Positions 1 through 64,000 of a stretch of DNA of 64,000 nucleotides are shown in pieces. Source of the stretch: an uncultured Phycisphaerales bacterium. GTDB taxonomy: Bacteria > Planctomycetota > Phycisphaerae > UBA1845. Within the stretch, counting starts at the first letter, position 1, and the number at the start of each line of letters is the position of its first letter. The translations under genes and the position numbers were made by a program. Location of the stretch: the NCBI GenBank assembly GCA_965371725.1, contig CBDUZO010000008.1:3636-67635 (forward strand). The letters run 5' to 3'. The notes under the pieces were generated by a model. It was not told the origin of the DNA and searched no databases. It saw only the letters and a program-made list of their open reading frames with translations.

Positions 1-1665
1 GTTCGTCTGGAAGGCGATCTCCTCGATGACCTTGATGACCTTGCTGATCTGGCCCGAGGACTCGTTGATGGCCGTCATGGCGTCGTTGAGCTGGTGCATG
101 GTCTGGTCGCCGTTCTGGGCAGCGTCTCTCGCCTGGTTGCTCAACTCGTTGGCCTGCTTGGCGTTCTCGGCGTTGGTGCGGGTCATGGCTGCCATTTCTT
201 CAAGAGCGCTGGATGTCTCTTCCAGTGACGATGCCTGCTCACTTGCACCTTCCGCCAGTTGCTGTGATGCACTCGAGACCTGACCGGCTGCGTCGTTGAC
301 CTGATCCGCGCCCTCGTTCAGACCGGCAATGATGCGGTTGAGCGGTTTGGTGATCCCACGAGTGATGACAAAAGCCAGAACCGTGCCAAGCACTACGCCG
401 GCAATTGCCAGCGTAATCATAATGAAATTGGCGCTGGCGGCAACGGATACCATCTCTTCTTTCTTGGCTGTCCGAAGGTTGTTTGCCTCTTCAGTGAGCT
501 TACGAGCGGCAGCTACCATCTTGCCCTCGCATACCTTCTGCTCGCCCTTATAGTTGACTATATCCGCAAACGCCTTCTTGTATGTAACGCAAGCGTCAAT
601 AGCTTGCTGGACCTGGTCCTTGTTCACCTGCTGCCGGAAACGGGACTTGAGGTCTTCAGCCAAAGCAATGGCTTTGTCAGCCTGGCCATTTGTTTTCTCG
701 ACATATTCCTCATCCCCCCGCAGGAAGTAGTTCTTTTCCTGCTGTCTGGTTTGAAGAAGCAACTCGTTAATTCGTTTGGCATCGTCGGCATTAGCCAGCC
801 TTTCGGCCACATTGACTTTGAGTATTTCTTCAGCTCTTTCAAATTCACCAAGAATAAACTCTAGTAGCGGAGCGGCTTTCTGCTGATAAACCTGCAATGA
901 GGTGTCGGTCGCATCGTTACGGGCGGCGGCAATTTCTATCGCGCTGCTATGCAGTTCCAGGTGTTTTTGTTTTGCTCCAGCTATTAGATCCCTGAATTCC
1001 TGTCCGCAATGAACTGCCTGTTCAGCGAACTCGCTACTATCAAGCCATTTGCCGAACGCACATTTATGCCCATCGGTCTCTACATTGAGGGTGGCATCTT
1101 TGTCCGCCAGAAAGTCCTTGACCGCTCCGGCCCACTGGAGGTGGGCACGGCTGCCTTCTGCCACATTCGCCTGGACATCCATAACCACGGCAAGTTTTTT
1201 CTCCTGGTCGCGGCTCATATCGGCCGCGAGTTTTATAGTATTCTGAGCAGATTCCTCAATGGGTCCTGACTCGGCGGTCAGTTCAACGATCTTGCCCTCC
1301 AGATCAACATACTGTTTGGCCTGATCGATGTATGTACCCGCTTCGGTGTGCATTTCCGCGACCTTTTGTTTGTCGGCGGCGACTTTCATTTTCGCGGTAA
1401 TCTCTTCCACCAGTGTGTCGAATTGTTCCTTCTGACCAAGCATCTGCTCGGCGTATTCTTCATCGCCTTGCATGATGAAGTTCTTTTCCGCCAGTCTGGC
1501 ATCATTGATAATCTTGATGAACCGGTTGGCGTCATCCCCGATAACCACCTTGTGCTCGACGTTGCCCAGGCCGGACCAGCCCACGTAGCCAAGCACGCCG
1601 GCGATGACCACCATGATTCCAAATCCAGACCTGAGCTTGGTTGCGAGTTTCATGTTTCTGAACAT
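1..1665 (-). CDS. Methyl-accepting chemotaxis protein, first 555 codons (C-terminus lies beyond the window start)
   Basis: The reverse frame is open from base 1 to ATG 1665-1663; it is absent from the ORF track because there is no stop in the window. GAGGAG RBS about 9 nt upstream. Translation gives TM1 (GFGIMVVIAGVLGYVGW), two CHASE3-like helices (AEKNFIMQGDEEY, QEKNYFLRGDEEY), a CZB-type motif (DGHKCAFGKWL...KHLELH), TM2, HAMP (ITRGITKPLNRIIAGLNEG), and the start of the MCP signalling domain ending ...SGQISKVIKVIEEIAFQTN at base 1. Confidence 0.9.
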   Translation of the reverse strand, partial: MFRNMKLATKLRSGFGIMVVIAGVLGYVGWSGLGNVEHKVVIGDDANRFIKIINDARLAEKNFIMQGDEEYAEQMLGQKEQFDTLVEEITAKMKVAADKQKVAEMHTEAGTYIDQAKQYVDLEGKIVELTAESGPIEESAQNTIKLAADMSRDQEKKLAVVMDVQANVAEGSRAHLQWAGAVKDFLADKDATLNVETDGHKCAFGKWLDSSEFAEQAVHCGQEFRDLIAGAKQKHLELHSSAIEIAAARNDATDTSLQVYQQKAAPLLEFILGEFERAEEILKVNVAERLANADDAKRINELLLQTRQQEKNYFLRGDEEYVEKTNGQADKAIALAEDLKSRFRQQVNKDQVQQAIDACVTYKKAFADIVNYKGEQKVCEGKMVAAARKLTEEANNLRTAKKEEMVSVAASANFIMITLAIAGVVLGTVLAFVITRGITKPLNRIIAGLNEGADQVNDAAGQVSSASQQLAEGASEQASSLEETSSALEEMAAMTRTNAENAKQANELSNQARDAAQNGDQTMHQLNDAMTAINESSGQISKVIKVIEEIAFQTN

Positions 1666-2299
1666 CTACCTGTTCTCCTCTTGAAGTGTTCTTGACTCAA
1701 ATGCTTGACTTCAGCGCCGTGCGCTCGCCACGCAAGTGTTGGTCCAAGACCATGGCACTGGACACGCAGAGCCTCACGGCATTTCCATCATCGAAAGACA
1801 TGAAATCACTCACCGCGCCACACCACCACGATCCTTTCGCGAGTGGTCCACCCACTTCTCTTGCTTGCCATGCCCCTCACCCGAATGCTGATGCTGATAT
1901 GGGCCTGACCTCTGCCACGAACGTGTACTCTCTCGGTCCCCCTTCAGCCCTCCGTCGCTTGCAACGCTGGGCGGGTGGGCACACTGATTTGTTGGCTGCC
2001 AGGGGAACCCATTGGCTGCTGGTCGCCCCTCGTCCAATGACTCTCTAATCGGATAGTTCCCGAGCCATATAAAGTGTTTCTCCGGTTTTGAATTGGGCCG
2101 TATGACTAGCGGACTTACGTACGAATTGCGAGAGGCGGAGCACGTGCCTCCAACATCGCGAAGCGCCTCACAGGGCTTGTGCGGAACGATTATCGGGTCT
2201 GGCGGGGATCCCCGCGGGCGGTTGTGTGGTGGTCAGGTGCCAGCTGGCGAGCCCGGGAGTCGGAAATGGAGAGAGGCCCGGTGGTGCATGGCCTCTTGA

Positions 2300-2563
2300 A
2301 CCTTTTGCCAGCGACGTTTCGGCGGCGGAGAAAACCTCTACGCGGCGAGGGCCAGAAGAGCGGATGCCTTCGCATCGGCCTCGGACCGATCGTCGGTGTT
2401 GGCGAGCTTGGTCGAGGCCGGGATCGGCATCGACAACCTGTTCTGCTTCCACGCCATGAGAAACCAGCATGGGCTCGACTGGGATTTTCTCGAGGTTCTG
2501 CTGCAAGAAGCCCATTCGAGGGAGATGAAGGTGCATCCCTGCTTCTGCGCCGGCCATCTCTAA
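2300..2563 (+). pseudogene. Start-less fragment resembling a GHL10-type glycoside-hydrolase-like protein
   Basis: The frame is open only between the stops at 2297 and 2561. It reads ...LVEAGIGIDNLFCFHAMRNQHGLDWDFLEVLLQEAHSREMKVHPCF, which resembles the D-x-L...EAH-x-x-G-x-x-VH-x-W segment of GHL10 proteins. Recognised from memory only. Confidence 0.25.
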
Positions 2564-2588
2564 GCGGGCACTCGCACTCACTCCACCG

Positions 2589-3694
2589 ATGGGGTGGAAC
2601 TCCTGGAACGTGTGGGGCACGGCGGTGGACGATGCCAAGGTGCGCGATGCGGCTGACTGGATGGTCAAGAGCGGGCTGGCCGCGTATGGATATCAGTACA
2701 TCAATATCGATGACGCCTGGGAAGGCGAGCGCGACGCAAACGGACGCATCCAGACCAACGAGAAGTTCCCGGACATGAAGGCGCTGGCGGACTACGTGCA
2801 CAGCAAAGGGCTGAAGCTCGGAATATACTCCTCGCCGGGGCCGAAGACCTGTGCGGACTATGAGGGAAGTCATGGGTATGAACGTCTCGACGCCGAGACC
2901 TACGCGGCGTGGGGTATCGACCTGCTCAAGTACGACTGGTGCTCATACCACGACATCGCCAAGGACGACAGCGAGGAAGAACTCCGTAAGCCCTACGAGA
3001 TTATGCGGCAGGCACTGGATGACTGCGGGCGGGACATCGTATTCAGCCTCTGTCAGTACGGCATGGGGGATGTCTCCAAGTGGGGTAAGGCGGTCGGAGG
3101 CAATTACTGGCGCACGACCGGCGATATCTGGGATTCCTGGATACGCCTGTCTACAATCGGCTTCGGACAGGATGGACTGGAAGCCTATGCGGAGCCCGGC
3201 CATTGGAACGACCCGGACATGCTGGTCGTGGGAAAGGTCGGTTGGGGACCCGATCTGCACGACACAAAACTGACGCCGAGCGAGCAGGTCACGCACATCA
3301 CCCTCTGGTCGCTGTTGGCTGCGATCTATCGCAACTCGACGATTTCACGCTGGCCCTGCTGACGAATCCCGAAGTCTTAGAGGTGAACCAGGACCCGCTC
3401 GGCAAGCAGGCGCGGCGTATAATGGCAGCGGATCGGCTGGAGGTATGGGCTCGCCCGCTCGCCGACGGTTCGCTGGCCGTCGGGCTGTTCAACCGCACCC
3501 GAGGCGAGGCCACCGTCACGGTGAACTGGAGCGATCTGGGACTCTCGGGGCCTCAACCGGTGCGGGACCTTTGGCTGCGACAGGACCAGGGCAGCTTTGA
3601 CGACGCATATTCCACGGAGGTATTGCGGCACGGCGCGGTGATGCTGAAGATCGGCGCAGGGCATGGAAATGGTGCACAGATCGGTACTCGCTGA
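2589..3694 (+). pseudogene. GH27 alpha-galactosidase, frameshifted and lacking an N-terminal signal region
   Basis: ORF 2589-3362 reads (LTPP)MGWNSWN...YINIDDAWE...LKYDWC...GHWNDPDMLVVG, all GH27 hallmarks. The expected continuation (CDLSQLDDFTLALLTNPEVLEVNQDPLGKQARR...VWARPLADGSLAVGLFNR) is in another frame (ORF 3203-3694), so a frameshift lies near 3305-3330. An in-frame stop at 2526 leaves no room for a signal peptide. Confidence 0.75.
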
Positions 3695-3718
3695 GGTTGA
3701 GCAGAAGCGGAGGCGTTC

Positions 3719-3922
3719 ATGATAAGCGGTATCGACCTTTTCATAGTGATCTTCTTCATCGTGGGCGTCTTCGTCGTCGGCGTCTACTTCAAGAAGTTCA
3801 TCCACACGTCGGAAGACTACTTCCTGGCGGGAAGAAGGCTCGGCTGGTGGGTGATCGGCATGTCGATCATCGGCACGAACATTGATTCTCTCGTACGAAC
3901 CTCCGTTTGCGCAGGCGTGTAA
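3719..3922 (+). pseudogene. N-terminal fragment of a sodium:solute symporter (SSS family)
   Basis: The 67-aa ORF MISGIDLFIVIFFIVGVFVVGVYFKK...EDYFLAGRRLGWWVIGMSIIGTN matches TM1-TM2 of SSS transporters, then diverges and stops. It is roughly a tenth of the normal length and is directly followed by IS debris. Confidence 0.55.
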
Positions 3923-4053
3923 GAGTCTGGCGGGGTGGAAGGTGAAGGCGTTGGGTGTGGCGCAGGTGTGAGGGGAGGAGGAACGGACGATTGCGGGTCG
4001 CTCCGAAGCGCCAGGTAGGTCGGAGGGACGCCGAAAACGGCGCGGCGGACCCC

Positions 4054-4330
4054 CTACACCGCCTGAGTCTGTGTTTTTCGCGCAGGCCTCGTCCACCGTT
4101 GAATGTCCGGGGCCGTGAACTTCACCGTTTGGTGGACCGCGGGACTGCCGCGGACGCGAAGACGACCGCCGCCGTAAGAACGCTTGTATTCCGAGTTCGT
4201 GGCCTCGATCCCACTGCGAAGACGGTAGCCGTCTTTGAACTTCCTGGTCCGCTCTCGGCGACGACGCGCCGAAGTCGCCCCGGATGACGGCGACCAGGTG
4301 AATGTCACTGTGGTGGCACGAGCACTCCGC
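4054..4330 (-). mobile_element. C-terminal remnant of an IS1182/IS5-type DDE transposase
   Basis: The end of ORF 4054-4800 reads ...RKFKDGYRLRSGIEATNSEYKRSYGGGRLRVRGSPAVHQTVKFTAPDIQRW. This is the conserved C-terminal block (Y-x-x-R-x-x-IE...K...L-R-x-RG) of this transposase group. The upstream part of the ORF is Arg-rich with no motifs. Confidence 0.5.
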
Positions 4331-4631
4331 CGTGCCGGACAGTTCCCAGGCCAGCTACAACACCCGCACCGCTTGGCATTCATCCGAGCATACCGGCAGT
4401 CCCTGCCGTATGTTCCTTGTTCGGCTCTAGGCCCAGCGGGCAATGGCGGAAACCGAGGCGATGAACGCCGATCAGACGTAGCGCCCGTGTAGCACGATGC
4501 CAGATAACCATTCGGAGAAATCGGACCTGCCTCGTAAGTCGTTTGTCTACAGCAGTTTACAGGCGACATTCTCGGGGTGTGAGCCAGGCAGCGACTGCCA
4601 GCGAAGCAGGTGGATGGTTTGGGGTCTGAGA

Positions 4632-7600
4632 TTAGGCCAACGCCACGGCGCGTTCGCGGCGCCGAAGAGCGATTCTCGCACCGACGCCGACCACAAGCAT
4701 AACCAAACCCAGTATCGGCAGTACGCCTATAATGGCGCCTGCAAAGCCGCAAACAATCACGAGCGTGGACCAGGCCCGGGGCGTGAACCACGCATGCCAT
4801 TTCAGCCGCGCGACCCAGCCCACGGTGCCGATCGCGATCACGGCAAGGGCCAGCCCGATGCGGCGCATGGTTTCGATGAACTGATGAGACACGGATCGGG
4901 CGGTGATGGTCACTTCTCCCCGCGGCGTCGTGAAAAAGAACGAGACACCGCGCGCCGGGAACTCAACGGCCAAGCTTGCAAGACCCGCGCCCTCTTCGGG
5001 CCAGGCTCCGACGGGGATGCCCCACCTGGCGATGTCGCCCACAATATCATGGTCAGACGCCTCGACGGTGTCATACTCAGCATCAGCCTGCTCAGCAGGC
5101 CCGCGCGGTTTCTGAAGTTGTTGTTGATACAGCGCTACCGCCTCGTTGGTCTCGCCACGGCGCACTCGCCGTTGCTTTTTGCCTTGCCGAAGGTCGGACC
5201 GCTCGACTGAATCGGATTGGAAGATCGTCTGCGATTGCTGTCGGGCGGCTTGCCTCTGCTGACTCCGGGCATCGGCATCATAGTCTGCCGTGAAGGACGG
5301 TTCGATCTCTTCTTCCTCTAGATCTTCCGACGACTCTGCTTTTTCGAGTTGCCCCAGTTTGTTTGCGGGGAGCCAACCGAGGTCAAAATATTGTTCGTCC
5401 TGGCGTTGTCCATCCGTGCTCGACTCCGTCTGTCTGAAGTTGTCGGGCAGACCTCGAACGCGGTTTCTGGCCCGGCTGATTTCCTGGTTTGCATACACGG
5501 AATTCAGTTTATCTCTATTGTCCTTCACACCGCCGGATTGGCGCTCGTCAATCAGTTCCTTGCTCTGCACTTCAGCTTGTCGGACGATGGCGTCGTTGGA
5601 GACGATTTCCTGTTGCAGGTCACGATTGAACCCGTATCGCGAGGCGAACTGGCGATACTCGGCGGTCTGGGGTTTCAGGATTTCCAGGTTTGCCGCGGCT
5701 CGGACCTGCGCGAACGGGCTGTCACCCAGCATCGTGCGTATCAGGCGTTCCACCAGCCGAGTCTGGTACCGAACGACGCCCGCTGCCAGATCGCCCTCGC
5801 CGAGCACGCGGCGCATGGTGCCCGAGAAGTTCGACCAACGTTGCGTGTCGGGCAAGAATAACCGTACCTGACTGAGCTCGACGGGGATATTGACCGTTGC
5901 TATGAGAGGAAACTCGACGCGGCGAAGTCCGCCCGGTGCCGGCATGTAACCGCCGTACTTGAGGAGTACGACATAGTCCAGGTCGCCTGCGGCCGTCCTG
6001 GTAAGCGGGATTCTGACTCGGCGAGAACCGCTTGCGCCGGTAGTTCGTGCCGGCTTGACCGGTTCACCGGCCACCATCGCACTCCAGAGCTGCGCGTCTT
6101 TCGGAAGTTCGACCTCGAGGAACTGTTCCGTCCGGTTATCCATTCGATAGGATAGTGCCGCCCGGTAGGCACCGGATGAATCAGCCGTCAGGACCGTCTC
6201 CGCCAGTCCGATGCGGGCGCCGGCCGTCTCGACGACATCCCGCTCCTTGGTCTTGAAAGTCAGCAGAGGATCCTGCGCGTTGGCGACATAAGCTTGAGTG
6301 ATCGAACCGCCGAGCAAATCGGTCAATGTCCGCCATTCCTTCTGCTGGTGCGACAGCGTTTCGAAGTGCTCCAGCTTGTCGATCAGTACCTCGTCGCGGC
6401 CGGCGTTTTCCAGCGTGACGAATTGACGCTCGACCCGTCCGGTCTCCACAATGGGCACCGGCGCGCGCTGCAAGAGAGTGGTCAGCGGTCGGTCGTTTTC
6501 GACCAGCACCCGCAGGCGGCCCATGATGTCATCCTGCAGTAGAAGCGAAACGTGAACCGCGGCATCAGGCGCATCAGAGACCGGCGCTACCGACTTCTGG
6601 CGAAGCAGGGGTAGGGAAATCCGCGCGTCCTTCATCCATCCTGGCAAGAAGAACTCGATCCGTCGGATTCCGGCTCGCTCGATGCCGAAGTCCAACAGAA
6701 CCGTCTCCTCCACCGCCGTAGCCGTGACGCGCACGTTGGTCAGCGTGGAGCAGGTGACGATAGGTTCACGGAATGAAATCCGCACCAAGCCGGAATAGGT
6801 CGGTGACGTGTACCTGATCGCCAGTCGGGATAGCGGGCGTTGCTCAGCCGAGAGCCAACCATAGGTTCGATCCAAAGCGATCTCGCGACAGTCCTGTAAC
6901 TCGGCCGTTTGAACTGCGATCGCCGGGTCTGACTGAACGACGATTTCGCCTTGTTGAGAAAGAACATCGAGTACTTCGACCCTAGGTAGCGAGAGCGATT
7001 CGATCGCAGTCTCTTCGCCGAGCGTGCCGTGGATCTGGATGGAGAAACGATCGTGGCGACCCGTGGAGAGGTACACGTTCAATATCTTCCGGTCGTCCTC
7101 GGAGACGATCGACCATTCGAACGCAGTTGGTGCGAGAACATTGTCGACCACCAGGTCATCCGGAATCGCAGCCCGGACTTGATAGACCGGGTGTGCCTGT
7201 GGGCTGACACTCAGGCGGCTTTCGAGTTTTCGTTGCCGATCACCGATTCGCAATACAGTCTGAATATCGACGCTCGGTCGGGACGTGGTTGACGCGGCGG
7301 TCAATTCGATGTGAAACTGTGTGGTCGTGAACTGATAGGCCTGATACGCCTGCACGCCCAGCGGGCTCTCTTGACCGTTGTCGACCACGCGTGCCATATT
7401 CAGGGCATCTTCCGACACGTCGGTCCGGGTTACACCGACCGCCTGGTTTGTTCGTACGCTCAGCAGCGGGCTGCGGCGAATGGTCAATCGCCCGCTGTGC
7501 AGGACCGCGCCGGCAGCCTCAACGGCCGGCACGTCAAACGGTGTCGTGGCTTCCCGCCCGATCAGAGCCGTGCGGTGCAGGACAATGGTGACGTTTCCAC

Positions 7601-10600
7601 TCTCGCGGGCGGGTCTCAGCAGCGAAACCCGGAGTTCCTGGTTTTGCAGCCGGTCGTCAGCCGAATCGAGCAGATTTGAAACCCACCCCCGAACGTTCGG
7701 TCCGTCGATCGTTTGCACCAGATAGTCACCGGGCACGATGGCGGTAAAGCCGTCGCGTTCGGTTCGACCGAAATCAAGGTTGAGCTGCCAGATCAAGCGC
7801 AGGCCGTCTTCGCGAACATCGAACAGGGCATCGGATGTGGCGGTCAGACTAGGGTCCACATATCCCTCGTGGACTTTCGGCCGCCATTCGATTCCGATCG
7901 AACCGCTCTCATCCAGCGCGGTTTCGATTGTCTCCATAGGTGATGTCGTTTCGTGAAATCGATTGTCCCACGCGCCACTCAGTCGAACTTCGGTGCCGGT
8001 GCCGGGAACCTGCAATGTCAAGGTAGTGGCAGGGGCCGTCGGGAGCCGACCCGCAACGATACTCCAACCACCTCTTCGTACGACTTGTAACCGTACGGTC
8101 AGGTCGAGCCGATGCCTGCCTTTTCCCTGGAGGGGTAATGTCAAAGGGGCGATGGTTGCATCGTCACCTTGCGTCCCGTTCTCCACAAAGTCCGAACGGG
8201 CGACACCCATTCGGGCCGGTGCGCCGTCGAGAGCCGCTTGTATCACTACGCCGCCGCCGAGTAGCAGCGGCACGGCAAGCGGCTCTTCGGTATGCACGTC
8301 GATATCGAGATGACCGGTCAGCTTGAGGTGCCGGTCGCCTTCGAGCGTAGCTGAGAAAGCGGCGCCCGCTAGGACGTAGTCCGCTGACGACCTTTTGAAC
8401 GCCAGAGGATCCCGTGGATGCGTCAGATTCCACAGCTCGACGTATTTTCGGTAGGGAACCAGCAACTGATCGGCGGGGGTGGTGCCGGGGAATATACCGG
8501 CATTCAGCATTGGATCATACGGCACGATAATCGCGTCGTCCGGGACTGTCATCGGCCCGGCGGATTCCACCAGGCGCACGAACACCGGATCGTCTGGCTG
8601 CCCTGTGGGGTGAGTTGGCTCCGCTTGGGCGGTTTGGCAAGTAATCAGGGCGAGTGCCACAATCGCCGTGGCAACCGTCGGTTGGACTTGTGGCCCACGA
8701 GAGTTTCTTGCGGACCACCTTATCAAGCGTACAAGGAGGTAGAACGGCACGAGCAAACACGCGACGTACACCAACGGGTTGGCGATGTACATCATTCCAG
8801 GGCTGCCCGAAATCAGCGGAGCTAGCGTGGCGACGGAGAATGTTGTAATGACATAGAGGGCCTTTGAGCGGGCAGAACGATTTGTCAGCGCCAACCCGAA
8901 AACGCCGATTCCCAATGCCAAGCCCCAGGTCAACGAGCGGACGCGGCGATTGTTGATCAGTGTCACGTCTAGTCGAGGATCGTGTCCCAGGCTTTGAAAC
9001 TCAATCAACTGACCGGATCGCTCGAGGTCGATTTTCAAGCTCCGAACGCCCTCGAGTGTCCACCTGCCGGGGCGACCACCGGCGGCCACTTGGTCGCCCT
9101 TCTTCTCGTCGGCGCCCGCGATCCCCGCGACTCTTCCCTCCTGTGTGGCGGGCTGCGTTTCCTCCGCTTTTTTCTTGCTAGACCGTGCTCTGCGACTACG
9201 CCGCATGGCCTGCGTTCGACTCGTAGGGGACTCAGCTTCATAAATCCTGCTCGATGTCGCGATCCCTTTGATTCTCGACAGGGAACCGGTTGAGAGCTCG
9301 CGGGCACGACTTAGTTTCGGCAAGTAGTAGAAGAGATTCACGCCTCCGGCAAGCCTGTAGAGGAACTTGGACATGGTCCACACGGCGAGTTCCGGAGCGG
9401 CGGCCGGTGTGCCGGTCACCGTTCCGCCGTGATTGACGACGTCAAATCCGGTCGGGAGGTAGAGGTGCCAATCGAGGTTGGCCACCGGCACATCAATGCC
9501 CGGCGAATTCCCTCCATCAGCGCGAAGAAGAAGACGGGGCGCATAGACGTTGAGATCGCTCCAGAACGCGGCGTTTTCGACCGGCGTTTCGTAGACGATC
9601 TGCAAATCACGCAGGTCGTTCGCGGTTTTCGCCGGTACGCTCAGTAACAGGTGCCCGCCCTCCCGTTGCGGTTTGGCCGGCATGCCGTCCAGCTCGGCTG
9701 ACCAGAGGATTGAATCTGCGGGCAGTTCGATCTGCAAGAAGGCCGCCTTCGTGCGCAGATGGAATCGGGCCGCCGATTGACTCACGCCATCGTCCGACAC
9801 CAGCGTGACCAGCTCCGCGTGCTGCACGATGGCCGGCGGTAGGGCGTATTCCGGCGGTCGCGAAATGAGAACCGTCACCTCGGGTCCATCGCCGACAAAC
9901 GCAAATACACCGCCTCCTCTTCGCGGACCGAGCACGGCGCGCTCCGGCCGGTACGTGGCACCCGACAACTCACCGACATCTACCTTGCGCGGATGGCTGG
10001 TGATATTCAAGTCAACCTCCGGACCGCCCTCGACGGACACAAATCCCGACTGATACACGACGTCATCAGCCAAAATGATGGGAAGCTCCAGTTCCTTCTC
10101 ATCCGGAGTATCCAGCCCTTGTTCGAAGTCGACCGCTAGCCGCACCGTGTCGCGGTGACCCTCCGCCAGTTCGATGGTCCACCGCCGCATTCCGTCGACC
10201 ATCGATCCCTGGTATTCCTTGATCACCACGCCGTCGAGCGCTTGGATCGAGAGGTCGGGCGGCGTGGACTCCGGGAGCCGAAGCGACAACTTCCGTGTAC
10301 GCGCTTTCTCGATGTCGTACGCGATTTCGTAATGCGCCGTAAGAAGCTCGCTTTCCAATCGAACAAACGAGTACGTCCGGGCCGTCAGTCGCGGCGCGGT
10401 CCGCTCGACACGAAACGTGGCATGATAGGGTTGTGCTTCGTAGCGATAGGCCGGCGACTGATAGGATGCGGTCATTTCGGCCAGACCATAGGCGGCCTTT
10501 TCATCCTCATCGAGTGGCGTAAGACGATCCATGGTTTGCGGGTAGACGGCCATATCTTCGCCTGCGCGCACGGCGATCGCGCCGACATCGCGCAAGGCAC

Positions 10601-12287
10601 CGACAACCGCAAACACGGGGAAGACGACCCGCGTGGAAGTCCAATCGGACAGCCAATCCGCGGGAGTATGGACGGCCTGGAAGAAGATGCCGTACACGTG
10701 CCCCGGTGGAACGCTGGACGGCAGATGAACGCGAACTCGGGACTCTTCCAAAGAGTCAGCTTCGTACACGTCAAACGGTAGGCTATTGCCGGCCGCGTCG
10801 GTCACATCGTGGATATGCCACTCGCTGGGAGCAGAAAGAGCGACATCGAAGATCTTCTCGACCTCCGGAAGCAACGAAATCCCGCCGCGCGCATGAAGAT
10901 TTTTCTCATCGAGCGTTAACAGAATGCTCGTCTTCACCGACAAACGTGCGGCAGGCTTCTCGAACCGGCCCCGAAGCTCGGTGGCGTCGATTCCGATCGG
11001 CGCATAGTAGGCTGCCACCGTTCGCAGACGCGGCTCGCCGGCGCTGCGCTCCAATAGAGTGGCGGGCAGCGCGCCCCGAAGCACGGTGGTGTCGATGGGG
11101 ATCAGATTCTCGGGTTTCAGCGTCGTGATCTCGAGCCCATCCTCGAGGAGGACGCCTACCACGGAGGCCGTGCAGGCCACGTCGAGTGGGCGGACTTGCG
11201 GCAATGTCCAGTTCGCGAGCCTCGACACGTCCTCCTTGGAAACGCCTGAAAACGAAATGCGCACCATGCCGGTAGCCGGCTCGCGAAGACACACGTCGAG
11301 TACGTGTTCGGGCCCGGCCGTATCTACTCCCCAATGGGAAAGCAAAGGCGAGTTGACATTGGTCGGCTCGAATCCGACCGGCAAGGCGAAGCGAAACCGA
11401 TCCACCGGACGATGGAGCACATTCATGGAAAAGGTCGCGTGCAGCCGTTCGTAGGCCTCCGTGATCTCATCCACTATGACGGCACGGGCGACCACCACAC
11501 GCCGGCTTTGCAGCAGCCGACTGTTCAGCGTCATCACCAGCGACACCGTACCCGGAACCGCCGCAGGCTCTGCGCGGGTCACTTGGGCGGCTTCGTCTGC
11601 AACCAATGCGACGCCGGCCCGTTGCGGCAGCAACTCAAAACGAGTTGTTTGGGCGTCTTCATCGAAACTTCGATTGATAACAGTGGCGCCTTTCCTGAGC
11701 TCGACGTTTCCCGGGACGACCACGCTCATTCTCGTGGCGGGCGGTGTCGGCACTTGAAACTGTAGGGATTGGAACGCAGCGGTGGTTTCTACTCTGGTGA
11801 CCATGTCGAGCACCAGTTCATGGCTCCCCACGCCCTCGACGAATAGCTCAAGGGCATCGTCCTTGCCACGACCGATCGGAGCGCCCTGTCCATCGAGCGT
11901 CGCGGCGCGGAGTCCGACGCCGTTCAAGCCGAGGTCTACCGTGTGCATTCCATCGTTCAAGACTTCGACGGATATCGTGCCTACCAATACCGCACGCGCC
12001 TGCTCGATGGCGATCACATATTCAGCGGCGGCGAGCATGACCGATCGCGGCGCGTGTGCTTCCGGCTGCTTGCGAGCCTTGTCCAGGAGAGACTCATACT
12101 CTGCGCGCGAAAGAAGCACGCGTTCCGGTTGGTCCTCCAGCAAACCGGACAGGTCTTCAAAGGGAATGTAAATCTCTCGGTTCATCTCGCCTGAAACGGT
12201 CGGTTCGAATTCGGCGAGAGCGTATCGGCCTGTGCCGATCAGACCCGTGAGCACCGACAGCAGTATCAGGATAGTGCGACTATTCAT
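4632..12287 (-). CDS. Giant (2551 aa) secreted/membrane-anchored protein of unknown function, made of two fused paralogous modules
   Basis: Track ORF 4632-12692. The first 135 codons overlap the upstream gene and are Arg/Ser-rich, so I placed the start at internal ATG 12287 (MNSRTILILLSVLTGLIGTGRYALA, a signal peptide). That ATG overlaps the upstream stop as ATGAATAG. A mid-protein TM cluster (about 8700-8950) is followed by a second signal-like segment, TVATAIVALALITCQTAQA. The C-terminus has an acidic/Gln-rich tract and terminal TM helices. No catalytic motif recognised. Confidence 0.8.
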   Translation of the reverse strand: MNSRTILILLSVLTGLIGTGRYALAEFEPTVSGEMNREIYIPFEDLSGLLEDQPERVLLSRAEYESLLDKARKQPEAHAPRSVMLAAAEYVIAIEQARAVLVGTISVEVLNDGMHTVDLGLNGVGLRAATLDGQGAPIGRGKDDALELFVEGVGSHELVLDMVTRVETTAAFQSLQFQVPTPPATRMSVVVPGNVELRKGATVINRSFDEDAQTTRFELLPQRAGVALVADEAAQVTRAEPAAVPGTVSLVMTLNSRLLQSRRVVVARAVIVDEITEAYERLHATFSMNVLHRPVDRFRFALPVGFEPTNVNSPLLSHWGVDTAGPEHVLDVCLREPATGMVRISFSGVSKEDVSRLANWTLPQVRPLDVACTASVVGVLLEDGLEITTLKPENLIPIDTTVLRGALPATLLERSAGEPRLRTVAAYYAPIGIDATELRGRFEKPAARLSVKTSILLTLDEKNLHARGGISLLPEVEKIFDVALSAPSEWHIHDVTDAAGNSLPFDVYEADSLEESRVRVHLPSSVPPGHVYGIFFQAVHTPADWLSDWTSTRVVFPVFAVVGALRDVGAIAVRAGEDMAVYPQTMDRLTPLDEDEKAAYGLAEMTASYQSPAYRYEAQPYHATFRVERTAPRLTARTYSFVRLESELLTAHYEIAYDIEKARTRKLSLRLPESTPPDLSIQALDGVVIKEYQGSMVDGMRRWTIELAEGHRDTVRLAVDFEQGLDTPDEKELELPIILADDVVYQSGFVSVEGGPEVDLNITSHPRKVDVGELSGATYRPERAVLGPRRGGGVFAFVGDGPEVTVLISRPPEYALPPAIVQHAELVTLVSDDGVSQSAARFHLRTKAAFLQIELPADSILWSAELDGMPAKPQREGGHLLLSVPAKTANDLRDLQIVYETPVENAAFWSDLNVYAPRLLLRADGGNSPGIDVPVANLDWHLYLPTGFDVVNHGGTVTGTPAAAPELAVWTMSKFLYRLAGGVNLFYYLPKLSRARELSTGSLSRIKGIATSSRIYEAESPTSRTQAMRRSRRARSSKKKAEETQPATQEGRVAGIAGADEKKGDQVAAGGRPGRWTLEGVRSLKIDLERSGQLIEFQSLGHDPRLDVTLINNRRVRSLTWGLALGIGVFGLALTNRSARSKALYVITTFSVATLAPLISGSPGMMYIANPLVYVACLLVPFYLLVRLIRWSARNSRGPQVQPTVATAIVALALITCQTAQAEPTHPTGQPDDPVFVRLVESAGPMTVPDDAIIVPYDPMLNAGIFPGTTPADQLLVPYRKYVELWNLTHPRDPLAFKRSSADYVLAGAAFSATLEGDRHLKLTGHLDIDVHTEEPLAVPLLLGGGVVIQAALDGAPARMGVARSDFVENGTQGDDATIAPLTLPLQGKGRHRLDLTVRLQVVRRGGWSIVAGRLPTAPATTLTLQVPGTGTEVRLSGAWDNRFHETTSPMETIETALDESGSIGIEWRPKVHEGYVDPSLTATSDALFDVREDGLRLIWQLNLDFGRTERDGFTAIVPGDYLVQTIDGPNVRGWVSNLLDSADDRLQNQELRVSLLRPARESGNVTIVLHRTALIGREATTPFDVPAVEAAGAVLHSGRLTIRRSPLLSVRTNQAVGVTRTDVSEDALNMARVVDNGQESPLGVQAYQAYQFTTTQFHIELTAASTTSRPSVDIQTVLRIGDRQRKLESRLSVSPQAHPVYQVRAAIPDDLVVDNVLAPTAFEWSIVSEDDRKILNVYLSTGRHDRFSIQIHGTLGEETAIESLSLPRVEVLDVLSQQGEIVVQSDPAIAVQTAELQDCREIALDRTYGWLSAEQRPLSRLAIRYTSPTYSGLVRISFREPIVTCSTLTNVRVTATAVEETVLLDFGIERAGIRRIEFFLPGWMKDARISLPLLRQKSVAPVSDAPDAAVHVSLLLQDDIMGRLRVLVENDRPLTTLLQRAPVPIVETGRVERQFVTLENAGRDEVLIDKLEHFETLSHQQKEWRTLTDLLGGSITQAYVANAQDPLLTFKTKERDVVETAGARIGLAETVLTADSSGAYRAALSYRMDNRTEQFLEVELPKDAQLWSAMVAGEPVKPARTTGASGSRRVRIPLTRTAAGDLDYVVLLKYGGYMPAPGGLRRVEFPLIATVNIPVELSQVRLFLPDTQRWSNFSGTMRRVLGEGDLAAGVVRYQTRLVERLIRTMLGDSPFAQVRAAANLEILKPQTAEYRQFASRYGFNRDLQQEIVSNDAIVRQAEVQSKELIDERQSGGVKDNRDKLNSVYANQEISRARNRVRGLPDNFRQTESSTDGQRQDEQYFDLGWLPANKLGQLEKAESSEDLEEEEIEPSFTADYDADARSQQRQAARQQSQTIFQSDSVERSDLRQGKKQRRVRRGETNEAVALYQQQLQKPRGPAEQADAEYDTVEASDHDIVGDIARWGIPVGAWPEEGAGLASLAVEFPARGVSFFFTTPRGEVTITARSVSHQFIETMRRIGLALAVIAIGTVGWVARLKWHAWFTPRAWSTLVIVCGFAGAIIGVLPILGLVMLVVGVGARIALRRRERAVALA

Positions 12288-15200
12288 TTTTCGCTCCTCC
12301 CTCCTGCTGCTCCGGTTCACTCCGTTTATCATCGCCGGAATCCGCGGCGCGTTTCGCCGACTTGTCGACCTTGGGCGGTGCCCCGGAAAGCGATTGAGGA
12401 TCCGGTACCGTCGCGGCCGGCGCGAGAGCGAGTTTCGCGCGAATTCTCGCCATCCGGACTTGCTGACGCGCTTCCCTTCGGGCGATGAAATCCGGATCGC
12501 GCGGTCGTACCCAAACGAAGTATTGCACCAGCAAAATAACGGTGACCGCGAGAATCGCCAGGAACAAGACTGCGCCGATGATCTGTCGCGAAAACGTGGG
12601 CACAAAGACTCCGAGTAGTACGAGCATGGTGAGAAACGCGCCAACCGCAAGAAAGCGAATTCGTGCCGGGTAGCGCAGTAGAAATATCCCAACGGCAGCC
12701 ACGATCACGAAGACGGTTGCGCTGAGCAGATCCTCGTTGATGGTGACCAGAGTGAGGGCGCCGTCAGGCGGCGGCAGCGGTCTCAAGGTCGAAAACAGAT
12801 AGAACCGTCCGTCGGTTTGAAATGTCTCGCCGGGATTGGCCGATACGCCGACACCCTGGGTTACCCACGATACGAGCTCTGCATCGTTTCGCCGAGGATA
12901 CGACTTGAAACCAAGAGAATCATCGAATCGCCAGCGCAACTCATCGGTCCAGGGACCGATAGACCCGAGGAACACCCACTCCGGCGGGAGGTAGGCACCG
13001 AGATACTCTTTCTGCACCGCGGGCTCGGACGGAAATACCGGACCCGCAAGCCACGAACTCCCCGAGGGCAGAACATAGCGGATATCGAGCAGGAACGGTT
13101 CTTGGGGGTTGGACCCTGCCAGCGGCACGAAGTACTCGCCCGTCCGCCCTTGTTCAAGAGGCACCGGCTTGTTGTTGATTCGGACCGGGTCGCTGTCGAA
13201 TTCCACGCCCTCCGGGAGATTGACGGCCAGCCGCTGCCGTGCGCTGCGCACGCGGTATAACGCTTGGGTCGAGATTCGATCGCTTCGCGTGACGACGGTT
13301 CGTATCAAGGCACGTTCGATGCTGGTGTGCTTCAGTTCTTCGAGTTTGTAACGAGTCGCGGTGACGGCTAAGGCCCAGTTGTCATGAAACTCGAAGGCAC
13401 GTGCGGCGTCCTGTACGGTCGCCGGATCGACGCCTTGCATCAGGTCATGGCGCGGATCGATCGGCCGCAGACCGACCGGCGAGATTGATGATTCGTCTTC
13501 CACGGCCCGGATATCGATCGTCTCGGCTTTCGCCAGGACAATCTGACCCCATGCACGGTCGACGTCCCGCGGCACGAGGCGCGGCATGGTGATCGTCGCG
13601 CTCTTCCCGATGTCGAGTGCATCGATCCCAGTCTCCCAGGACAGCTTGATGGTTGCGGTCCCTTTGAAGACCTTGTCTCCTCGCAGATTCCACGCAATGC
13701 AGCCGTCCGACACATCCTCCGGCGGCGGATCGATGGCCGATTCACTCACACCGCGAGTGTCGTTCTGGATCTTTGCGGCCAGATCGGCGGGCACGTCAAG
13801 ACGCAACGATTCAACGCCGCTGTATCGAATTTCGTAAAGGAAGGTCGCGGTGTACTTGACCACCCCGGTTTCCACTCTGGCCGCGAGCAGTTGACGAACG
13901 GTGACGTGCGGCTTGCGTCGCTCGGCTTTAAGCGTCAGCGTGAAGGGGTCATTGGCAAATGCATAGGCGGCAATGTTGGATACGGAACCGGCGTTTCCCG
14001 ATGACGGCGCACTGCGCCCTACGACTGATTGCATGCCGTTCATCGCATCGGACAATGAGACGCTACGAAGTCCCTCGGCTGCCGCCGGGTTAAGGCGGAG
14101 GCACTCAGGGGCGTAAACAACCAACCGCCCTGTCGCTTGCTCCACATCCGCCGAGGCGATTCGTGGACACCCGATCGCCACATCGGTGGCGTGGCCGGTC
14201 GGTTCCTGCAAATCGGGTTCGTCCAGCCGTTTGAACAGGTCAAACGCGAACCCTACCCGTCCAAGCGCCTGTTCCCGCAAATTGACGATGACTTCGGTTC
14301 GATCGTCCAAAGTCTCGGGATAAGTGATGCTCTCGGGCTTGACGGCCGTAACCCCCGGCACCTGAACGACACGGTCCGTTCGCACCAAATACCCAGGAGG
14401 GATATTGAGCCCCAAGCGAAAAACGCCGGCTTTCCTAATGTCGTAGATGGCCTGCACGTGGAGCGTCATCGCTTCCGGTTGGAGAACCGCTTCCACCAGT
14501 GTATCCATGGTGATGCGCGGTTTGATCTTCTCGATCCTCAAGGCCAGTTCAAACGGCAACGCGGCATAACGATAACTCAACGCCCATCGATCGGCGGCCC
14601 GGGCGGCGGAAGACGCGTGCGGTACGTCGGAGGCGTCAATTTGCATCAGACCGGAACGGCGGGCGGTCTCGACGCGCAAGCCCTCGGCCACCGCTACGGC
14701 CAGCACGCCCTGCTGCCGGTCCGCATCTACCGCCTGGACGAGCGGAACGACGATTTCGTCCGTGCCTGCCAGCGTGGCGTCACCCGTGAACCGTTCCAAT
14801 TCCACAGTCACGTTCTGCCGACCTCGGGCCACCTCGAACAACTCCGCCGTAATTCGTTGTACGTCGCCATGGGTTTCCACCGACCACTGTCGAATGTTGG
14901 CGTCGAATACACCGATGACTTTTTGCTCGGTAGGAATCTCCAGGACGAGTTGATCGATGGGCGCTCGGCTGATATCGTAGGTGATGGTCACGTGTGTGCG
15001 GACGACGCCCTCGTACACGTGTACTTGCTGAAAGGACTCTGCAGACACCAAGGCGGTCAGTCCCGTGGCCCCGTCCGCACGAGGCGTCCAGTCGATCCGT
15101 ACGTGTGGCGCGGCCCCCACAAAGGCCAGGACGACGGTCTCGTCCGGTTTCGTTTCTTTCGCGTTTTCAACCGGAACTTCCGTCGCCGCAATGAGCGGGT

Positions 15201-15855
15201 GAATGTCGACCTTGACCCCGGCCTCGGGTATTCGCACGCGCCACCGACTCACCGGCGCTTGCGGCGCCTCAAACGACACGCTGTTTCGACCGGGCGACTT
15301 CGTGAAGGCCTTGGCGTATTCGAGCGTAAGTTCGACCTCGCGCGCAAGTGCAGTTTCATTCTCCAGAAGCAACCGATGTCCGCCGCGGCCGTCGGCGACG
15401 ATTCGCGCCGGCCGATCGTCGATCTTCGCCGAGGTTATCGCGGCGTCACCGAGACGTAGCGGGATCTGATGCCATCCTTTTGTCAAGACCTCGATGCGCA
15501 GACGTGAGACGACCCGGACCACGTCCGCCGCGACCTCTGCATCACTCGCAACCTCGGTGATCAATGCCTCCACCGGCGGACGCGCGTCCGGCGGCTTCGA
15601 CGAGGCCTCGCGTGCAGCCCGCCACAACTCCTGGAATTGTTCATACGGCAGAAAGACGCCCCTTCCCTCTCTTTCGAAAACGCTTCGCAGTCTCTCATAC
15701 GGAATGTAAACAGTCCGTTCCCTTAGAGGATCCTTACAAGACCCGGCGGTGTTGACCGTCACCGGCGAATCGCCCGCGGGCACGGACCCCGCTGCACACA
15801 AAACCCAAAGGCTGGCCAGACCCAGTACGGAGGTGCGACGCTTGAGATTGATCAT
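12280..15855 (-). CDS. Large (1191 aa) secreted/membrane-anchored protein, paralogous to the modules of the downstream giant gene
   Basis: Track ORF 12280-16020. Start placed at ATG 15855 (MINLKRRTSVLGLASLWVLCAAGSVPA signal peptide, GAGAGGAA RBS upstream). The opening motif TVYIPYERL...FLPYEQFQELW echoes EIYIPFEDL...SRAEYESLL in the next gene. The C-terminus has multiple TM helices and a charged tail. Confidence 0.8.
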   Translation of the reverse strand: MINLKRRTSVLGLASLWVLCAAGSVPAGDSPVTVNTAGSCKDPLRERTVYIPYERLRSVFEREGRGVFLPYEQFQELWRAAREASSKPPDARPPVEALITEVASDAEVAADVVRVVSRLRIEVLTKGWHQIPLRLGDAAITSAKIDDRPARIVADGRGGHRLLLENETALAREVELTLEYAKAFTKSPGRNSVSFEAPQAPVSRWRVRIPEAGVKVDIHPLIAATEVPVENAKETKPDETVVLAFVGAAPHVRIDWTPRADGATGLTALVSAESFQQVHVYEGVVRTHVTITYDISRAPIDQLVLEIPTEQKVIGVFDANIRQWSVETHGDVQRITAELFEVARGRQNVTVELERFTGDATLAGTDEIVVPLVQAVDADRQQGVLAVAVAEGLRVETARRSGLMQIDASDVPHASSAARAADRWALSYRYAALPFELALRIEKIKPRITMDTLVEAVLQPEAMTLHVQAIYDIRKAGVFRLGLNIPPGYLVRTDRVVQVPGVTAVKPESITYPETLDDRTEVIVNLREQALGRVGFAFDLFKRLDEPDLQEPTGHATDVAIGCPRIASADVEQATGRLVVYAPECLRLNPAAAEGLRSVSLSDAMNGMQSVVGRSAPSSGNAGSVSNIAAYAFANDPFTLTLKAERRKPHVTVRQLLAARVETGVVKYTATFLYEIRYSGVESLRLDVPADLAAKIQNDTRGVSESAIDPPPEDVSDGCIAWNLRGDKVFKGTATIKLSWETGIDALDIGKSATITMPRLVPRDVDRAWGQIVLAKAETIDIRAVEDESSISPVGLRPIDPRHDLMQGVDPATVQDAARAFEFHDNWALAVTATRYKLEELKHTSIERALIRTVVTRSDRISTQALYRVRSARQRLAVNLPEGVEFDSDPVRINNKPVPLEQGRTGEYFVPLAGSNPQEPFLLDIRYVLPSGSSWLAGPVFPSEPAVQKEYLGAYLPPEWVFLGSIGPWTDELRWRFDDSLGFKSYPRRNDAELVSWVTQGVGVSANPGETFQTDGRFYLFSTLRPLPPPDGALTLVTINEDLLSATVFVIVAAVGIFLLRYPARIRFLAVGAFLTMLVLLGVFVPTFSRQIIGAVLFLAILAVTVILLVQYFVWVRPRDPDFIARREARQQVRMARIRAKLALAPAATVPDPQSLSGAPPKVDKSAKRAADSGDDKRSEPEQQEGGAKNE

Positions 15856-16730
15856 CACACAGTTCCTCTCTAGCTGACTGTTGAGAAGTTCCGAACGAAC
15901 CTCCAGATCCACGCTATTCGCCGCGCAACGTCCGCCACGGGGGGCGGCCGCTACCTTTTTCAACACGCTGCTAGCCGAGCGTGTTTGAGGCGTCCCTGCC
16001 GAGTCTGCCGCCCGGTGCACAGCTTACCCCAGTATTCATCTACACGCACGAACTGTCTATCCCTTAGTACATGAGACGCACCACGCAAGGTTGCAGTTCC
16101 CTGAAAACGTCACCACCGGGCAGATCGGTTCGCGGACGTGAATGATCTCTTACTGCTATCCGATTACTACGTCCAGGGGCATCAACTGGTTGTAAGAAAG
16201 ATGTAACGACCGAATCAAGGCGAAAGGATCGGCGAGAGGATCGAAATAGCGTTCCCATGCGACATCGCCCTTCGGGTTTGTCGTCCCGTATTCGGCAGAA
16301 TCCCTGGGCCAGGCGTTTTCGCCTGCGGAAGCGACCGATGGCCAGTTCGTCGGGGACACGCCAAGCTGGCATCAGACGCAAAAAGTCGCCCGGCGAGCAA
16401 ACGATGGCCACATTGGCGACATGTCACGCGATCTCCGAGTTGTGTCTCCCGAATGTTCCTTGCCTGAGCCTCCTGCCAAATCATCCAGAATCCAGCTGTC
16501 GGCGACCGTGTCGGGCGATCGCCACCTGCTGAGTCCACCGACGATGCTAAACTGAATCGCATCTTCGGTGCCAGAATTGTGGCAGTCTCGTGGAGGCGTG
16601 GTGCGCGAGCCGCTTGATGATATTCGTGAGCTTCTCCTGGCGGAGTTTGCCTAAACAGATGTGCGTCGCAACATGCGGCAGTCACCACTACGTGGTGCGG
16701 GAGTTTGCAGCGCCCTACACAGACTGCTTA

Positions 16731-17066
16731 TTATTCAACCTTACGATCGTCACGCTCAAATTCGGAGGCCCAGGATCTCATGCACTGTGCGAGCAGTTCT
16801 CTCGATCTCGTGCTGGTTACCAAGCGAGCAGCGTGGCTACTCGAAGTCGCCGGATGGCGAGGCCCTTCGGTGAAGCGTTGCAACGCCTCGGTCGATGTGT
16901 ACGTCGTGCCGCCGACCTTGAGACTCTTGAGCTTGACACCACGCACACCGTGGTTGATCCACCTGTACACCGTGGTAGCGTGCACGTGCTTCCCGTTCGC
17001 CCTCGGTGGCAGTTTTGCTGGCACTTGACGCATCGGAACGAGTTCCTCGTTGCCGATGTCGATCAT
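16731..17066 (-). CDS. DUF1580-like helix-turn-helix protein (excisionase/MerR-like fold)
   Basis: The 111-aa ORF contains ...KHVHATTVYRWINHGVRGVKLKSLKVGGTTYTSTEALQRFTE. This is the signature pattern (sTlyRW...GvrGvkL...iGG...TS.EAl.RF) of the planctomycete DUF1580 family. Confidence 0.6.
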   Translation of the reverse strand: MIDIGNEELVPMRQVPAKLPPRANGKHVHATTVYRWINHGVRGVKLKSLKVGGTTYTSTEALQRFTEGPRHPATSSSHAARLVTSTRSRELLAQCMRSWASEFERDDRKVE

Positions 17067-17224
17067 GAGCTTCGCTTCTCCTTAATGACGCACAGGAACA
17101 GGTCAGCCGCGCGCTGAAGAACCGCCCTCGTAAACGTTGGCCAAGAGTAGCACCCACGTAGCACGGCCACGGATCACCGCTTGACGAAATCGACCGTTTT
17201 CGTAAGTGCATTATTTGCTGTAGC

Positions 17225-17620
17225 TTACAGCCGGGTTATACGGACGTCGCGTGTCGAGCGGCTGTCAGCGAAACAGTAGGTCGGTTTGCCGCGTGTTCCG
17301 CACGGGAGCTGGATCGATACGGTCGGTGCACCCGGGTCACCAGCAGACGCAGCCGACAGCATCGCCGGTGGTGCTGGAACCACCGCGACCTGCCGGAAGA
17401 CGTCGGGTCGCGCGGGCATACGCCCACGGCGTGCCGCCTGCTGGAGCTTCCTGCCAATAGTAGAACGAGGCAACGGACACCCTTTCCCCGCTACAGAACC
17501 GCGCCACGGTCAGGCCGCAACGCGTCTCTGGCGGTTTATCGTACTACTACTCAGAAGAACCCCAGACAGGATCGCGACGCCACTCTTCATCTTCCAGCCA
17601 GGAAACCGGGTGCCTTCTTT
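17225..17620 (-). pseudogene. Degenerate remnant of an IS66-family accessory (TnpA/orf1-like) gene
   Basis: Reverse-strand pieces lie in shifted frames with stops. They include ...CGLTVARFCSGERVSVASFYYW (an HTH resembling sGLS.aaFCr..gis..sFy.Wrr) followed by ...RKLQQAARRGRMPARPDVFRQVAVVPAPP...APTVSIQLPCGTR (resembling F.pV.v.....ieI.Lp.G.r). Recognition is tentative. Confidence 0.3.
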
Positions 17621-18182
17621 CTTGGCTTTGTTCTGCCTCGAGGCCCTGTGCGTTTTCGCCTTGCTCCTGCGCTTACTGTAGTCCGTCGGCAGGCTGGTGG
17701 GATCTTGTGGATCTCGATCATGATCCACCGAGAGTATACGGTCTTGGTGAATTCGCCCGTCCCGCTCTAACGCCCGCTCCGATACGGCACTTGCGTAACC
17801 TTGAGCCACCCCAGTCATTCATGGCGAATCCCCTCCGGGTCGAATTCTCGGGAAGCACCCCGGCTTCCTTGTGATCGGGAGAGCGGCTCGAGATGGGTGG
17901 ATGATTCGGTCGCGGAACCCGACGGTGTATGCCAGCCTTGCAGGCGCAGATTCCAGTCTTCCGAGAAGACCGATGCGAAGAGAAAGACGAGCGAGCAGGC
18001 CGCCTGAAACGCGGAGTCCAACTCATCCGCTAGTAAGGGTGGACGCAAGTACAAACGCTCACGGGCGCCGTGTCGCGTTAATCGGCGACCGATGTACCGC
18101 CGAGCCCAGCATGAAGGCCGCTACAACCGATGGCACAAGGTCGCATTCGAATGTCGGATTCGGCCGTGAACGGAGCAATCCA

Positions 18183-18644
18183 ATGAGTTCGCGACTCGGC
18201 GTGCACTTCTCCAGCAGTTGCGACGAGTGGTCCACGCCGGATGACCTCTTTGCGGAGCTCAACGAGATCTTCCACTTTGACCTCGACGCTTGCGCATGTC
18301 CGCAGAATGCGAAGTGCGAACGCTACTTCACGAAGGAGCAGGACACACTGAAACAGCACTGGCGTGGTACCGTTTGGATGAACCCGCCGTACGGCCGAAA
18401 GATCGCTGCGTTCATGCGCAAGGCCTACGAGGAGTCGCTAGCCGGCGCGACCGTCGTGACCCTTGTTCCGAGTCGCACGGACACCGGCTGGTGGCACCGC
18501 TACGCAAGACGCGGTCAAATCATCTTCCTCCGCGGCCGCTTGAAGTTTGGCGACGCCAGTACATCGGCACCGTTTCCTTCAGCCATCGTGATCTTCTGGG
18601 GCGGTCGGTTGGGGCAAGCCACACGCCCGGAACTTGCGCCATGA
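18183..18644 (+). CDS. Phage-type DNA N6-adenine methyltransferase (Dam, PF05869-like), orphan
   Basis: Starting at internal ATG 18183: MSSRLGVHFSSSCDEWSTPDDLFAELNEIFHFDLDACA...HWRGTVWMNPPYGRKIAAFMRKA...LVPSRTDTGWWH. The STP...FDLD and NPPY motifs are typical of small phage Dam enzymes. No adjacent endonuclease gene. Confidence 0.8.
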   Translation: MSSRLGVHFSSSCDEWSTPDDLFAELNEIFHFDLDACACPQNAKCERYFTKEQDTLKQHWRGTVWMNPPYGRKIAAFMRKAYEESLAGATVVTLVPSRTDTGWWHRYARRGQIIFLRGRLKFGDASTSAPFPSAIVIFWGGRLGQATRPELAP

Positions 18645-19169
18645 GCGAGTGCAGCAACTGATAGCGATAGTGTGAACGTCCAGGCTGACCGTTCCTTCAA
18701 CGCAACATCGATGCGTGACTTGGCTTCCCGTGAAAGCCGTCAAGAACGCGAGTAAACCGGGAGCAGCGGACCGATGGATGCTCCTTCGCCCACTGGTGAA
18801 TAACATGATGTCCAATGACACGCGATTGACGCCTGCGTGCCCCCCAAAAAGCGTAGATTGGCGTCGCCGCTCGCCAAGCCAAGGATCATCACAACGGACC
18901 GGCCGATTCGAACCGCCGACGTCCAGCTTTGGAAGCAGAAAACAGCCGATGATAATCCCGCGTAGAAGGCCGCAAACGCCTATGGTGAAAGGACTTACAT
19001 TCTGTTCCCTGACTGGCTCGGCGCTGCTTTCTGGACTGTTTTGACACTGCTCCTGCCACGAATCTGCCACGACGTTTTGGACGCCCCCGACGGGCTTTCG
19101 TCGCCACCGTCCGCCGCAAGAACGTTTGACTCGTCTTACCTCCCGAATGCCAGCTTTTTTGGCTGGACG

Positions 19170-19565
19170 TCACTCTAGCATCGGTGGAGTATGGGTCGTC
19201 TTCGAGCTTTCGTGGCCACGGCTTCTCAGCCAACGCTGGATACCCGTGCCACACAGGATGATCGCTCCGTGATCCCGGTTGCTACGAAAGATTCGGCCAA
19301 TTGCCTGGATCAGACGAACCGCCATTTGTGCCGGTCGGTGCGATTCGGTTTGGAGACACTCATCCAAGAAGCGATTGATTAGCCCTGGGCCTTGGGGAAG
19401 CCCGTCGATGACAAGGACCCGGCACGTGTCTCCGGGGAGATCGATGCCGTCATACCGTGCAACGAGAATGAGCTTCTGGGGACCGGTGGATCGTACAGAG
19501 GCGTCGATGCCAACCTGTCCGCGTATGCTCCCGAACACCGGCCCGCGATAGAAATGGCTTTTCAC
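19170..19565 (-). pseudogene. C-terminal fragment of a Rad3/DinG-type (helicase_C_2-like) helicase
   Basis: The 131-aa ORF has ...LILVARYDGIDLPGDTCRVLVIDGLPQG...AIGRIFRSNRDHGAIIL, which resembles the C-terminal motifs of DinG/XPD-like helicases. There is no N-terminal helicase domain and a stop lies immediately upstream. Confidence 0.45.
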
Positions 19566-19611
19566 GTCGCGGAGCCGGCGCTAAAAGTCACTCCTATTTT
19601 GCGGCGCGCCG

Positions 19612-19980
19612 TCACGGATGCCCCGGACAGGCCCCAGGACCGTGGGACTGACAGGCCGCCCCGGAATCGTCGATCTGCCCTCCCAGCCACGCTTCGGCCA
19701 CTTGGCGCATATCACCCGCGCAGCCTCGAACGACCTCGATCCCGTTGCTCGACAGGACGTTCACCGCTCCGCCGCCCATGCTTCCGGCCAACATCACCGA
19801 CACCCCCATGCTTGCAAGCTGCGGGATGACGTTCGATTTGCATCCGCAACCGGGTGAGGGAGTCAACGTCTCCTCCGATACGATCTTGTTCTCGTCGTCC
19901 ACGGTGAAGATGGTGAAGCACTGGCAGTGTCCGAAATGGTCATCAACCTCCTTGCCATCTGACGGTAATGCGATCTTCAT
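19612..19980 (-). CDS. NifB/NifX-family (dinitrogenase FeMo-cofactor biosynthesis domain) protein
   Basis: Start at internal ATG 19980 with a TGGAGA RBS. MKIALPSDGKEVDDHFGHCQCFTIFTVDDENKIV... fits the MKIA.ps.g..v..HFGha..f N-terminus of PF02579 proteins. The long upstream extension in the track ORF overlaps yciH antisense. Confidence 0.7.
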   Translation of the reverse strand: MKIALPSDGKEVDDHFGHCQCFTIFTVDDENKIVSEETLTPSPGCGCKSNVIPQLASMGVSVMLAGSMGGGAVNVLSSNGIEVVRGCAGDMRQVAEAWLGGQIDDSGAACQSHGPGACPGHP

Positions 19981-20196
19981 GGAATCTCCAGGTTCCTTAT
20001 CTGTTGACATCCTCATCCATCGACGAAAGATTTTTTCGGCCATCCCCCAATAGGCAGCTGCCTCATCCAGGGTCATCAAGCCTTCGCCGGCCATCGCCCC
20101 GGAGTGTATCTGAGTTGATCGGGAGCACAAGCAGCATTGAGGTGGGCTTCCGAAAGCGCGTCGAACACGCGGCAGGAAGCGTGTACGATCCTCCAA

Positions 20197-20553
20197 ATGT
20201 CGGGCTTGTTTGATGGAACACCGCTGGAGCGCCCCGTCACCTGCGAGGTGTGCGAACAACCCTTGGCGCAGTGTGCCTGCCCACGTAGCAAATCGGGCGC
20301 TGTCCTGCTGCCCAAGGACCAATTTGCCAGCGTTGGCCGAGAGAAACGCCGCAAGGGCAAGACCATGACCGTCATCAGAGGGCTCAACCCTGTCGCGTTG
20401 AACTTGGACACCATTCTGGCGAAGTTGAAATCGGCCTGCGCCGCCGGTGGCACGATCAACCAGGGCAGAATCGAAATCCAGGGCGATCACCGCGAGCGAG
20501 CCTTGTCGATTCTGCGAGACCTCGGTTACCCTGCTAATCTGAGCGGCGGGTAG
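20197..20553 (+). CDS. yciH: SUI1/YciH-family translation initiation factor-like protein
   Basis: Starting at ATG 20197: MSGLFDGTPLERP...VGREKRRKGKTMTVIRGLNP...LKSACAAGGTINQGRIEIQGDHRERALSILRDLGYPANLSGG. This carries the characteristic RKGK.VTvI.Gl / GGt...g.IeiQGDhr pattern. Confidence 0.85.
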   Translation: MSGLFDGTPLERPVTCEVCEQPLAQCACPRSKSGAVLLPKDQFASVGREKRRKGKTMTVIRGLNPVALNLDTILAKLKSACAAGGTINQGRIEIQGDHRERALSILRDLGYPANLSGG

Positions 20554-20595
20554 CGAAGAGTTCTATCACGGTATCCGACGGAACGTTGGCCGACT

Positions 20596-21132
20596 ATGCG
20601 CGGTGATGAAGAACTGATGCTAGCCGTCGCCGAGGGCGATCTGGAAGCTTTCGAGCAGATCGTCTTGCGGCATCAGAAGAACGCGTGGAGTGCTGCATAT
20701 CGCTTCCTGGGGCACCACGCGGAGGCCGAAGATGTTGCCCAGGAGGCTTTCCTGAGGATCCTCGGCGCAGCGCCACGCTACCGGCCTACCGCGAGTTTCC
20801 GAACCTACCTGTATCGGGTCGTCACACGCCTGTGTCTCGACCGGGCCCGGAAAGCTCGCCCCGTCGTAGCCAACGACCTGGCGGACACTGCTACCGATGA
20901 CCATTCCACGCTGAATGAGATGATCGAACGGGATAGAGATCGGGCCGTCCGCCGTGCTCTCGCCAGTCTGCCATCGAGACAGCGCATGGCCATCGTCCTG
21001 AGGTATTTCGAGGGTTTGGCCTGCCGCCAGGTTGCGTCGGCGATGCAACTCTCGCCCAAGGCGGTCGAGAGGCTGCTCGCCCGTGCCAGGAACACACTCC
21101 AGAAGCTCTTGAAGGATCTGCTGCGGGAGTAG
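20596..21132 (+). CDS. ECF-type RNA polymerase sigma-70 family factor
   Basis: 178 aa. Region 2 (AEDVAQEAFLRILG...FRTYLYRVVTRLCLDRAR) and region 4 (LPSRQRMAIVLRYFEGLACRQVASAMQLSPKAVERLLARAR) are present. Confidence 0.9.
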   Translation: MRGDEELMLAVAEGDLEAFEQIVLRHQKNAWSAAYRFLGHHAEAEDVAQEAFLRILGAAPRYRPTASFRTYLYRVVTRLCLDRARKARPVVANDLADTATDDHSTLNEMIERDRDRAVRRALASLPSRQRMAIVLRYFEGLACRQVASAMQLSPKAVERLLARARNTLQKLLKDLLRE

Positions 21133-21191
21133 ATTTCTTGCGGGGGATTTCGAAGATTCGCCCGTTTGTTGATATTGGAGGACGCGTGACG

Positions 21192-21701
21192 ATGCGCTGC
21201 AAGAAAACGCGAGAAAAGCTGGACGTCTACCTGGCCGGTGAGCTACCGCGTCGCGTGCAGGAGAAAGTGAAGATCCATCTCGAATCCTGCCATGATTGTC
21301 AGGACGCGCTGATTGGTTTGCGGCGGTTGGCGGCTGTTCTCGAGAATGCTCCCGCCCCGCCGGTTCCGAAGGGCTTCGCGGGCCGCGTGATGGCACGGGC
21401 CTGTGGTCGCGTGGGGCAGAGAAGGCCCTTCTGGGCAACGGTCGAGCTGCCTTTTCGCTGGTGGATGGAGTCAGCCTTTCCCCTGCGCGTCGGAACGGCG
21501 GCCGTGCTGACCCTCGGGCTCACGGTGGGTCTGCTGATGGGTTGGGATACAGCGCGCGGACGAGCGGCCTGCGGGCCCGCGCCGGAGGATGCTGACCTCC
21601 TTGCTGTCTACAACGTTGACTATCTCGAGGAGGCGCCGAGCGGCTCCTTGGCCGAGGCTTATCTAGCCCTAGCGTCGGGGCGCAACGGAGAGAGGCCGTA
21701 G
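21192..21701 (+). CDS. Anti-sigma factor (zf-HC2 type) with one TM segment
   Basis: ATG 21192 is preceded by GGAGGA. MRCKKTREKLDVYLAGELP...HLESCHDCQDAL gives the H-x3-C-x2-C motif. Hydrophobic segment AVLTLGLTVGLLMGW. It lies immediately downstream of the ECF sigma gene. Confidence 0.8.
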   Translation: MRCKKTREKLDVYLAGELPRRVQEKVKIHLESCHDCQDALIGLRRLAAVLENAPAPPVPKGFAGRVMARACGRVGQRRPFWATVELPFRWWMESAFPLRVGTAAVLTLGLTVGLLMGWDTARGRAACGPAPEDADLLAVYNVDYLEEAPSGSLAEAYLALASGRNGERP

Positions 21702-21703
21702 CC

Positions 21704-22213
21704 ATGGCGAAACAGATCGGCGTGATACTGATCGTGTTATCAGTCGCTTTGAACGTGGCGTTCATCGGGACTTGGGTTGCCCAAGCGTTTCCCGCTAACC
21801 GAGATGGCATCCATGCACCGGCCGCGGAAGACGCGATCTGGTGTCCGTTGCATCGCAAGTTGGGAACGACCCGGCAGCAATGGGCGCTGATTGAGCCGCG
21901 TCTGAAGGAATTCAAGGAGGCCACACAGAAGCTGTGTGCCACGATCAACGAAGCGAGGCGCGAGATGATCGACCTGATCGCGGTTGACGAGCCGAATCGC
22001 GAGGCGATCCTCGCCAAGCGTGAGCAGATCCTGGCCGGCCAGCGCAAGATGCAGGGGCTAGTCATCGATCGCCTTCTGAGTGAGAAGGAGATCCTGACAG
22101 GGGAACAACAGGCTGAGCTTTTCGCTCTGATGCGGAAGCGCGCCGGCTGTGCGGGCCAGGGTCCCATGAAGCATTGGATGCAGGGTGACGGAAATGGTCA
22201 GGACCGGCCGTGA
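21704..22213 (+). CDS. Spy/CpxP-like periplasmic protein (LTXXQ motif)
   Basis: Signal/TM segment MAKQIGVILIVLSVALNVAFIG, a helical body, and LTGEQQAELFALM (LTXXQ). It starts 3 nt after the anti-sigma stop. Confidence 0.65.
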   Translation: MAKQIGVILIVLSVALNVAFIGTWVAQAFPANRDGIHAPAAEDAIWCPLHRKLGTTRQQWALIEPRLKEFKEATQKLCATINEARREMIDLIAVDEPNREAILAKREQILAGQRKMQGLVIDRLLSEKEILTGEQQAELFALMRKRAGCAGQGPMKHWMQGDGNGQDRP

Positions 22214-22261
22214 TCGGTCGTTTCCGGCAACGTTCTGGTTGGTCCCCAGGAGATACCGTGT

Positions 22262-23527
22262 GTGCCACATGATCGCGGAGAAGCACCGTTGAAGCGAACG
22301 AACAGGAGACGCGTTCTCTGGATCATCCCGCTGATCGCGATCGGGGCGATCGGCAGCGTATGGTGGAAGCCTTGGCGTGATGCAAGTGCCGACAATCCCT
22401 CTTCGTCGACTACGGAAGTCATCCGGCGGGACTTCTCCTCCTCTGTGCTGGCCACCGGCGCCGTGAAGCCTCAGGTCGGTGCGGAAGTTCGCGTTGGCGC
22501 ACGTATCTCCGGCAAGGTCGAACAGTTGCACGCCAACATCGGCGACTTCGTAGAAAAGGGGCAAGTTGTGGCGGAGTTGGAAAAAGCCGACCTCGTTGCA
22601 GTGGTTGATCAACGGCGGGCGGAGTTGGCGATCAGCGAAGCCAAGCTATCAGCCGTGGAGACCCTGCTTCCGCAAGAGATCGAGATGGCGGAGGCGGAAC
22701 TGGCACAGACTGAGGCGACCGTCGAACTGGCCCGGAAGGAAATGGCGCGCCAGGACGAGTTGCGGGAAGGGGAGATGACGGCACAACTCGAATGGGACCG
22801 GGCGGAGGAGCGGCTAGGCGTGGCGGAAGCCCGACTCGCAGTGACTGCGACGGCACTGCGGCTAGCCGGGGCACGCTACGACGAAAACCTGAAGCAGGCC
22901 CGAGCCGATGTCGTTCGAGCAAGAGCCGCTCTGGAGTACGCCCGGATTCATCTTTCCTACGCCACCATCACGGCTCCGATCGAGGGCGTGGTCGGCTCGG
23001 TCTCAACTCAGGAGGGCGAGACGGTTGCCGCAGGGTTGAATGCTCCCACGTTCGTAACGATCATCGATCTGAACCGCCTGCAGGTGGACGCATATGTCGA
23101 TGAAGTCGATATCGGCCAAGTTCATGTCGGCCAACAGGCGGCTTTCACGGTGGACACATTTCCGGCCCGGGAATTCAAGGGACGGATAGTCGCGATCTAC
23201 CCAAATGCCGTCATTCAAGAAAACGTTGTGAATTACGACGTGGTGGTCGAGATTGCCTCGGACTACAACGAACTGCTCCGGCCGGAAATGACAGCCAGCG
23301 TGACGATTTCCCTCGAAAGTCGGTCAAACGTACTCGCTGTGCCAACCGCTGCCGTGAAGAGAGAACGCGGTAAGAACATCGTCTGGATCCCAACTGACGG
23401 CGGCCCCGAGCCACGTGAGATCACAGTCGGCTGGAAGGACGGACAGTGGATCGAGATCGTCGAAGGCCTTGATGAAGGAGAGACCGTGCTGCTGGGCGGA
23501 GTTCTCGCCGAACGGACGGACCAATGA
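22262..23527 (+). CDS. Efflux periplasmic adaptor subunit (HlyD/MacA-like)
   Basis: GTG start with an AGGAGA RBS, an N-terminal TM (VLWIIPLIAIGAIGSVWW), a lipoyl-like segment (GKVEQLHANIGDFVEKGQVVAELE), a long coiled coil, and a beta-barrel segment (ITAPIEGVVGSV...). Confidence 0.85.
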   Translation: MPHDRGEAPLKRTNRRRVLWIIPLIAIGAIGSVWWKPWRDASADNPSSSTTEVIRRDFSSSVLATGAVKPQVGAEVRVGARISGKVEQLHANIGDFVEKGQVVAELEKADLVAVVDQRRAELAISEAKLSAVETLLPQEIEMAEAELAQTEATVELARKEMARQDELREGEMTAQLEWDRAEERLGVAEARLAVTATALRLAGARYDENLKQARADVVRARAALEYARIHLSYATITAPIEGVVGSVSTQEGETVAAGLNAPTFVTIIDLNRLQVDAYVDEVDIGQVHVGQQAAFTVDTFPAREFKGRIVAIYPNAVIQENVVNYDVVVEIASDYNELLRPEMTASVTISLESRSNVLAVPTAAVKRERGKNIVWIPTDGGPEPREITVGWKDGQWIEIVEGLDEGETVLLGGVLAERTDQ

Positions 23528-23536
23528 GGTGCCATT

Positions 23537-24271
23537 GTGATTGAAATGGAAGGTATCGAGAAAACTTACGGAAACGGAGTCATTACGACTCCGGTGCTTA
23601 AGGATGTGTCTTTTCGGGTTGAGCGCGGGGAATATGTGGCAATCATGGGGGCCTCCGGGACGGGCAAGTCCACGCTCATGAACATCTTGGGATGCCTCGA
23701 CAAGCCCACTGCCGGCCATTACCGGCTGGACGACGTGGACATGGTGAATCTGGACGACGATGCCCTGTCGCACGCGCGCAACAGTAAGATCGGGTTCGTC
23801 TTTCAGCAGTTCCACCTGCTCGATCGTGCGCAGGCCCTCAGAAACGTCACGCTGCCGCTCATCTATGCGGACGATTACCCCGAGGATGCCGAGGACCTCG
23901 GCAAGAGAGCGTTGACCGAAGTGGGGTTGGCCGACCGGATGCACTACAAACCGAGCGAGCTTTCCGGCGGGCAGCAGCAGCGGGTGGCAATCGCTCGCGC
24001 GCTCATCACCAACCCTGCGATTATCTTAGCAGATGAGCCGACCGGCAACCTTGACAGCGCAAGCGGCGCCGAGGTGATGGCGATCTTCATGCGTCTGCAC
24101 CGTGAGGGACGAACGATCATTGTGGTCACGCATAACCGGGTCGTGGCCGAACATGCCAACCGGATCATTGTCCTGAAAGATGGAACAATCGCCGAGGACG
24201 GGCCCGTCCGGCAGCCGCGCGACGCGGAAGTCGAATCGGAATCCTCGGCCGGTCGGGAGGCCAGAGAATGA
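23537..24271 (+). CDS. ABC transporter ATP-binding protein (MacB/LolD-type)
   Basis: Walker A GASGTGKST, signature LSGGQQQRVAIARAL, Walker B IILADEPTGNLD. GTG start with a GAGG RBS. Confidence 0.92.
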   Translation: MIEMEGIEKTYGNGVITTPVLKDVSFRVERGEYVAIMGASGTGKSTLMNILGCLDKPTAGHYRLDDVDMVNLDDDALSHARNSKIGFVFQQFHLLDRAQALRNVTLPLIYADDYPEDAEDLGKRALTEVGLADRMHYKPSELSGGQQQRVAIARALITNPAIILADEPTGNLDSASGAEVMAIFMRLHREGRTIIVVTHNRVVAEHANRIIVLKDGTIAEDGPVRQPRDAEVESESSAGREARE

Positions 24272-25476
24272 GGATCCTTCGACCTGCGCAGGAGGGCATG
24301 ACCGCTCTTGCGGCCAACAAACTACGGTCGTTCTTCATGATGGCCGGGACCATCGTCGGCATCGCCGCCCTTACGGTTATCATGGCCATCGGCAAGGGGA
24401 CGGAGAAGAAGATCATGAAGCGAGTGGAGAACTTCGGCCCGCGCGCCATGATGCTGATCGCCGGCGGCGGGAAGGACCTCCCCCCGCCCGACATGACGGT
24501 CACGACCCTGACCCTGGATGACGCACAAGCTGTCCGAGAGCACATCGAAGACATCGACATTGTCTCCCCGATGGCCTGGAGCTTCCGAATGAACGTGAAG
24601 CGAGACGCCAATCAGTACCAGGCCGTGCTCTGGGGCGTGGAACCGAGTTGGCACGAGGCTTGGAACTGGTACGCGGTCGAGGGTGAGGGGATCGCACATC
24701 AGGACGTGGCCACCATGGCGAGAGTCTGCGTGATCGGACAGACCATCCAGCGCGAGCTTTTCGCAGACGCCGATCCCGTCGATGAGACTATCTACGTCAA
24801 CAAAGTGCGCCTCACCGTCAAGGGTGTTCTGGAAAGACGCGGGGCAAGTCCGATGGGAACCGATTTTGACAATCGTGTCATTGTTCCGATCACGACGGCC
24901 ATGCGACGTATCATGAACATCGATCATGTCGGAGCGATACGTGTAATCACGAGAAACGCCTCCTTGATGCCCACACAGGCAGAAGGCATCCGCGCCTTAA
25001 TCCATGAGCGTCATCACATCACGGCGCCGGAAGAGGACGACTTCCGTATCGTCTCTCCGATGGTCATTGCGGAGCTGGCGCGTGGAACATCAAGAACGCT
25101 GTCCATCCTACTTATCGCCCTGGCGGGTCTCAGTCTGCTCGTCGGTGGAATTGTCTTGATGAACATCCTGCTGATCTCAGTGAGCGAGCGGGTGAAGGAA
25201 ATCGGTCTGCGCCGCGCCGTGGGGGCCACGCGCCGGGACATCTTCGTCCAGTTTCTCACGGAATCCCTCTCGGTCACACTGCTGGGCATGTTTCTGGGAA
25301 GCGGCCTTGGCTGGGCGATCAGCCTGCTATTGATCAAGATTGCCCGGTTCCCGGCCGTGATCTCATGGGAGCCGTTCGCTCTTGCTGTCGCATTTGCGCT
25401 TTTGGTCGGCACTCTCTTTGGCGTGCAGCCGGCCCGGCGCGCAGCGACGCTGCACCCGGTCGAGGCGTTGCGGTGA
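24268..25476 (+). CDS. ABC transporter permease (MacB/FtsX-like), copy 1
   Basis: ATGA overlap with the ATPase stop. N-terminal MacB_PCD region and C-terminal FtsX TM bundle (LLISVSERVKEIGLRRAVGATRRDIFVQFLTES...). Confidence 0.9.
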   Translation: MRILRPAQEGMTALAANKLRSFFMMAGTIVGIAALTVIMAIGKGTEKKIMKRVENFGPRAMMLIAGGGKDLPPPDMTVTTLTLDDAQAVREHIEDIDIVSPMAWSFRMNVKRDANQYQAVLWGVEPSWHEAWNWYAVEGEGIAHQDVATMARVCVIGQTIQRELFADADPVDETIYVNKVRLTVKGVLERRGASPMGTDFDNRVIVPITTAMRRIMNIDHVGAIRVITRNASLMPTQAEGIRALIHERHHITAPEEDDFRIVSPMVIAELARGTSRTLSILLIALAGLSLLVGGIVLMNILLISVSERVKEIGLRRAVGATRRDIFVQFLTESLSVTLLGMFLGSGLGWAISLLLIKIARFPAVISWEPFALAVAFALLVGTLFGVQPARRAATLHPVEALR

Positions 25477-25566
25477 AAGCCTCACGCAACATCATTCTCT
25501 CCCTGGAGATCCTCGCCGCACACAAGACCCGCACAGTACTCAGTGTGGTCGGGATCGTCATCGGCG
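25422..25566. repeat. 145-bp direct repeat, copy 1 (3' end of permease 1 plus the first 31 codons of permease 2)
   Basis: Identical to 26662-26806 except at two positions (25443 a/c and 25446 g/a). Both differences are synonymous third-codon positions in the permease-1 frame. The offset is exactly 1240 bp. Confidence 0.9.
25473..25566 (+). pseudogene. Orphaned 5' fragment of the permease-2 gene
   Basis: GTG 25473 (GTGA overlap) followed by VKASRNIILSLEILAAHKTRTVLSVVGIVIG. This is identical to the start of the intact gene at 26713. After 25566 the frame runs into unrelated sequence. Confidence 0.8.
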
Positions 25567-25820
25567 GGCCGCGCCTCGAACGCCGTGCGGCGTCTCCGCA
25601 CGCGACCGCCGGTCGCCGAGAATGGCGGGTTCATTACGATGGCGTCGTAGAGCTTGTCCGCCGGAAGAAGATTGTCGAGACGTTCGGCGTCAAACGCCGT
25701 CGGCGTGCTGAATTGCTGGAACTCAACCCGAAAACCGTTGGTCTTCAACGTCCGACACGGGGGTCGGACGCTACGTTCTCCCTGAACTTGAACCTCATCG
25801 CGACGCGTTTGCCGCGGCAA
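25567..25820 (-). pseudogene. Internal fragment of an N6-adenine DNA methyltransferase (conjugative-element type)
   Basis: The reverse frame reads ...EFQQFSTPTAFDAERLDNLLPADKLYDAIVMNPPFSATGGRV... with the NPPF catalytic motif. It is cut off abruptly at the 25566/25567 junction. Confidence 0.55.
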
Positions 25821-25939
25821 TCGCGCCTGCTCGGCGACGAGCTACTCAATTGCGGCGTGCTCCCTACTCGGTCGCTCTCCGCTTCCCGGGTCGGTCTCAC
25901 CTCCGTCGCGTTCCCCCGCCAAACGCGACGGAGGCCACG

Positions 25940-26518
25940 CTATTTGCGCGTGGCGGTGATCTCGAGGATCACCCACTCCTTCCCATCGGAACCCTTGGCG
26001 AACCCCCGCGCAATGTTCTTGTCGTTGCTGACGATCTCAAGGGTTGACTTGGCCTCCCCGGTGAACGTGAACACCTTGCGGGAGGCATCACAGGTCCCCA
26101 GCGAGGTTTCGAATCCAGTACCCAGGGTATCCATATGAATGTTAAAGTACTTCTTCTGCGTCTTGTCATACCCCATGATGCTGAAGACCGCGTAGGGCAT
26201 GTTATTGAAGACGGTGCCCTTGTATTCCTCTGTGAGGAAGCGTCCGTTGAGGATCCACTTTTTCTCGATCGTTCCGGTCGACTCGTGTGGCGCGGTACCC
26301 GGGGCGGTCCAGTACTTGACCGAGCAGTTCCAACTCCCGGCCAAGGGCTTCAAGTAACCATGAAACTTGCCGGGCGCGGCCACCTCCATCATCGCCTTGA
26401 TCTGGGCCTCCTGGTCCTGCCCTCCTCTGGTGCCCTTGTCCTGCGAGAGGACGTGGGTGCTCACAAGTGTTATGACGGCGAGGAACACCGCCCCACCAAA
26501 CCATGCACGCAACTTCAT
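25940..26518 (-). CDS. DUF1579-like secreted protein
   Basis: 192 aa with a signal peptide (MKLRAWFGGAVFLAVITLVSTHVLS). The body (...LAGSWNCSVKYWTAPG...KKWILNGRFLTEEYKG...YAVFSIMGYDKTQKKYF...) fits the lipocalin-like DUF1579 pattern. Confidence 0.6.
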   Translation of the reverse strand: MKLRAWFGGAVFLAVITLVSTHVLSQDKGTRGGQDQEAQIKAMMEVAAPGKFHGYLKPLAGSWNCSVKYWTAPGTAPHESTGTIEKKWILNGRFLTEEYKGTVFNNMPYAVFSIMGYDKTQKKYFNIHMDTLGTGFETSLGTCDASRKVFTFTGEAKSTLEIVSNDKNIARGFAKGSDGKEWVILEITATRK

Positions 26519-26661
26519 GTTTCGATTCCTTACGGGTTAAAGACAAAGCTCGATGTCCCGGACGTCCGCCGACATTATACCGCCCCGAGAGCCCGTCCGG
26601 AAGCCCCGCCCATGTCTCACCCTATCGCCCGTCGCCCCGCGTTTCTGGCGGGCAAGCGGAT

Positions 26662-26806
26662 CGTGCAGCCGGCCCGGCGCGCCGCAACGCTGCACCCGGT
26701 CGAGGCGTTGCGGTGAAAGCCTCACGCAACATCATTCTCTCCCTGGAGATCCTCGCCGCACACAAGACCCGCACAGTACTCAGTGTGGTCGGGATCGTCA
26801 TCGGCG
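26662..26806. repeat. 145-bp direct repeat, copy 2
   Basis: See copy 1. It is preceded by unrelated sequence and followed by the rest of the intact permease-2 gene. Confidence 0.9.
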
Positions 26807-27930
26807 TGGCGTCGGTCGGGCTGGTGGTTTCCGCCGGCAAGGGAGCGGAGAAGAGCATCCTGGATCGCATCCGCGACATGGGCACGAATCTTATCGTCGT
26901 AAACGCAGGGCAGACACGGATCATTGCCGGCCGGCAGCGTCAGATGGCTAGCGTAACAACGCTGGTTCCCGAGGATGCCGAGGCAATCGCGGACCGGTGC
27001 CCATCGGTGGCACTGGCCGCACCAGCGGTCTTGAAGAAGATGTCGGCCCGATGGGAATCAGAAAACACCAACACGAACGTAGTTGGGATGACCGCGGATG
27101 GGATTCACATACGCAACATCGTGATCGCGCAGGGGGATCTCTTCTCCCCGGAAGAGAACCGGGCGAGAAGGCGGATTGCGGTCCTCGGCACGACCGTGGC
27201 TACGAACCTCTTTGGCAACACAGATCCAATCGGGCTGAATTTCCGGATTGGTCGCGTGCCTTTCGAGGTGATCGGTGTAGCCGCGCCCAAGGGTGTGGAT
27301 GCCAACGGCGCGGACCAGGACGACTTGATCATCGTCCCGCTTGAGACTGCGATGCGGCGTCTCATCAACGTCACACACATTCACACGGTCTACGTTCAGG
27401 CGCGGGAAACGACAGTTCTCGAACGTGCCGAAGAGGAGATCCGCGAACTCTTGCGCCAGCGGCATCGACTGCGAGACAAACCCGATGATTTCACGATACA
27501 GAATCAGGCCACGCTACTGGAAACCGAACGCGATACGGCTCGCTCCATCACGCTTCTCGTAGGCAGTGTGGCCGGCATTTCGCTACTTGTCGGCGGGGTC
27601 GGGATCCTGGCGGTGATGTTGATCTCTGTCCGGGAGCGCACTGGGGAGATCGGGCTCCGAAGGGCCGTCGGGGCGCGTCGTCGTGACATCAGGAACCAGT
27701 TCCTGGTCGAATCGGGCATGCTTGCCGGTTCCGGTGGCTTCGTGGGGGTCATCGGGGGACTTGCCGCTGCTCTTACCGTCTCTGGATTGGGCTACTGGCA
27801 CATGGTGATCTCGTGGCCGGCGTGGGCAGTTGGCTTCATCTTCTCCGTAGCGGCGGGCGTTGCCTTCGGCATCTACCCCGCAGTTCGCGCCGCCCGGCTC
27901 GTGCCGATCCAGGCACTCAGAGCTGAATGA
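26713..27930 (+). CDS. ABC transporter permease (MacB/FtsX-like), copy 2
   Basis: GTG 26713. VKASRNIILSLEILAAHKTRTVLSVVGIVIGVASVGLVVSAGKG..., with a C-terminal FtsX bundle (MLISVRERTGEIGLRRAVGARRRDIRNQFLVES...). The upstream part of track ORF 26503 is non-coding. Confidence 0.88.
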   Translation: MKASRNIILSLEILAAHKTRTVLSVVGIVIGVASVGLVVSAGKGAEKSILDRIRDMGTNLIVVNAGQTRIIAGRQRQMASVTTLVPEDAEAIADRCPSVALAAPAVLKKMSARWESENTNTNVVGMTADGIHIRNIVIAQGDLFSPEENRARRRIAVLGTTVATNLFGNTDPIGLNFRIGRVPFEVIGVAAPKGVDANGADQDDLIIVPLETAMRRLINVTHIHTVYVQARETTVLERAEEEIRELLRQRHRLRDKPDDFTIQNQATLLETERDTARSITLLVGSVAGISLLVGGVGILAVMLISVRERTGEIGLRRAVGARRRDIRNQFLVESGMLAGSGGFVGVIGGLAAALTVSGLGYWHMVISWPAWAVGFIFSVAAGVAFGIYPAVRAARLVPIQALRAE

Positions 27931-28235
27931 CCGGGCGCATCCGTCCGGTTCAACAAGAGCTTGCACGTCGCGTCCATGAACACGAACGCGTCTATTCCCA
28001 AGGCGCTGGCCTGCTGGCGCGTCGTGCGCGAGGTACTGGCCCCGGTTTCTGAAGAGGATTCGGACCCGCCGGATCACGAATTAAACCGGGGCGTGTTCCG
28101 CAAGGTCGGCCGGACGCGCTTCGACCCCCTTTGGCCCAGCAGGGGCAGTCGTGGCACGAACGCGGGATGGCTGCGGTCTTATTCGGACGTTTGGCAATCA
28201 GGTCCGGTGTACCGCTCTTGCAGCCCAAGGGCGGC

Positions 28236-28264
28236 TTGACAGGGACTTGTGGAGGTTGTACACT
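28236..28264 (+). promoter_or_regulatory. Putative sigma-70-type promoter upstream of abiEi
   Basis: TTGACA (28236-28241), a 17-nt spacer, then TACACT (28259-28264). It lies 58 nt upstream of ATG 28322. Confidence 0.4.
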
Positions 28265-28321
28265 ACTTTGCTGAAAGGGATGTATTATGACCCGCTATGC
28301 AAACGGTATCGCGAGTCGACA

Positions 28322-29116
28322 ATGCCGGCGTTGACCCTAGAAGCTTGGGTCGATTCTCTGCAAGCGCGTGGAAGGTACACGTTCCTCCGTGCAGAAGCGA
28401 TCAGCGGTAGCGGCGTGTCGGCCGAGGCCGTCAAGAAAGCCCTCCAACGACTCGCTCGCCGGCGACGCGTGGTGAAGGTCAAGAGCTACTTCTACGTGAT
28501 CGTTCCGCTCGAGTATCTCCACGCCGGCGCTCCGCCCCCGTCCTGGTTCGTAGACGACCTGATGAAGGCGATGGAGCGACCCTACTACGTCGGATTGCTC
28601 AGTGCGGCCGGCATCCATGGAGCGTCCCACCAGCAGCCTCAGGAGTTTCAGGTTCTCACCGATCGGCCGATCAGACCCCTGCAGGTCGGCCGTGCGCGGA
28701 TTCGATTCTTCGTCAACAAGCGCGTTACGGACACCGTGGTGCAGAACGTGAAGACGCCGACGGGCGCGATGCGCGTGTCCACCCCGGAGTCGACGGCCGT
28801 GGACCTGGTGCGCTTCGCGAAAGCGGCCGGCCATCTGGATAACGTTGCGACCGTTCTGATGGATCTGGCTCCGCTGCTGGATCCGAAGCGATTGCTCAAG
28901 GTCGTGCGCGCGAGTGGGGACCTTCCCAACGCGCAGCGCCTGGGTTACGTACTCGAAAGGGTCCGAGGACGCCCGCAGGCGAAGGCCCTTCATGAATGGC
29001 TCGGGCGTCAGTCCCCGCACGCGGTTGCGCTGCGCCCAGGACGAAACGCTAACGGCGCGCTGGAGGACCGGCGGTGGCATGTGCGCGTCACTGAGCCGAT
29101 CGAGATCGAAACTTGA
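28322..29116 (+). CDS. abiEi: Type IV toxin-antitoxin AbiEi-family antitoxin / transcriptional regulator
   Basis: Starting at ATG 28322: MPALTLEAWVDSLQARGRYTFLRAEA... (N-terminal wHTH) and ...YYVGLLSAAGIHGASHQQPQEFQVLT... (C-terminal AbiEi_4-like). The stop overlaps the next gene's start (TTGA). Confidence 0.8.
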   Translation: MPALTLEAWVDSLQARGRYTFLRAEAISGSGVSAEAVKKALQRLARRRRVVKVKSYFYVIVPLEYLHAGAPPPSWFVDDLMKAMERPYYVGLLSAAGIHGASHQQPQEFQVLTDRPIRPLQVGRARIRFFVNKRVTDTVVQNVKTPTGAMRVSTPESTAVDLVRFAKAAGHLDNVATVLMDLAPLLDPKRLLKVVRASGDLPNAQRLGYVLERVRGRPQAKALHEWLGRQSPHAVALRPGRNANGALEDRRWHVRVTEPIEIET

Positions 29117-29949
29117 TTCCGCAAGCACACATTACCGCATGGCGCGCGACCGCACCCTGGGCCGATGACGCTCAGGTTGAACAGGATCTGGTGCTCTCGC
29201 GTGCGACCGTTGAGATATTCACCGACCCCGAATTGAGCGGTTCACTCGCCCTTCGGGGCGGCACGGCTCTGAACAAACTGTTCATCTATCCGCCCAGTCG
29301 ATACTCGGAGGATATCGACCTAGTTCAAGCAGAGCCTGGCGCCATAGGCGACGTGTTGAACGCTCTACGCCATCGACTGGATCCCTGGCTCGGGCGGCCC
29401 AAGCGGTCGAGCAGCGAAGCCAGTGTGACGCTGGTCTATCGTTTCGAATCGGAGGTGCCGCCGATCCGGCCGCTGCGCCTCAAGATCGAGATCAACACGC
29501 GCGAGCATTTCACGGTTCTGGACTACAAACATCCGCTGCTTGCGGTGGCCAACCCTTGGTTCACCGCCGAGACCAACGTCACGACGTATCAACTGGGCGA
29601 ACTGATGGGCACGAAACTGCGAGCCCTCTACCAGCGTCGCAAAGGGCGCGACCTCTTCGATCTGTGGCTGTGCCTGAGCCGTGGCTTGCTGGACCCCGAC
29701 CAGGTGGTGGCGTGCTTTTCCGCATACATGAAGCACGAGAAACGGACTATCTCGCGCGCCGAGTTTGAGCGTAACTTGTTCGAGAAGGAGACTGCGTCGG
29801 TATTCCTGGACGACATCAGACCGCTTCTGGCAACGGGAATCAGCTATGACGTCAAGGTGGCCGCGACGCTCGTGCGCGAGAGCCTCGTCAGTCGGTTGGC
29901 TGGAGAACCCTGGCGGGGAACGCCGTCTGCCGGTGACGCGGACATCTGA
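29113..29949 (+). CDS. abiEii: AbiEii/AbiGii-family nucleotidyltransferase toxin (DUF1814)
   Basis: TTG start. (M)IPQAHITAWRATAPWADDAQVEQDLVLSRATVEIF...LALRGGTALNKLF...RYSEDIDLV gives the GG.AL...S.DiDl NTase motif. Confidence 0.85.
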   Translation: MIPQAHITAWRATAPWADDAQVEQDLVLSRATVEIFTDPELSGSLALRGGTALNKLFIYPPSRYSEDIDLVQAEPGAIGDVLNALRHRLDPWLGRPKRSSSEASVTLVYRFESEVPPIRPLRLKIEINTREHFTVLDYKHPLLAVANPWFTAETNVTTYQLGELMGTKLRALYQRRKGRDLFDLWLCLSRGLLDPDQVVACFSAYMKHEKRTISRAEFERNLFEKETASVFLDDIRPLLATGISYDVKVAATLVRESLVSRLAGEPWRGTPSAGDADI

Positions 29950-30514
29950 TCATCCACCTGCCCATCACACACACGCCCAGCCAAGACCTCCGACCCAACG
30001 TTGAAGGGCTGTCTGCCACCGGGTGCCCCACTCCAACGATCCTGTGGCCCTTTGCTTGGAGGCCCAACGAAGTAGACCCCCGCACAACGTCACGCACCTG
30101 AACCCACCGGGCCAGTTCAGGCATGGTGGTCCCGCCATCTGCGGCCGACAGATGGAGACCATCCGCAAAGCGGCCCTGCCGTCATGATTCAGGAGGAGAC
30201 CCAACGAGTCGCGGATCTCGCAGAACAACTCTCCGAAACCCTCATGACCGCCGCGATCTGCGCCGATGAAATCCGTGCCGTTCTCCGGGCGGAACTCGAC
30301 GGCCGCGCTCCCGCCCATTGGGGGCAATCGCAGGATACGGAGCCTCGAAATCCTCCGCGCCAGCGCCTGCCTGTTTCTCGATATACGATATACGGCCAAC
30401 GCGGGTGCGGGATGGACGGGTTGTGAACACCGTGGTACGATCAGACAGTCTCTCGCGCGGTCAGGTTGACGCACCGTGACCGAGACACGCAGTCGTCGAT
30501 CTGGAGTACATACC

Positions 30515-31639
30515 ATGGCCAAGAAGGTACAGAAGAAGAGAGTCAAGAACCGGGCGGCGAAAGCCAAGAGTAAGCGCAAGGCGCGCGTTCGCTGGCCGTT
30601 TCCACGAGTCGCATTGGAGGAGGCGGTCAGAATTCCCGTGATCCTCAAGGAGAAGAACGGGGGAAACCCGTGGACTCCCGACGAAATCGCGTCGGCTTTG
30701 GGCGTGTCCAAAGCAACCAACAACTTCTTTTACATGGCTGCCGCGTCGCGGGACTTCGGCTTTACGGAAGGTGGTCGCGATAGCGACAAGATCAAGCTCT
30801 CGGAGTTCGGCCGTAATGTTGTCTATGCTCCGAGCCCAGATGACGAACGCAAGTTGAAGCAGAAGGCATTTCAGAGCATCGAGCTCTTCAGCAATGTTCT
30901 CGAATACTACAGTGGCAGCAGGTTGCCGGAGATGAAGTACCTGAGCAATACGCTCACTCGCGAATTCGATCTCGCGCCCGAAACTCATGAGGAGTTCTCA
31001 CGGCTATTCAAGCAGAACTGCGAGTACCTCGAGATTGGAGAGGGCATCAAGCGAGCAGCCGATGAGTCGGAATCGGGCACTCGCAGTGAAGGTAGCGCTC
31101 CGAGCGAACGTCGGGAAGTTGTCACCCTGGCTGAGCCGGAGAGCGAGACAGGGCTGAAGTGCTTTGTAATCATGCCATTTCGCGAGCGGGATCCTGAGAG
31201 GTCACCTGGCTTCTTCGATGAAGTGCTGCGAAACCTGATCGCCCCGGCCGGTCGGCAAGCCGGATTCACGGTCAGTACCGCCAATCGGCAAGGTAGTGAT
31301 GTCATCCAGTCGACCATCATCAACGACCTGTTAGATGCCGATTTGGTGGTCGCGGATCTAACGGAGCACAACCCCAATGTGCTCTTCGAGCTCGGCGTCC
31401 GAATGGCCCACGACAAGCCCGTAGCGCTGATTCGTGCGAAGGGTACCGGGCCAGTTTTCGACGTTGACAATATGCTTCGAGTCGTCGACTACGACGGGAA
31501 TCTCTGGCAGTCGACCGTCGAACGCGATGTTCCACGCCTTAAGGCCCACATTGAGGCCACATGGACGAATCGCCAAAGCGACAAGAGCTACATGAAGCTT
31601 CTACGACGGACTCCAGCGCGAAACGGTGAGCCCGACTGA
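30515..31639 (+). CDS. Uncharacterised protein A: basic tail, putative winged-helix-like domain, and a C-terminal nucleoside-2-deoxyribosyltransferase/TIR-like Rossmann domain
   Basis: ATG 30515 with a GGAG RBS 9 nt upstream. The N-terminus is MAKKVQKKRVKNRAAKAKSKRKAR. A mid region (EIASALGVSKATNNFFYMAAASRDFGFTEG...IKLSEFGRNVV) suggests wHTH. The C-terminal pattern KCFVIMPF...(about 55 aa)...LLDADLVVADLTEHNPNVLFELGVRMAHDKPVALI matches the NDT-like layout, including the conserved Glu. Confidence 0.7.
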   Translation: MAKKVQKKRVKNRAAKAKSKRKARVRWPFPRVALEEAVRIPVILKEKNGGNPWTPDEIASALGVSKATNNFFYMAAASRDFGFTEGGRDSDKIKLSEFGRNVVYAPSPDDERKLKQKAFQSIELFSNVLEYYSGSRLPEMKYLSNTLTREFDLAPETHEEFSRLFKQNCEYLEIGEGIKRAADESESGTRSEGSAPSERREVVTLAEPESETGLKCFVIMPFRERDPERSPGFFDEVLRNLIAPAGRQAGFTVSTANRQGSDVIQSTIINDLLDADLVVADLTEHNPNVLFELGVRMAHDKPVALIRAKGTGPVFDVDNMLRVVDYDGNLWQSTVERDVPRLKAHIEATWTNRQSDKSYMKLLRRTPARNGEPD

Positions 31640-32098
31640 ACCTGCGGCGGCGACCGAACTCAACGGATCGGAGGACGCCGCTCTGTACTCAGCGCTGGAA
31701 GCACTAGCCTCACGGTTTTCGGTCTGCCCTGCGCGGAACGTTCGCTGCCGGGACCCGGTGCTCCGGTGCCCTCCGCGCTATCGGCTCCTGGAGATTCGGC
31801 ATGTGGTTAGTCGCGGACGCCGGTCGCCTTGTCCGAGCCCCGGGCCCGCTGGCGTTGACACCGCTGTCCCGTCGCCGACAATTGACGCCGGTCGACCCGA
31901 GCGAGCTGAGCTTCCGTCAGTCGACACGCGTACGCCGTACGTAGCCGACTCCCCGGCGAAGACGGCGGCAAGACTGCCCAATACATGCTCCGCTGGGTGG
32001 CCAGAGCCGGTGGGACGCCGAGTGGCGGCAAGCGACCGTTCGCCTCTGCACTGGCACCACTAGTCGCGTCATCGGCGCAGCGCAACGAGGGCACAAGT

Positions 32099-33922
32099 AT
32101 GGCTGGTCGTAGGATCCTCCTCACCGGTACGTCTGGCTTGGGCATGACGCATGTTCTCAAGCAGCTCAAGCAGCACTCTGCGGAGCCTGTGCGTTGTTGT
32201 AAGGCCGAGAAGCACTTTCTGGAACATGTGCAGAAGACCGACCTCGTCGAGCTATGGGAGAAGCTCCCCGAAACAGAGAGGATGATCAGTGCGCTCGAAT
32301 TGCCCCAGCAGGTTCTGCTGAAGTGCTGGCGCGAGGCCTTCCTGGAGCTTGCCAAGGCGAACTATCCCGACCTGGACAACACCCAGAACACGGATACCGA
32401 AGGCGGTGACGCACATATCGCTCTTGCAGCACACATGTGTTTCTATCACCAGCAGTCTCGTGAGTTCGTGCCGCTAGTTGACGCCGACCTGCTCGCGAGG
32501 GAATTCAAACCGGACGTGATTGTCACGCTGATTGACGACGTCGAGCACATGTTCAAGCGTTTGCGCGAACCCGGCCAAATGTATGCGAATCACCATTACG
32601 AAGGGTTCGGGGGCGTTGTGCAGGCGTGCCGAGATCTTTCGCAGCTTGTCCACTGGCGTGCCTCGGAAACCGCGTTCGCCAAGAGCTTCGCCAGGCCCAT
32701 CGAAGAATGCGACCACTTTCTGCTCGCCGTGAAGCACCCTGTCAGCACTCTTGAAGCCCTACTCTTTGAGCCCGACCGGCCGCGAGCCTATCTGTCGCAT
32801 GCGATCAGCGAACCACGCCGCAAGCTCGGTGAAGGTGATTCTGCGTTATTCGATGCGTTCTGCGAGGAGCTTGAACAGGCCTCGGCGATTCTGCGGACGC
32901 GCGGAGTCCTTTTTGAACCAACTGCGATCGACGAGTTTCGATTCCGAAGTTTCACTTGTAAGGACTCACAAGGAGAGCCAGGCCCACGGATTTCGCTCCC
33001 AACTATGACCGATCGCTGGCCGCTACTTGCCAGAGGAGACGATCTTCTTTGGTCTCATGTCGCGGACGACAACCCGGTCGATCCAGAGGGACACTTCAAG
33101 GCCAAACAACTGGACGACTTCGAGGCGAGGAAGAGGACAATGGACAAGGCGGATTCTCGGCCCTTGCAGGGTTGGTGGAGTAGGAAGAAAGCCCGGGCGG
33201 AAATGGCCAAATTGGTCGAGGTCGAAAACGCGACACAGCTAGTGAGGTCCCTGGTTGGTGAAATAGGACGCTCCGTAACGAGTCGTGACCTGAAGCTGGT
33301 TGAGCAGGCGGACCACCTGATCGTTGTGCGTCCGCTCTTCAACGGCAATTCCTCCGGCGGGGTGGGTAAAGAAATCCGACAACACTGCCGGTTGCATGCC
33401 CGGGGGGACCGTGCCCGGAAAGGCATCTGGGTCTTCACGGCAAAGGACGACGAGAATAAGTGGCGATTAAACCAGGTGGCCAGCTGGCTGCACCGATTTC
33501 ACTTGCAGGACCCCGGCGTCTCAGTGGAGGATGTCCGTGAGGCGATCAGGCCGCTCGCTCAGATGGCCGTTATCGAGGCGAATGCCCCCGACGAGCTGAA
33601 GGCCAACCTTGACAAGCAGGTTGTCGATATGTTTGGGGAGCTGACCCGTCTGGTCTCTGATGAATGGAGCGTACAGCTCGTGCCGACGCCCAGAGGATCT
33701 GGCGACGATCCGTTGAAGGAGTCGATGGCTGTCGCAGCCACGGGCGCCCGCGCAGAGTTGACGGACAAGCTTCTGGAGACCATAACGCCGTCGTACCTCG
33801 CCCAATGGGAGTATTTTAAGAATAACCTTGACCACACGGTGCCCCTTACGATATATTGGGGGTTGCCCTGGCCCCGCCCACAAGACCTTGAGAGTTGCTT
33901 GGACGGCCTTGCAGTGAATTAA
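32099..33922 (+). CDS. Uncharacterised protein B: P-loop kinase-like domain with a substituted Walker A lysine, plus an NDT-like domain carrying a large insert
   Basis: ATG 32099 with a GAGGG RBS. RRILLTGTSGLGMTHVLKQL (GxxGxGMT instead of GKT/S); a Walker-B-like PDVIVTLIDDVEHMF. Then RAYLSHAISEPRR... and ...RDLKLVEQADHLIVVRPLFNGNSSGGVGKEIRQH, which resemble the two halves of an NDT-type fold with the Glu retained. Confidence 0.7.
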   Translation: MAGRRILLTGTSGLGMTHVLKQLKQHSAEPVRCCKAEKHFLEHVQKTDLVELWEKLPETERMISALELPQQVLLKCWREAFLELAKANYPDLDNTQNTDTEGGDAHIALAAHMCFYHQQSREFVPLVDADLLAREFKPDVIVTLIDDVEHMFKRLREPGQMYANHHYEGFGGVVQACRDLSQLVHWRASETAFAKSFARPIEECDHFLLAVKHPVSTLEALLFEPDRPRAYLSHAISEPRRKLGEGDSALFDAFCEELEQASAILRTRGVLFEPTAIDEFRFRSFTCKDSQGEPGPRISLPTMTDRWPLLARGDDLLWSHVADDNPVDPEGHFKAKQLDDFEARKRTMDKADSRPLQGWWSRKKARAEMAKLVEVENATQLVRSLVGEIGRSVTSRDLKLVEQADHLIVVRPLFNGNSSGGVGKEIRQHCRLHARGDRARKGIWVFTAKDDENKWRLNQVASWLHRFHLQDPGVSVEDVREAIRPLAQMAVIEANAPDELKANLDKQVVDMFGELTRLVSDEWSVQLVPTPRGSGDDPLKESMAVAATGARAELTDKLLETITPSYLAQWEYFKNNLDHTVPLTIYWGLPWPRPQDLESCLDGLAVN

Positions 33923-33939
33923 ACGCGTCGGAGAAGACG

Positions 33940-34167
33940 ATGAAAACGGTTCTGACCATTTACGGAGATTCGGGCAGACGGACGACCGAAGCGGCGAAGG
34001 CCCTGGCGGCAACCAGCATCCGGTTTCGAGTCTGCCTGACACATGACCACCCTGGAACGCCTGTTCTCAGCCTACCGTTTGGAGAGATCTGCGGCTTGGA
34101 CCGCATCCGCGCCTTCGCCGAACGGGCGGCGGCGCAGGGCGACGCGCCAACGCAGGTGCCTCGCTAG
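33940..34167 (+). CDS. Small (75 aa) protein C, possibly a glutaredoxin/thioredoxin-like fold lacking CxxC
   Basis: ATG 33940 lies 18 nt after the gene B stop and is preceded by GGAGAA. MKTVLTIYGDSGRRTTEAAKALAATSIRFRVCLTHDHPGTPVLSLPFGEICGLDRIRAFAE follows the beta-alpha-beta spacing of small glutaredoxins, but Ser-Gly-Arg-Arg replaces the CxxC. Confidence 0.4.
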   Translation: MKTVLTIYGDSGRRTTEAAKALAATSIRFRVCLTHDHPGTPVLSLPFGEICGLDRIRAFAERAAAQGDAPTQVPR

Positions 34168-34274
34168 CCGCTCGCCGAATCTGATGCTCTCCTAGCTTCA
34201 TAGACGCGTCCCGGACGCACCCTCTCCTACTGACGCATGTCAAGCCGGATCGGCAGAGCGAGATCCTTACGGCG

Positions 34275-34604
34275 ATGAAGAGCTACAAGGACTATAGCGT
34301 GGCCTTTGCCCGGAGTTTGATCCTCAAGACGCTGCCCGCGCAACGCGAAGTCCGGCGACGAAAACGCAATCCGTGGAACAAATCCGCCCAGCGCAAGAGC
34401 GATCTTCTCAAGAAGTTGGCGGAGGCCGAACAGAAGCACGATTTCTATTCCCGATTGTACAAGCAGTACACGATTGACTTGCTCCGCCTCGCCATCTACG
34501 CGCGTGCCCTGCTGACCAACCGGCAAGTCCGTGGATGCCTAGACCAGCGTCATCCGGAAATCGTGGCACGTTTCGAAGCGATCATCGCGGAAGCGAAGGG
34601 ATAG
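34275..34604 (+). CDS. Hypothetical basic helical protein (109 aa)
   Basis: ATG start and Lys/Arg-rich helical sequence. It ends 4 nt before the next gene. No motif recognised. Confidence 0.35.
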   Translation: MKSYKDYSVAFARSLILKTLPAQREVRRRKRNPWNKSAQRKSDLLKKLAEAEQKHDFYSRLYKQYTIDLLRLAIYARALLTNRQVRGCLDQRHPEIVARFEAIIAEAKG

Positions 34605-34608
34605 TGTC

Positions 34609-35217
34609 ATGGCCAAGTGGTCGCGCGAGCGGATCATCCGTGAAATCCTGCGTCGCGAGAACTCTGGTCGACCGCTCGATCTCGGCGGTGCCGACCGCGT
34701 CCCATCGTCACTCTATCAGGCCGCATCGCGCGTGTTTGGTTCATGGCGAAATGCAATAGTGGCCGCAGGCATCTCGCCGGAGAAAGCGAGGGTGCATGAC
34801 CCTTGGTCGCCCTCCAGAGTCTTGGCGGGCATCAAGTCTCTGGCTCGAAGAAAGCGACCTTTGCGGCCGACCGAGTTGAAACGCCGCTACCATCTGCTCC
34901 TTGCGGCGGCTCGGAGGCATTTCGGTTCGTGGCCAAAGGCGGTGGTTGCTGCCGGTGTTGATCCGGAAAGGCTGAAACGAGTAGCGCCTTGGACGAAGGA
35001 ACGGATCATCGAGGCCATTCTGACGCGTGCGCTGCATGGGAAACCGCTGAACAGTCACGCCGTGCGACCGAAATCCCTTGTGGAATCCGGTGCGAGAGTA
35101 TTCGGCTCATGGGCCTCGGCACTGGCAGCGGCAGGGATCGATCCGAAACAGCACGTGCGCCGGCTGCTTGGTGATCCTCTCTGCACAGCGGACGGCATGG
35201 CGGCGCGAGACGATTAG
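34609..35217 (+). CDS. Protein made of three homing-endonuclease-associated (HNH-repeat-like) repeats
   Basis: Three units of about 62 aa: W[ST]xERII..IL...G.PL...(x)...R.FGSW..A..AAGI[DS]P, beginning at WSRERIIREIL, WSPSRVLAGIK and WTKERIIEAIL. Confidence 0.6.
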   Translation: MAKWSRERIIREILRRENSGRPLDLGGADRVPSSLYQAASRVFGSWRNAIVAAGISPEKARVHDPWSPSRVLAGIKSLARRKRPLRPTELKRRYHLLLAAARRHFGSWPKAVVAAGVDPERLKRVAPWTKERIIEAILTRALHGKPLNSHAVRPKSLVESGARVFGSWASALAAAGIDPKQHVRRLLGDPLCTADGMAARDD

Positions 35218-35381
35218 CAGAATGCCCTTTGCCGCACAGGCGGTGTTTTTTTGTCGCGGAAGTATCAACGAATGGAGGCCTTGAGACCAAGAGGAGGGCA
35301 GTAAACGCAGCAGTAGCAAGCACTTACGCACGGCGGTCTCAAAGTCTCACCTTCTGTGGTCTGCCACCCACGAGCCAGAGC

Positions 35382-36299
35382 ATGCCCAAGAGACAAAGAG
35401 CAGCGGAGCTGCCCCGAGAAGTCATCCCAATCACGAAGTACTCGCAACTTGACCTGTACCTAGGCAAGTTCGCAGCGGGTGAGCTGGGGCTGGTGCTATT
35501 GCTTGGACGCCACGGAACTGGAAAGAGCGAGGGCGTCAGACGCGCGCTGAACATCTCGTCATCGGACGGATACACACCGACCGAAGGTGGACTGCAAGTA
35601 CTTTATGTCGAGGGGCACATGAGACCCTACGGCTTGTATTGTTCTCTTTGGGAGTACCGCGACCGCGTGGTCGTCCTGGACGACTTGGACAAGCTGTACG
35701 CTGATGCCGAATGTGTCCGGCTTCTGAAGCCGCTATGCAACACTGAGCGGTCTAAGCGAGTCACGTGGCTCAGCAACATGACGCTGCGTGGTAGCGACAT
35801 TCCTGCTTCCTTTGGGACGACCGGCCGCGTGATTCTCATTGCCAACGAGTGGCGCACGTTGAACCCGAACGTGCGCGCCTTAGAGGACCGGGCGATCATT
35901 CTGCATTTTGATCCACCGAATTCCGAAGTGCATCGGAGGGTGGGCGAGTGGTTCCAGGACCACGAGGTTTACCGGTTCATCGCCCGGATCTTGCCCTCCA
36001 TCAAGGTGCTCTCCATGCGGCACTACTGTAGTCGTCCTTCCGGCAGAATGTTCCCCTCCTTGATCTCACGCAAACCCACAAGAATCGCGCGCCGCGAAAT
36101 CCCTGTAGCGCGTGCCACCAAGGAAATGCCACCGTATCCAATCGAGTTGGCTTCCGTAGCGGCCCAGACACGGCGCGTATGTTCGTCCAGGCGAGAGGCA
36201 AGCACGCGGAACTTCACACGAATCGCAGCTTCTGTCGTCATGCCGAAAGAATCGGACTTCCGGCCTAAGTTGCATCACTTATTTGGTCGCGGGTCCTAA
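35382..36299 (+). CDS. AAA-type ATPase, with its 3' end apparently replaced by read-through into IS debris
   Basis: ATG 35382. Walker A LLLGRHGTGKSE, Walker B RVVVLDDLDKLY, then ...GRVILIANEW. From about 36020 the frame is antisense to the ISAzo13 fragment and becomes Arg/Ser-rich with no motifs. Confidence 0.55.
   Translation: MPKRQRAAELPREVIPITKYSQLDLYLGKFAAGELGLVLLLGRHGTGKSEGVRRALNISSSDGYTPTEGGLQVLYVEGHMRPYGLYCSLWEYRDRVVVLDDLDKLYADAECVRLLKPLCNTERSKRVTWLSNMTLRGSDIPASFGTTGRVILIANEWRTLNPNVRALEDRAIILHFDPPNSEVHRRVGEWFQDHEVYRFIARILPSIKVLSMRHYCSRPSGRMFPSLISRKPTRIARREIPVARATKEMPPYPIELASVAAQTRRVCSSRREASTRNFTRIAASVVMPKESDFRPKLHHLFGRGS
36023..36241 (-). mobile_element. N-terminal fragment (72 codons) of an ISAzo13-family transposase
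   Basis: MTTEAAIRVKFRVLASRLDEHTRRVWAATEANSIGYGGISLVARATGISRRAILVGLREIKEG closely follows the conserved ISAzo13 N-terminus (...AIR.KF..L...lDEr.rRlWAa.EA..iGyGGi..VArATGiSR.tI..G..El..g). There is no DDE domain downstream. Confidence 0.65.
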
Positions 36300-37521
36300 C
36301 GCTGGGCCGGGCGTCCTGGAGGTGGTTCTTGATAGCGAACAGAATCTGTGTTATGGCCCACTCTGGTGGCACCAGGTATCGGTGGGTCCGGTGTTCGATG
36401 TGTTGCTTGTGTGCCACGGTATTCACTGGGATTGCCTGCATCCATTCGGCCCGCTGGCTGAAATCTATAGTCGGTTCGAGCTTGACCGGGATGGTTTCTG
36501 GGATCCGAGTTGCGTCACGTCTCCGATAGACATTTGGTTGAGGCGATGTGGTGACGGGCAATGCGATGCAGAATGTGGTGAGAACCCGTGTACATGCCCG
36601 CAAGACTGTCCTGGATGCTGCAATGATGGCAACTGCCCTGACGATGCCAATCCGTGTACGGATGCTCACTGTGTTGACTTCTCTTGCATCCAATCGAACG
36701 TACCAGACGGGACTGTATGCGCGCACCCGAGTTCCCCCCCATGCGAGAGCTACGGGGCGGGGTGTTACGACGGCCACTGTGAGGGGGCCTGTCTAGAACC
36801 GTGTCCTGCGGAGGGCAGTTGTTACGGGGATTTCGAGTGCTGGCCCTGGCAGGTGTGTGATTTGTCTGCATGTATTCCCAGTTACTGTGAGTGCATCGGC
36901 GGGGGATGGGCCTGCACGTTAGATTGTGTGGGGCAATGCGTTGCTGGCTGCTCAGATGGCACTGTCGTGTTTGTGGAGCCTACGGACGGGTTTTACGACG
37001 CGCGACAACCCCATCCCGTAGACGACGCCTCCACGCTTCAGGGCGTTGCCAGTTTTGCCGTGCAGGCCCCCGCGAACGCCGACTTCGGCGACGGCGCCTG
37101 CTGGTCGCTCTGCGAAACCAACCATAACCCGACTGTACATCCCGGACTCGGACCGAATGCAATCGCTTCGGTTCTTGACAACGGTGGCGGAATGTACACG
37201 GTTACGCTGAGTCGCCCGATCACGCACGGCGAGGTAACGACGCTCACGTACACCAGCAAGAGTGGCTTGACGGTCGTGACGGGGACGTTCTATTTCCTGC
37301 CGGGTGATGCCGGCGCCGACGGCACAAGCGCTCCGGCGGACGTGCTGGCCGTGATCGACTCGCTCAACGGCGTGACGCTGCTTCCAGTTTCGCAAGTGGA
37401 TATGGACCGCGACGGAACGCCCGCTCAAGCGGACATCCTGCGTGTGATCGACCTGCTGAACGGCGCGGATGTGTTCGAGCCGTTTGTCAACGTGACGATC
37501 GACGGTACGGGTTGCCCATAG
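36283..37521 (+). pseudogene. 5'-truncated Cys-rich protein with two dockerin-type repeats
   Basis: The only start available is a TTG, there is no signal peptide, and there is no internal Met for more than 300 codons. Dense Cys repeats (CGDGQCDAECGENPCTCPQDCPGCCNDGNCPDD...). The C-terminus has GDAGADGTSAPADVLAVIDSLNG and VDMDRDGTPAQADILRVIDLLNG. It begins right at the IS fragment. Confidence 0.55.
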
Positions 37522-38076
37522 CGCCGTCGAATCGACTCTTCGAATCGAGGAGACATCTGTGCGGCTGAGCACGGCCCTCTTCCCTGCGGGCATGGCGAAG
37601 CGCGCAAGGCGATCACAGCTGGGCGGCATGGTGCGTCCTCGGGACATGACAGCCCCAGGGACACTCGGTGACACCGTCGCTGCGACCGGGGTTGAGCGTA
37701 AGTACCGCGCCCGCTCGGTCCCGCCTCGGCTGATCTTCGACATCGTGTACCTCCAAGCCCATTATCAGGGATTGGAGGTCGCGAAAACAAGATGGGGTTA
37801 GTAAGGCGCTTACGAACGAGGGTGAAGTAGGATTCGCTGGTGAGTTTGGTGCAACGGACACGTCTGTCCGGCTGTGTCGGTGACAACGTTGCCTACGCGG
37901 AGTGCGGAGTATGGAATTACGATGCCACGACTCAGGACTCGAACCAGGTACGGATTCTGGGCGGTGTTGGCGCTGTTCCCGGCGTCGGAGTCAGGGCGTC
38001 CCATTCCCCGGCGGACGCGGATCGGCACCCTCGGCCCCGGCCAGCGCAGGGAGAAACTCGATGCCTGCTGCCTCGT

Positions 38077-38104
38077 TTGCACGGGTCGCCCACGTCTGCA
38101 TAAT
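38077..38104 (+). promoter_or_regulatory. Putative sigma-70-type promoter of the MerR/DISARM-like operon
   Basis: TTGCAC (38077-38082), a 16-nt spacer, then CATAAT (38099-38104). A GGAG and then GTG 38128 follow. Confidence 0.4.
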
Positions 38105-38127
38105 GATGCGGCAGGAGTGGTTCCGGC

Positions 38128-38370
38128 GTGGCGAAAATCAGTGACTATCTGACGATCGGCGAGGCGGCGGCATACCTGGGAGTTCACCCGGATAGTCTGC
38201 GCCGCTGGGACAGAGCCGGAAAGCTGGAGCCGCGTCGGCATCCGATCAACAACTTTCGACTCTATCTGAACCGCGACCTGGACCGGCTCCTCCCCCAGAT
38301 CGGCGCAGTCGGGTCTGCCGACGACGACTCCAAGAGCGCCAAGCGGAAGCGGCCCCGGCGGAAGCGATAG
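38128..38370 (+). CDS. MerR-family/excisionase-like HTH DNA-binding protein
   Basis: GTG start. (M)AKISDYLTIGEAAAYLGVHPDSLRRWDRAGKLEPRRHPINNFRLY is a classic MerR-type HTH. Basic tail KSAKRKRPRRKR. Confidence 0.8.
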   Translation: MAKISDYLTIGEAAAYLGVHPDSLRRWDRAGKLEPRRHPINNFRLYLNRDLDRLLPQIGAVGSADDDSKSAKRKRPRRKR

Positions 38371-38399
38371 ATGTTGCTGTACGACGGAGCGAACGGACT

Positions 38400-41300
38400 A
38401 TGGATGTATTCGATCTTCGGGAACGGCTCGTCAACGACTACGCCTCGTACGTTCGGAGCTTCATCAACATCCGCGACGAGCGGATCGGCGAGACGGTGGA
38501 GCGTAAGCTCCGGGAAGGCGCTCTTTGGCCGGACCCGCTCATTCAGTTAAATCCAGCCTTTGAGCCGGGGGCATCCATCCCAGAGGTCGTATCGCGCAAA
38601 CTGCTTCATGAGGAATGCAACAAGATCTTTGCGATCAAGGGCGACACCGCAGATAAGCCAGCCCAGCCGCTCCAACTGTACCGACATCAATTGGATGCCA
38701 TCGAGGCGGCCCACACACAGGACAGCTACGTTCTGACCACCGGAACCGGATCGGGCAAGAGCCTCGCGTACATCATCCCCATCGTCGACTTCGTCCTTCG
38801 GCACGGGTCAGGGAAAGGGATCAAGGCCATCGTCGTCTACCCGATGAACGCCTTGGCCAACAGCCAGCACCAGGAGTTGCACAAGTTCATCAACCTCGGA
38901 TATCCCGACCTCAAGGGGCCGGTGCGATTCGCCCGGTTTACGGGGCAGGAGTCGGAGGACGAACGCCACGAGATCAGGGGCAATCCCCCCGACATCTTGC
39001 TGACCAACTATGTCATGCTGGAGCTGCTGCTCACCCGTCCGTACGACCGCAGACTGATCGAAATGGCCAGGGGACTCAAGTTCCTGGTCTTTGACGAACT
39101 TCACACCTATCGCGGTCGTCAAGGCGCTGATGTGGCCATGCTCATTCGGCGCGTTCGGGAGGCTTGCCATGCTACGGACCTCCAGTGCATCGGAACCAGC
39201 GCCACTCTGTCCAGCAAGGGATCGAAGGCCGACCAGCGGCGGATCATCGCGGAGATGGCCACCCGGCTGTTCGGGGCGACGGTGAAGCCGGAGCGAATCA
39301 TTGGAGAAACTCTCCGCCGCGCAACGGACGAGATCGACACGGGTGACGCCGCAGAGATCGCCGCACTCAAGTCGAACGTGGACAACGGCGCGGAGGATGT
39401 GCCGAGGGCATTCGATCAGTTCATCAAGTACCCGCTCGCCCGCTGGATCGAGACGACCCTTGGCTTGACCCGCGACGATGAAGGAAATCTGGCCAGGGCC
39501 ACGCCTCGCCGGATAAGGGGAAAGGGCAGCGCCTCCGAGGAGCTGGCAAGACTGCTCGGCACCGATGACGCAGACGCCTGCGCAGGTGCGATCCAGAAGT
39601 GCCTGTTGGCCGGATACGACTGTGAACGGCCGGACAATCGAATGCCGACATTCGCCTTCCGTGTCCACCAGTTCATCTCTCGTGGAGACAGTGCCTACGC
39701 CTCCATCGAGGAGACCCAGGATCGCCATATCACGATTCGAGGGCAGCAGTTTGTGCCGGGCGACCGGAGCAGGATTCTTGTGCCGCTAGGTTTCTGCCGG
39801 GAATGTGGCCAGGAATACTACCTCGTTGATCGTTACCGAGAATCGGACGACGGACCACTCCGGTATCGTGGTCGGGAATTGTCGGATAGGGGCGATGATG
39901 ACAACAGCACGGCAGGATTCCTGTATGTGAACGACGACAACCCGTGGCCGGACGAACAGGACGACAAGTTTTTCGAGAGCATCCCGGAAGATTGGATCGA
40001 GCCAGGCCGCGACGGCAAGCCGAGAGTGAAGCGGGATCGCCGCAAGATGCTCCCGAAAGCCGTAAGCGCGAACAAGCTGGGCGTCGAGACGCCGGATGGA
40101 AAGCGGATGCACTTCGTTGTTGCTCCCTTTCGCTTCTGCCTCAACTGCGGCGTTGCCTATGCCGGTCGGCAATCCGACTACGGGAAGCTGGCCACGCTGG
40201 CTAGCGGTGGAAGAAGCACCGCGACCACGACGCTCTGCCTCTCCACGATACGTTGGCTGCGGGAGGACGGCACGCTCCCAGCTCATGCAAGGAAGGTGTT
40301 GAGCTTCACGGACAATCGCCAGGACGCCTCGCTGCAAGCGGGACACTTCAACGACTTCATCGAGATGGGGTTGCTGAGATCGGGCCTTTACAGCGCCGCC
40401 CTCGCCGCCGGCTCCGACGGCCTCGAACACAGTGAGTTGGCGCAGCGCGTGTTTGACATCTTGAAGCTCGATCCTGAGCAGTATTCATCGAACCCGGAGG
40501 CGAAGTTCGCGGCCAGAAATCGAACAGACTCGGCCCTCAAGAAAGTCCTCGGCTATCGTCTCTACCGCGACCTTCAACGCGGCTGGCGCATCACATCGCC
40601 GAACCTTGAGCAATGTGGGCTTCTGGAGATTCGATATGAGGCGATGGACGACATCGCCAAGGCGGACGGACTTTGGCAAGGGCGTCATCAGGCTCTCGCC
40701 ACGGCCAGCCCCGAAGAACGTCGCGTCGTCTGCAAGACCCTGTTGGACTACATGCGCCGCGAGCTGGCCATCAAGGTCGATTACCTCAACTACGAGTATC
40801 AGGAACGGCTCAAGCTGGAGAGCAGCCAGCAGTTGATCTCGCCGTGGTGCATCGACGAAAACGAACGGCCCTTTAGCGCACGAACGATGCGCATCGGCTC
40901 TCGTCAGCCGGGCGACTCCGAAAACGACCGGTATCTATCGCCGCGCGGCGGGTTCGGCCAATTCCTTCGTCGCGGAAGCACGTTCTCCGATTACACCCAG
41001 CCAGCCAAACAGAAGCTGGACAATTCGCTGGCAATTCTCAACGACCTGGTGGCGGCGCTGACAGAGGCGGGCCTGATCGAGCAGACAGCGCATGGCGAGA
41101 GACCGGGATTCCAACTCCAGGCATCGAGCATGAGATGGGTCGCCGGTGATGGCACTCGGCCGTCCCACGATCTGATCCGCGTTCCTCGGCTATCGCAAGA
41201 GGGTGGCCAGACCAATCAGTTCTTCATCAATTACTACAAGACGATGGGGCTGAACAACAGCGACCTCTGCGCCCGTGAACACACCGCAGCAGTGAGACAT

Positions 41301-43571
41301 GAGGACCGGGAGGACCGCGAGGCAGACTTCCGTACCGCCAAGCTGCCGCTGCTGTTCTGCTCGCCGACGATGGAGTTGGGTGTAGACATCTCTCAACTCA
41401 ACGCGGTCAACCTTCGCAACATCCCGCCGACGCCAGCTAACTACGCCCAGCGCAGCGGGCGGGCGGGGCGAAGCGGGCAACCCGCCTTGGTATTCGCCTA
41501 CTGCACCACAGGTTCGCCACACGATCAGTATTTCTTCGGCCACCCGGAATTCATGGTGGCCGGAGCAGTGAGTCCGCCACGTCTCGATCTGGCAAACGAA
41601 GACCTTGTGAGGGCTCATGTTCATGCCGTATGGCTCGCGCAGACGGGGGCGTCCCTGGAGAAATCGGTCAGTGAGATTCTCGACCTGAACGGGAATCCAC
41701 CCTCGCTCGCCTTGCTGGAAAGCAAGCAAGCCGATCTCGGCAAGGAGGATGCGAGGGGGATGGCCAGGCAGCGGGCAGAGGCCATCCTCAGTGGGATACG
41801 GCCCGAGCTTGAGAGCGGCGGCTGGTGGACTGACGACTGGATCGACATCACGCTCAACGGCGTCATGGGACAATTTGATGCTGCGTGTGAGAGATGGCGA
41901 AGTCTCTATCGCTCCGCTCGGCACCAGCACGACACACAACATCGAATCAAGCAGGACCACTCGCGTTCGGCCAGAGACAAAGAGCAGGCGTCCCGTCTGT
42001 ACCGGGAAGCCGAGAATCAGTTGCACCTGCTCACCGAGGCCAGGAGCGCGGTCCAGGACGACTTCTACAGCTACCGGTATTTTGCCAGCGAAGGATTCTT
42101 GCCCGGCTACAGCTTCCCGCGCCTTCCGCTGTCGGCCTTCATTCCCGGCCGGAGATTGCGAAACGACCGGGACGAGTTCCTGTCGCGCGCTCGCTTTCTG
42201 GCGATCTCGGAGTTCGGCCCGCGTGCGCTGATCTACCATGAGGGCGTTCGCTATCGAGTAGTGCAGGTACTTCTGCCGGCCAGCGACAAGAACGAACGCG
42301 GCCTGGACACGATCACGGCCAAACAGTGCCAATACTGCGGCTATCTCCACACCGATTCGGGCGAAGGGTCGAACCACGACCTGTGCGAACGCTGCGACAG
42401 CGAACTGGGAACTGCCATGACCTCCCTGTTCCGGCTCAGAAATGTCTCCACGCGGCGCATCGACCGGATCAACTCGGACGAGGAAGAGCGCCAGCGCATG
42501 GGGTTCGAGTTGGCCACCGGTGTCAGATTCGTGGAGCGTGGCGGTCGAGCGGCCTGCATCAACGCCGAAATATCCACCGACGGCGACAGAGTTGCCCTCC
42601 TGTCCTATGGCCACGCCGCCAACATCTGGCGAATCAACCGGGGATGGCGTCGCCGCAAGGACAAGCACATCTTCGGATTCAACCTCGACACTGAGCGAGG
42701 GTATTGGGCCAAGAACAACGATGACGCCAACGATGACGACGACCCGATGAGCGCCTCCGTCCAGCGGGTCGTCCCGTTCGTTGAGGATCATCGCAACGTT
42801 CTCCTTTTGGAGCCGGAGGGCGAGAAGAACCTCCGATTCATGGCGTCGCTCCAGGCCGCACTCAAGACGGCCATCCAGATCATCTATCAGCTGGAGGACA
42901 GCGAGCTGGCCGTTGAGCCCCTGCCGCGTGACGACGAGCGGCGATTGCTCTTGATTTACGAAGCTGCCGAAGGCGGAGCCGGGGTGCTGCGGCGTTTGGT
43001 GGACGAACCCAACGCCATGAGCGAGGTGGCTCACAAGGCGCTGGAACTTCTGCACTTTAACCCGGAAACCGGGGTGGACCGAAGCGAAGGCGAGGATCGC
43101 TGCGAGTCGGCGTGCTACGACTGCCTGATGGGATACTACAACCAGCGCGACCACAAGTTCCTCGACCGGATGCTGGTCAAGGATTACCTGCTCCGAATGG
43201 CCGGCTCGGTTGTCAAAGCCTCGTCCGGCGGTCAGTCACGGTCCGAGCAGTATCAGCGCCTCGTGAATCTCACGGATTCGAACTTGGAGAGAGGCTTCCT
43301 GAAACACATCTATGACGGGGAATACCGCCTGCCGAGTGACGCGCAGCGCATGTTCGATCAATGCCACACACGACCGGATTTCATCTATGACGAGCAGCGC
43401 ACGGTCGTCTATATCGACGGCCCTCATCACCAGTACCCCCAGCGCGCACAACGTGATGCGCAGCAGACGGAAGACCTGGAGGACTTGGGCTGGACCGTCA
43501 TCCGAATCGACGACGACGATTGGGACGCTGTCGTGAGCAAGCACCCCAACATCTTCGGAGGTGGAAAATGA
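38400..43571 (+). CDS. 1723-aa DEAD/DEAH helicase with a DUF1998 (MrfA-type Zn-binding) region and a C-terminal PD-(D/E)xK (DUF559/MTES_1575-like) nuclease domain; equivalent to a fused DrmA/DrmB
   Basis: Motif I TTGTGSGKS, motif II VFDELHTYRG, SFTDNRQDASLQ, motifs V-VI SPTMELGVDI...NYAQRSGRAGRSG. Cys clusters CRECGQEY / CLNCG / CQYCGY...CERCD, and CESACYDCLMGYYNQRDHKFLDR (DUF1998 hallmark). The terminal RPDFIYDEQRTVVYIDGPHHQYPQ...DLEDLGWTVIRI is the nuclease domain. Confidence 0.85.
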   Translation: MDVFDLRERLVNDYASYVRSFINIRDERIGETVERKLREGALWPDPLIQLNPAFEPGASIPEVVSRKLLHEECNKIFAIKGDTADKPAQPLQLYRHQLDAIEAAHTQDSYVLTTGTGSGKSLAYIIPIVDFVLRHGSGKGIKAIVVYPMNALANSQHQELHKFINLGYPDLKGPVRFARFTGQESEDERHEIRGNPPDILLTNYVMLELLLTRPYDRRLIEMARGLKFLVFDELHTYRGRQGADVAMLIRRVREACHATDLQCIGTSATLSSKGSKADQRRIIAEMATRLFGATVKPERIIGETLRRATDEIDTGDAAEIAALKSNVDNGAEDVPRAFDQFIKYPLARWIETTLGLTRDDEGNLARATPRRIRGKGSASEELARLLGTDDADACAGAIQKCLLAGYDCERPDNRMPTFAFRVHQFISRGDSAYASIEETQDRHITIRGQQFVPGDRSRILVPLGFCRECGQEYYLVDRYRESDDGPLRYRGRELSDRGDDDNSTAGFLYVNDDNPWPDEQDDKFFESIPEDWIEPGRDGKPRVKRDRRKMLPKAVSANKLGVETPDGKRMHFVVAPFRFCLNCGVAYAGRQSDYGKLATLASGGRSTATTTLCLSTIRWLREDGTLPAHARKVLSFTDNRQDASLQAGHFNDFIEMGLLRSGLYSAALAAGSDGLEHSELAQRVFDILKLDPEQYSSNPEAKFAARNRTDSALKKVLGYRLYRDLQRGWRITSPNLEQCGLLEIRYEAMDDIAKADGLWQGRHQALATASPEERRVVCKTLLDYMRRELAIKVDYLNYEYQERLKLESSQQLISPWCIDENERPFSARTMRIGSRQPGDSENDRYLSPRGGFGQFLRRGSTFSDYTQPAKQKLDNSLAILNDLVAALTEAGLIEQTAHGERPGFQLQASSMRWVAGDGTRPSHDLIRVPRLSQEGGQTNQFFINYYKTMGLNNSDLCAREHTAAVRHEDREDREADFRTAKLPLLFCSPTMELGVDISQLNAVNLRNIPPTPANYAQRSGRAGRSGQPALVFAYCTTGSPHDQYFFGHPEFMVAGAVSPPRLDLANEDLVRAHVHAVWLAQTGASLEKSVSEILDLNGNPPSLALLESKQADLGKEDARGMARQRAEAILSGIRPELESGGWWTDDWIDITLNGVMGQFDAACERWRSLYRSARHQHDTQHRIKQDHSRSARDKEQASRLYREAENQLHLLTEARSAVQDDFYSYRYFASEGFLPGYSFPRLPLSAFIPGRRLRNDRDEFLSRARFLAISEFGPRALIYHEGVRYRVVQVLLPASDKNERGLDTITAKQCQYCGYLHTDSGEGSNHDLCERCDSELGTAMTSLFRLRNVSTRRIDRINSDEEERQRMGFELATGVRFVERGGRAACINAEISTDGDRVALLSYGHAANIWRINRGWRRRKDKHIFGFNLDTERGYWAKNNDDANDDDDPMSASVQRVVPFVEDHRNVLLLEPEGEKNLRFMASLQAALKTAIQIIYQLEDSELAVEPLPRDDERRLLLIYEAAEGGAGVLRRLVDEPNAMSEVAHKALELLHFNPETGVDRSEGEDRCESACYDCLMGYYNQRDHKFLDRMLVKDYLLRMAGSVVKASSGGQSRSEQYQRLVNLTDSNLERGFLKHIYDGEYRLPSDAQRMFDQCHTRPDFIYDEQRTVVYIDGPHHQYPQRAQRDAQQTEDLEDLGWTVIRIDDDDWDAVVSKHPNIFGGGK

Positions 43572-46408
43572 GTCACGCCGTCGGCTCCTTGGTGAAGTGC
43601 CGTGGGCGCGAGTGGGTCGTCCTGCCGGATGCGGGCGATGATCCCGACCTCCTCATGCTCCGCCCACTCGGCGGCACCGAAGACGAAGTATGCGGCATCT
43701 ACCTTCCACTGGAATCCGTGGAGCCAGCTTCGTTCGACCTGCCCGATCCAACTGCTGTCGGTGACCACCTTTCATGTCGATTGCTGCGGGATGCCGTTCG
43801 CTTGGGATTTCGAGCGAGTGCTGGCCCCTTCCGCTCCTTCGGGAAGATCGCCTGCGAGCCTCGCCCTTATCAGCTTGTGCCATTGATGATGGCCCTCCGG
43901 CTCGATCCTGTGAGGATTCTGATCGCCGACGACGTCGGCATCGGGAAGACTGTTGAGGCGTGTCTCATCGCACGAGAGCTTCTCGACCGCGGTGAGGAGA
44001 CGCGTCTTGCCGTCCTCTGTCCGCCGCATCTCGCGGAGTGGTGGCAAGGGGAACTGAGGGACAAGTTCCACGTCGAGGCGGAGTTGGTGTTATCCAGCAC
44101 CGTAAGCCGGTTGGAAAGACAATGCGGAATGGGCCAATCATTGTTCGACGTATTCCCGTTCGTGATCGTCTCGACGGATTACATCAAGTCCAGCAGGCGC
44201 CGGGATGAGTTCCTCCGAACATGTCCCAAGCTGGTAATCGTGGATGAGGCCCACACCTGTGCGGCCACCCATGGCAACCGGGGCAGCAAGCATCACCGAC
44301 ATGAGCTTATGAAGGGGCTGTCCAACGACCCGCACCGGAACCTAATCCTGGTAACCGCCACGCCTCATAGTGGGATCGAGTCGAGTTTCCGATCCTTGCT
44401 AAGTTTGCTGGATCGACGGTTCGCCGGTCTGCCGGACGACCTCTCCGGCAAGGAGAATGAGCGTCATCGCCGCCAGCTCGCGGCTCATCTCCTCCAACGT
44501 CAGCGAGGTGACATCGAGACCTACCTGGACGACACGCCCTTCCCGCAGCGGAAAGAGAAGGAAGAGACCTACAACCTGACGCCTCAGTACAAGACGCTCT
44601 TTGACAAGGTCCTCAAATACGTTCGGGAGCGGATCCGCGATACGACTGGCGACGTCCCAAAGTACCGTCAGCGTGTGCGATGGTGGGCGTCTCTGGCTCT
44701 CCTTCGTGCTATCGCCAGCAGTCCGGCAGCAGCAGCGGCGACTCTCCGGACGAAGGCTGCCGGGACGGACACGGAGGATGAGGCCGAAGCGGATGACCTG
44801 GGTCGCCGCTCCGTCATGGACCTGGACATTGATGAGGAAGGCGATATCACCGACACGGTTCCAGGTGCCGACAGCTACGAAGATGATGACGCAGAAACCT
44901 CCTCCCAGCGCCGCCGTCTCCGGGAAATGGCGAGGCTGGCTGACAGTCTCTGCGGCGACAAGGATGCGAAGCTGACGAAGATCAAGACGATCACGAAGTC
45001 CTTCCTGAAGGACGGTTTCAGCCCGATCATCTTCTGTAAGTTCATCGCCACGGCTGAGTATGTCGCCAAGGAGCTGCGCGCCGGTCTGAAAAAAACGGAG
45101 ATCGAATGGGTTACGGGCCAGCTACCACCGGAGGACCGTAAGCAGCGCGTAAGCGAACTCGGTAAGCGCAAGGCCGACGGCAAGCAGATCGTCCTTGTCA
45201 CCACTGACTGCCTTTCCGAGGGCGTCAACATGCAGGCCAACTTCGACGCCGTCATTCACTACGATCTTGCTTGGTCACCCACAAGACATGAGCAACGGGA
45301 CGGGCGCGTGGATCGGTATGGCCAGAAGAAAGACGAAGTCCGATCTCTGATGCTCTACGGTATTGACAACCAGATTGACGGAATCGTTCTGGAGGTCCTA
45401 ATCCGCAAGCACAAAACGATCCGCAACAGCCTGGGCATCTCAGTTCCTGTCCCAGCCAACTCCAACTCCGTTGTCGAGGCGCTGTTCGAGGGATTGCTAC
45501 TCCGCGAGAGCCAACCCGGACAGATGCTGTTTGAGGAGATCATGAAGACGTCGACTGAAGAACTCCACACCGACTGGGAAAACGCGAGCCAGCGGGAGGA
45601 AAAGAGTCGGACCCTTTTCGCTCAGCACACGCTCAAGCCCGACGACGTCACCCGTGAACTCGAGGAAGTCCGCAGCGCGGTCGGCGCCGCCGACACTGTC
45701 TCACGGTTCGTCAAAACAGCGGTCGAGAGCTACGGTGGCGCGGTGGTGTTCAAGAACGGATCCACTCATTTTGATCTTCGGGATGCACCCCGTGTTGTCC
45801 GGGATGCCTGCGGACTCGACGAGTCGAAGCCGCAGTTTACGGCCAAGTTCGAGCTCCCAGTCGATGAGGGCACCCTTTACCTGACCCGGACCCATCCGCT
45901 TGTGGAAGGGCTGGCCGCGCACGTGATGGACACGGCGCTCGATCCGGTGGCAGAAAGCACGGCCAAGCGGTGCGGCGTGATCTACTCGTCCGCCGTCGAG
46001 AAGCGAACCACGCTGCTGCTGTTGCGGCTGCGCTATCACATCATCACCAAGCGCAAGGACGCCGAGGACACGCAGCTTCTCGCCGAGGACTGCCGCCTGC
46101 TCGGTTTTCGGGGTGCGCCCAGCAAGGCCGATTGGATGACCGACACCGACGAGATGGAGAACCTCCTCCACGCCAAGCCTAGTCGCAACATCGACGGGGC
46201 GCAGGCCAGCGGCTTCGTGCAGAAGGTCATCGACGACTTCGATTCGCTCCGACCCCACTTGGAGGAGTACGCGGGGCAGCGCGGCGACGAGATTCTCGAA
46301 GCCCACAGGCGGGTCCGCGAAGCCACCCGGCTCACAGGCGTTAAATACGAGGTCGAACCGCAACTGCCCGTCGATGTGCTGGGCATCTACGTCTATCTGC
46401 CCACATAG
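43568..46408 (+). CDS. SNF2-family helicase (DrmD-like)
   Basis: ATG 43568 overlaps the upstream stop (ATGA). PRPYQLVPL..., motif I ILIADDVGIGKTVEA, motif II LVIVDEAHTCA, motif V LVTTDCLSEGVNMQ, motif VI SPTRHEQRDGRVDRYGQ. Confidence 0.88.
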   Translation: MSHAVGSLVKCRGREWVVLPDAGDDPDLLMLRPLGGTEDEVCGIYLPLESVEPASFDLPDPTAVGDHLSCRLLRDAVRLGFRASAGPFRSFGKIACEPRPYQLVPLMMALRLDPVRILIADDVGIGKTVEACLIARELLDRGEETRLAVLCPPHLAEWWQGELRDKFHVEAELVLSSTVSRLERQCGMGQSLFDVFPFVIVSTDYIKSSRRRDEFLRTCPKLVIVDEAHTCAATHGNRGSKHHRHELMKGLSNDPHRNLILVTATPHSGIESSFRSLLSLLDRRFAGLPDDLSGKENERHRRQLAAHLLQRQRGDIETYLDDTPFPQRKEKEETYNLTPQYKTLFDKVLKYVRERIRDTTGDVPKYRQRVRWWASLALLRAIASSPAAAAATLRTKAAGTDTEDEAEADDLGRRSVMDLDIDEEGDITDTVPGADSYEDDDAETSSQRRRLREMARLADSLCGDKDAKLTKIKTITKSFLKDGFSPIIFCKFIATAEYVAKELRAGLKKTEIEWVTGQLPPEDRKQRVSELGKRKADGKQIVLVTTDCLSEGVNMQANFDAVIHYDLAWSPTRHEQRDGRVDRYGQKKDEVRSLMLYGIDNQIDGIVLEVLIRKHKTIRNSLGISVPVPANSNSVVEALFEGLLLRESQPGQMLFEEIMKTSTEELHTDWENASQREEKSRTLFAQHTLKPDDVTRELEEVRSAVGAADTVSRFVKTAVESYGGAVVFKNGSTHFDLRDAPRVVRDACGLDESKPQFTAKFELPVDEGTLYLTRTHPLVEGLAAHVMDTALDPVAESTAKRCGVIYSSAVEKRTTLLLLRLRYHIITKRKDAEDTQLLAEDCRLLGFRGAPSKADWMTDTDEMENLLHAKPSRNIDGAQASGFVQKVIDDFDSLRPHLEEYAGQRGDEILEAHRRVREATRLTGVKYEVEPQLPVDVLGIYVYLPT

Positions 46409-46497
46409 CAGGAGTCAGAGAGGCGAGGACCAGAGTGTAGGAAGGACATGAGCGTCAGGGTTGTCAACAACGGGATCGAATCTGGAGGGTAGGCAAG

Positions 46498-47073
46498 ATG
46501 CCACCGAAAAAACCCACAAGCGCGTCTGCTGAGATTGCCGAGCTGGAGATCACTCTACTCGAAAGCGATCCTCCGATTTGGCGGAGGTTTGGCGTCAGGT
46601 CTGACATCAGCCTTGCCAGACTCCACGATGTGATCCAGATCGTCATGGGCTGGACGGATTCCCATATGCATCAGTTCACCGATGCAGCCCGGAACCGATA
46701 CGGTACGCCCGTTCCCGACTTTGATGGGGAGGTTCGCGACGAGAGCCGAGTCAAGCTCCGTGACGTGGCAAAGAGGAAGGGTAGCCGTTTCGGGTACGAG
46801 TACGATTTTGGCGACGGCTGGATGCACGGCCTCAAACTCGTGAAAACAGGCCCACCGGAGCCCCGTAAGCGGTATCCGGTCTGCCTGGACGGGGCCATGG
46901 CCTGTCCCCCGGACGACTGCGGTGGTATCCCCGGCTATTACAATCTTCTCGAAGCGATGGATGATACGGAACACGAGGCGCATGAGGAGATGGTGGAATG
47001 GCTTGGACGTGACTTCAAACCGGAGAGATTCGACGTCAAGAAAGTCAACCGAGATCTGAAAGCACTGCGGTAA
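46498..47073 (+). CDS. Plasmid pRiA4b ORF-3-like (MM3350-like, PF07929) domain protein
   Basis: GGAGGG RBS. ...LEITLLESDPPIWRRFGVRSDISLARLHDVIQIVMGWTDSHMHQF...YEYDFGDGWMHGLKL...CLDGAMACPPDDCGGIPGY is the canonical PRiA4_ORF3 pattern. Confidence 0.8.
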   Translation: MPPKKPTSASAEIAELEITLLESDPPIWRRFGVRSDISLARLHDVIQIVMGWTDSHMHQFTDAARNRYGTPVPDFDGEVRDESRVKLRDVAKRKGSRFGYEYDFGDGWMHGLKLVKTGPPEPRKRYPVCLDGAMACPPDDCGGIPGYYNLLEAMDDTEHEAHEEMVEWLGRDFKPERFDVKKVNRDLKALR

Positions 47074-47087
47074 TCGTGCGGCGTTGA

Positions 47088-50000
47088 ATGGCGGCAGGCT
47101 ATGAACGGCAGGAACCCCGACTGAGGGTACTCACGGCGATGGCCACACGTTCACAATCAGCCTTCCAAACCGTCAAGACCGAGGGCGCTCTCCTGCCCGC
47201 CGATCTCCTGAAGCGCGTCTCGGACGGCGACAAGGAGATCGAGGGTCTCTCACCGGAAAGCTATCACCTCGACCCCACCGACAAGATCAACGAAGCCACG
47301 AACCGCGCCTGGATCGCCTGCCGCGATGCATGGCAGCGATTCCAGAAGCAGCGAGCCGAACTGCCCGACTCCGACAAAGGCACGACGCTCACCCGCGAGC
47401 GCTGGCTGCTGGTCCTGTTCCGCGAACTTGGCTACGGTCGACTCCAAACCGCCAAGGCGTTTGAGATCGAGGGCAAGACCTACGCCCTCAGCCACGGCTG
47501 GGGCAACGCGCCGATCCACCTGATCTCCTTCCGCTACGATCTCGACACGACATCGCATGGCGTCTTCCGCACCAGCCCGCACAGCCTCGTTCAAGAACTC
47601 CTCAACCGCAGCGACGATCACCTGTGGGCGCTGGTCAGCAATGGCCTGCAACTGCGCATCCTGCGCGATAATGTCAGCTTCACCCGACCGGCCTACGTCG
47701 AGTTCGACCTCGAAGCCATGCTGGAGGGCGAGGTCTACTCCGACTTCCTGCTGCTCTGGTTGCTGTGTCACCAGTCCAGGGTCGAAAGCGACATCCCCGA
47801 ACAATCCTGGCTGGAGAAGTGGCACCAGACCGCCAAGAAACAAGGCACGCGCATTCTGGACCGTCTCCGGGACGGCGTGCAGAAGTCTATCGAGGCTTTC
47901 GGGCAGGGATTCCTTGCCCATCGGGGAAACGCGGCGCTTCGTCAGAAACTCGCCGACGGCAAGCTCACCACGCAGGACTACTACCAGCAGATTCTCCGGC
48001 TAGTCTATCGACTCATCTTCCTGTTCGTGGCCGAGGATCGTGACCTGTTGCTCACACCCGACGCGGGCGCGACCATCCGCAAGCGCTTCGAGAAGAACTA
48101 CTCTCTCACGCGCATCCGGCGATTGTCGCAGCGGCGTCGCGGAACCCGGCACAGCGATCTGTGGCAAGGCGTCAAGGTCGTCTTCAAGTTGCTCTACAAG
48201 GGCGAGCCGCGCCTCGGTCTGCCCGCGCTGGGATCGATGCTGTTCTCGGACAGGACCATGCCCGATCTGGACGGGTGCGAACTCGCCAACGACCGAATGT
48301 TGGAGGCCGTCCGCCATCTGGCGTTCACCGTGGAGCGCAACGTCCTGCGCCAGGTGGACTACAAGAACCTCGGCTCCGAGGAACTCGGCAGCGTGTACGA
48401 ATCCCTGCTGGAGCTTCACCCGGATGTCAACGCCGACGCCGCTACGTTCGAGCTATCCACCGTGGCCGGCTCGGAACGCAAGACAACCGGCAGCTACTAC
48501 ACGCCCTCGTCGCTCATCAACTGCCTGCTCGATTCGGCGCTCGATCCGGTTGTCGCCGAAGCCCTCAAGAAGCCCGACAGGGAGAAGGCCATCCTCAATC
48601 TCAAGGTCTGCGATCCGGCCTGCGGCTCCGGCCACTTCCTGATCGCCGCCGCCAATCGTCTGTCGCATCACTTGGCGACGGCGAGGACGGGGGACGAGGA
48701 GCCGTCACCCGCCGCCCGGCGCGTGGCCTTCCGCGATGTAGTCAGCCACTGCATCTATGGCGTGGACATCAACCCGATGGCCGTGGAGTTGTGCAAGGTG
48801 GCGCTTTGGCTTGAGTCCATTGACCCCGGCAAGCCGCTCAGCTTCCTCGACCACCGCATCCTCTGCGGCAACTCTCTGATCGGTGTTACGCCGCGCCTGC
48901 TTGCCGAGGGTATTCCCGATGGGGCTTTCAAGCCCATCGAGGGTGACGACAAGGCCGTCGTGAACGAATACAAGCGGCGCAACAAGGATGAGAAGAAGGG
49001 CCAGCTTCAACTCGATTTCGGAGCCATGCCGTCCGTCAAGCTCGGCAACCTCGTCCAAACCTTCGCCAACCTGGCTGCGATGGACGACGGCTCTATACAA
49101 GATGTCGAGGCCAAGGAAAAGAAGTACGCTGAGTTTGTCGAATCCACCGGCTATCAGAGTGCGCGGCTCCTCGCCGATGCATGGTGCGCCGCCTTCGTCT
49201 GGATCAAGCGGCTTCCCGCCGTAGCGAGTAGGGAAGTAGCGAGTAGCGAGGTAGGTGCCGATTCCCGAACTCCCTATCTCCCTACCTCCCTACCTCCCTC
49301 CTCTGGCTTTGACGACTGCATCACCGAAAGCTGGTTCCGCAGGATTGAAGCCAACCCGCACTGCCTGCCGCCGTGGATGCGGGATGAGATTGCTCGTCTG
49401 CGCGACCAGTACCAGTTCTTCCACTGGCACCTGGCGTTCCCCGATGCGTTCCGCGTTCCAAGCGAAAACGAAGACGCCGAGAACGAACAGACCGGCTGGA
49501 GCGGCGGTTTCGATGTCGCCCTCGGAAATCCGCCCTGGGAGCGCATCAAGCTCCAGGAGAAGGAGTTCTTCAGCTCCCGACGCCCCGACATCGCTAATGC
49601 CCCCAATGCTGCCAAGCGACGTAAGATGATCGCAGCTCTCAAAGAAGATGACACCACTCTGTATAACGAGTTCACTGAGGCCCGGCGCAAGGCCGAGGGT
49701 GGGAGCCTACTCGTCCGAGAGTCAGGCCGCTTTCCTCTGTGTGGTCGCGGCGATGTGAACACCTACTCCATCTTTGCTGAAACCAAGCGATCACTCATCA
49801 ACGCCCGGGGCCGCGTCGGCTGCATTGTCCCCTCCGGCATCGCCACCGACGACACCACCAAGCATTTCTTCTGCGGTCTGACCGAATCCGGGTCCTTGGC
49901 CAGCCTGTACGATTTTGAGAACCGCCGCGGAATCTTCCCCGGTGTTCATCGCAGTTACAAGTTCTGCCTGCTGACGATTGCTGGCCCGGCCGCAGCGGTT

Positions 50001-51362
50001 TCGGACGCGGAGTTCGTTTTCTTCGCGCACGACGTGGTGGATTTGGCCGATCCGGGCCGACGGTTTGCGCTCAGCTCGGAGGACATCGAGCTGTTGAACC
50101 CCAACACGCGAACGTGCCCGATTTTTCGATCACGACGAGATGCAGAGATCACCAAGGCTCTCTATCGTCGAGCCGTAATCATCGGGGACGCCAGATGTGG
50201 AGTGTCGTTCTTCCCCAAAATCGACATGACCGATGAAGTTGGCAAGTTCATTTCCATATCAGAATTAGTGACGAACGATGTGACGCACGATTGTGTCGAA
50301 ACCGAGGGCCGGATGTACCTTCGCCTATACGAATCGAAGCTGATTTGGCACTACAATCATCGCTGGGGTACCTTCTTGAACTGTTCCCCGGATTCCCTGG
50401 TGAAGGGAAACGCTCGGAAGCTCACACCGGATGAACGCGAGTCGCCCGATTCCTTATGCATGCCCCGTTACTATGTGCCGCGCGAGCTTGTTCGCTCGCG
50501 GTACACCGTCCCGCTAGGCGAAAGTCCGACCTTTCTAGCTGTCCGGCGGCTTACGAACGCAACCAACGAACGAACCGCAGTGTTTTCGGCGATCCCATGG
50601 GCCGGATGCGGAAACTCCATCTTCGTTCTCTCGGTACCGAGCGTGGATGTGTTGATTGGACTGTTGACGTGTGGAAACTCTTTCGCTTTTGACTACTGCA
50701 CCCGCAACAAGATGGGTGGTACGAACTTTCTGCAATTCATCATCGAGCAGTTGCCCATCGTTCCTCTTGAGCCGTTGGGAAATCCACCGTGGTCGGCAGG
50801 TGCATCGTCCAATCATAGCTGGTTCTTTGCGAGGGCGTCGGAGCTTCAATGCGTCACAAGAGATATGGATCGGTTCGCCAAACAGTGCGGACACAATGGG
50901 CCACCGTTCCGGTGGGATGTGGGACGGCGGTTCCTTATCCGTTGCGAGCTGGACGCGGCGTATTTCCATCTCTACAGCATGGAACGCGACGACGTGGACT
51001 ACATCATGGAGACCTTCCCCATCGTCAAACGCAAAGACATCGCCCGCACTGAGGTCAAGGACAACTCCGGCGAAGTCACCCAAGAAGGCCGCTACCGCAC
51101 CAAGGACACCATCCTCGAAATCTACGACGAAATGGCCGAGGCCATGAAGACCGGCAAGCCCTACCAGACCCGTCTCGACCCGCCCCCCGGCCCACCCGCC
51201 GACGCCGAGGGCAACTTCCTGCCCCTCCCCCAATGGCTCCCCGGCCAACCGCAACCGGCAGACTGGCCGTCCCACATCCACGGCCCGAAGGAAGTCTACG
51301 ACTGGGCCAAGGCCCACAACATCGACTGGCGCACTCTCTTGGACATGGAGGCGGACTCGTGA
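47088..51362 (+). CDS. Eco57I/type-IIG-like N6-adenine DNA methyltransferase, 1424 aa (DrmMI-like)
   Basis: TGSYYTPSSLINCLLDSALDPV, SAM motif KVCDPACGSGHFLIAA, catalytic FDVALGNPPWERIKLQEKEFF. A long C-terminal region is presumably the specificity domain. ATG 47139 (MATRSQSAFQTVKTEGALLP) is an alternative start. Confidence 0.88.
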   Translation: MAAGYERQEPRLRVLTAMATRSQSAFQTVKTEGALLPADLLKRVSDGDKEIEGLSPESYHLDPTDKINEATNRAWIACRDAWQRFQKQRAELPDSDKGTTLTRERWLLVLFRELGYGRLQTAKAFEIEGKTYALSHGWGNAPIHLISFRYDLDTTSHGVFRTSPHSLVQELLNRSDDHLWALVSNGLQLRILRDNVSFTRPAYVEFDLEAMLEGEVYSDFLLLWLLCHQSRVESDIPEQSWLEKWHQTAKKQGTRILDRLRDGVQKSIEAFGQGFLAHRGNAALRQKLADGKLTTQDYYQQILRLVYRLIFLFVAEDRDLLLTPDAGATIRKRFEKNYSLTRIRRLSQRRRGTRHSDLWQGVKVVFKLLYKGEPRLGLPALGSMLFSDRTMPDLDGCELANDRMLEAVRHLAFTVERNVLRQVDYKNLGSEELGSVYESLLELHPDVNADAATFELSTVAGSERKTTGSYYTPSSLINCLLDSALDPVVAEALKKPDREKAILNLKVCDPACGSGHFLIAAANRLSHHLATARTGDEEPSPAARRVAFRDVVSHCIYGVDINPMAVELCKVALWLESIDPGKPLSFLDHRILCGNSLIGVTPRLLAEGIPDGAFKPIEGDDKAVVNEYKRRNKDEKKGQLQLDFGAMPSVKLGNLVQTFANLAAMDDGSIQDVEAKEKKYAEFVESTGYQSARLLADAWCAAFVWIKRLPAVASREVASSEVGADSRTPYLPTSLPPSSGFDDCITESWFRRIEANPHCLPPWMRDEIARLRDQYQFFHWHLAFPDAFRVPSENEDAENEQTGWSGGFDVALGNPPWERIKLQEKEFFSSRRPDIANAPNAAKRRKMIAALKEDDTTLYNEFTEARRKAEGGSLLVRESGRFPLCGRGDVNTYSIFAETKRSLINARGRVGCIVPSGIATDDTTKHFFCGLTESGSLASLYDFENRRGIFPGVHRSYKFCLLTIAGPAAAVSDAEFVFFAHDVVDLADPGRRFALSSEDIELLNPNTRTCPIFRSRRDAEITKALYRRAVIIGDARCGVSFFPKIDMTDEVGKFISISELVTNDVTHDCVETEGRMYLRLYESKLIWHYNHRWGTFLNCSPDSLVKGNARKLTPDERESPDSLCMPRYYVPRELVRSRYTVPLGESPTFLAVRRLTNATNERTAVFSAIPWAGCGNSIFVLSVPSVDVLIGLLTCGNSFAFDYCTRNKMGGTNFLQFIIEQLPIVPLEPLGNPPWSAGASSNHSWFFARASELQCVTRDMDRFAKQCGHNGPPFRWDVGRRFLIRCELDAAYFHLYSMERDDVDYIMETFPIVKRKDIARTEVKDNSGEVTQEGRYRTKDTILEIYDEMAEAMKTGKPYQTRLDPPPGPPADAEGNFLPLPQWLPGQPQPADWPSHIHGPKEVYDWAKAHNIDWRTLLDMEADS
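49221..49303. repeat. Imperfect inverted array of 7-8-nt units inside the methylase ORF
   Basis: The left arm GTAGCGA-GTAGGGAA-GTAGCGA-GTAGCGAG-GTAGG (49221-49255), a 15-nt spacer, then the right arm TCCCTATC-TCCCTACC-TCCCTACC-TCCCTCC (49271 onward). This is the approximate reverse complement: about 80 percent pairing over about 24 nt with one indel. It encodes VASREVASSEVGADSRTPYLPTSLPPS in frame. Confidence 0.7.
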
Positions 51363-53005
51363 CACTTGACAGTCTTCTTGCTGTGGCCGGTCTATTGCTC
51401 GCGGCCTACGCGATCATGCCGCGCGCTCGGCAACTCGATATCCAGTTGCGGGTGGGGGCACTGGACTGGTTCATTGCCATCGTCGCCCTGCTGGTCGTCC
51501 ATTACTTTCAATTCCATGCTTACTTCGAGAAGGCCGGACTGACACTGAACCTTGGCTATGAACAATGGGGGCTGACGCCGGAGAAGATATCCTACATCGT
51601 TCTTCTCGTGGCAGCGCTGCTCATCGGCTTGCACGTGTGTAGGGTACGGCTGACACCGGGACGGGTTCCAAAGTTCTTCGCCTTCGCCCAGGAACTCATG
51701 TGGGCTGGGAAGTACCACGACGTGGCTCTGGTCTTGGAGCGGCATCTGGGCGAACTGATGCGGATCTGCCAGGCGAAAACTAGGTGGCTTCGTTGGCGTG
51801 CCAAGCTCCTGGCGCCCACGCAGCCGCCTTTCGCAAGATGGCATGCGAAGGTTACTGAAGCGCCGGATGGGAAGACGGCGTTTCCGGAAGCCACGCGATG
51901 GGCGAAGCTCTTGGACAAAGGCAAGGAGGTTTTAGCTGGCTACATTCCGAGTCGGGAAAAGGAGATTGGGCAGGCCCGCGAGTTCTGCATTCAGGCGCTC
52001 ACGCACAAGGATTTTGTTGCGTTCCTCGCCAAAGGAAGACCCTACCTCGGCTTGGATATCATCAAGGCGGGTTTCTACCAGCGGGAGGAGTTTCTGACGC
52101 TCTACATGAACGCCTTGCTGCGAGATACGTCGAGCGTACTGTACCACGAGATCAAGAACAACGAGAGCCTCGCAGGATGGTACGAGTATGACATACCGGA
52201 AGAGAACAGGGTCCTCCACACCCTTGTTGCTGATGCCAAGTTTGCAGAGAAGCTCGCCATCTATCGGCCGGTTGGCGAATACATGATCCGTCAGCTGGAC
52301 GAGCTGTCCCTCCGGGAAACGAACGACCCGTATAACCTGCCGATGTATGATTTCCACGACGACGGCAGGTGGACCTCATCGTTATGGATCGGAATCCGTT
52401 TCTTCGACATCATGGTCACAACGGCACTGCACGAAGGCATCGAATGGCATATGTGGCTGTATTACTTCGACCCCGTGACGGAGCGAATCTGCAAGAACTA
52501 CGGGTTGGATAGCGAGCAGGTTGATGCCGAGGCAGAATGGCCGACTCGGTATAGCTATCTACTCTATGAGATGTTCTCCGTAATGACTGGGTGGGTATCC
52601 GCTCTACGCCATATTCCGCTTGAGCAATCGAACGTCAAACTTGCTTCCATTGCGCCGCGTCGCGAGAATGGGAACATCCCGAAGAGCGGCATTCTGGCGC
52701 TAAGCCAGTGTCTCAAGCGTGTCTTGGTTGAGCAGAGCATTCCTGTTAAGTTTCGCCAATACCTGCTCGAGACGGTACTCCGACTCTATTTCAACCTTCG
52801 GGAAGAAGATAGACTCCACGACTATGCGGAGGCAACGCGCAACGCGATCGGGTTGTGCACTGAATCCCAGTGCCATGACCGAGAGGAGTATTACCGCCAG
52901 CTGATCGACGGAATAGACAAAGGGGACTGGATAGCCAACCACCCCGAACAGGTCGATGAACTCCGGGAGTTCGTGACGACGGAATCCATGAAGGACACAA
53001 GCTGA
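51359..53005 (+). CDS. Membrane-anchored protein of unknown function (548 aa), translationally coupled to the methylase
   Basis: GTG 51359 overlaps the methylase stop (GTGA); ATG 51416 is an alternative start. Three N-terminal hydrophobic helices (LLAVAGLLLAAYAIM, WFIAIVALLVVHYFQF, ISYIVLLVAALLIGLHV) are followed by about 430 aa of soluble, Trp/Tyr-rich helical sequence. No PLD HxK or other motif recognised. Confidence 0.7.
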   Translation: MTLDSLLAVAGLLLAAYAIMPRARQLDIQLRVGALDWFIAIVALLVVHYFQFHAYFEKAGLTLNLGYEQWGLTPEKISYIVLLVAALLIGLHVCRVRLTPGRVPKFFAFAQELMWAGKYHDVALVLERHLGELMRICQAKTRWLRWRAKLLAPTQPPFARWHAKVTEAPDGKTAFPEATRWAKLLDKGKEVLAGYIPSREKEIGQAREFCIQALTHKDFVAFLAKGRPYLGLDIIKAGFYQREEFLTLYMNALLRDTSSVLYHEIKNNESLAGWYEYDIPEENRVLHTLVADAKFAEKLAIYRPVGEYMIRQLDELSLRETNDPYNLPMYDFHDDGRWTSSLWIGIRFFDIMVTTALHEGIEWHMWLYYFDPVTERICKNYGLDSEQVDAEAEWPTRYSYLLYEMFSVMTGWVSALRHIPLEQSNVKLASIAPRRENGNIPKSGILALSQCLKRVLVEQSIPVKFRQYLLETVLRLYFNLREEDRLHDYAEATRNAIGLCTESQCHDREEYYRQLIDGIDKGDWIANHPEQVDELREFVTTESMKDTS

Positions 53006-53021
53006 GGAACGGCGTTTCTGT

Positions 53022-53038
53022 CGGCGGTTGCACCGCCG
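53022..53038 (+). terminator. Short GC hairpin after the last operon gene (weak terminator candidate)
   Basis: CGGCGG-TTGCA-CCGCCG lies 17 nt after stop 53005. There is no U-tract. Confidence 0.25.
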
Positions 53039-53533
53039 CCTCGGCCAGTACCTTCCCTCCCTTACTGCATGCGGTTGTGGTGCTTACGGAATGCTGACAG
53101 CATCCAGCGCTCGCTCCGTTGCGTCAAGGTCCCCGCACAGGAACTCGAAATGAACACGTGCGTCGACCTACACCACACACTCGCCTGCTGGGACGCGTCG
53201 GTCGGTGACGGCTTCACTCAGTGCCCACAGCCACTCCCCGCCACAATGGCAGCACTTGAGCGGCAACTCACCCCGCCTCAGTTTCGTGGGCTCCGCGAAG
53301 AGAGCCGCAGCTCTTCGACCGTGCGAACAACTTGCCTGGACAAGCCATCTGCCCCCGTTCACACCGCCAGAGCCACCCCGTACACTCCCCTAACAGGCCC
53401 GTAGACGAGCGCCACGGGGCGCAAACGGCTCGGACGCCCCTCTGGTACCCCCGAAACGCGTACACGCCAAGGAGGGTCGTTCTCCGCGCCGACGCGCCTT
53501 TCGCAGTTCGGGGCGGGCGAGCGACGGGGCGAG

Positions 53534-53749
53534 CTACACCCGGTTGTACAACGCGGACCTGCTGACAGTGCTCCGCGAGTCCGCGACGGACTTCGTACCG
53601 CCGCAGCCGGCCGGCATCGGCGCAGGCCGAGCGTCGGTTGCTGACGACGACAGCCGGCGAACCACGTCTGTCGCGATCCCCGTGTAGAGTGCCCCGGTTC
53701 CACATCGCACGAGATAAACAGACCACCGAGGCTGACCATGATCGACCAC
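53534..53749 (-). pseudogene. GIY-YIG (UPF0213/YhbQ-like) nuclease remnant
   Basis: The N-terminal ...RWSVYLVRCGTGALYTGIATDVVRRL matches the GIY...YIG motif block. The remaining 38 codons lack the expected AEH...G.GAKYTR...E..IK motifs. Confidence 0.35.
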
Positions 53750-53960
53750 TCCACATCCGCCCGGACTCGGGCTTCATCGTTCACCGGGCCGATTCTACCG
53801 CGGTGACGGCGCCTGCAGAATCGTTCCGCGGCCAGCACTGGGGCGGTCGGTGCTTATCGGACGGACAGCCCGCGCGACGGAGCAGGGCTATCCCGTCCGG
53901 GTATCAGGCTTCTGTTGCGTTCGCCTCCGTGCCGGCTGCGGTCGCGGCAATCCCACGTGT

Positions 53961-55535
53961 TCAATGCAAGGCGACTTTCATGCCGGCACGCTTCCTATGC
54001 TTGATGCCCAGGACCAGCACCGTGCCGACCACCGAGAAGATCGCTAGATACACAAAGGCGCTTTGGAAACCGTACGCGGTCGCGTTGGCCTGGATGTGCA
54101 TCTCCATCAGCGCGCTGGCCTTTTGTTGCGCGGTGGCGGGGTCCACGCCCGCTCGCGCGAAGTACGCTGGCAGCTTGCCGGAAAACGCCGGCAGCGCCGG
54201 GCTAGCGTAGGTGAGCTTCTGGCTAAGGGCGTCGAAGAAGGCATCCGACCGTCGCTCCAGCATGGTGACGGCAATCGAAGTGCCGATGCTGCCGGCAATC
54301 AGCCGGGTGGCATTCTGAATGCTGGACCCCATGTTGATCTCGTGCGGCTTCAGGACGCTGAAGGCAATGATCGTGGCGGCAGGGTAAATCAGTCCTACCA
54401 TCGCGGCCCAGATGGCAAAGTCCAGCGCCACGACGTACTTATCCGTGTACAGGTCCAAGGTCGAAAAGTGCCAGGTGGTGAGCACAAGCCCGACCATTCC
54501 GAGAAAGAGCGTCTTCTTCGCGTCCCACCTGTCCGCAAGCAGGCCGCCGACGATCACCGACACGCCCATGACGATCGAGCCCGGCAGGAGAACCAAACCG
54601 GCGGTCAGCGTCGGATAGAGCCGAAGCCGCTCCATATACAGCGGTAGCAGGAAGAAGGCCCCGTACATCGTCATGCTGAACAGCAGCGTGATCGTGATGG
54701 CGAGCGCGAACGTGGGAAACCGGAAGAATCGCACCTGCGTAAGTGGCGAGCGGGTGCGCAGTTCCCACAAGACGTACGCCGGGAAGCTTACGACAAAGAG
54801 GGCAACCAGCGCGACGATGGCATCGGAATAGCCCCAGCCCCACTCCTGTCCCTTCGCCAGAAATACGATCAGCGAGGAAACCCAGACCACCATGATTCCG
54901 AAGCCAACGCCGTCGAACGCCTTGACGGTCTCGCCGGCGGGCTTGGAGCGGCGGAGCATGAAGATCGCCAGTAGCAGACCGATCGCGCCGACGGGCAGGT
55001 TCACGTAGAAAATCCACCGCCAGGAAAGATGCTCGGTCAGGAGTCCGCCGAGCGTCGGTCCCATCGCAGGAGCAAAGCTGGCGCCCAAACCGTAGATGCC
55101 AATCGCCAAACCGTGTTCTTTCTCCGGGAACACTTCGTAAAGAATGGTCAAGGAGATGGTCACAACTAGCCCCTCTCCGAATCCCTGGATAAGCCGGGCG
55201 GTGTTCATCGAATCCAGGCTCCAGGCTTGGCCGCAGAGAGCGCTGGAGAGCGTGAACAGGAGCAATCCTGCAATGTATGTCTTCTTGTGCCCGATCTTCG
55301 CCCCCAACCAGGTGACCGTCGTCATCGAGATGGCCGCCCCGATCAGGTAGGTGATGACAACCCATTGAACGCCGAAGGTGTCCGTGTTGAGTTCGGCCAT
55401 CATCTTCGGCAGAGTGATATTGACGATGGTCGTGTCGAGCAGCGTCATGAACGTGCCGATCATGACGATGACGGCCGCCACCCACTTATACTGGATGCCG
55501 AGGACTCGGGGATACTGCGGCTCGTCGGCCATCAT
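53961..55535 (-). CDS. MFS transporter, DHA2 (EmrB/QacA) drug-efflux family
   Basis: 524 aa. ...TFMTLLDTTIVNITLPKMMAELN...ARLIQGFGEG... The length is consistent with a 14-TM protein. The stop/start overlaps the adaptor gene. Confidence 0.88.
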   Translation of the reverse strand: MMADEPQYPRVLGIQYKWVAAVIVMIGTFMTLLDTTIVNITLPKMMAELNTDTFGVQWVVITYLIGAAISMTTVTWLGAKIGHKKTYIAGLLLFTLSSALCGQAWSLDSMNTARLIQGFGEGLVVTISLTILYEVFPEKEHGLAIGIYGLGASFAPAMGPTLGGLLTEHLSWRWIFYVNLPVGAIGLLLAIFMLRRSKPAGETVKAFDGVGFGIMVVWVSSLIVFLAKGQEWGWGYSDAIVALVALFVVSFPAYVLWELRTRSPLTQVRFFRFPTFALAITITLLFSMTMYGAFFLLPLYMERLRLYPTLTAGLVLLPGSIVMGVSVIVGGLLADRWDAKKTLFLGMVGLVLTTWHFSTLDLYTDKYVVALDFAIWAAMVGLIYPAATIIAFSVLKPHEINMGSSIQNATRLIAGSIGTSIAVTMLERRSDAFFDALSQKLTYASPALPAFSGKLPAYFARAGVDPATAQQKASALMEMHIQANATAYGFQSAFVYLAIFSVVGTVLVLGIKHRKRAGMKVALH

Positions 55536-56809
55536 TCGCCCTCGCTATGCTCGATGCCGACAGTGACGGACAGCCCCGGCCTGAGCTTAGACCAGCGATC
55601 GTCTCGTTGGATCGCGATCTTGATGGGGACGCGTTGGACGACCTTTGTGAACTCGCCGGCGGAATTGTCTCGCGGAATGAGGGCGAAGTTTGCCCCAGTG
55701 GCTTTACCGATTTTGATGACCTTGCCGCGAAAACGCGGGTTGAACGCATCCGCGTCCAGGTCAACGCCATTGCCGACGGCCACCCCTTCGAGCTTGGTTT
55801 CCTCCAGGTTGGCGGTGACATAGAGGTTCTCCGGATCGTAGATGCTCACGACCGGATAGCCCGGCGAAACGAAGCCGCCCGCGTTCAGAAACTTCTTGGC
55901 CACCACGCCGTCAAACGGCGCCAGGATTCGTGTGTGTTCAAGATTCGTCTCGGCTACATCGAGCGCCTTGCGCGCCGCTTCGACCTCAGCGGCTAACAGC
56001 TCGATTTCCTTTTCATCTTCTTCGACCTCCAGATGTCCCAGCCGGGCCAGTTCGAGCGACTTGCGTGCCCTCTCAACCCCGTGCTCTGCCGACTGCAAGT
56101 CATGCCCGGCAATCTCGATTCGACTGCGGGCAGCTTCGGCCTGCGCCAACTTCGCCAGCGTGATCTCCAGGTTGGCCTGAGCGGTTTTGTACGCCATGGT
56201 GGCGGCGTCAAGTTTGGCCTTGGGTACGGATTCTTCCTCGAACAGCTTGGTGAATCGATCGTAATCCTGCTTGGCTTTGTCCAGGGTGGCCTGGGCGGAC
56301 CTCACCCCGTCTGTTGCCGCCCTGATGCCTTCCTCGATGTTTCGTGTGGTCAACTCCAGGAAATTCTGGGCTTTCTGGTAACTGTCCTCGGCAATCGCCA
56401 AGTCCCGCTCGGCGATCGCGATCTTCACATCGAGTTCCTTCGCCGAGCGCTCAGCAGTGACGACGGCCTTCGCACGGTCTCTGACAGTCACTTCCACGCC
56501 AGCCTGCGCGAGTTCAACCTGTCGGCGATAGTCGGTTTCGTCGATCCGCGCAAGAAGCTGTCCTGTTTGCACCGCGTCGCCGTCGTCTACGAGCATCTCC
56601 GCGATGTGACCGGCAACCAACGGAGCAACGTTGACCAAATCGGATTCGACGAACGCGTTGTCGGTGATCGAGTGCGTGAAGCGGTAATGCAGCCAACGCG
56701 CGCCAAGGGGCACGAGGACCAGAAGCGCAGCAACCAGAAGTACGACCTGGATGATTCGTTTCCACGACCATTCGTGCTTCCGAGGTTTGTCGGGTGCTTC
56801 CTTTGCCAT
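55532..56809 (-). CDS. HlyD/EmrA-family efflux adaptor protein
   Basis: An N-terminal TM (IIQVVLLVAALLVLVPLGA), ...VAGHIAEMLVDDGDAVQTGQLLARID, a long coiled coil, and ...ILAPFDGVVAKKF... Confidence 0.88.
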   Translation of the reverse strand: MAKEAPDKPRKHEWSWKRIIQVVLLVAALLVLVPLGARWLHYRFTHSITDNAFVESDLVNVAPLVAGHIAEMLVDDGDAVQTGQLLARIDETDYRRQVELAQAGVEVTVRDRAKAVVTAERSAKELDVKIAIAERDLAIAEDSYQKAQNFLELTTRNIEEGIRAATDGVRSAQATLDKAKQDYDRFTKLFEEESVPKAKLDAATMAYKTAQANLEITLAKLAQAEAARSRIEIAGHDLQSAEHGVERARKSLELARLGHLEVEEDEKEIELLAAEVEAARKALDVAETNLEHTRILAPFDGVVAKKFLNAGGFVSPGYPVVSIYDPENLYVTANLEETKLEGVAVGNGVDLDADAFNPRFRGKVIKIGKATGANFALIPRDNSAGEFTKVVQRVPIKIAIQRDDRWSKLRPGLSVTVGIEHSEGE

Positions 56810-56813
56810 GTGC

Positions 56814-58376
56814 CTAATTCTCCTGCGTCAGAGCGTTTGCGTTTGAGACCTCGGACGTGCTGGCGTCTGCGGCCTCAGTCGCCGATGGCAACGCCGCCGA
56901 TGTCCATTCGGACACAGCCGCTCCGACGGCGTAGTCGAGCCGCCGCAGCGCGACCAGATAGTCATACACGGCCGCGTAGTAGTTCTGCCGCGCGCGGGTC
57001 ACGAGCGTTTCAGCGTCCACCACGTCGGTTGGCGTCGCTGCCGTCTGGGCGTACTTGTTGTTGATGAGCCGCAGGTTTTCACCCGCCTGAGCAACTGCGC
57101 TTTCTGAAAGAACGATTCGCTCCCTCGCTTCGTTGATCGCCAAGTGCGCCTGCTTGACCTCAAAGGCGATGCCGTCGCAGACCTGCTTGGCCATCTCGAT
57201 TGCACTGCGTACACGCGCCTGAGCCGCCTGCGTTTCACCGGTTTGCCGTCCTCCGGTAAAGAGGTCGATTTGAATCCCGACCGTTCCAGTGAGCAACGTC
57301 TTCTCCAACTGGAAATCGTCCTCTAAGTGACTGGCCGACCCCGCAACGAAGATTCGTGGAAGATGCTCCGCCTGCGTCGCCGACAACCCGTGCTGGGCAG
57401 AGAGAACCGATTTCTGCACCACCTGAAACTCCCGGCGGTTCTCTACCGCCAGTTCAAGACACTCCACGAATGGACGCGCGAAGGGAGGCCGAGATTCAAC
57501 GTCGATGATTTCGGTGGGATGATTGACGTTGATGCCCAGCACTCGATTCAGCGCTGCGACGGTCACCTCGACGACGTTTCCCGCGCTAACCAAGCCTTGA
57601 CGGGTCTCTGCGACTTGAACCTCGGCTCGAAGAACGTCGTTCTTGTCCACAACTCCTTGGCGGAAGAAACTCCGCACGGTCTTCAGGTGCGATTCGGCCT
57701 GGTTCACCGCATCGTGGGCGATGATGTGGGCCTTCTGGCCGCGAAGAACGGCGAAATAGGATTCCGTCACCTGAAAAGCGATCGTCTCCCGTAACCTCTG
57801 ATACTGGAGTTGTGCGATATCCACCCCGAGTCTCGCCTGTTCATACCGGCCCAACGACCGGCCGAAATCCCAGATGGTCATTTGCACATGGAGCTCAGCC
57901 TGTTGGAACTGCTTTTCTCCGCTCTCCACAGGAATGTGGATAGGAAGACTACGCGTGATGAAGCCCGGTTGACGGTCTCGCCAGTTGTAGCCATACGCAG
58001 CCGCCGCATAGGGCAGGAACGCCGACCGGGCAATGACCTTGCCCGCTCGGGCTTCTTCGATCGCTTCCTCGGCAATTCGCAAGACCGGGCTTTCCTGGTA
58101 GGCGATCTCGATCGCCTCATCGAGCGTGATCGGATGCTCGGGCTGCCAAGCATGTGCTGCTATTGGGCTGCGGGAAGCGCCGGGCTGCGGTGGCGCCGGT
58201 TCAGTCGTGGGCGGCAGGATGCGCGAACGCAGCTCTGCTACCGGTACGCGCCGGTCCGGTTGCACGCAACCTGTCAACAAATACACAGAACAAGCCGCTA
58301 TGCCCAGGCAAACGAGCCTCGCATGGCGTGTGGTCGGGCTGGCTCGGCGTTTGGCGACTACGCTTCGGTTCGTCAC
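56814..58376 (-). CDS. TolC-family outer-membrane efflux protein (lipoprotein)
   Basis: Lipobox VYLLTGC. Duplicated OEP repeats (...AEEAIEEARAGKVIARSAFLP..., ...LRRLDYAVG). Confidence 0.85.
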   Translation of the reverse strand: MTNRSVVAKRRASPTTRHARLVCLGIAACSVYLLTGCVQPDRRVPVAELRSRILPPTTEPAPPQPGASRSPIAAHAWQPEHPITLDEAIEIAYQESPVLRIAEEAIEEARAGKVIARSAFLPYAAAAYGYNWRDRQPGFITRSLPIHIPVESGEKQFQQAELHVQMTIWDFGRSLGRYEQARLGVDIAQLQYQRLRETIAFQVTESYFAVLRGQKAHIIAHDAVNQAESHLKTVRSFFRQGVVDKNDVLRAEVQVAETRQGLVSAGNVVEVTVAALNRVLGINVNHPTEIIDVESRPPFARPFVECLELAVENRREFQVVQKSVLSAQHGLSATQAEHLPRIFVAGSASHLEDDFQLEKTLLTGTVGIQIDLFTGGRQTGETQAAQARVRSAIEMAKQVCDGIAFEVKQAHLAINEARERIVLSESAVAQAGENLRLINNKYAQTAATPTDVVDAETLVTRARQNYYAAVYDYLVALRRLDYAVGAAVSEWTSAALPSATEAADASTSEVSNANALTQEN

Positions 58377-58380
58377 TGTG

Positions 58381-60075
58381 CTACAGCCTCCGTGATCGCC
58401 ACATTGAGAATACCATTGCTAACCCGAGAATGGCCGCTACGAGGTAACCGGCAAAACCAATGACGGGCAGACCGAGAAACGTCGGACCGCCGGAGATTCG
58501 CATGAGTAAGGATGAGCCGACAATCAGCGCGCCGACGATCATCCCAAACGTGAGGCGGTTCGCGGATCGTTCGTGCGAGTCCGTTAGGCGACGAATGTCC
58601 TCTCGGCGAACCGTGATCTTAAAGCCTCCGCCCCTGAAGGATGAAACAAGTTCACGAACATCACTGGGCAGCGATCGCCCAAGCCTGACCATATCCCACA
58701 GCGCCGCTGACACGTCACTCACAACACGACGAGCGGAATACCGGCGTTTCAGCAGTTCCTCGACATACGGCCGTATCTGCGACGCGATATCGAGGCTTGG
58801 GTCCAAATTGCGGCCAACCTGTTCTATCGTGGCCAGAGCCTTGATTAGAAGCGTATACCTGGGTGGCAGTACAAGCCCGTGTTGCTGGAGGATGCCGACC
58901 ACGCGATTCAGCGCTTCGCCGAATGCAAGTCCTTCCATCATTCGCTCGGCGTCGGATTCGATGAACTCGTGGATGTCGCGTTCCAAGGCCTTGCGGTTGA
59001 CGCCGCCCGTCGTCTGCGCCAGTTCCAGAACGGCCGACGTGGCCTGGGAGGTATCCTTGCGGAAAACCGCGAGCAGCAGATCGGCGAAGCGTTCGGTGTC
59101 GTCGGGCATCAACTGTCCGACCATCCCGCAGTCGATAAGGCAAATCACGTCACCCGGAAGGACGAAGATATTTCCGGGGTGTGGGTCGCCGTGGAACAGA
59201 CCGTGCTCGAATACTTGCTTGAGGACAACCTCCACACCGTTGTGCGCGATGCTCGCAAAATCGTGGCCGTCCCGACGCAGCTTGTCCATATCTCGCAGAG
59301 AGATCCCGGCGATCCACTCCATGGTCAGGACACGCGGCGTACTCAGATCAGAGTAGACCGTCGGGAAATGGACTATGTCGGAGCCGTCGAAGTTACGGAT
59401 GAAGCGCTCCAACGTCCGGGCTTCGTGGACGAAATCCAGTTCCCGCCGCACCGAGCGTGAGAACTCTTCCACAGTCCCCACTGGGTCGAAACCCGGCGTG
59501 TCGATTCCGCGCTCGACAAGCCATTCGGCAATCGATCCGAGCAATTCCGTGTCAGACTCGATGAGTGAAGCGATACCCGGCCTCTGGACCTTTACCGCAA
59601 CCTCCGTGCCATCCTTCAATGTGGCGCGATGCACTTGGCTGATCGAGGCGGACGCTATCGGCGTCTCGTCGAAACTCCCGAATGCTTCCGCAGGGTCGCG
59701 CCCAAGCTCGGCTAGGATTACCTGCGCTGCCTCTTCGTTCGAGACAGGCGGAACGCGATCTTGCAGCGTTTCCAGGTCGGCACAGATGTCTGGCGGAATC
59801 AGGTCGGGCCGCGTACTGAGCACCTGGCCGAGTTTGACATAGGTTGGTCCGAGCTCGATAAGCACGGCCCGCAACCGCTCGCCACGCGACGATTGGGCTC
59901 TCGCCGAGTCCGGCGTCAACCTTAGCCCAGCGGTCAACCGGGCCGGCATCGCATCGAGCAGATGCAGACGCGTCACGACCTCGCCGAAGCCATGCCGGGC
60001 GAGCACGCGTACGATCTCAGCGAGTCTTTTGGCGTTCCGGATGCCCCGCGTGATGCGAGCAATCCCCGCCATCAA
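58381..60075 (-). CDS. ABC1/UbiB-family atypical kinase
   Basis: ...LGPTYVKLGQVLSTRPDLIP...PIASASISQVHRATLKDGTEVAVKVQRPG...FHGDPHPGNIFV... Two C-terminal TM helices. Confidence 0.9.
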   Translation of the reverse strand: MMAGIARITRGIRNAKRLAEIVRVLARHGFGEVVTRLHLLDAMPARLTAGLRLTPDSARAQSSRGERLRAVLIELGPTYVKLGQVLSTRPDLIPPDICADLETLQDRVPPVSNEEAAQVILAELGRDPAEAFGSFDETPIASASISQVHRATLKDGTEVAVKVQRPGIASLIESDTELLGSIAEWLVERGIDTPGFDPVGTVEEFSRSVRRELDFVHEARTLERFIRNFDGSDIVHFPTVYSDLSTPRVLTMEWIAGISLRDMDKLRRDGHDFASIAHNGVEVVLKQVFEHGLFHGDPHPGNIFVLPGDVICLIDCGMVGQLMPDDTERFADLLLAVFRKDTSQATSAVLELAQTTGGVNRKALERDIHEFIESDAERMMEGLAFGEALNRVVGILQQHGLVLPPRYTLLIKALATIEQVGRNLDPSLDIASQIRPYVEELLKRRYSARRVVSDVSAALWDMVRLGRSLPSDVRELVSSFRGGGFKITVRREDIRRLTDSHERSANRLTFGMIVGALIVGSSLLMRISGGPTFLGLPVIGFAGYLVAAILGLAMVFSMWRSRRL

Positions 60076-60377
60076 TGCTGCTCCTTGCCGAGCCCGCTCT
60101 CCAACTTGCCTACGCGGTCAGCCAGCCCGTCGAACTCCTCACGGCTCGGCGATCCCGCAGTCTTCAACGCGTCCTGCACCGTCTTGGCCACGAGTTCCTT
60201 TACTTCCTTCTGGTTCAAGGCGACACGTTCGCGCCATTCAGTCATCACCTTCTGGCCCTCCTCTTCGCTGAGTTCCCCCTTGTGACGAAGCTCAGCGATT
60301 GCCGTTTTAACTTCGTCCTCAACCATCGAAATCGCCCCGACTCCCATCATGCCCAGTCGCTTCAGTGCATCCAACAT
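60072..60377 (-). CDS. Phasin-family (PHA granule-associated, PF05597-like) protein
   Basis: Start at ATG 60377 with an AAGGAG RBS. MLDALKRLGMMGVGAISMVEDEVK...SPSREEFDGLADRVGKLESGL. The stop overlaps the start of the UbiB gene. Confidence 0.65.
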   Translation of the reverse strand: MLDALKRLGMMGVGAISMVEDEVKTAIAELRHKGELSEEEGQKVMTEWRERVALNQKEVKELVAKTVQDALKTAGSPSREEFDGLADRVGKLESGLGKEQH

Positions 60378-60465
60378 CGCTTGTGTCTCCTTTTCACATA
60401 CATCACCGGGCTCGTTAATCACCATCTTGGGTGATCGTACGCATCCGCTGCCGTTTCAATCTGAA

Positions 60466-60906
60466 TCAGCCCGACTTCGCTTGGGCCAAACGAGTCAACT
60501 CCAACAGTCGATCCCGCGTTCGCTTGAACTGCGAGGCAAACTGTCTAATATGAATCTCGGTCTGTCTGATAGCCTCGTTCTGACTTCTGCCTTTCTCCAC
60601 GGCCTCATGCGCTCTTCTGACGTCATCGTACAAGCGGCTTATGAGAGCGTATTCCTCGCGGAGGGCTTCCCGAATCTCGCTGTCATGGCCTGGCTCTAGT
60701 GGCTCGCTCAGGCTTTCAACAGACACCGCAGCGAGTTCCCAGAGAGCCTGTTCTGTTCTCTGGAGCAACGCTATGGCGTCATCCACATCTTTCTCGAAGG
60801 CGCCGGTGCCAGGCCACCTTTGGTTCTGCTCCTGAACCTTGGTTATGAGCTGGTGAGTTTTCTTGAGCAAATCTTCCATTTGTTTGAATGACTGTTCATT
60901 CAGCAT
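60466..60906 (-). CDS. Hypothetical coiled-coil protein (146 aa)
   Basis: Internal ATG 60906 (MLNEQSFKQMEDLLKK...). All-helical, charged sequence with no motif. Confidence 0.4.
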   Translation of the reverse strand: MLNEQSFKQMEDLLKKTHQLITKVQEQNQRWPGTGAFEKDVDDAIALLQRTEQALWELAAVSVESLSEPLEPGHDSEIREALREEYALISRLYDDVRRAHEAVEKGRSQNEAIRQTEIHIRQFASQFKRTRDRLLELTRLAQAKSG

Positions 60907-61097
60907 TTGCCTGTCCTTTGTCTTACTCCGGCTGGCCGTCTTGTCCCTACCGCGCCACCATGCTCGGCCCCTTCCGGTCAGGCTGTCGCTTTGTCCAATC
61001 CCGGGGAAGTCATACGTCCGCACACGTATTGTTGGTCCCAGATGCGGCCCGTAATCCGTTCATAGTCCTGGCCATATCCACATCGAGTATCCTTACC

Positions 61098-62321
61098 TTA
61101 TGCTTCCGGTGCATCTTCGTCTTTGTTCTCTGCTGACTGATCTGCCTGTGCTCTCTCGCGCAACGCATCTTTGACTCCGTGCACCATCCCACTTGCCGCT
61201 CCTTTAGCCGCCCCTTTGGCCATCGCGAGCAGGCCTGACCCCAGTTCGCGGGCCTCGTCCGCCGCGGCGCTGGCGGCCTCGCGAGTCAATTCACCGGCCT
61301 TGTGTACGGCTGATTGGGACGCTTTCCCAATGGCGCTGGCAGCCCTTTCTCCAAGGCGGCGCGAACGCTCCTGACCCTTCACCAGGGTCTGCTTTCCCGA
61401 TGCCTTCATTTCTTCGACGGCTTCTCGAGCCAAGCCGCTGGCGCCGTCGGCAAGGCCTGACAGCGTATCGAGAAACAACTCTTCCAATACTTCCAAATCC
61501 TCATACGTGCGACGCAGATCGCCCTTGGCAAACTCGGAACCCTTCTTCCCTGCCGCGGCCAGCTTCTGGCGCGTTGCCTCGGCAACGTCGTCCAGGGCCG
61601 CTTTGCTTCCTTTTAGTGCCGCGCCGGTGATTTCCTTCACTTTCGAGCCGGAAGCCTCCGCTGCCTCCATCGTTCCCTCGACAACTTCCTGAGTCACCCG
61701 CTGGACTCGTTCGGCAGTCAGACTGCCCTCCTGCAACGCACGCGTAGTCGCCTCCTGCGTAATCCGCTCGACCGTCTCTTCTACCGCCTCTCCTTTGGCG
61801 ATCGCTTTGTCCACCGCGTGGCGTGTGGCTTGCTGGGTCTGCCGCAACGCATCGAGGCTGGCCAGCTTGGCCTTCACCACGGCCTCTTCGACCGTTTGCC
61901 GCACGTCGGTGCCCAGGCTGTCCGCCTCGCTCCGGGCGGCCTCAAGCGCCGCACGCAAGTCGTCATGCAACGCCTCCTCACGTTTCTCTGCGCCTTGTGC
62001 GACTTCCTCAACCTTGGAGGTGAGCGACGCATAAGCATCCGCACCGGTCAGTCGAATACCCTCGGCCACGCCGGCTACCGCCGCGCCGGCACTCTGACGG
62101 ACGTCGCCTCCGACTTCGCGCGCCGCATCGGTCACCGCTCTAAGCGCCTCGCGCCCATGCGTCGCTGCTTCACTGGCGCCGATCTTGCCTTCACGCATCG
62201 CCGTGGTTACGCCCTCTGCCACCACCGCACGGATGCGTTCCGGCGTCGCCTTGCCCTGAATCATCTCCTCTGATACGGCCTGTTTGATCTTGTCGTAGAT
62301 GCCTTTCGTTTCTTCGCTCAT
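61098..62321 (-). CDS. Ala/Glu-rich repetitive helical protein (apolipoprotein/phasin-like), 407 aa
   Basis: Low-complexity amphipathic repeats (...AVAEGVTTAMREGK..., ...EAVVKAKLASLDALRQTQQATRHAVDKAIAKGEA...). No enzymatic motif. Confidence 0.55.
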   Translation of the reverse strand: MSEETKGIYDKIKQAVSEEMIQGKATPERIRAVVAEGVTTAMREGKIGASEAATHGREALRAVTDAAREVGGDVRQSAGAAVAGVAEGIRLTGADAYASLTSKVEEVAQGAEKREEALHDDLRAALEAARSEADSLGTDVRQTVEEAVVKAKLASLDALRQTQQATRHAVDKAIAKGEAVEETVERITQEATTRALQEGSLTAERVQRVTQEVVEGTMEAAEASGSKVKEITGAALKGSKAALDDVAEATRQKLAAAGKKGSEFAKGDLRRTYEDLEVLEELFLDTLSGLADGASGLAREAVEEMKASGKQTLVKGQERSRRLGERAASAIGKASQSAVHKAGELTREAASAAADEARELGSGLLAMAKGAAKGAASGMVHGVKDALRERAQADQSAENKDEDAPEA

Positions 62322-62359
62322 GACGTTCTCTCCTTGAAGTTGCTTTACTCTTCTTGCCT

Positions 62360-62989
62360 TTACGCCACATACGGTTCCAGGCAGACCGAACGAAAGAACA
62401 ACCGTTTGGCGTGCTCAGCTATCTCCTCTGGCGTAGTACTGTCCGGCCGCTCGATGAGCTTGGACAGAAGAGCGTTGCTCAATCCTTCCAGACTCAACGC
62501 GAGGATCTTCGGGTCGGCCTTTACAAACAGCCCGTTGCGGATGCCACTGCGAAGGACGGCCTCCAGCGCACGGAGCGCCCGCTGGTACATTGCGCGGGCC
62601 TCCCGATCGAGACCGGCCGCCGGCTGGAGAAATGCGCCCGAGGTCTGCGTGAAATACATCCGGGCGGTAGGAAGGCGCTTCGCAAACAGCGACGCTTTCG
62701 TGTCGATGTAGTGGGCTATCCGCTCGATTTCGGTCCCTGGTGCCTTGAGGGCCGCCGTCCACGCTTGCTCGAACTCGCTCACCGTTTCGAGGATCAAACT
62801 GCGGTACAGGGACTTCTTGTCCTTAAAGAACTTGTAGAGCGTTCCCACGGCAAACTCGGCCTGCTCGGCGATCTCGGCCATGGTGGTTTTCTGGAACCCC
62901 TTATGGGAAAAGAGGTTAAGCGCAGCCGCCAGGATCTCTCGCCGGTGCCGCTCGCGCTCCCGTTCTTTACGTGATAGCTTCGCGGCCAT
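62360..62989 (-). CDS. TetR/AcrR-family transcriptional regulator
   Basis: MAAKLSRKERERERHRREILAAALNLFSHKGFQKTTMAEIAEQAEFAVGTLYKFFKDKKSLY is the TetR HTH. Start chosen at ATG 62989 (GGGG 6 nt upstream). ATG 63007 or TTG 63013 are also possible. Confidence 0.85.
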   Translation of the reverse strand: MAAKLSRKERERERHRREILAAALNLFSHKGFQKTTMAEIAEQAEFAVGTLYKFFKDKKSLYRSLILETVSEFEQAWTAALKAPGTEIERIAHYIDTKASLFAKRLPTARMYFTQTSGAFLQPAAGLDREARAMYQRALRALEAVLRSGIRNGLFVKADPKILALSLEGLSNALLSKLIERPDSTTPEEIAEHAKRLFFRSVCLEPYVA

Positions 62990-63269
62990 TTCACGCCCCT
63001 TTACCATGAGCAATCATTGCTTTCTGAGAATCGTCGCCCAGGTTATGAATCTCTATTCAGAATATAACACGCGAATTCGCCCTCGTCAAGAACCATTCAC
63101 ATTTTTATTTCGTCGAGCGTGTCACGGAGCGTGGTCCCGGCCTCCCAGACGGACCAGGGGTCTGGCAGATCAGCACGCCGAACGCATTCTGGGGACACGG
63201 CCCAATGGACATGTGCTCGCCGGACCGGGCGGTCGCCCGGCGGCTCTCAGGACGGTGCCGGAGCCCGGT

Positions 63270-64000
63270 TCACCGACGTTTGAGCGAGTGGAGGCAGGCG
63301 TTTGTTGCCCGATACCCTTCGGCGATTCCCTCTTGGGCACGATTGAATTCCAGGAATCTGATGTGCCCCAAATTCGGCTGAATGAGAAGGTCGGGCGGGT
63401 CAGTCTTTAGCTTGGTAGCCGTGATCTGGCTTTCCATGATGTTGATCGACGAGCCCAACACCTCAAAGATGTTCGGCAGCGGATCATCCTTGGTCATCCA
63501 TGCGCTTAGCTGCAACAAAACGCGGGACTCTGACATCCCCAGGCTTTTGCCTAAAGTGTCCACGATCTTGCCCGCTTTTCCTGACCCCCATCCAAACTCG
63601 TTTGCAGGGTCGCCACCGCTCGAATTCGCGGCCAAGGACCTGCCGACCCCCTTCTTCGCAACGACGTCATGGTTCAGGTCAATAGCTATGACAAAGTCTG
63701 CCCCCATTTCCCTCACAACACTCACGGGCACGGGGTTGACCAGTCCGCCATCGACCAAGACGGTTCCGTTCTTTCTAACCGGCGTGAAGATGCCGGGAAC
63801 AGAGATGCTGGCGCGAATCGCCTCGATGAGGTCGCCGTCCTGAATGATGACTTCACGCCCCGTGGCCAGGTCGGTCGCTACAGCGATGAAGGGGATGGGC
63901 AAGTCTTCGATGTTCTCTCCCCGTACGTGGCCACGAACGAAATCAGCTACCTTCTTGCCGTCGATGAGGCCCGATTTGGGAAAGACGACATCGAAGAAAC
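63270..64000 (-). CDS. Patatin-like phospholipase, C-terminal part (N-terminus beyond the window end)
   Basis: The reverse frame is open to base 64000. It reads ...SGLIDGKKVADFVRGHV...LPIPFIAVATDLATGREV...ASISVPGIFTPV...LVDGGLVNPVPV, with the DGG catalytic Asp motif. Confidence 0.85.
   Translation of the reverse strand, partial: FFDVVFPKSGLIDGKKVADFVRGHVRGENIEDLPIPFIAVATDLATGREVIIQDGDLIEAIRASISVPGIFTPVRKNGTVLVDGGLVNPVPVSVVREMGADFVIAIDLNHDVVAKKGVGRSLAANSSGGDPANEFGWGSGKAGKIVDTLGKSLGMSESRVLLQLSAWMTKDDPLPNIFEVLGSSINIMESQITATKLKTDPPDLLIQPNLGHIRFLEFNRAQEGIAEGYRATNACLHSLKRR

Follow-up and report, generated by a model that had tools for sequence, protein, structure and literature searches.

Gene A and the B-C gene pair, which lie next to each other in a 64,000-nt stretch of DNA from an uncultured Phycisphaerales bacterium (the whole of the stretch analysed, called the window below), are two separate, uncharacterised units of a defence island and not one system. 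The three genes, as given by the ORF list, and the spacer are as follows.

30515..31639, + strand: gene A, 374 aa
31640..32098, no strand: A-B spacer, 459 nt, non-coding
32099..33922, + strand: gene B, 607 aa
33940..34167, + strand: gene C, 75 aa, starting 18 nt past B

The preliminary description had placed three co-directional genes, each with its own ribosome-binding site, between an AbiE pair and a DISARM-like operon, and our results are in agreement with this. Shine-Dalgarno-like motifs (GGAG or GAGGG) are located 7-12 nt 5' of A, B and C, and Pfam and PADLOC matches identify defence genes on both sides. AbiEi and AbiEii lie 5' of A (Pfam E ~1e-33; PADLOC 4e-88 and 3e-105), and the 3' side carries a DruE/DrmA-like helicase (PADLOC), a DpdE/DrmD-like SNF2 helicase (3e-253 / 1e-84) and a DrmMI-like methyltransferase (3e-77). 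Between AbiEii and the HNH-repeat gene there are no ORFs other than A, B and C. The earlier statement that the cluster matches no named system also stands, in that no PADLOC v2 model fits B or C, and A is matched only weakly, by a TIR effector model.

Co-occurrence of A and B-C

The arrangement had been read as a single defence system that combines a sensor binding DNA with two NDT/TIR-like enzymes and a small accessory protein. That the three genes are adjacent and co-directional, with their own ribosome-binding sites, inside a defence island speaks for such a system, as does the fact that nucleotide handling is plausible for all three proteins. The proposed check on the co-occurrence of A-B(-C) homologues was run, however, and co-occurrence was not found: a B homologue was present at 0/83 loci bearing an A homologue, and A adjoined B at 0 of ~37 loci bearing a B homologue. 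A was not adjacent to B at loci L001-L005, L012 and L013, and at the 29 genome loci of B, where A was again not adjacent, C was the sole recurrent neighbour. The gene 5' of B in L133 encodes a divergent, unrelated protein of 478 aa and not A, and the upstream DNA of L131 and L132, which is too short to show a gene, is not homologous to the A-B spacer of the window. For B relatives at 83-67% identity, such upstream DNA as could be read is also without A. Seen from the side of A, a relative with 84% identity (L006) is without B and has neighbours that differ from those in the window. Because A and B-C never co-occur elsewhere, the three genes do not form one system.

The structure of the locus also argues against a single system. 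The 459-nt spacer, which parts A from B, has a sequence resembling a sigma-70 promoter at 31855-31882 (TTGACA-16-GACAAT, 10/12 positions), and the homology between the B cassette and the upstream DNA of its relatives begins only just 5' of B, reaching no further than the last ~50-90 nt before the B ATG. A search of the spacer against Rfam gave nothing significant, the single hit (E=0.78) being far under its gathering score. The absence of co-occurrence by itself largely refutes the single-system reading, which we regard as hardly credible. With A and B-C independent, the joint logic suggested for the cluster, a sensor/DNA-binding module plus two nucleotide-processing NDT folds, is therefore inapplicable.

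Gene A: domains, context and proposed role

A is a widespread, highly conserved stand-alone gene of a large family. It has at least 2605 homologues, the best 120 of which share 57-92% identity with it over nearly the full length, and the mean column identity in a family alignment of 33 sequences is 56%. The AF2 model (pLDDT 78) gives the order basic tail, HTH-like domain, helical domain, linker and DNPH1/MilB-like N-glycosidase domain.

30515..30589, + strand: Lys/Arg-rich disordered N-terminal tail, residues 1-25 (pLDDT <50 at residues 1-20)
30596..31039, + strand: probable HTH DNA-binding domain followed by a four-helix region, residues ~28-175 (pLDDT >90)
31130..31570, + strand: DNPH1/MilB-like domain of the NDT superfamily, residues ~206-352 (Foldseek, Pfam, PDB sequence search)
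31388-31390, + strand: candidate catalytic Glu, E292, invariant in the 33-sequence alignment

The basic tail noted earlier was thus recovered as a disordered N-terminus in the AF2 model and in the homologue alignment, where its length varies and its basic character is constant. The N-terminal half probably contains an HTH DNA-binding domain: the model has helices at 39-48, 55-62 and 69-80 plus a short strand, and the N-terminal profile matched the TetR HTH domain of 3on4 weakly (E=0.012). No Pfam family matched residues ~28-175.

The C-terminal domain had been described as NDT/dNMP-N-glycosidase-like with its Glu retained, and the searches bear this out. Its best Foldseek match was MilB (4jem, E=9e-5), and DNPH1/Rcl entries filled the remaining 49 places among the 50 best (E up to 4e-3, target TM ~0.6-0.73). 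DNPH1 (Rcl) and MilB are nucleotide N-glycosidases of the NDT superfamily (PF05014 clan). PF05014 itself matched A with E=1.5e-4, which is under the family gathering score, and many A homologues carry a precomputed PF05014 tag; phrog_3634 matched with E=8.6e-24. In the PDB sequence search, Rcl was found with E=0.011-0.05, and the FELG of A lay opposite YELG, so that the Glu of A in x-E-L-G is opposite the catalytic Glu of DNPH1/MilB. E292 is embedded in the invariant motif E-x-N-P-N-V-x-x-E-L-G. The likeness to TIR proteins that had also been claimed for A found no structural backing; the PADLOC TIR effector match was weak (7.7e-6), and no TIR structure was among the 50 best Foldseek hits.

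A differs from DNPH1/MilB in having the basic N-terminal tail and the HTH domain. A second difference concerns two positions of the active site. In DNPH1, an Asp is catalytic and a Ser binds phosphate; the PDB-search alignment places Ile268 of A at the position of this Asp and Asn286 at that of the Ser. Because of these replacements, the substrate and chemistry of A may differ from those of DNPH1.

One plausible hypothesis is that A is a single-gene anti-phage defence effector that attacks nucleotides. The N-terminal half would bind nucleic acid or repress its own gene, and would sense infection, whereas the C-terminal domain would cut the N-glycosidic bond of a nucleotide, which might be a dNMP or NMP, a modified phage nucleotide, or NAD+. 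Such cleavage would starve phage replication. A literature precedent for the activity is phage DmtZ, a dAMP N-glycosidase. The proposed role resembles those of two known effectors. The NDT-like effector of retron Ec86 (Retron-Eco1), which depletes adenine derivatives and whose catalytic Glu is essential (bioRxiv 10.1101/2023.08.16.553469), has, like A, an NDT-like domain joined to a nucleic-acid-binding part. Unlike A, it has need of a reverse transcriptase and msDNA, for which the A locus offers no such ORF and no Rfam RNA, and the two proteins differ in domain order and sequence family. Reverse transcriptase was likewise absent from the recurrent A neighbours. ThsI, the type VIII Thoeris effector, consists of a CMP-hydrolase domain and TPR, and its MilB/DNPH1-type domain, similar to that of A, has been proposed to act in defence by altering the nucleotide pool (bioRxiv 10.64898/2025.12.03.692087). 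It is paired with a cADPR-making TIR protein and has a TPR sensor, whereas A lacks TPR repeats and is not accompanied by a TIR gene.

Alternatively, A might be a transcription factor or nucleoid-associated protein, the NDT-like part of which only senses a ligand or cleans the nucleotide pool in the manner of DNPH1. The HTH-like domain with the basic tail, the Ile at the position of the DNPH1 Asp, and the existence of non-catalytic sensor versions within the fold class would all fit such a function. The Glu and its surrounding motif are nonetheless invariant, and the neighbours of A are variable, with many mobile-element and restriction-modification genes among them, the context changing even at 84% identity. 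Genes that recur near A encode type I RM methyltransferase and specificity subunits, ResIII, AAA_21/AAA_15, Abi_2, SIR2 and GmrSD; this tally is qualitative, as it derives from rough ORF prediction on short contigs from metagenomes. At single loci, A was accompanied by type I RM and an integrase, by an MTase and ResIII, or by an NmeDI_C protein 23 nt downstream. Furthermore, the catalytic domain of the A type occurs in temperate phages, at positions like those of accessory genes. For these reasons, we think that a regulatory or clean-up function is unlikely, and favour the effector hypothesis.

The B-C cassette

B and C form a conserved, tightly coupled, self-contained two-gene cassette of bacteria and archaea. 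A full HMMER profile search with B gave 1511 clusters (50% identity) at E<=1e-3, and the B-C family has a patchy distribution, occurring in two archaeal lineages and in bacterial phyla that are very far apart. C homologues of 65-95 aa, adjacent to B and in the same orientation, are present in L002-L005, L012, L013 (where C is upstream) and L131-L133; among the genome loci they were seen beside B in at least 18 of the 29, and wherever the flanking DNA sufficed, C almost always adjoined B. C may stand on either side of B, with a gap of -3 to ~30 nt. The start at MAGRR, or the equivalent residues, is common to all B homologues, and searches of Pfam, NCBIfam, PHROG and PADLOC gave no match to B over threshold. 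In its AF2 model (pLDDT 82.6, pTM 0.83), an adenylate-kinase-like domain with a degenerate P-loop is followed by a Rossmann-like domain with a large insert and by a C-terminal helical region.

32099..32773, + strand: archaeal-adenylate-kinase-like fold, residues 1-225 (Foldseek)
32126-32149, + strand: Walker A, G10-T17, GTSGLGMT, with Met16 at the Lys position
32774..33508, + strand: Rossmann-like domain, residues 226-470, insert ~282-358 (AF2: alternating strands and helices)
33353-33373, + strand: motif S419-G-G-V-G-K-E425 (S-x-G-V-x-x-E, DNPH1/LOG-like)

The P-loop kinase-like domain of B, with Met replacing the Walker A Lys, had been recognized correctly. Foldseek matched residues 1-225 to archaeal adenylate kinases (OdinAK 7owe, E=2.7e-7; A. 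pernix AK 6ln3, target TM 0.74; overall target TM 0.70-0.76), from which B differs in its low identity (~16%), in the fusion to two more domains, and in a family-wide hydrophobic residue in place of the Walker A Lys, this being V, I, L or M in 161 B-family members. Other conserved residues of the domain are W77, H112, D146, D147, R154, W186, R187, E190, K212 and H213. The domain may bind a nucleotide as regulator or substrate clamp, without phosphate transfer.

The claim of a second NDT-like unit in B fared less clearly; the large insert is present and the likeness has marginal support at the level of motifs, but no profile match was significant. We tentatively regard the second domain as NDT/SLOG-like and, from its predicted secondary structure and motifs, as a candidate member of the TIR-DrHyd-SLOG class (Burroughs/Aravind), in line with how that class has been defined in the literature. 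Its likeness to Rcl lies at the motif level only, in the same D-x7-D spacing and the S-x-G-V-x-x-E motif; a shuffle test against an Rcl fragment was marginal (p ~0.025), and 3/30 core segments matched PF05014, weakly (E>=0.043). Profile searches of PDB and Pfam with this domain gave nothing significant for NDT, LOG or TIR, and hhalign against the domain of A was negative. The family-wide residues are Y231, S233, H234, R240, P274, T275, D278, E279, R306 and W307 in its first half and R396, D397, R411, P412, G421, V422, E425 and D451 in its second. The domain might be a DNPH1/LOG-like N-glycosidase or a nucleotide sensor.

For C, which had been likened to a glutaredoxin fold without CxxC, the absence of CxxC was confirmed, whereas the fold found no support in a profile search of PDB sequences. 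No family and no meaningful PDB sequence matched C. C could be B's binding partner, as inhibitor or regulator.

Possible roles of B-C

B-C may act in defence, in a toxin-antitoxin-like fashion, or in nucleotide housekeeping. The neighbours of the cassette are mostly housekeeping genes (PGK, TIM, DNA polymerase III, ABC transporters, ribosomal proteins), with few defence genes, and a defence role is uncertain for this reason. One could envision that B-C is a sporadic pair serving nucleotide metabolism or regulation, such as an NMP nucleosidase controlled by ATP or NMP together with its small regulatory subunit, and that its position in the island is coincidental. That housekeeping genes prevail around the pair in 28 genomes and at several loci from metagenomes speaks for this scenario; there is no recurrent neighbour, of defence or other type, the kinase fold and the motifs recall nucleotide-pool enzymes, and plasmid and phage collections yielded no relatives. 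On the other hand, the patchy distribution is typical of transferred accessory genes, the window's pair sits within a defence island, and some loci have defence or toxin-antitoxin neighbours (LmuA, HerA, SIR2, a restriction enzyme, mad genes), with HicAB adjoining B-C in L001 and L132. In addition, one B-family member is fused to a Ser/Thr kinase resembling PD-T4-6, and another has TPR repeats. We give the non-immune scenario a substantial but below-even chance.

Another scenario is that B is a nucleotide-degrading toxin and C its small protein antitoxin. The tight two-gene unit with the small partner on either side of B, its insertion into unrelated contexts, and the HicAB pairs alongside in two loci are reminiscent of such modules. 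In L001, however, C is frameshifted and B is intact, which speaks against B-C being a classical toxin-antitoxin pair; in L019 it is B that is fragmented and C that is intact, and no known toxin or antitoxin family was matched. We consider this scenario improbable.

Taken as a whole, the locus is probably best explained by two independent accessory modules, A as a putative effector and B-C as a cassette, that have been joined in a defence island.

Gene order and the surrounding island

Genes A, B and C are co-directional, and a GGAG or GAGGG motif lies ahead of each start codon, as expected from the preliminary description of three ORFs with ribosome-binding sites of their own. The start of B was set at 32099, not at the beginning of the longer ORF from 31985, because every homologue begins at the equivalent of MAGRR.

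Genes under study (window coordinates)
30515-31639, co-directional with B and C: gene A, ORF of 374 aa
32099-33922, co-directional with A and C: gene B, ORF of 607 aa
33940-34167, co-directional with A and B: gene C, ORF of 75 aa, starting 18 nt past B

An AbiEi/AbiEii pair lies upstream of A (Pfam E ~1e-33; PADLOC 4e-88 and 3e-105). On the 3′ side of C, three defence-type genes come after a handful of small genes and a regulator of the MerR type. With the AbiE pair on one side and these three genes on the other, the placement of A, B and C in a defence island, read at first from the sequence alone, is real, and the earlier account of genes and motifs was largely accurate. The operon at 38128-53005 is provisionally called DISARM-like from the genes that it holds, with DISARM, Druantia-like and Dpd-like all being candidate types. 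A 590-aa ORF within it (51233-53005) had no PADLOC match.

Defence-type genes and regulator downstream of C
38128-38370: MerR/HTH_17 regulator, heading the DISARM-like operon
downstream of the MerR gene: DruE/DrmA-like helicase, 1723 aa, best score to DruE (5e-105), DrmA also matched
43520-46408: DpdE/DrmD-like SNF2 helicase (3e-253 / 1e-84)
47088-51362: DrmMI-like methyltransferase (3e-77)

Four more genes occupy 34275-37521, between C and the MerR gene: a 109-aa ORF without annotation, a 202-aa protein with three HNH-associated repeats (PF18780, 2.6e-14), a protein at 35379-36299 with a weak AAA_16 match under the family threshold, and a Cys-rich 412-aa protein whose C-terminus, judged by eye, resembles dockerin-type repeats. 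Elsewhere in the window, two very large ORFs of 2686 and 1246 aa (4632-16020, minus strand) had no PADLOC match. A 150-nt direct repeat occurs at 25422-25571 and 26662-26811 (97% identity, copies 1240 nt apart). It is a duplicated 5′ part of a putative MacB/FtsX-type permease gene, and the ORFs at 25365-26138 and 26503-27930 share their N-terminal peptide. Between the copies lies a 192-aa ORF (25940-26518, minus strand), and the arrangement resembles an insertion or a partial duplication of the gene.

Separation of gene A from the B-C pair

The three genes had been proposed to form a single system. This proposal is not borne out by their distribution. A B homologue was found in none of the 83 loci that carry A (hmmsearch, E ≤ 1e-3), and A was absent beside B in seven loci (L001-L005, L012 and L013) with B relatives at 68%, 45%, 31%, 30% and 24% identity. 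In the closest B relatives, which reside on short contigs (L131-L133; 83%, 76% and 67% identity), a 75-aa C starts 17-19 nt after B, and homology to the window upstream of B is limited to the last 50-90 nt; in the last of these contigs, the gene upstream of B encodes a divergent, unrelated protein. Among 29 species genomes with B, found by the B-domain pattern, the small partner C was the only recurring neighbour. The neighbours of an A relative at 84% identity (locus L006) are entirely different from those in the window. A 454-aa gene downstream of that relative was considered as a truncated B and was rejected, as BLASTP gave no match.

In the window, a non-coding spacer of 459 nt with a sigma-70-like promoter match lies between A and B. 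No direct or inverted repeats flanking an insertion of A or of B-C were found, and an Rfam search of 29900-34700 returned nothing relevant. Because A and B do not co-occur and the spacer between them holds a promoter match, we conclude that A is a stand-alone gene and that B-C is an autonomous cassette of ~2.2 kb. The suggestion that the combination matches no named system holds in PADLOC-DB v2.0.0, which gave no match for B or C and only a weak TIR effector match for A. The most likely picture is one of two modules, a single-gene candidate defence effector, A, and an unannotated B-C pair. The case shows that a neighbouring position in a defence island is not evidence for a single system.

Protein A as a candidate single-gene effector

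A word-indexed search recovered at least 2605 homologues of A, the best 120 of which are 57-92% identical over nearly the full length. The family comprises thousands of sequence clusters and is ~60% identical across phyla; in an alignment of 33 homologues the mean column identity is 56%, over both halves of the protein. The AF2 model (pLDDT 78) divides A into the regions listed below, including the highly basic tail noted earlier.

Regions of protein A in the AF2 model
residues 1-25: disordered tail, Lys/Arg-rich
residues 28-175: confident helical region, with three helices and a short strand first
residues 180-201: linker, low confidence
residues ~206-352: alpha/beta domain

The C-terminal domain has a pLDDT mostly of 80-93, with a dip near residues 250-270. 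When the model was compared with the PDB by Foldseek, the best 50 matches were all to MilB, a CMP/hydroxymethyl-CMP N-glycosidase, or to DNPH1/Rcl, a 5-hydroxymethyl-dUMP N-hydrolase (target TM 0.6-0.73), and the best of them was MilB (E=9e-5). The superposition on these enzymes places the domain in the NDT-superfamily fold and bears out the NDT/dNMP N-glycosidase layout ascribed to it. At the sequence level, A scored 22.3 bits against Pfam PF05014, under the gathering cut-off of 28.8 (E=1.5e-4); a precomputed PF05014 tag is present on many close homologues, and the match of A to the Rcl sequence had E=0.011-0.05. The FELG of A is aligned with the YELG of Rcl/DNPH1, and E292, invariant in the 33 homologues, thus takes the position of the catalytic Glu, which is retained as had been stated. 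The catalytic Asp and the phosphate-binding Ser of DNPH1 are aligned with Ile268 and Asn286 of A, both invariant in the family. The details of substrate and chemistry may, therefore, differ in A. From the model, we regard the C-terminal domain as a DNPH1/MilB-like N-glycosidase domain, the activity being a predicted one.

The alternative of a TIR-like fold for A finds no counterpart in these results, as there was no Pfam TIR match and no TIR structure among the best 50 Foldseek matches. A weak match to the PADLOC TIR effector model PDLC00733 (E=7.7e-6, 23 bits) has no structural support, and a CBASS TIR effector was accordingly rejected. The N-terminal region had no Pfam match; its profile weakly matched the HTH of a TetR regulator (E=0.012).

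The neighbourhoods of A homologues were scanned in ~47 metagenome loci, covering 145 ORFs within two genes of A; with crude ORF calls and short contigs, the scan is qualitative. The commonest families were type I methyltransferase and specificity subunits, ResIII, AAA_21/AAA_15, SWI2/SNF2 and Eco57I, with one match each to others that include Abi_2, SIR2, GmrSD, RhuM and a resolvase. In one locus, A adjoins both an integrase and a type I RM system; in another, a ResIII helicase and an N6/N4 methyltransferase are close by. In L009-L011, which carry the A homologue P0133, a 472-aa protein whose C-terminal domain is of the NmeDI restriction-endonuclease type (PF27126) is encoded 23 nt downstream; the two genes were paired on 25 contigs, perhaps as an arrangement particular to that lineage. 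Taken qualitatively, such neighbours are those that a defence gene or a mobile accessory gene would be expected to have.

The catalytic domain of A is also shared with phages (phrog_3634, E=8.6e-24; 24 phage records). Streptococcus phage SM1 gp11 has an A-type catalytic domain and is encoded among repressor and integrase genes. In Escherichia phage vB_EcoM-689R2, the gene for an A-type domain lies between helicase and polymerase genes, two genes from a 'TIR-like domain-containing protein'. One viral/proviral contig of IMG/VR (L123 or L128) carries a full-length A relative at 43% identity, in phage DNA or in a host flank.

DNPH1 and MilB act on hydroxymethylated pyrimidine nucleotides. To our knowledge, DNPH1/MilB-type chemistry has so far appeared in defence only within multi-gene systems, retron Ec86 and type VIII Thoeris. 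DmtZ, an NDT-like phage enzyme, acts as a dAMP N-glycosidase. In retron Ec86, the effector depletes adenine derivatives, and the Glu of its NDT-like domain is essential (bioRxiv 10.1101/2023.08.16.553469); the type VIII Thoeris effector ThsI has a CMP-hydrolase domain (bioRxiv 10.64898/2025.12.03.692087). Retron Ec86, however, needs a reverse transcriptase and msDNA, and type VIII Thoeris has a TIR partner, whereas A has none of these. Apart from A, B and C, no plausible gene lies between AbiEii and the HNH-repeat gene, and neither a reverse transcriptase nor a TIR was among the recurrent neighbours of A. A retron effector was rejected for A, since no reverse transcriptase or ncRNA (Rfam) is nearby, and a Thoeris effector was rejected for want of a TIR partner. 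The most likely reading of A is that of an abundant single-gene candidate defence effector in which, according to the model, an HTH would be joined to a DNPH1/MilB-like N-glycosidase.

The B-C pair: domains, partner and possible role

No Pfam, NCBIfam, PHROG or PADLOC family covers protein B. The word-indexed search gave only 16 relatives, whether queried with one sequence or a profile, and the family then looked much rarer than in the full HMMER profile scan, in which it comprised 1511 clusters at 50% identity with E ≤ 1e-3 (746 with E ≤ 1e-30). In the AF2 model of B (pLDDT 82.6, pTM 0.83), residues 1-225 match archaeal adenylate kinases (OdinAK, A. pernix, Methanococcus; E to 2.7e-7, target TM 0.70-0.76); all 33 PDB chains with E ≤ 1e-3 are archaeal adenylate kinases, except for one designed protein. 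The P-loop is without its lysine, as had been reported: the Walker A reads GTSGLGMT, with Met in the Lys position, and departs from the GxxxxGK[ST] pattern. Because this position is always V, I, L or M in the 161-member alignment, the loss is a trait of the family and not a local mutation. An Arg or Lys one residue after it is common in the family and absent in the subfamily of the window.

Conserved residues of protein B (family alignment)
kinase domain: W77, H112, D146, D147, R154, W186, R187, E190, K212, H213
domain 2, most conserved: Y231, S233, H234, R240, P274, T275, D278, E279, R306, W307
domain 2, most conserved, continued: R396, D397, R411, P412, G421, V422, E425, D451

Domain 2 (residues 226-470) consists in the AF2 model of strands alternating with helices and a large insert. 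S233, H234 and R240 follow strand 229-234; after strand 406-410 come R411, P412, S419, G421, V422 and E425, which extend into helix 420-435. The residue positions after these two strands agree with the TIR-DrHyd-SLOG features. Furthermore, the arrangement D397-x7-D405 ... S419-G-G-V-G-K-E425 mirrors a segment of Rcl. For the second NDT-like unit claimed for B, the resemblance is one of motif positions (S419, G421, V422 and E425), and it has no significant match in the PDB or by hhalign. Profile searches of the PDB with residues 224-470 and with a 92-residue core gave no NDT, LOG or TIR match, and Foldseek of the full-length model against the PDB and BFVD gave kinase-domain matches only. The hhalign comparison of B with A, with whole and domain-restricted deep alignments, revealed no similarity (domain probability <1%). 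Among B core segments, 3 of 30 matched PF05014 (E ≥ 0.043), and in a planned test the B-core HMM matched the Rcl fragment with a shuffle p of ~0.025. Given these weak statistics, an NDT/SLOG-like assignment of domain 2 is likely but unproven.

In almost all loci whose flanking DNA is long enough, a C-type gene of 65-95 aa adjoins B in the same orientation, with gaps of -3 to ~30 nt. It lies downstream of B in the relatives of the window and upstream in many other loci, including the archaeal ones; an iterated HMM found it in 18 of the 29 genome loci. The size of C, its start 18 nt past B and its lack of a CxxC were correctly described, and CxxC is likewise absent from the 20 aligned homologues. 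In their alignment, a hydrophobic strand is followed by a helix, a further strand, a largely conserved Pro and G-x-x-x-I, a pattern that would be compatible with a thioredoxin-like fold. The C profile gave spurious pentatricopeptide-repeat matches and no glutaredoxin among PDB sequences, and nothing in Pfam. In one locus (L019, 5369-6954), B is split into three ORFs beside an intact C-like ORF, possibly through a metagenome assembly error. B-C is most likely an unannotated prokaryote-wide pair, a lysine-less kinase fused to a Rossmann-like domain, with a small partner.

One possible role for this pair is in conflict or defence, a view that we consider tenable although the balance tilts somewhat against it. 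The window places B-C in a defence island, and the pair is spread patchily over Acidobacteriota, Chloroflexota, Gemmatimonadota, Armatimonadota, Planctomycetota, Gammaproteobacteria and Actinomycetota, and in archaea over Halobacteria and Methanophagales. LmuA, HerA, SIR2, a restriction enzyme and mad genes are occasional neighbours, and HicB/HicA pairs lie directly beside B-C on two related contigs (L001, 7136-7580; L132, 2728-3173), upstream in one and downstream in the other. Moreover, N-terminal fusions join B to a Ser/Thr protein kinase domain resembling PD-T4-6 in P0200 (928 aa; Pkinase 1e-39; PADLOC PD-T4-6 2e-73), the single PADLOC match among 84 family members; P0245 has TPR-like repeats, and P0168 has an unannotated 150-aa extension. 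Most neighbours of B-C, however, are housekeeping genes (ribosomal proteins, MoeA, rhamnose genes, SecY/adk/cmk, PGK, TIM, DNA polymerase III and ABC transporters), and tblastn of B against plasmids and phages gave no match. In L001, the C homologue (9838-10047) is frameshifted after ~27 residues next to an intact B, which also speaks against a defence module unless it reflects a metagenome assembly error. On one IMG/VR contig (L123 or L128), a B relative matches over domain 2 with 29% identity, its gene lying in phage DNA or in a host flank.

A defence role for both modules at once, with B-C as an unrecognised two-gene conflict module and the A family as a new, abundant single-gene nucleotide-destroyer acting against phages, is improbable in our estimation. 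Were it so, the pseudokinase of B, derived from archaeal adenylate kinase, would sense a nucleotide, perhaps a phage-made or phage-modified one; this sensing would then release the fused DNPH1/LOG-like N-glycosidase domain of B, which the small, cysteine-free C would normally restrain.

Should A prove protective against phages, the nucleotide-depleting defences would gain an abundant single-gene member. The B family, with at least 1500 clusters and no Pfam, NCBIfam or PADLOC model, combines a lysine-less kinase fold with another domain of nucleotide type and has an obligate small partner, and B-C is a clear structural and biochemical target, whatever its biology.
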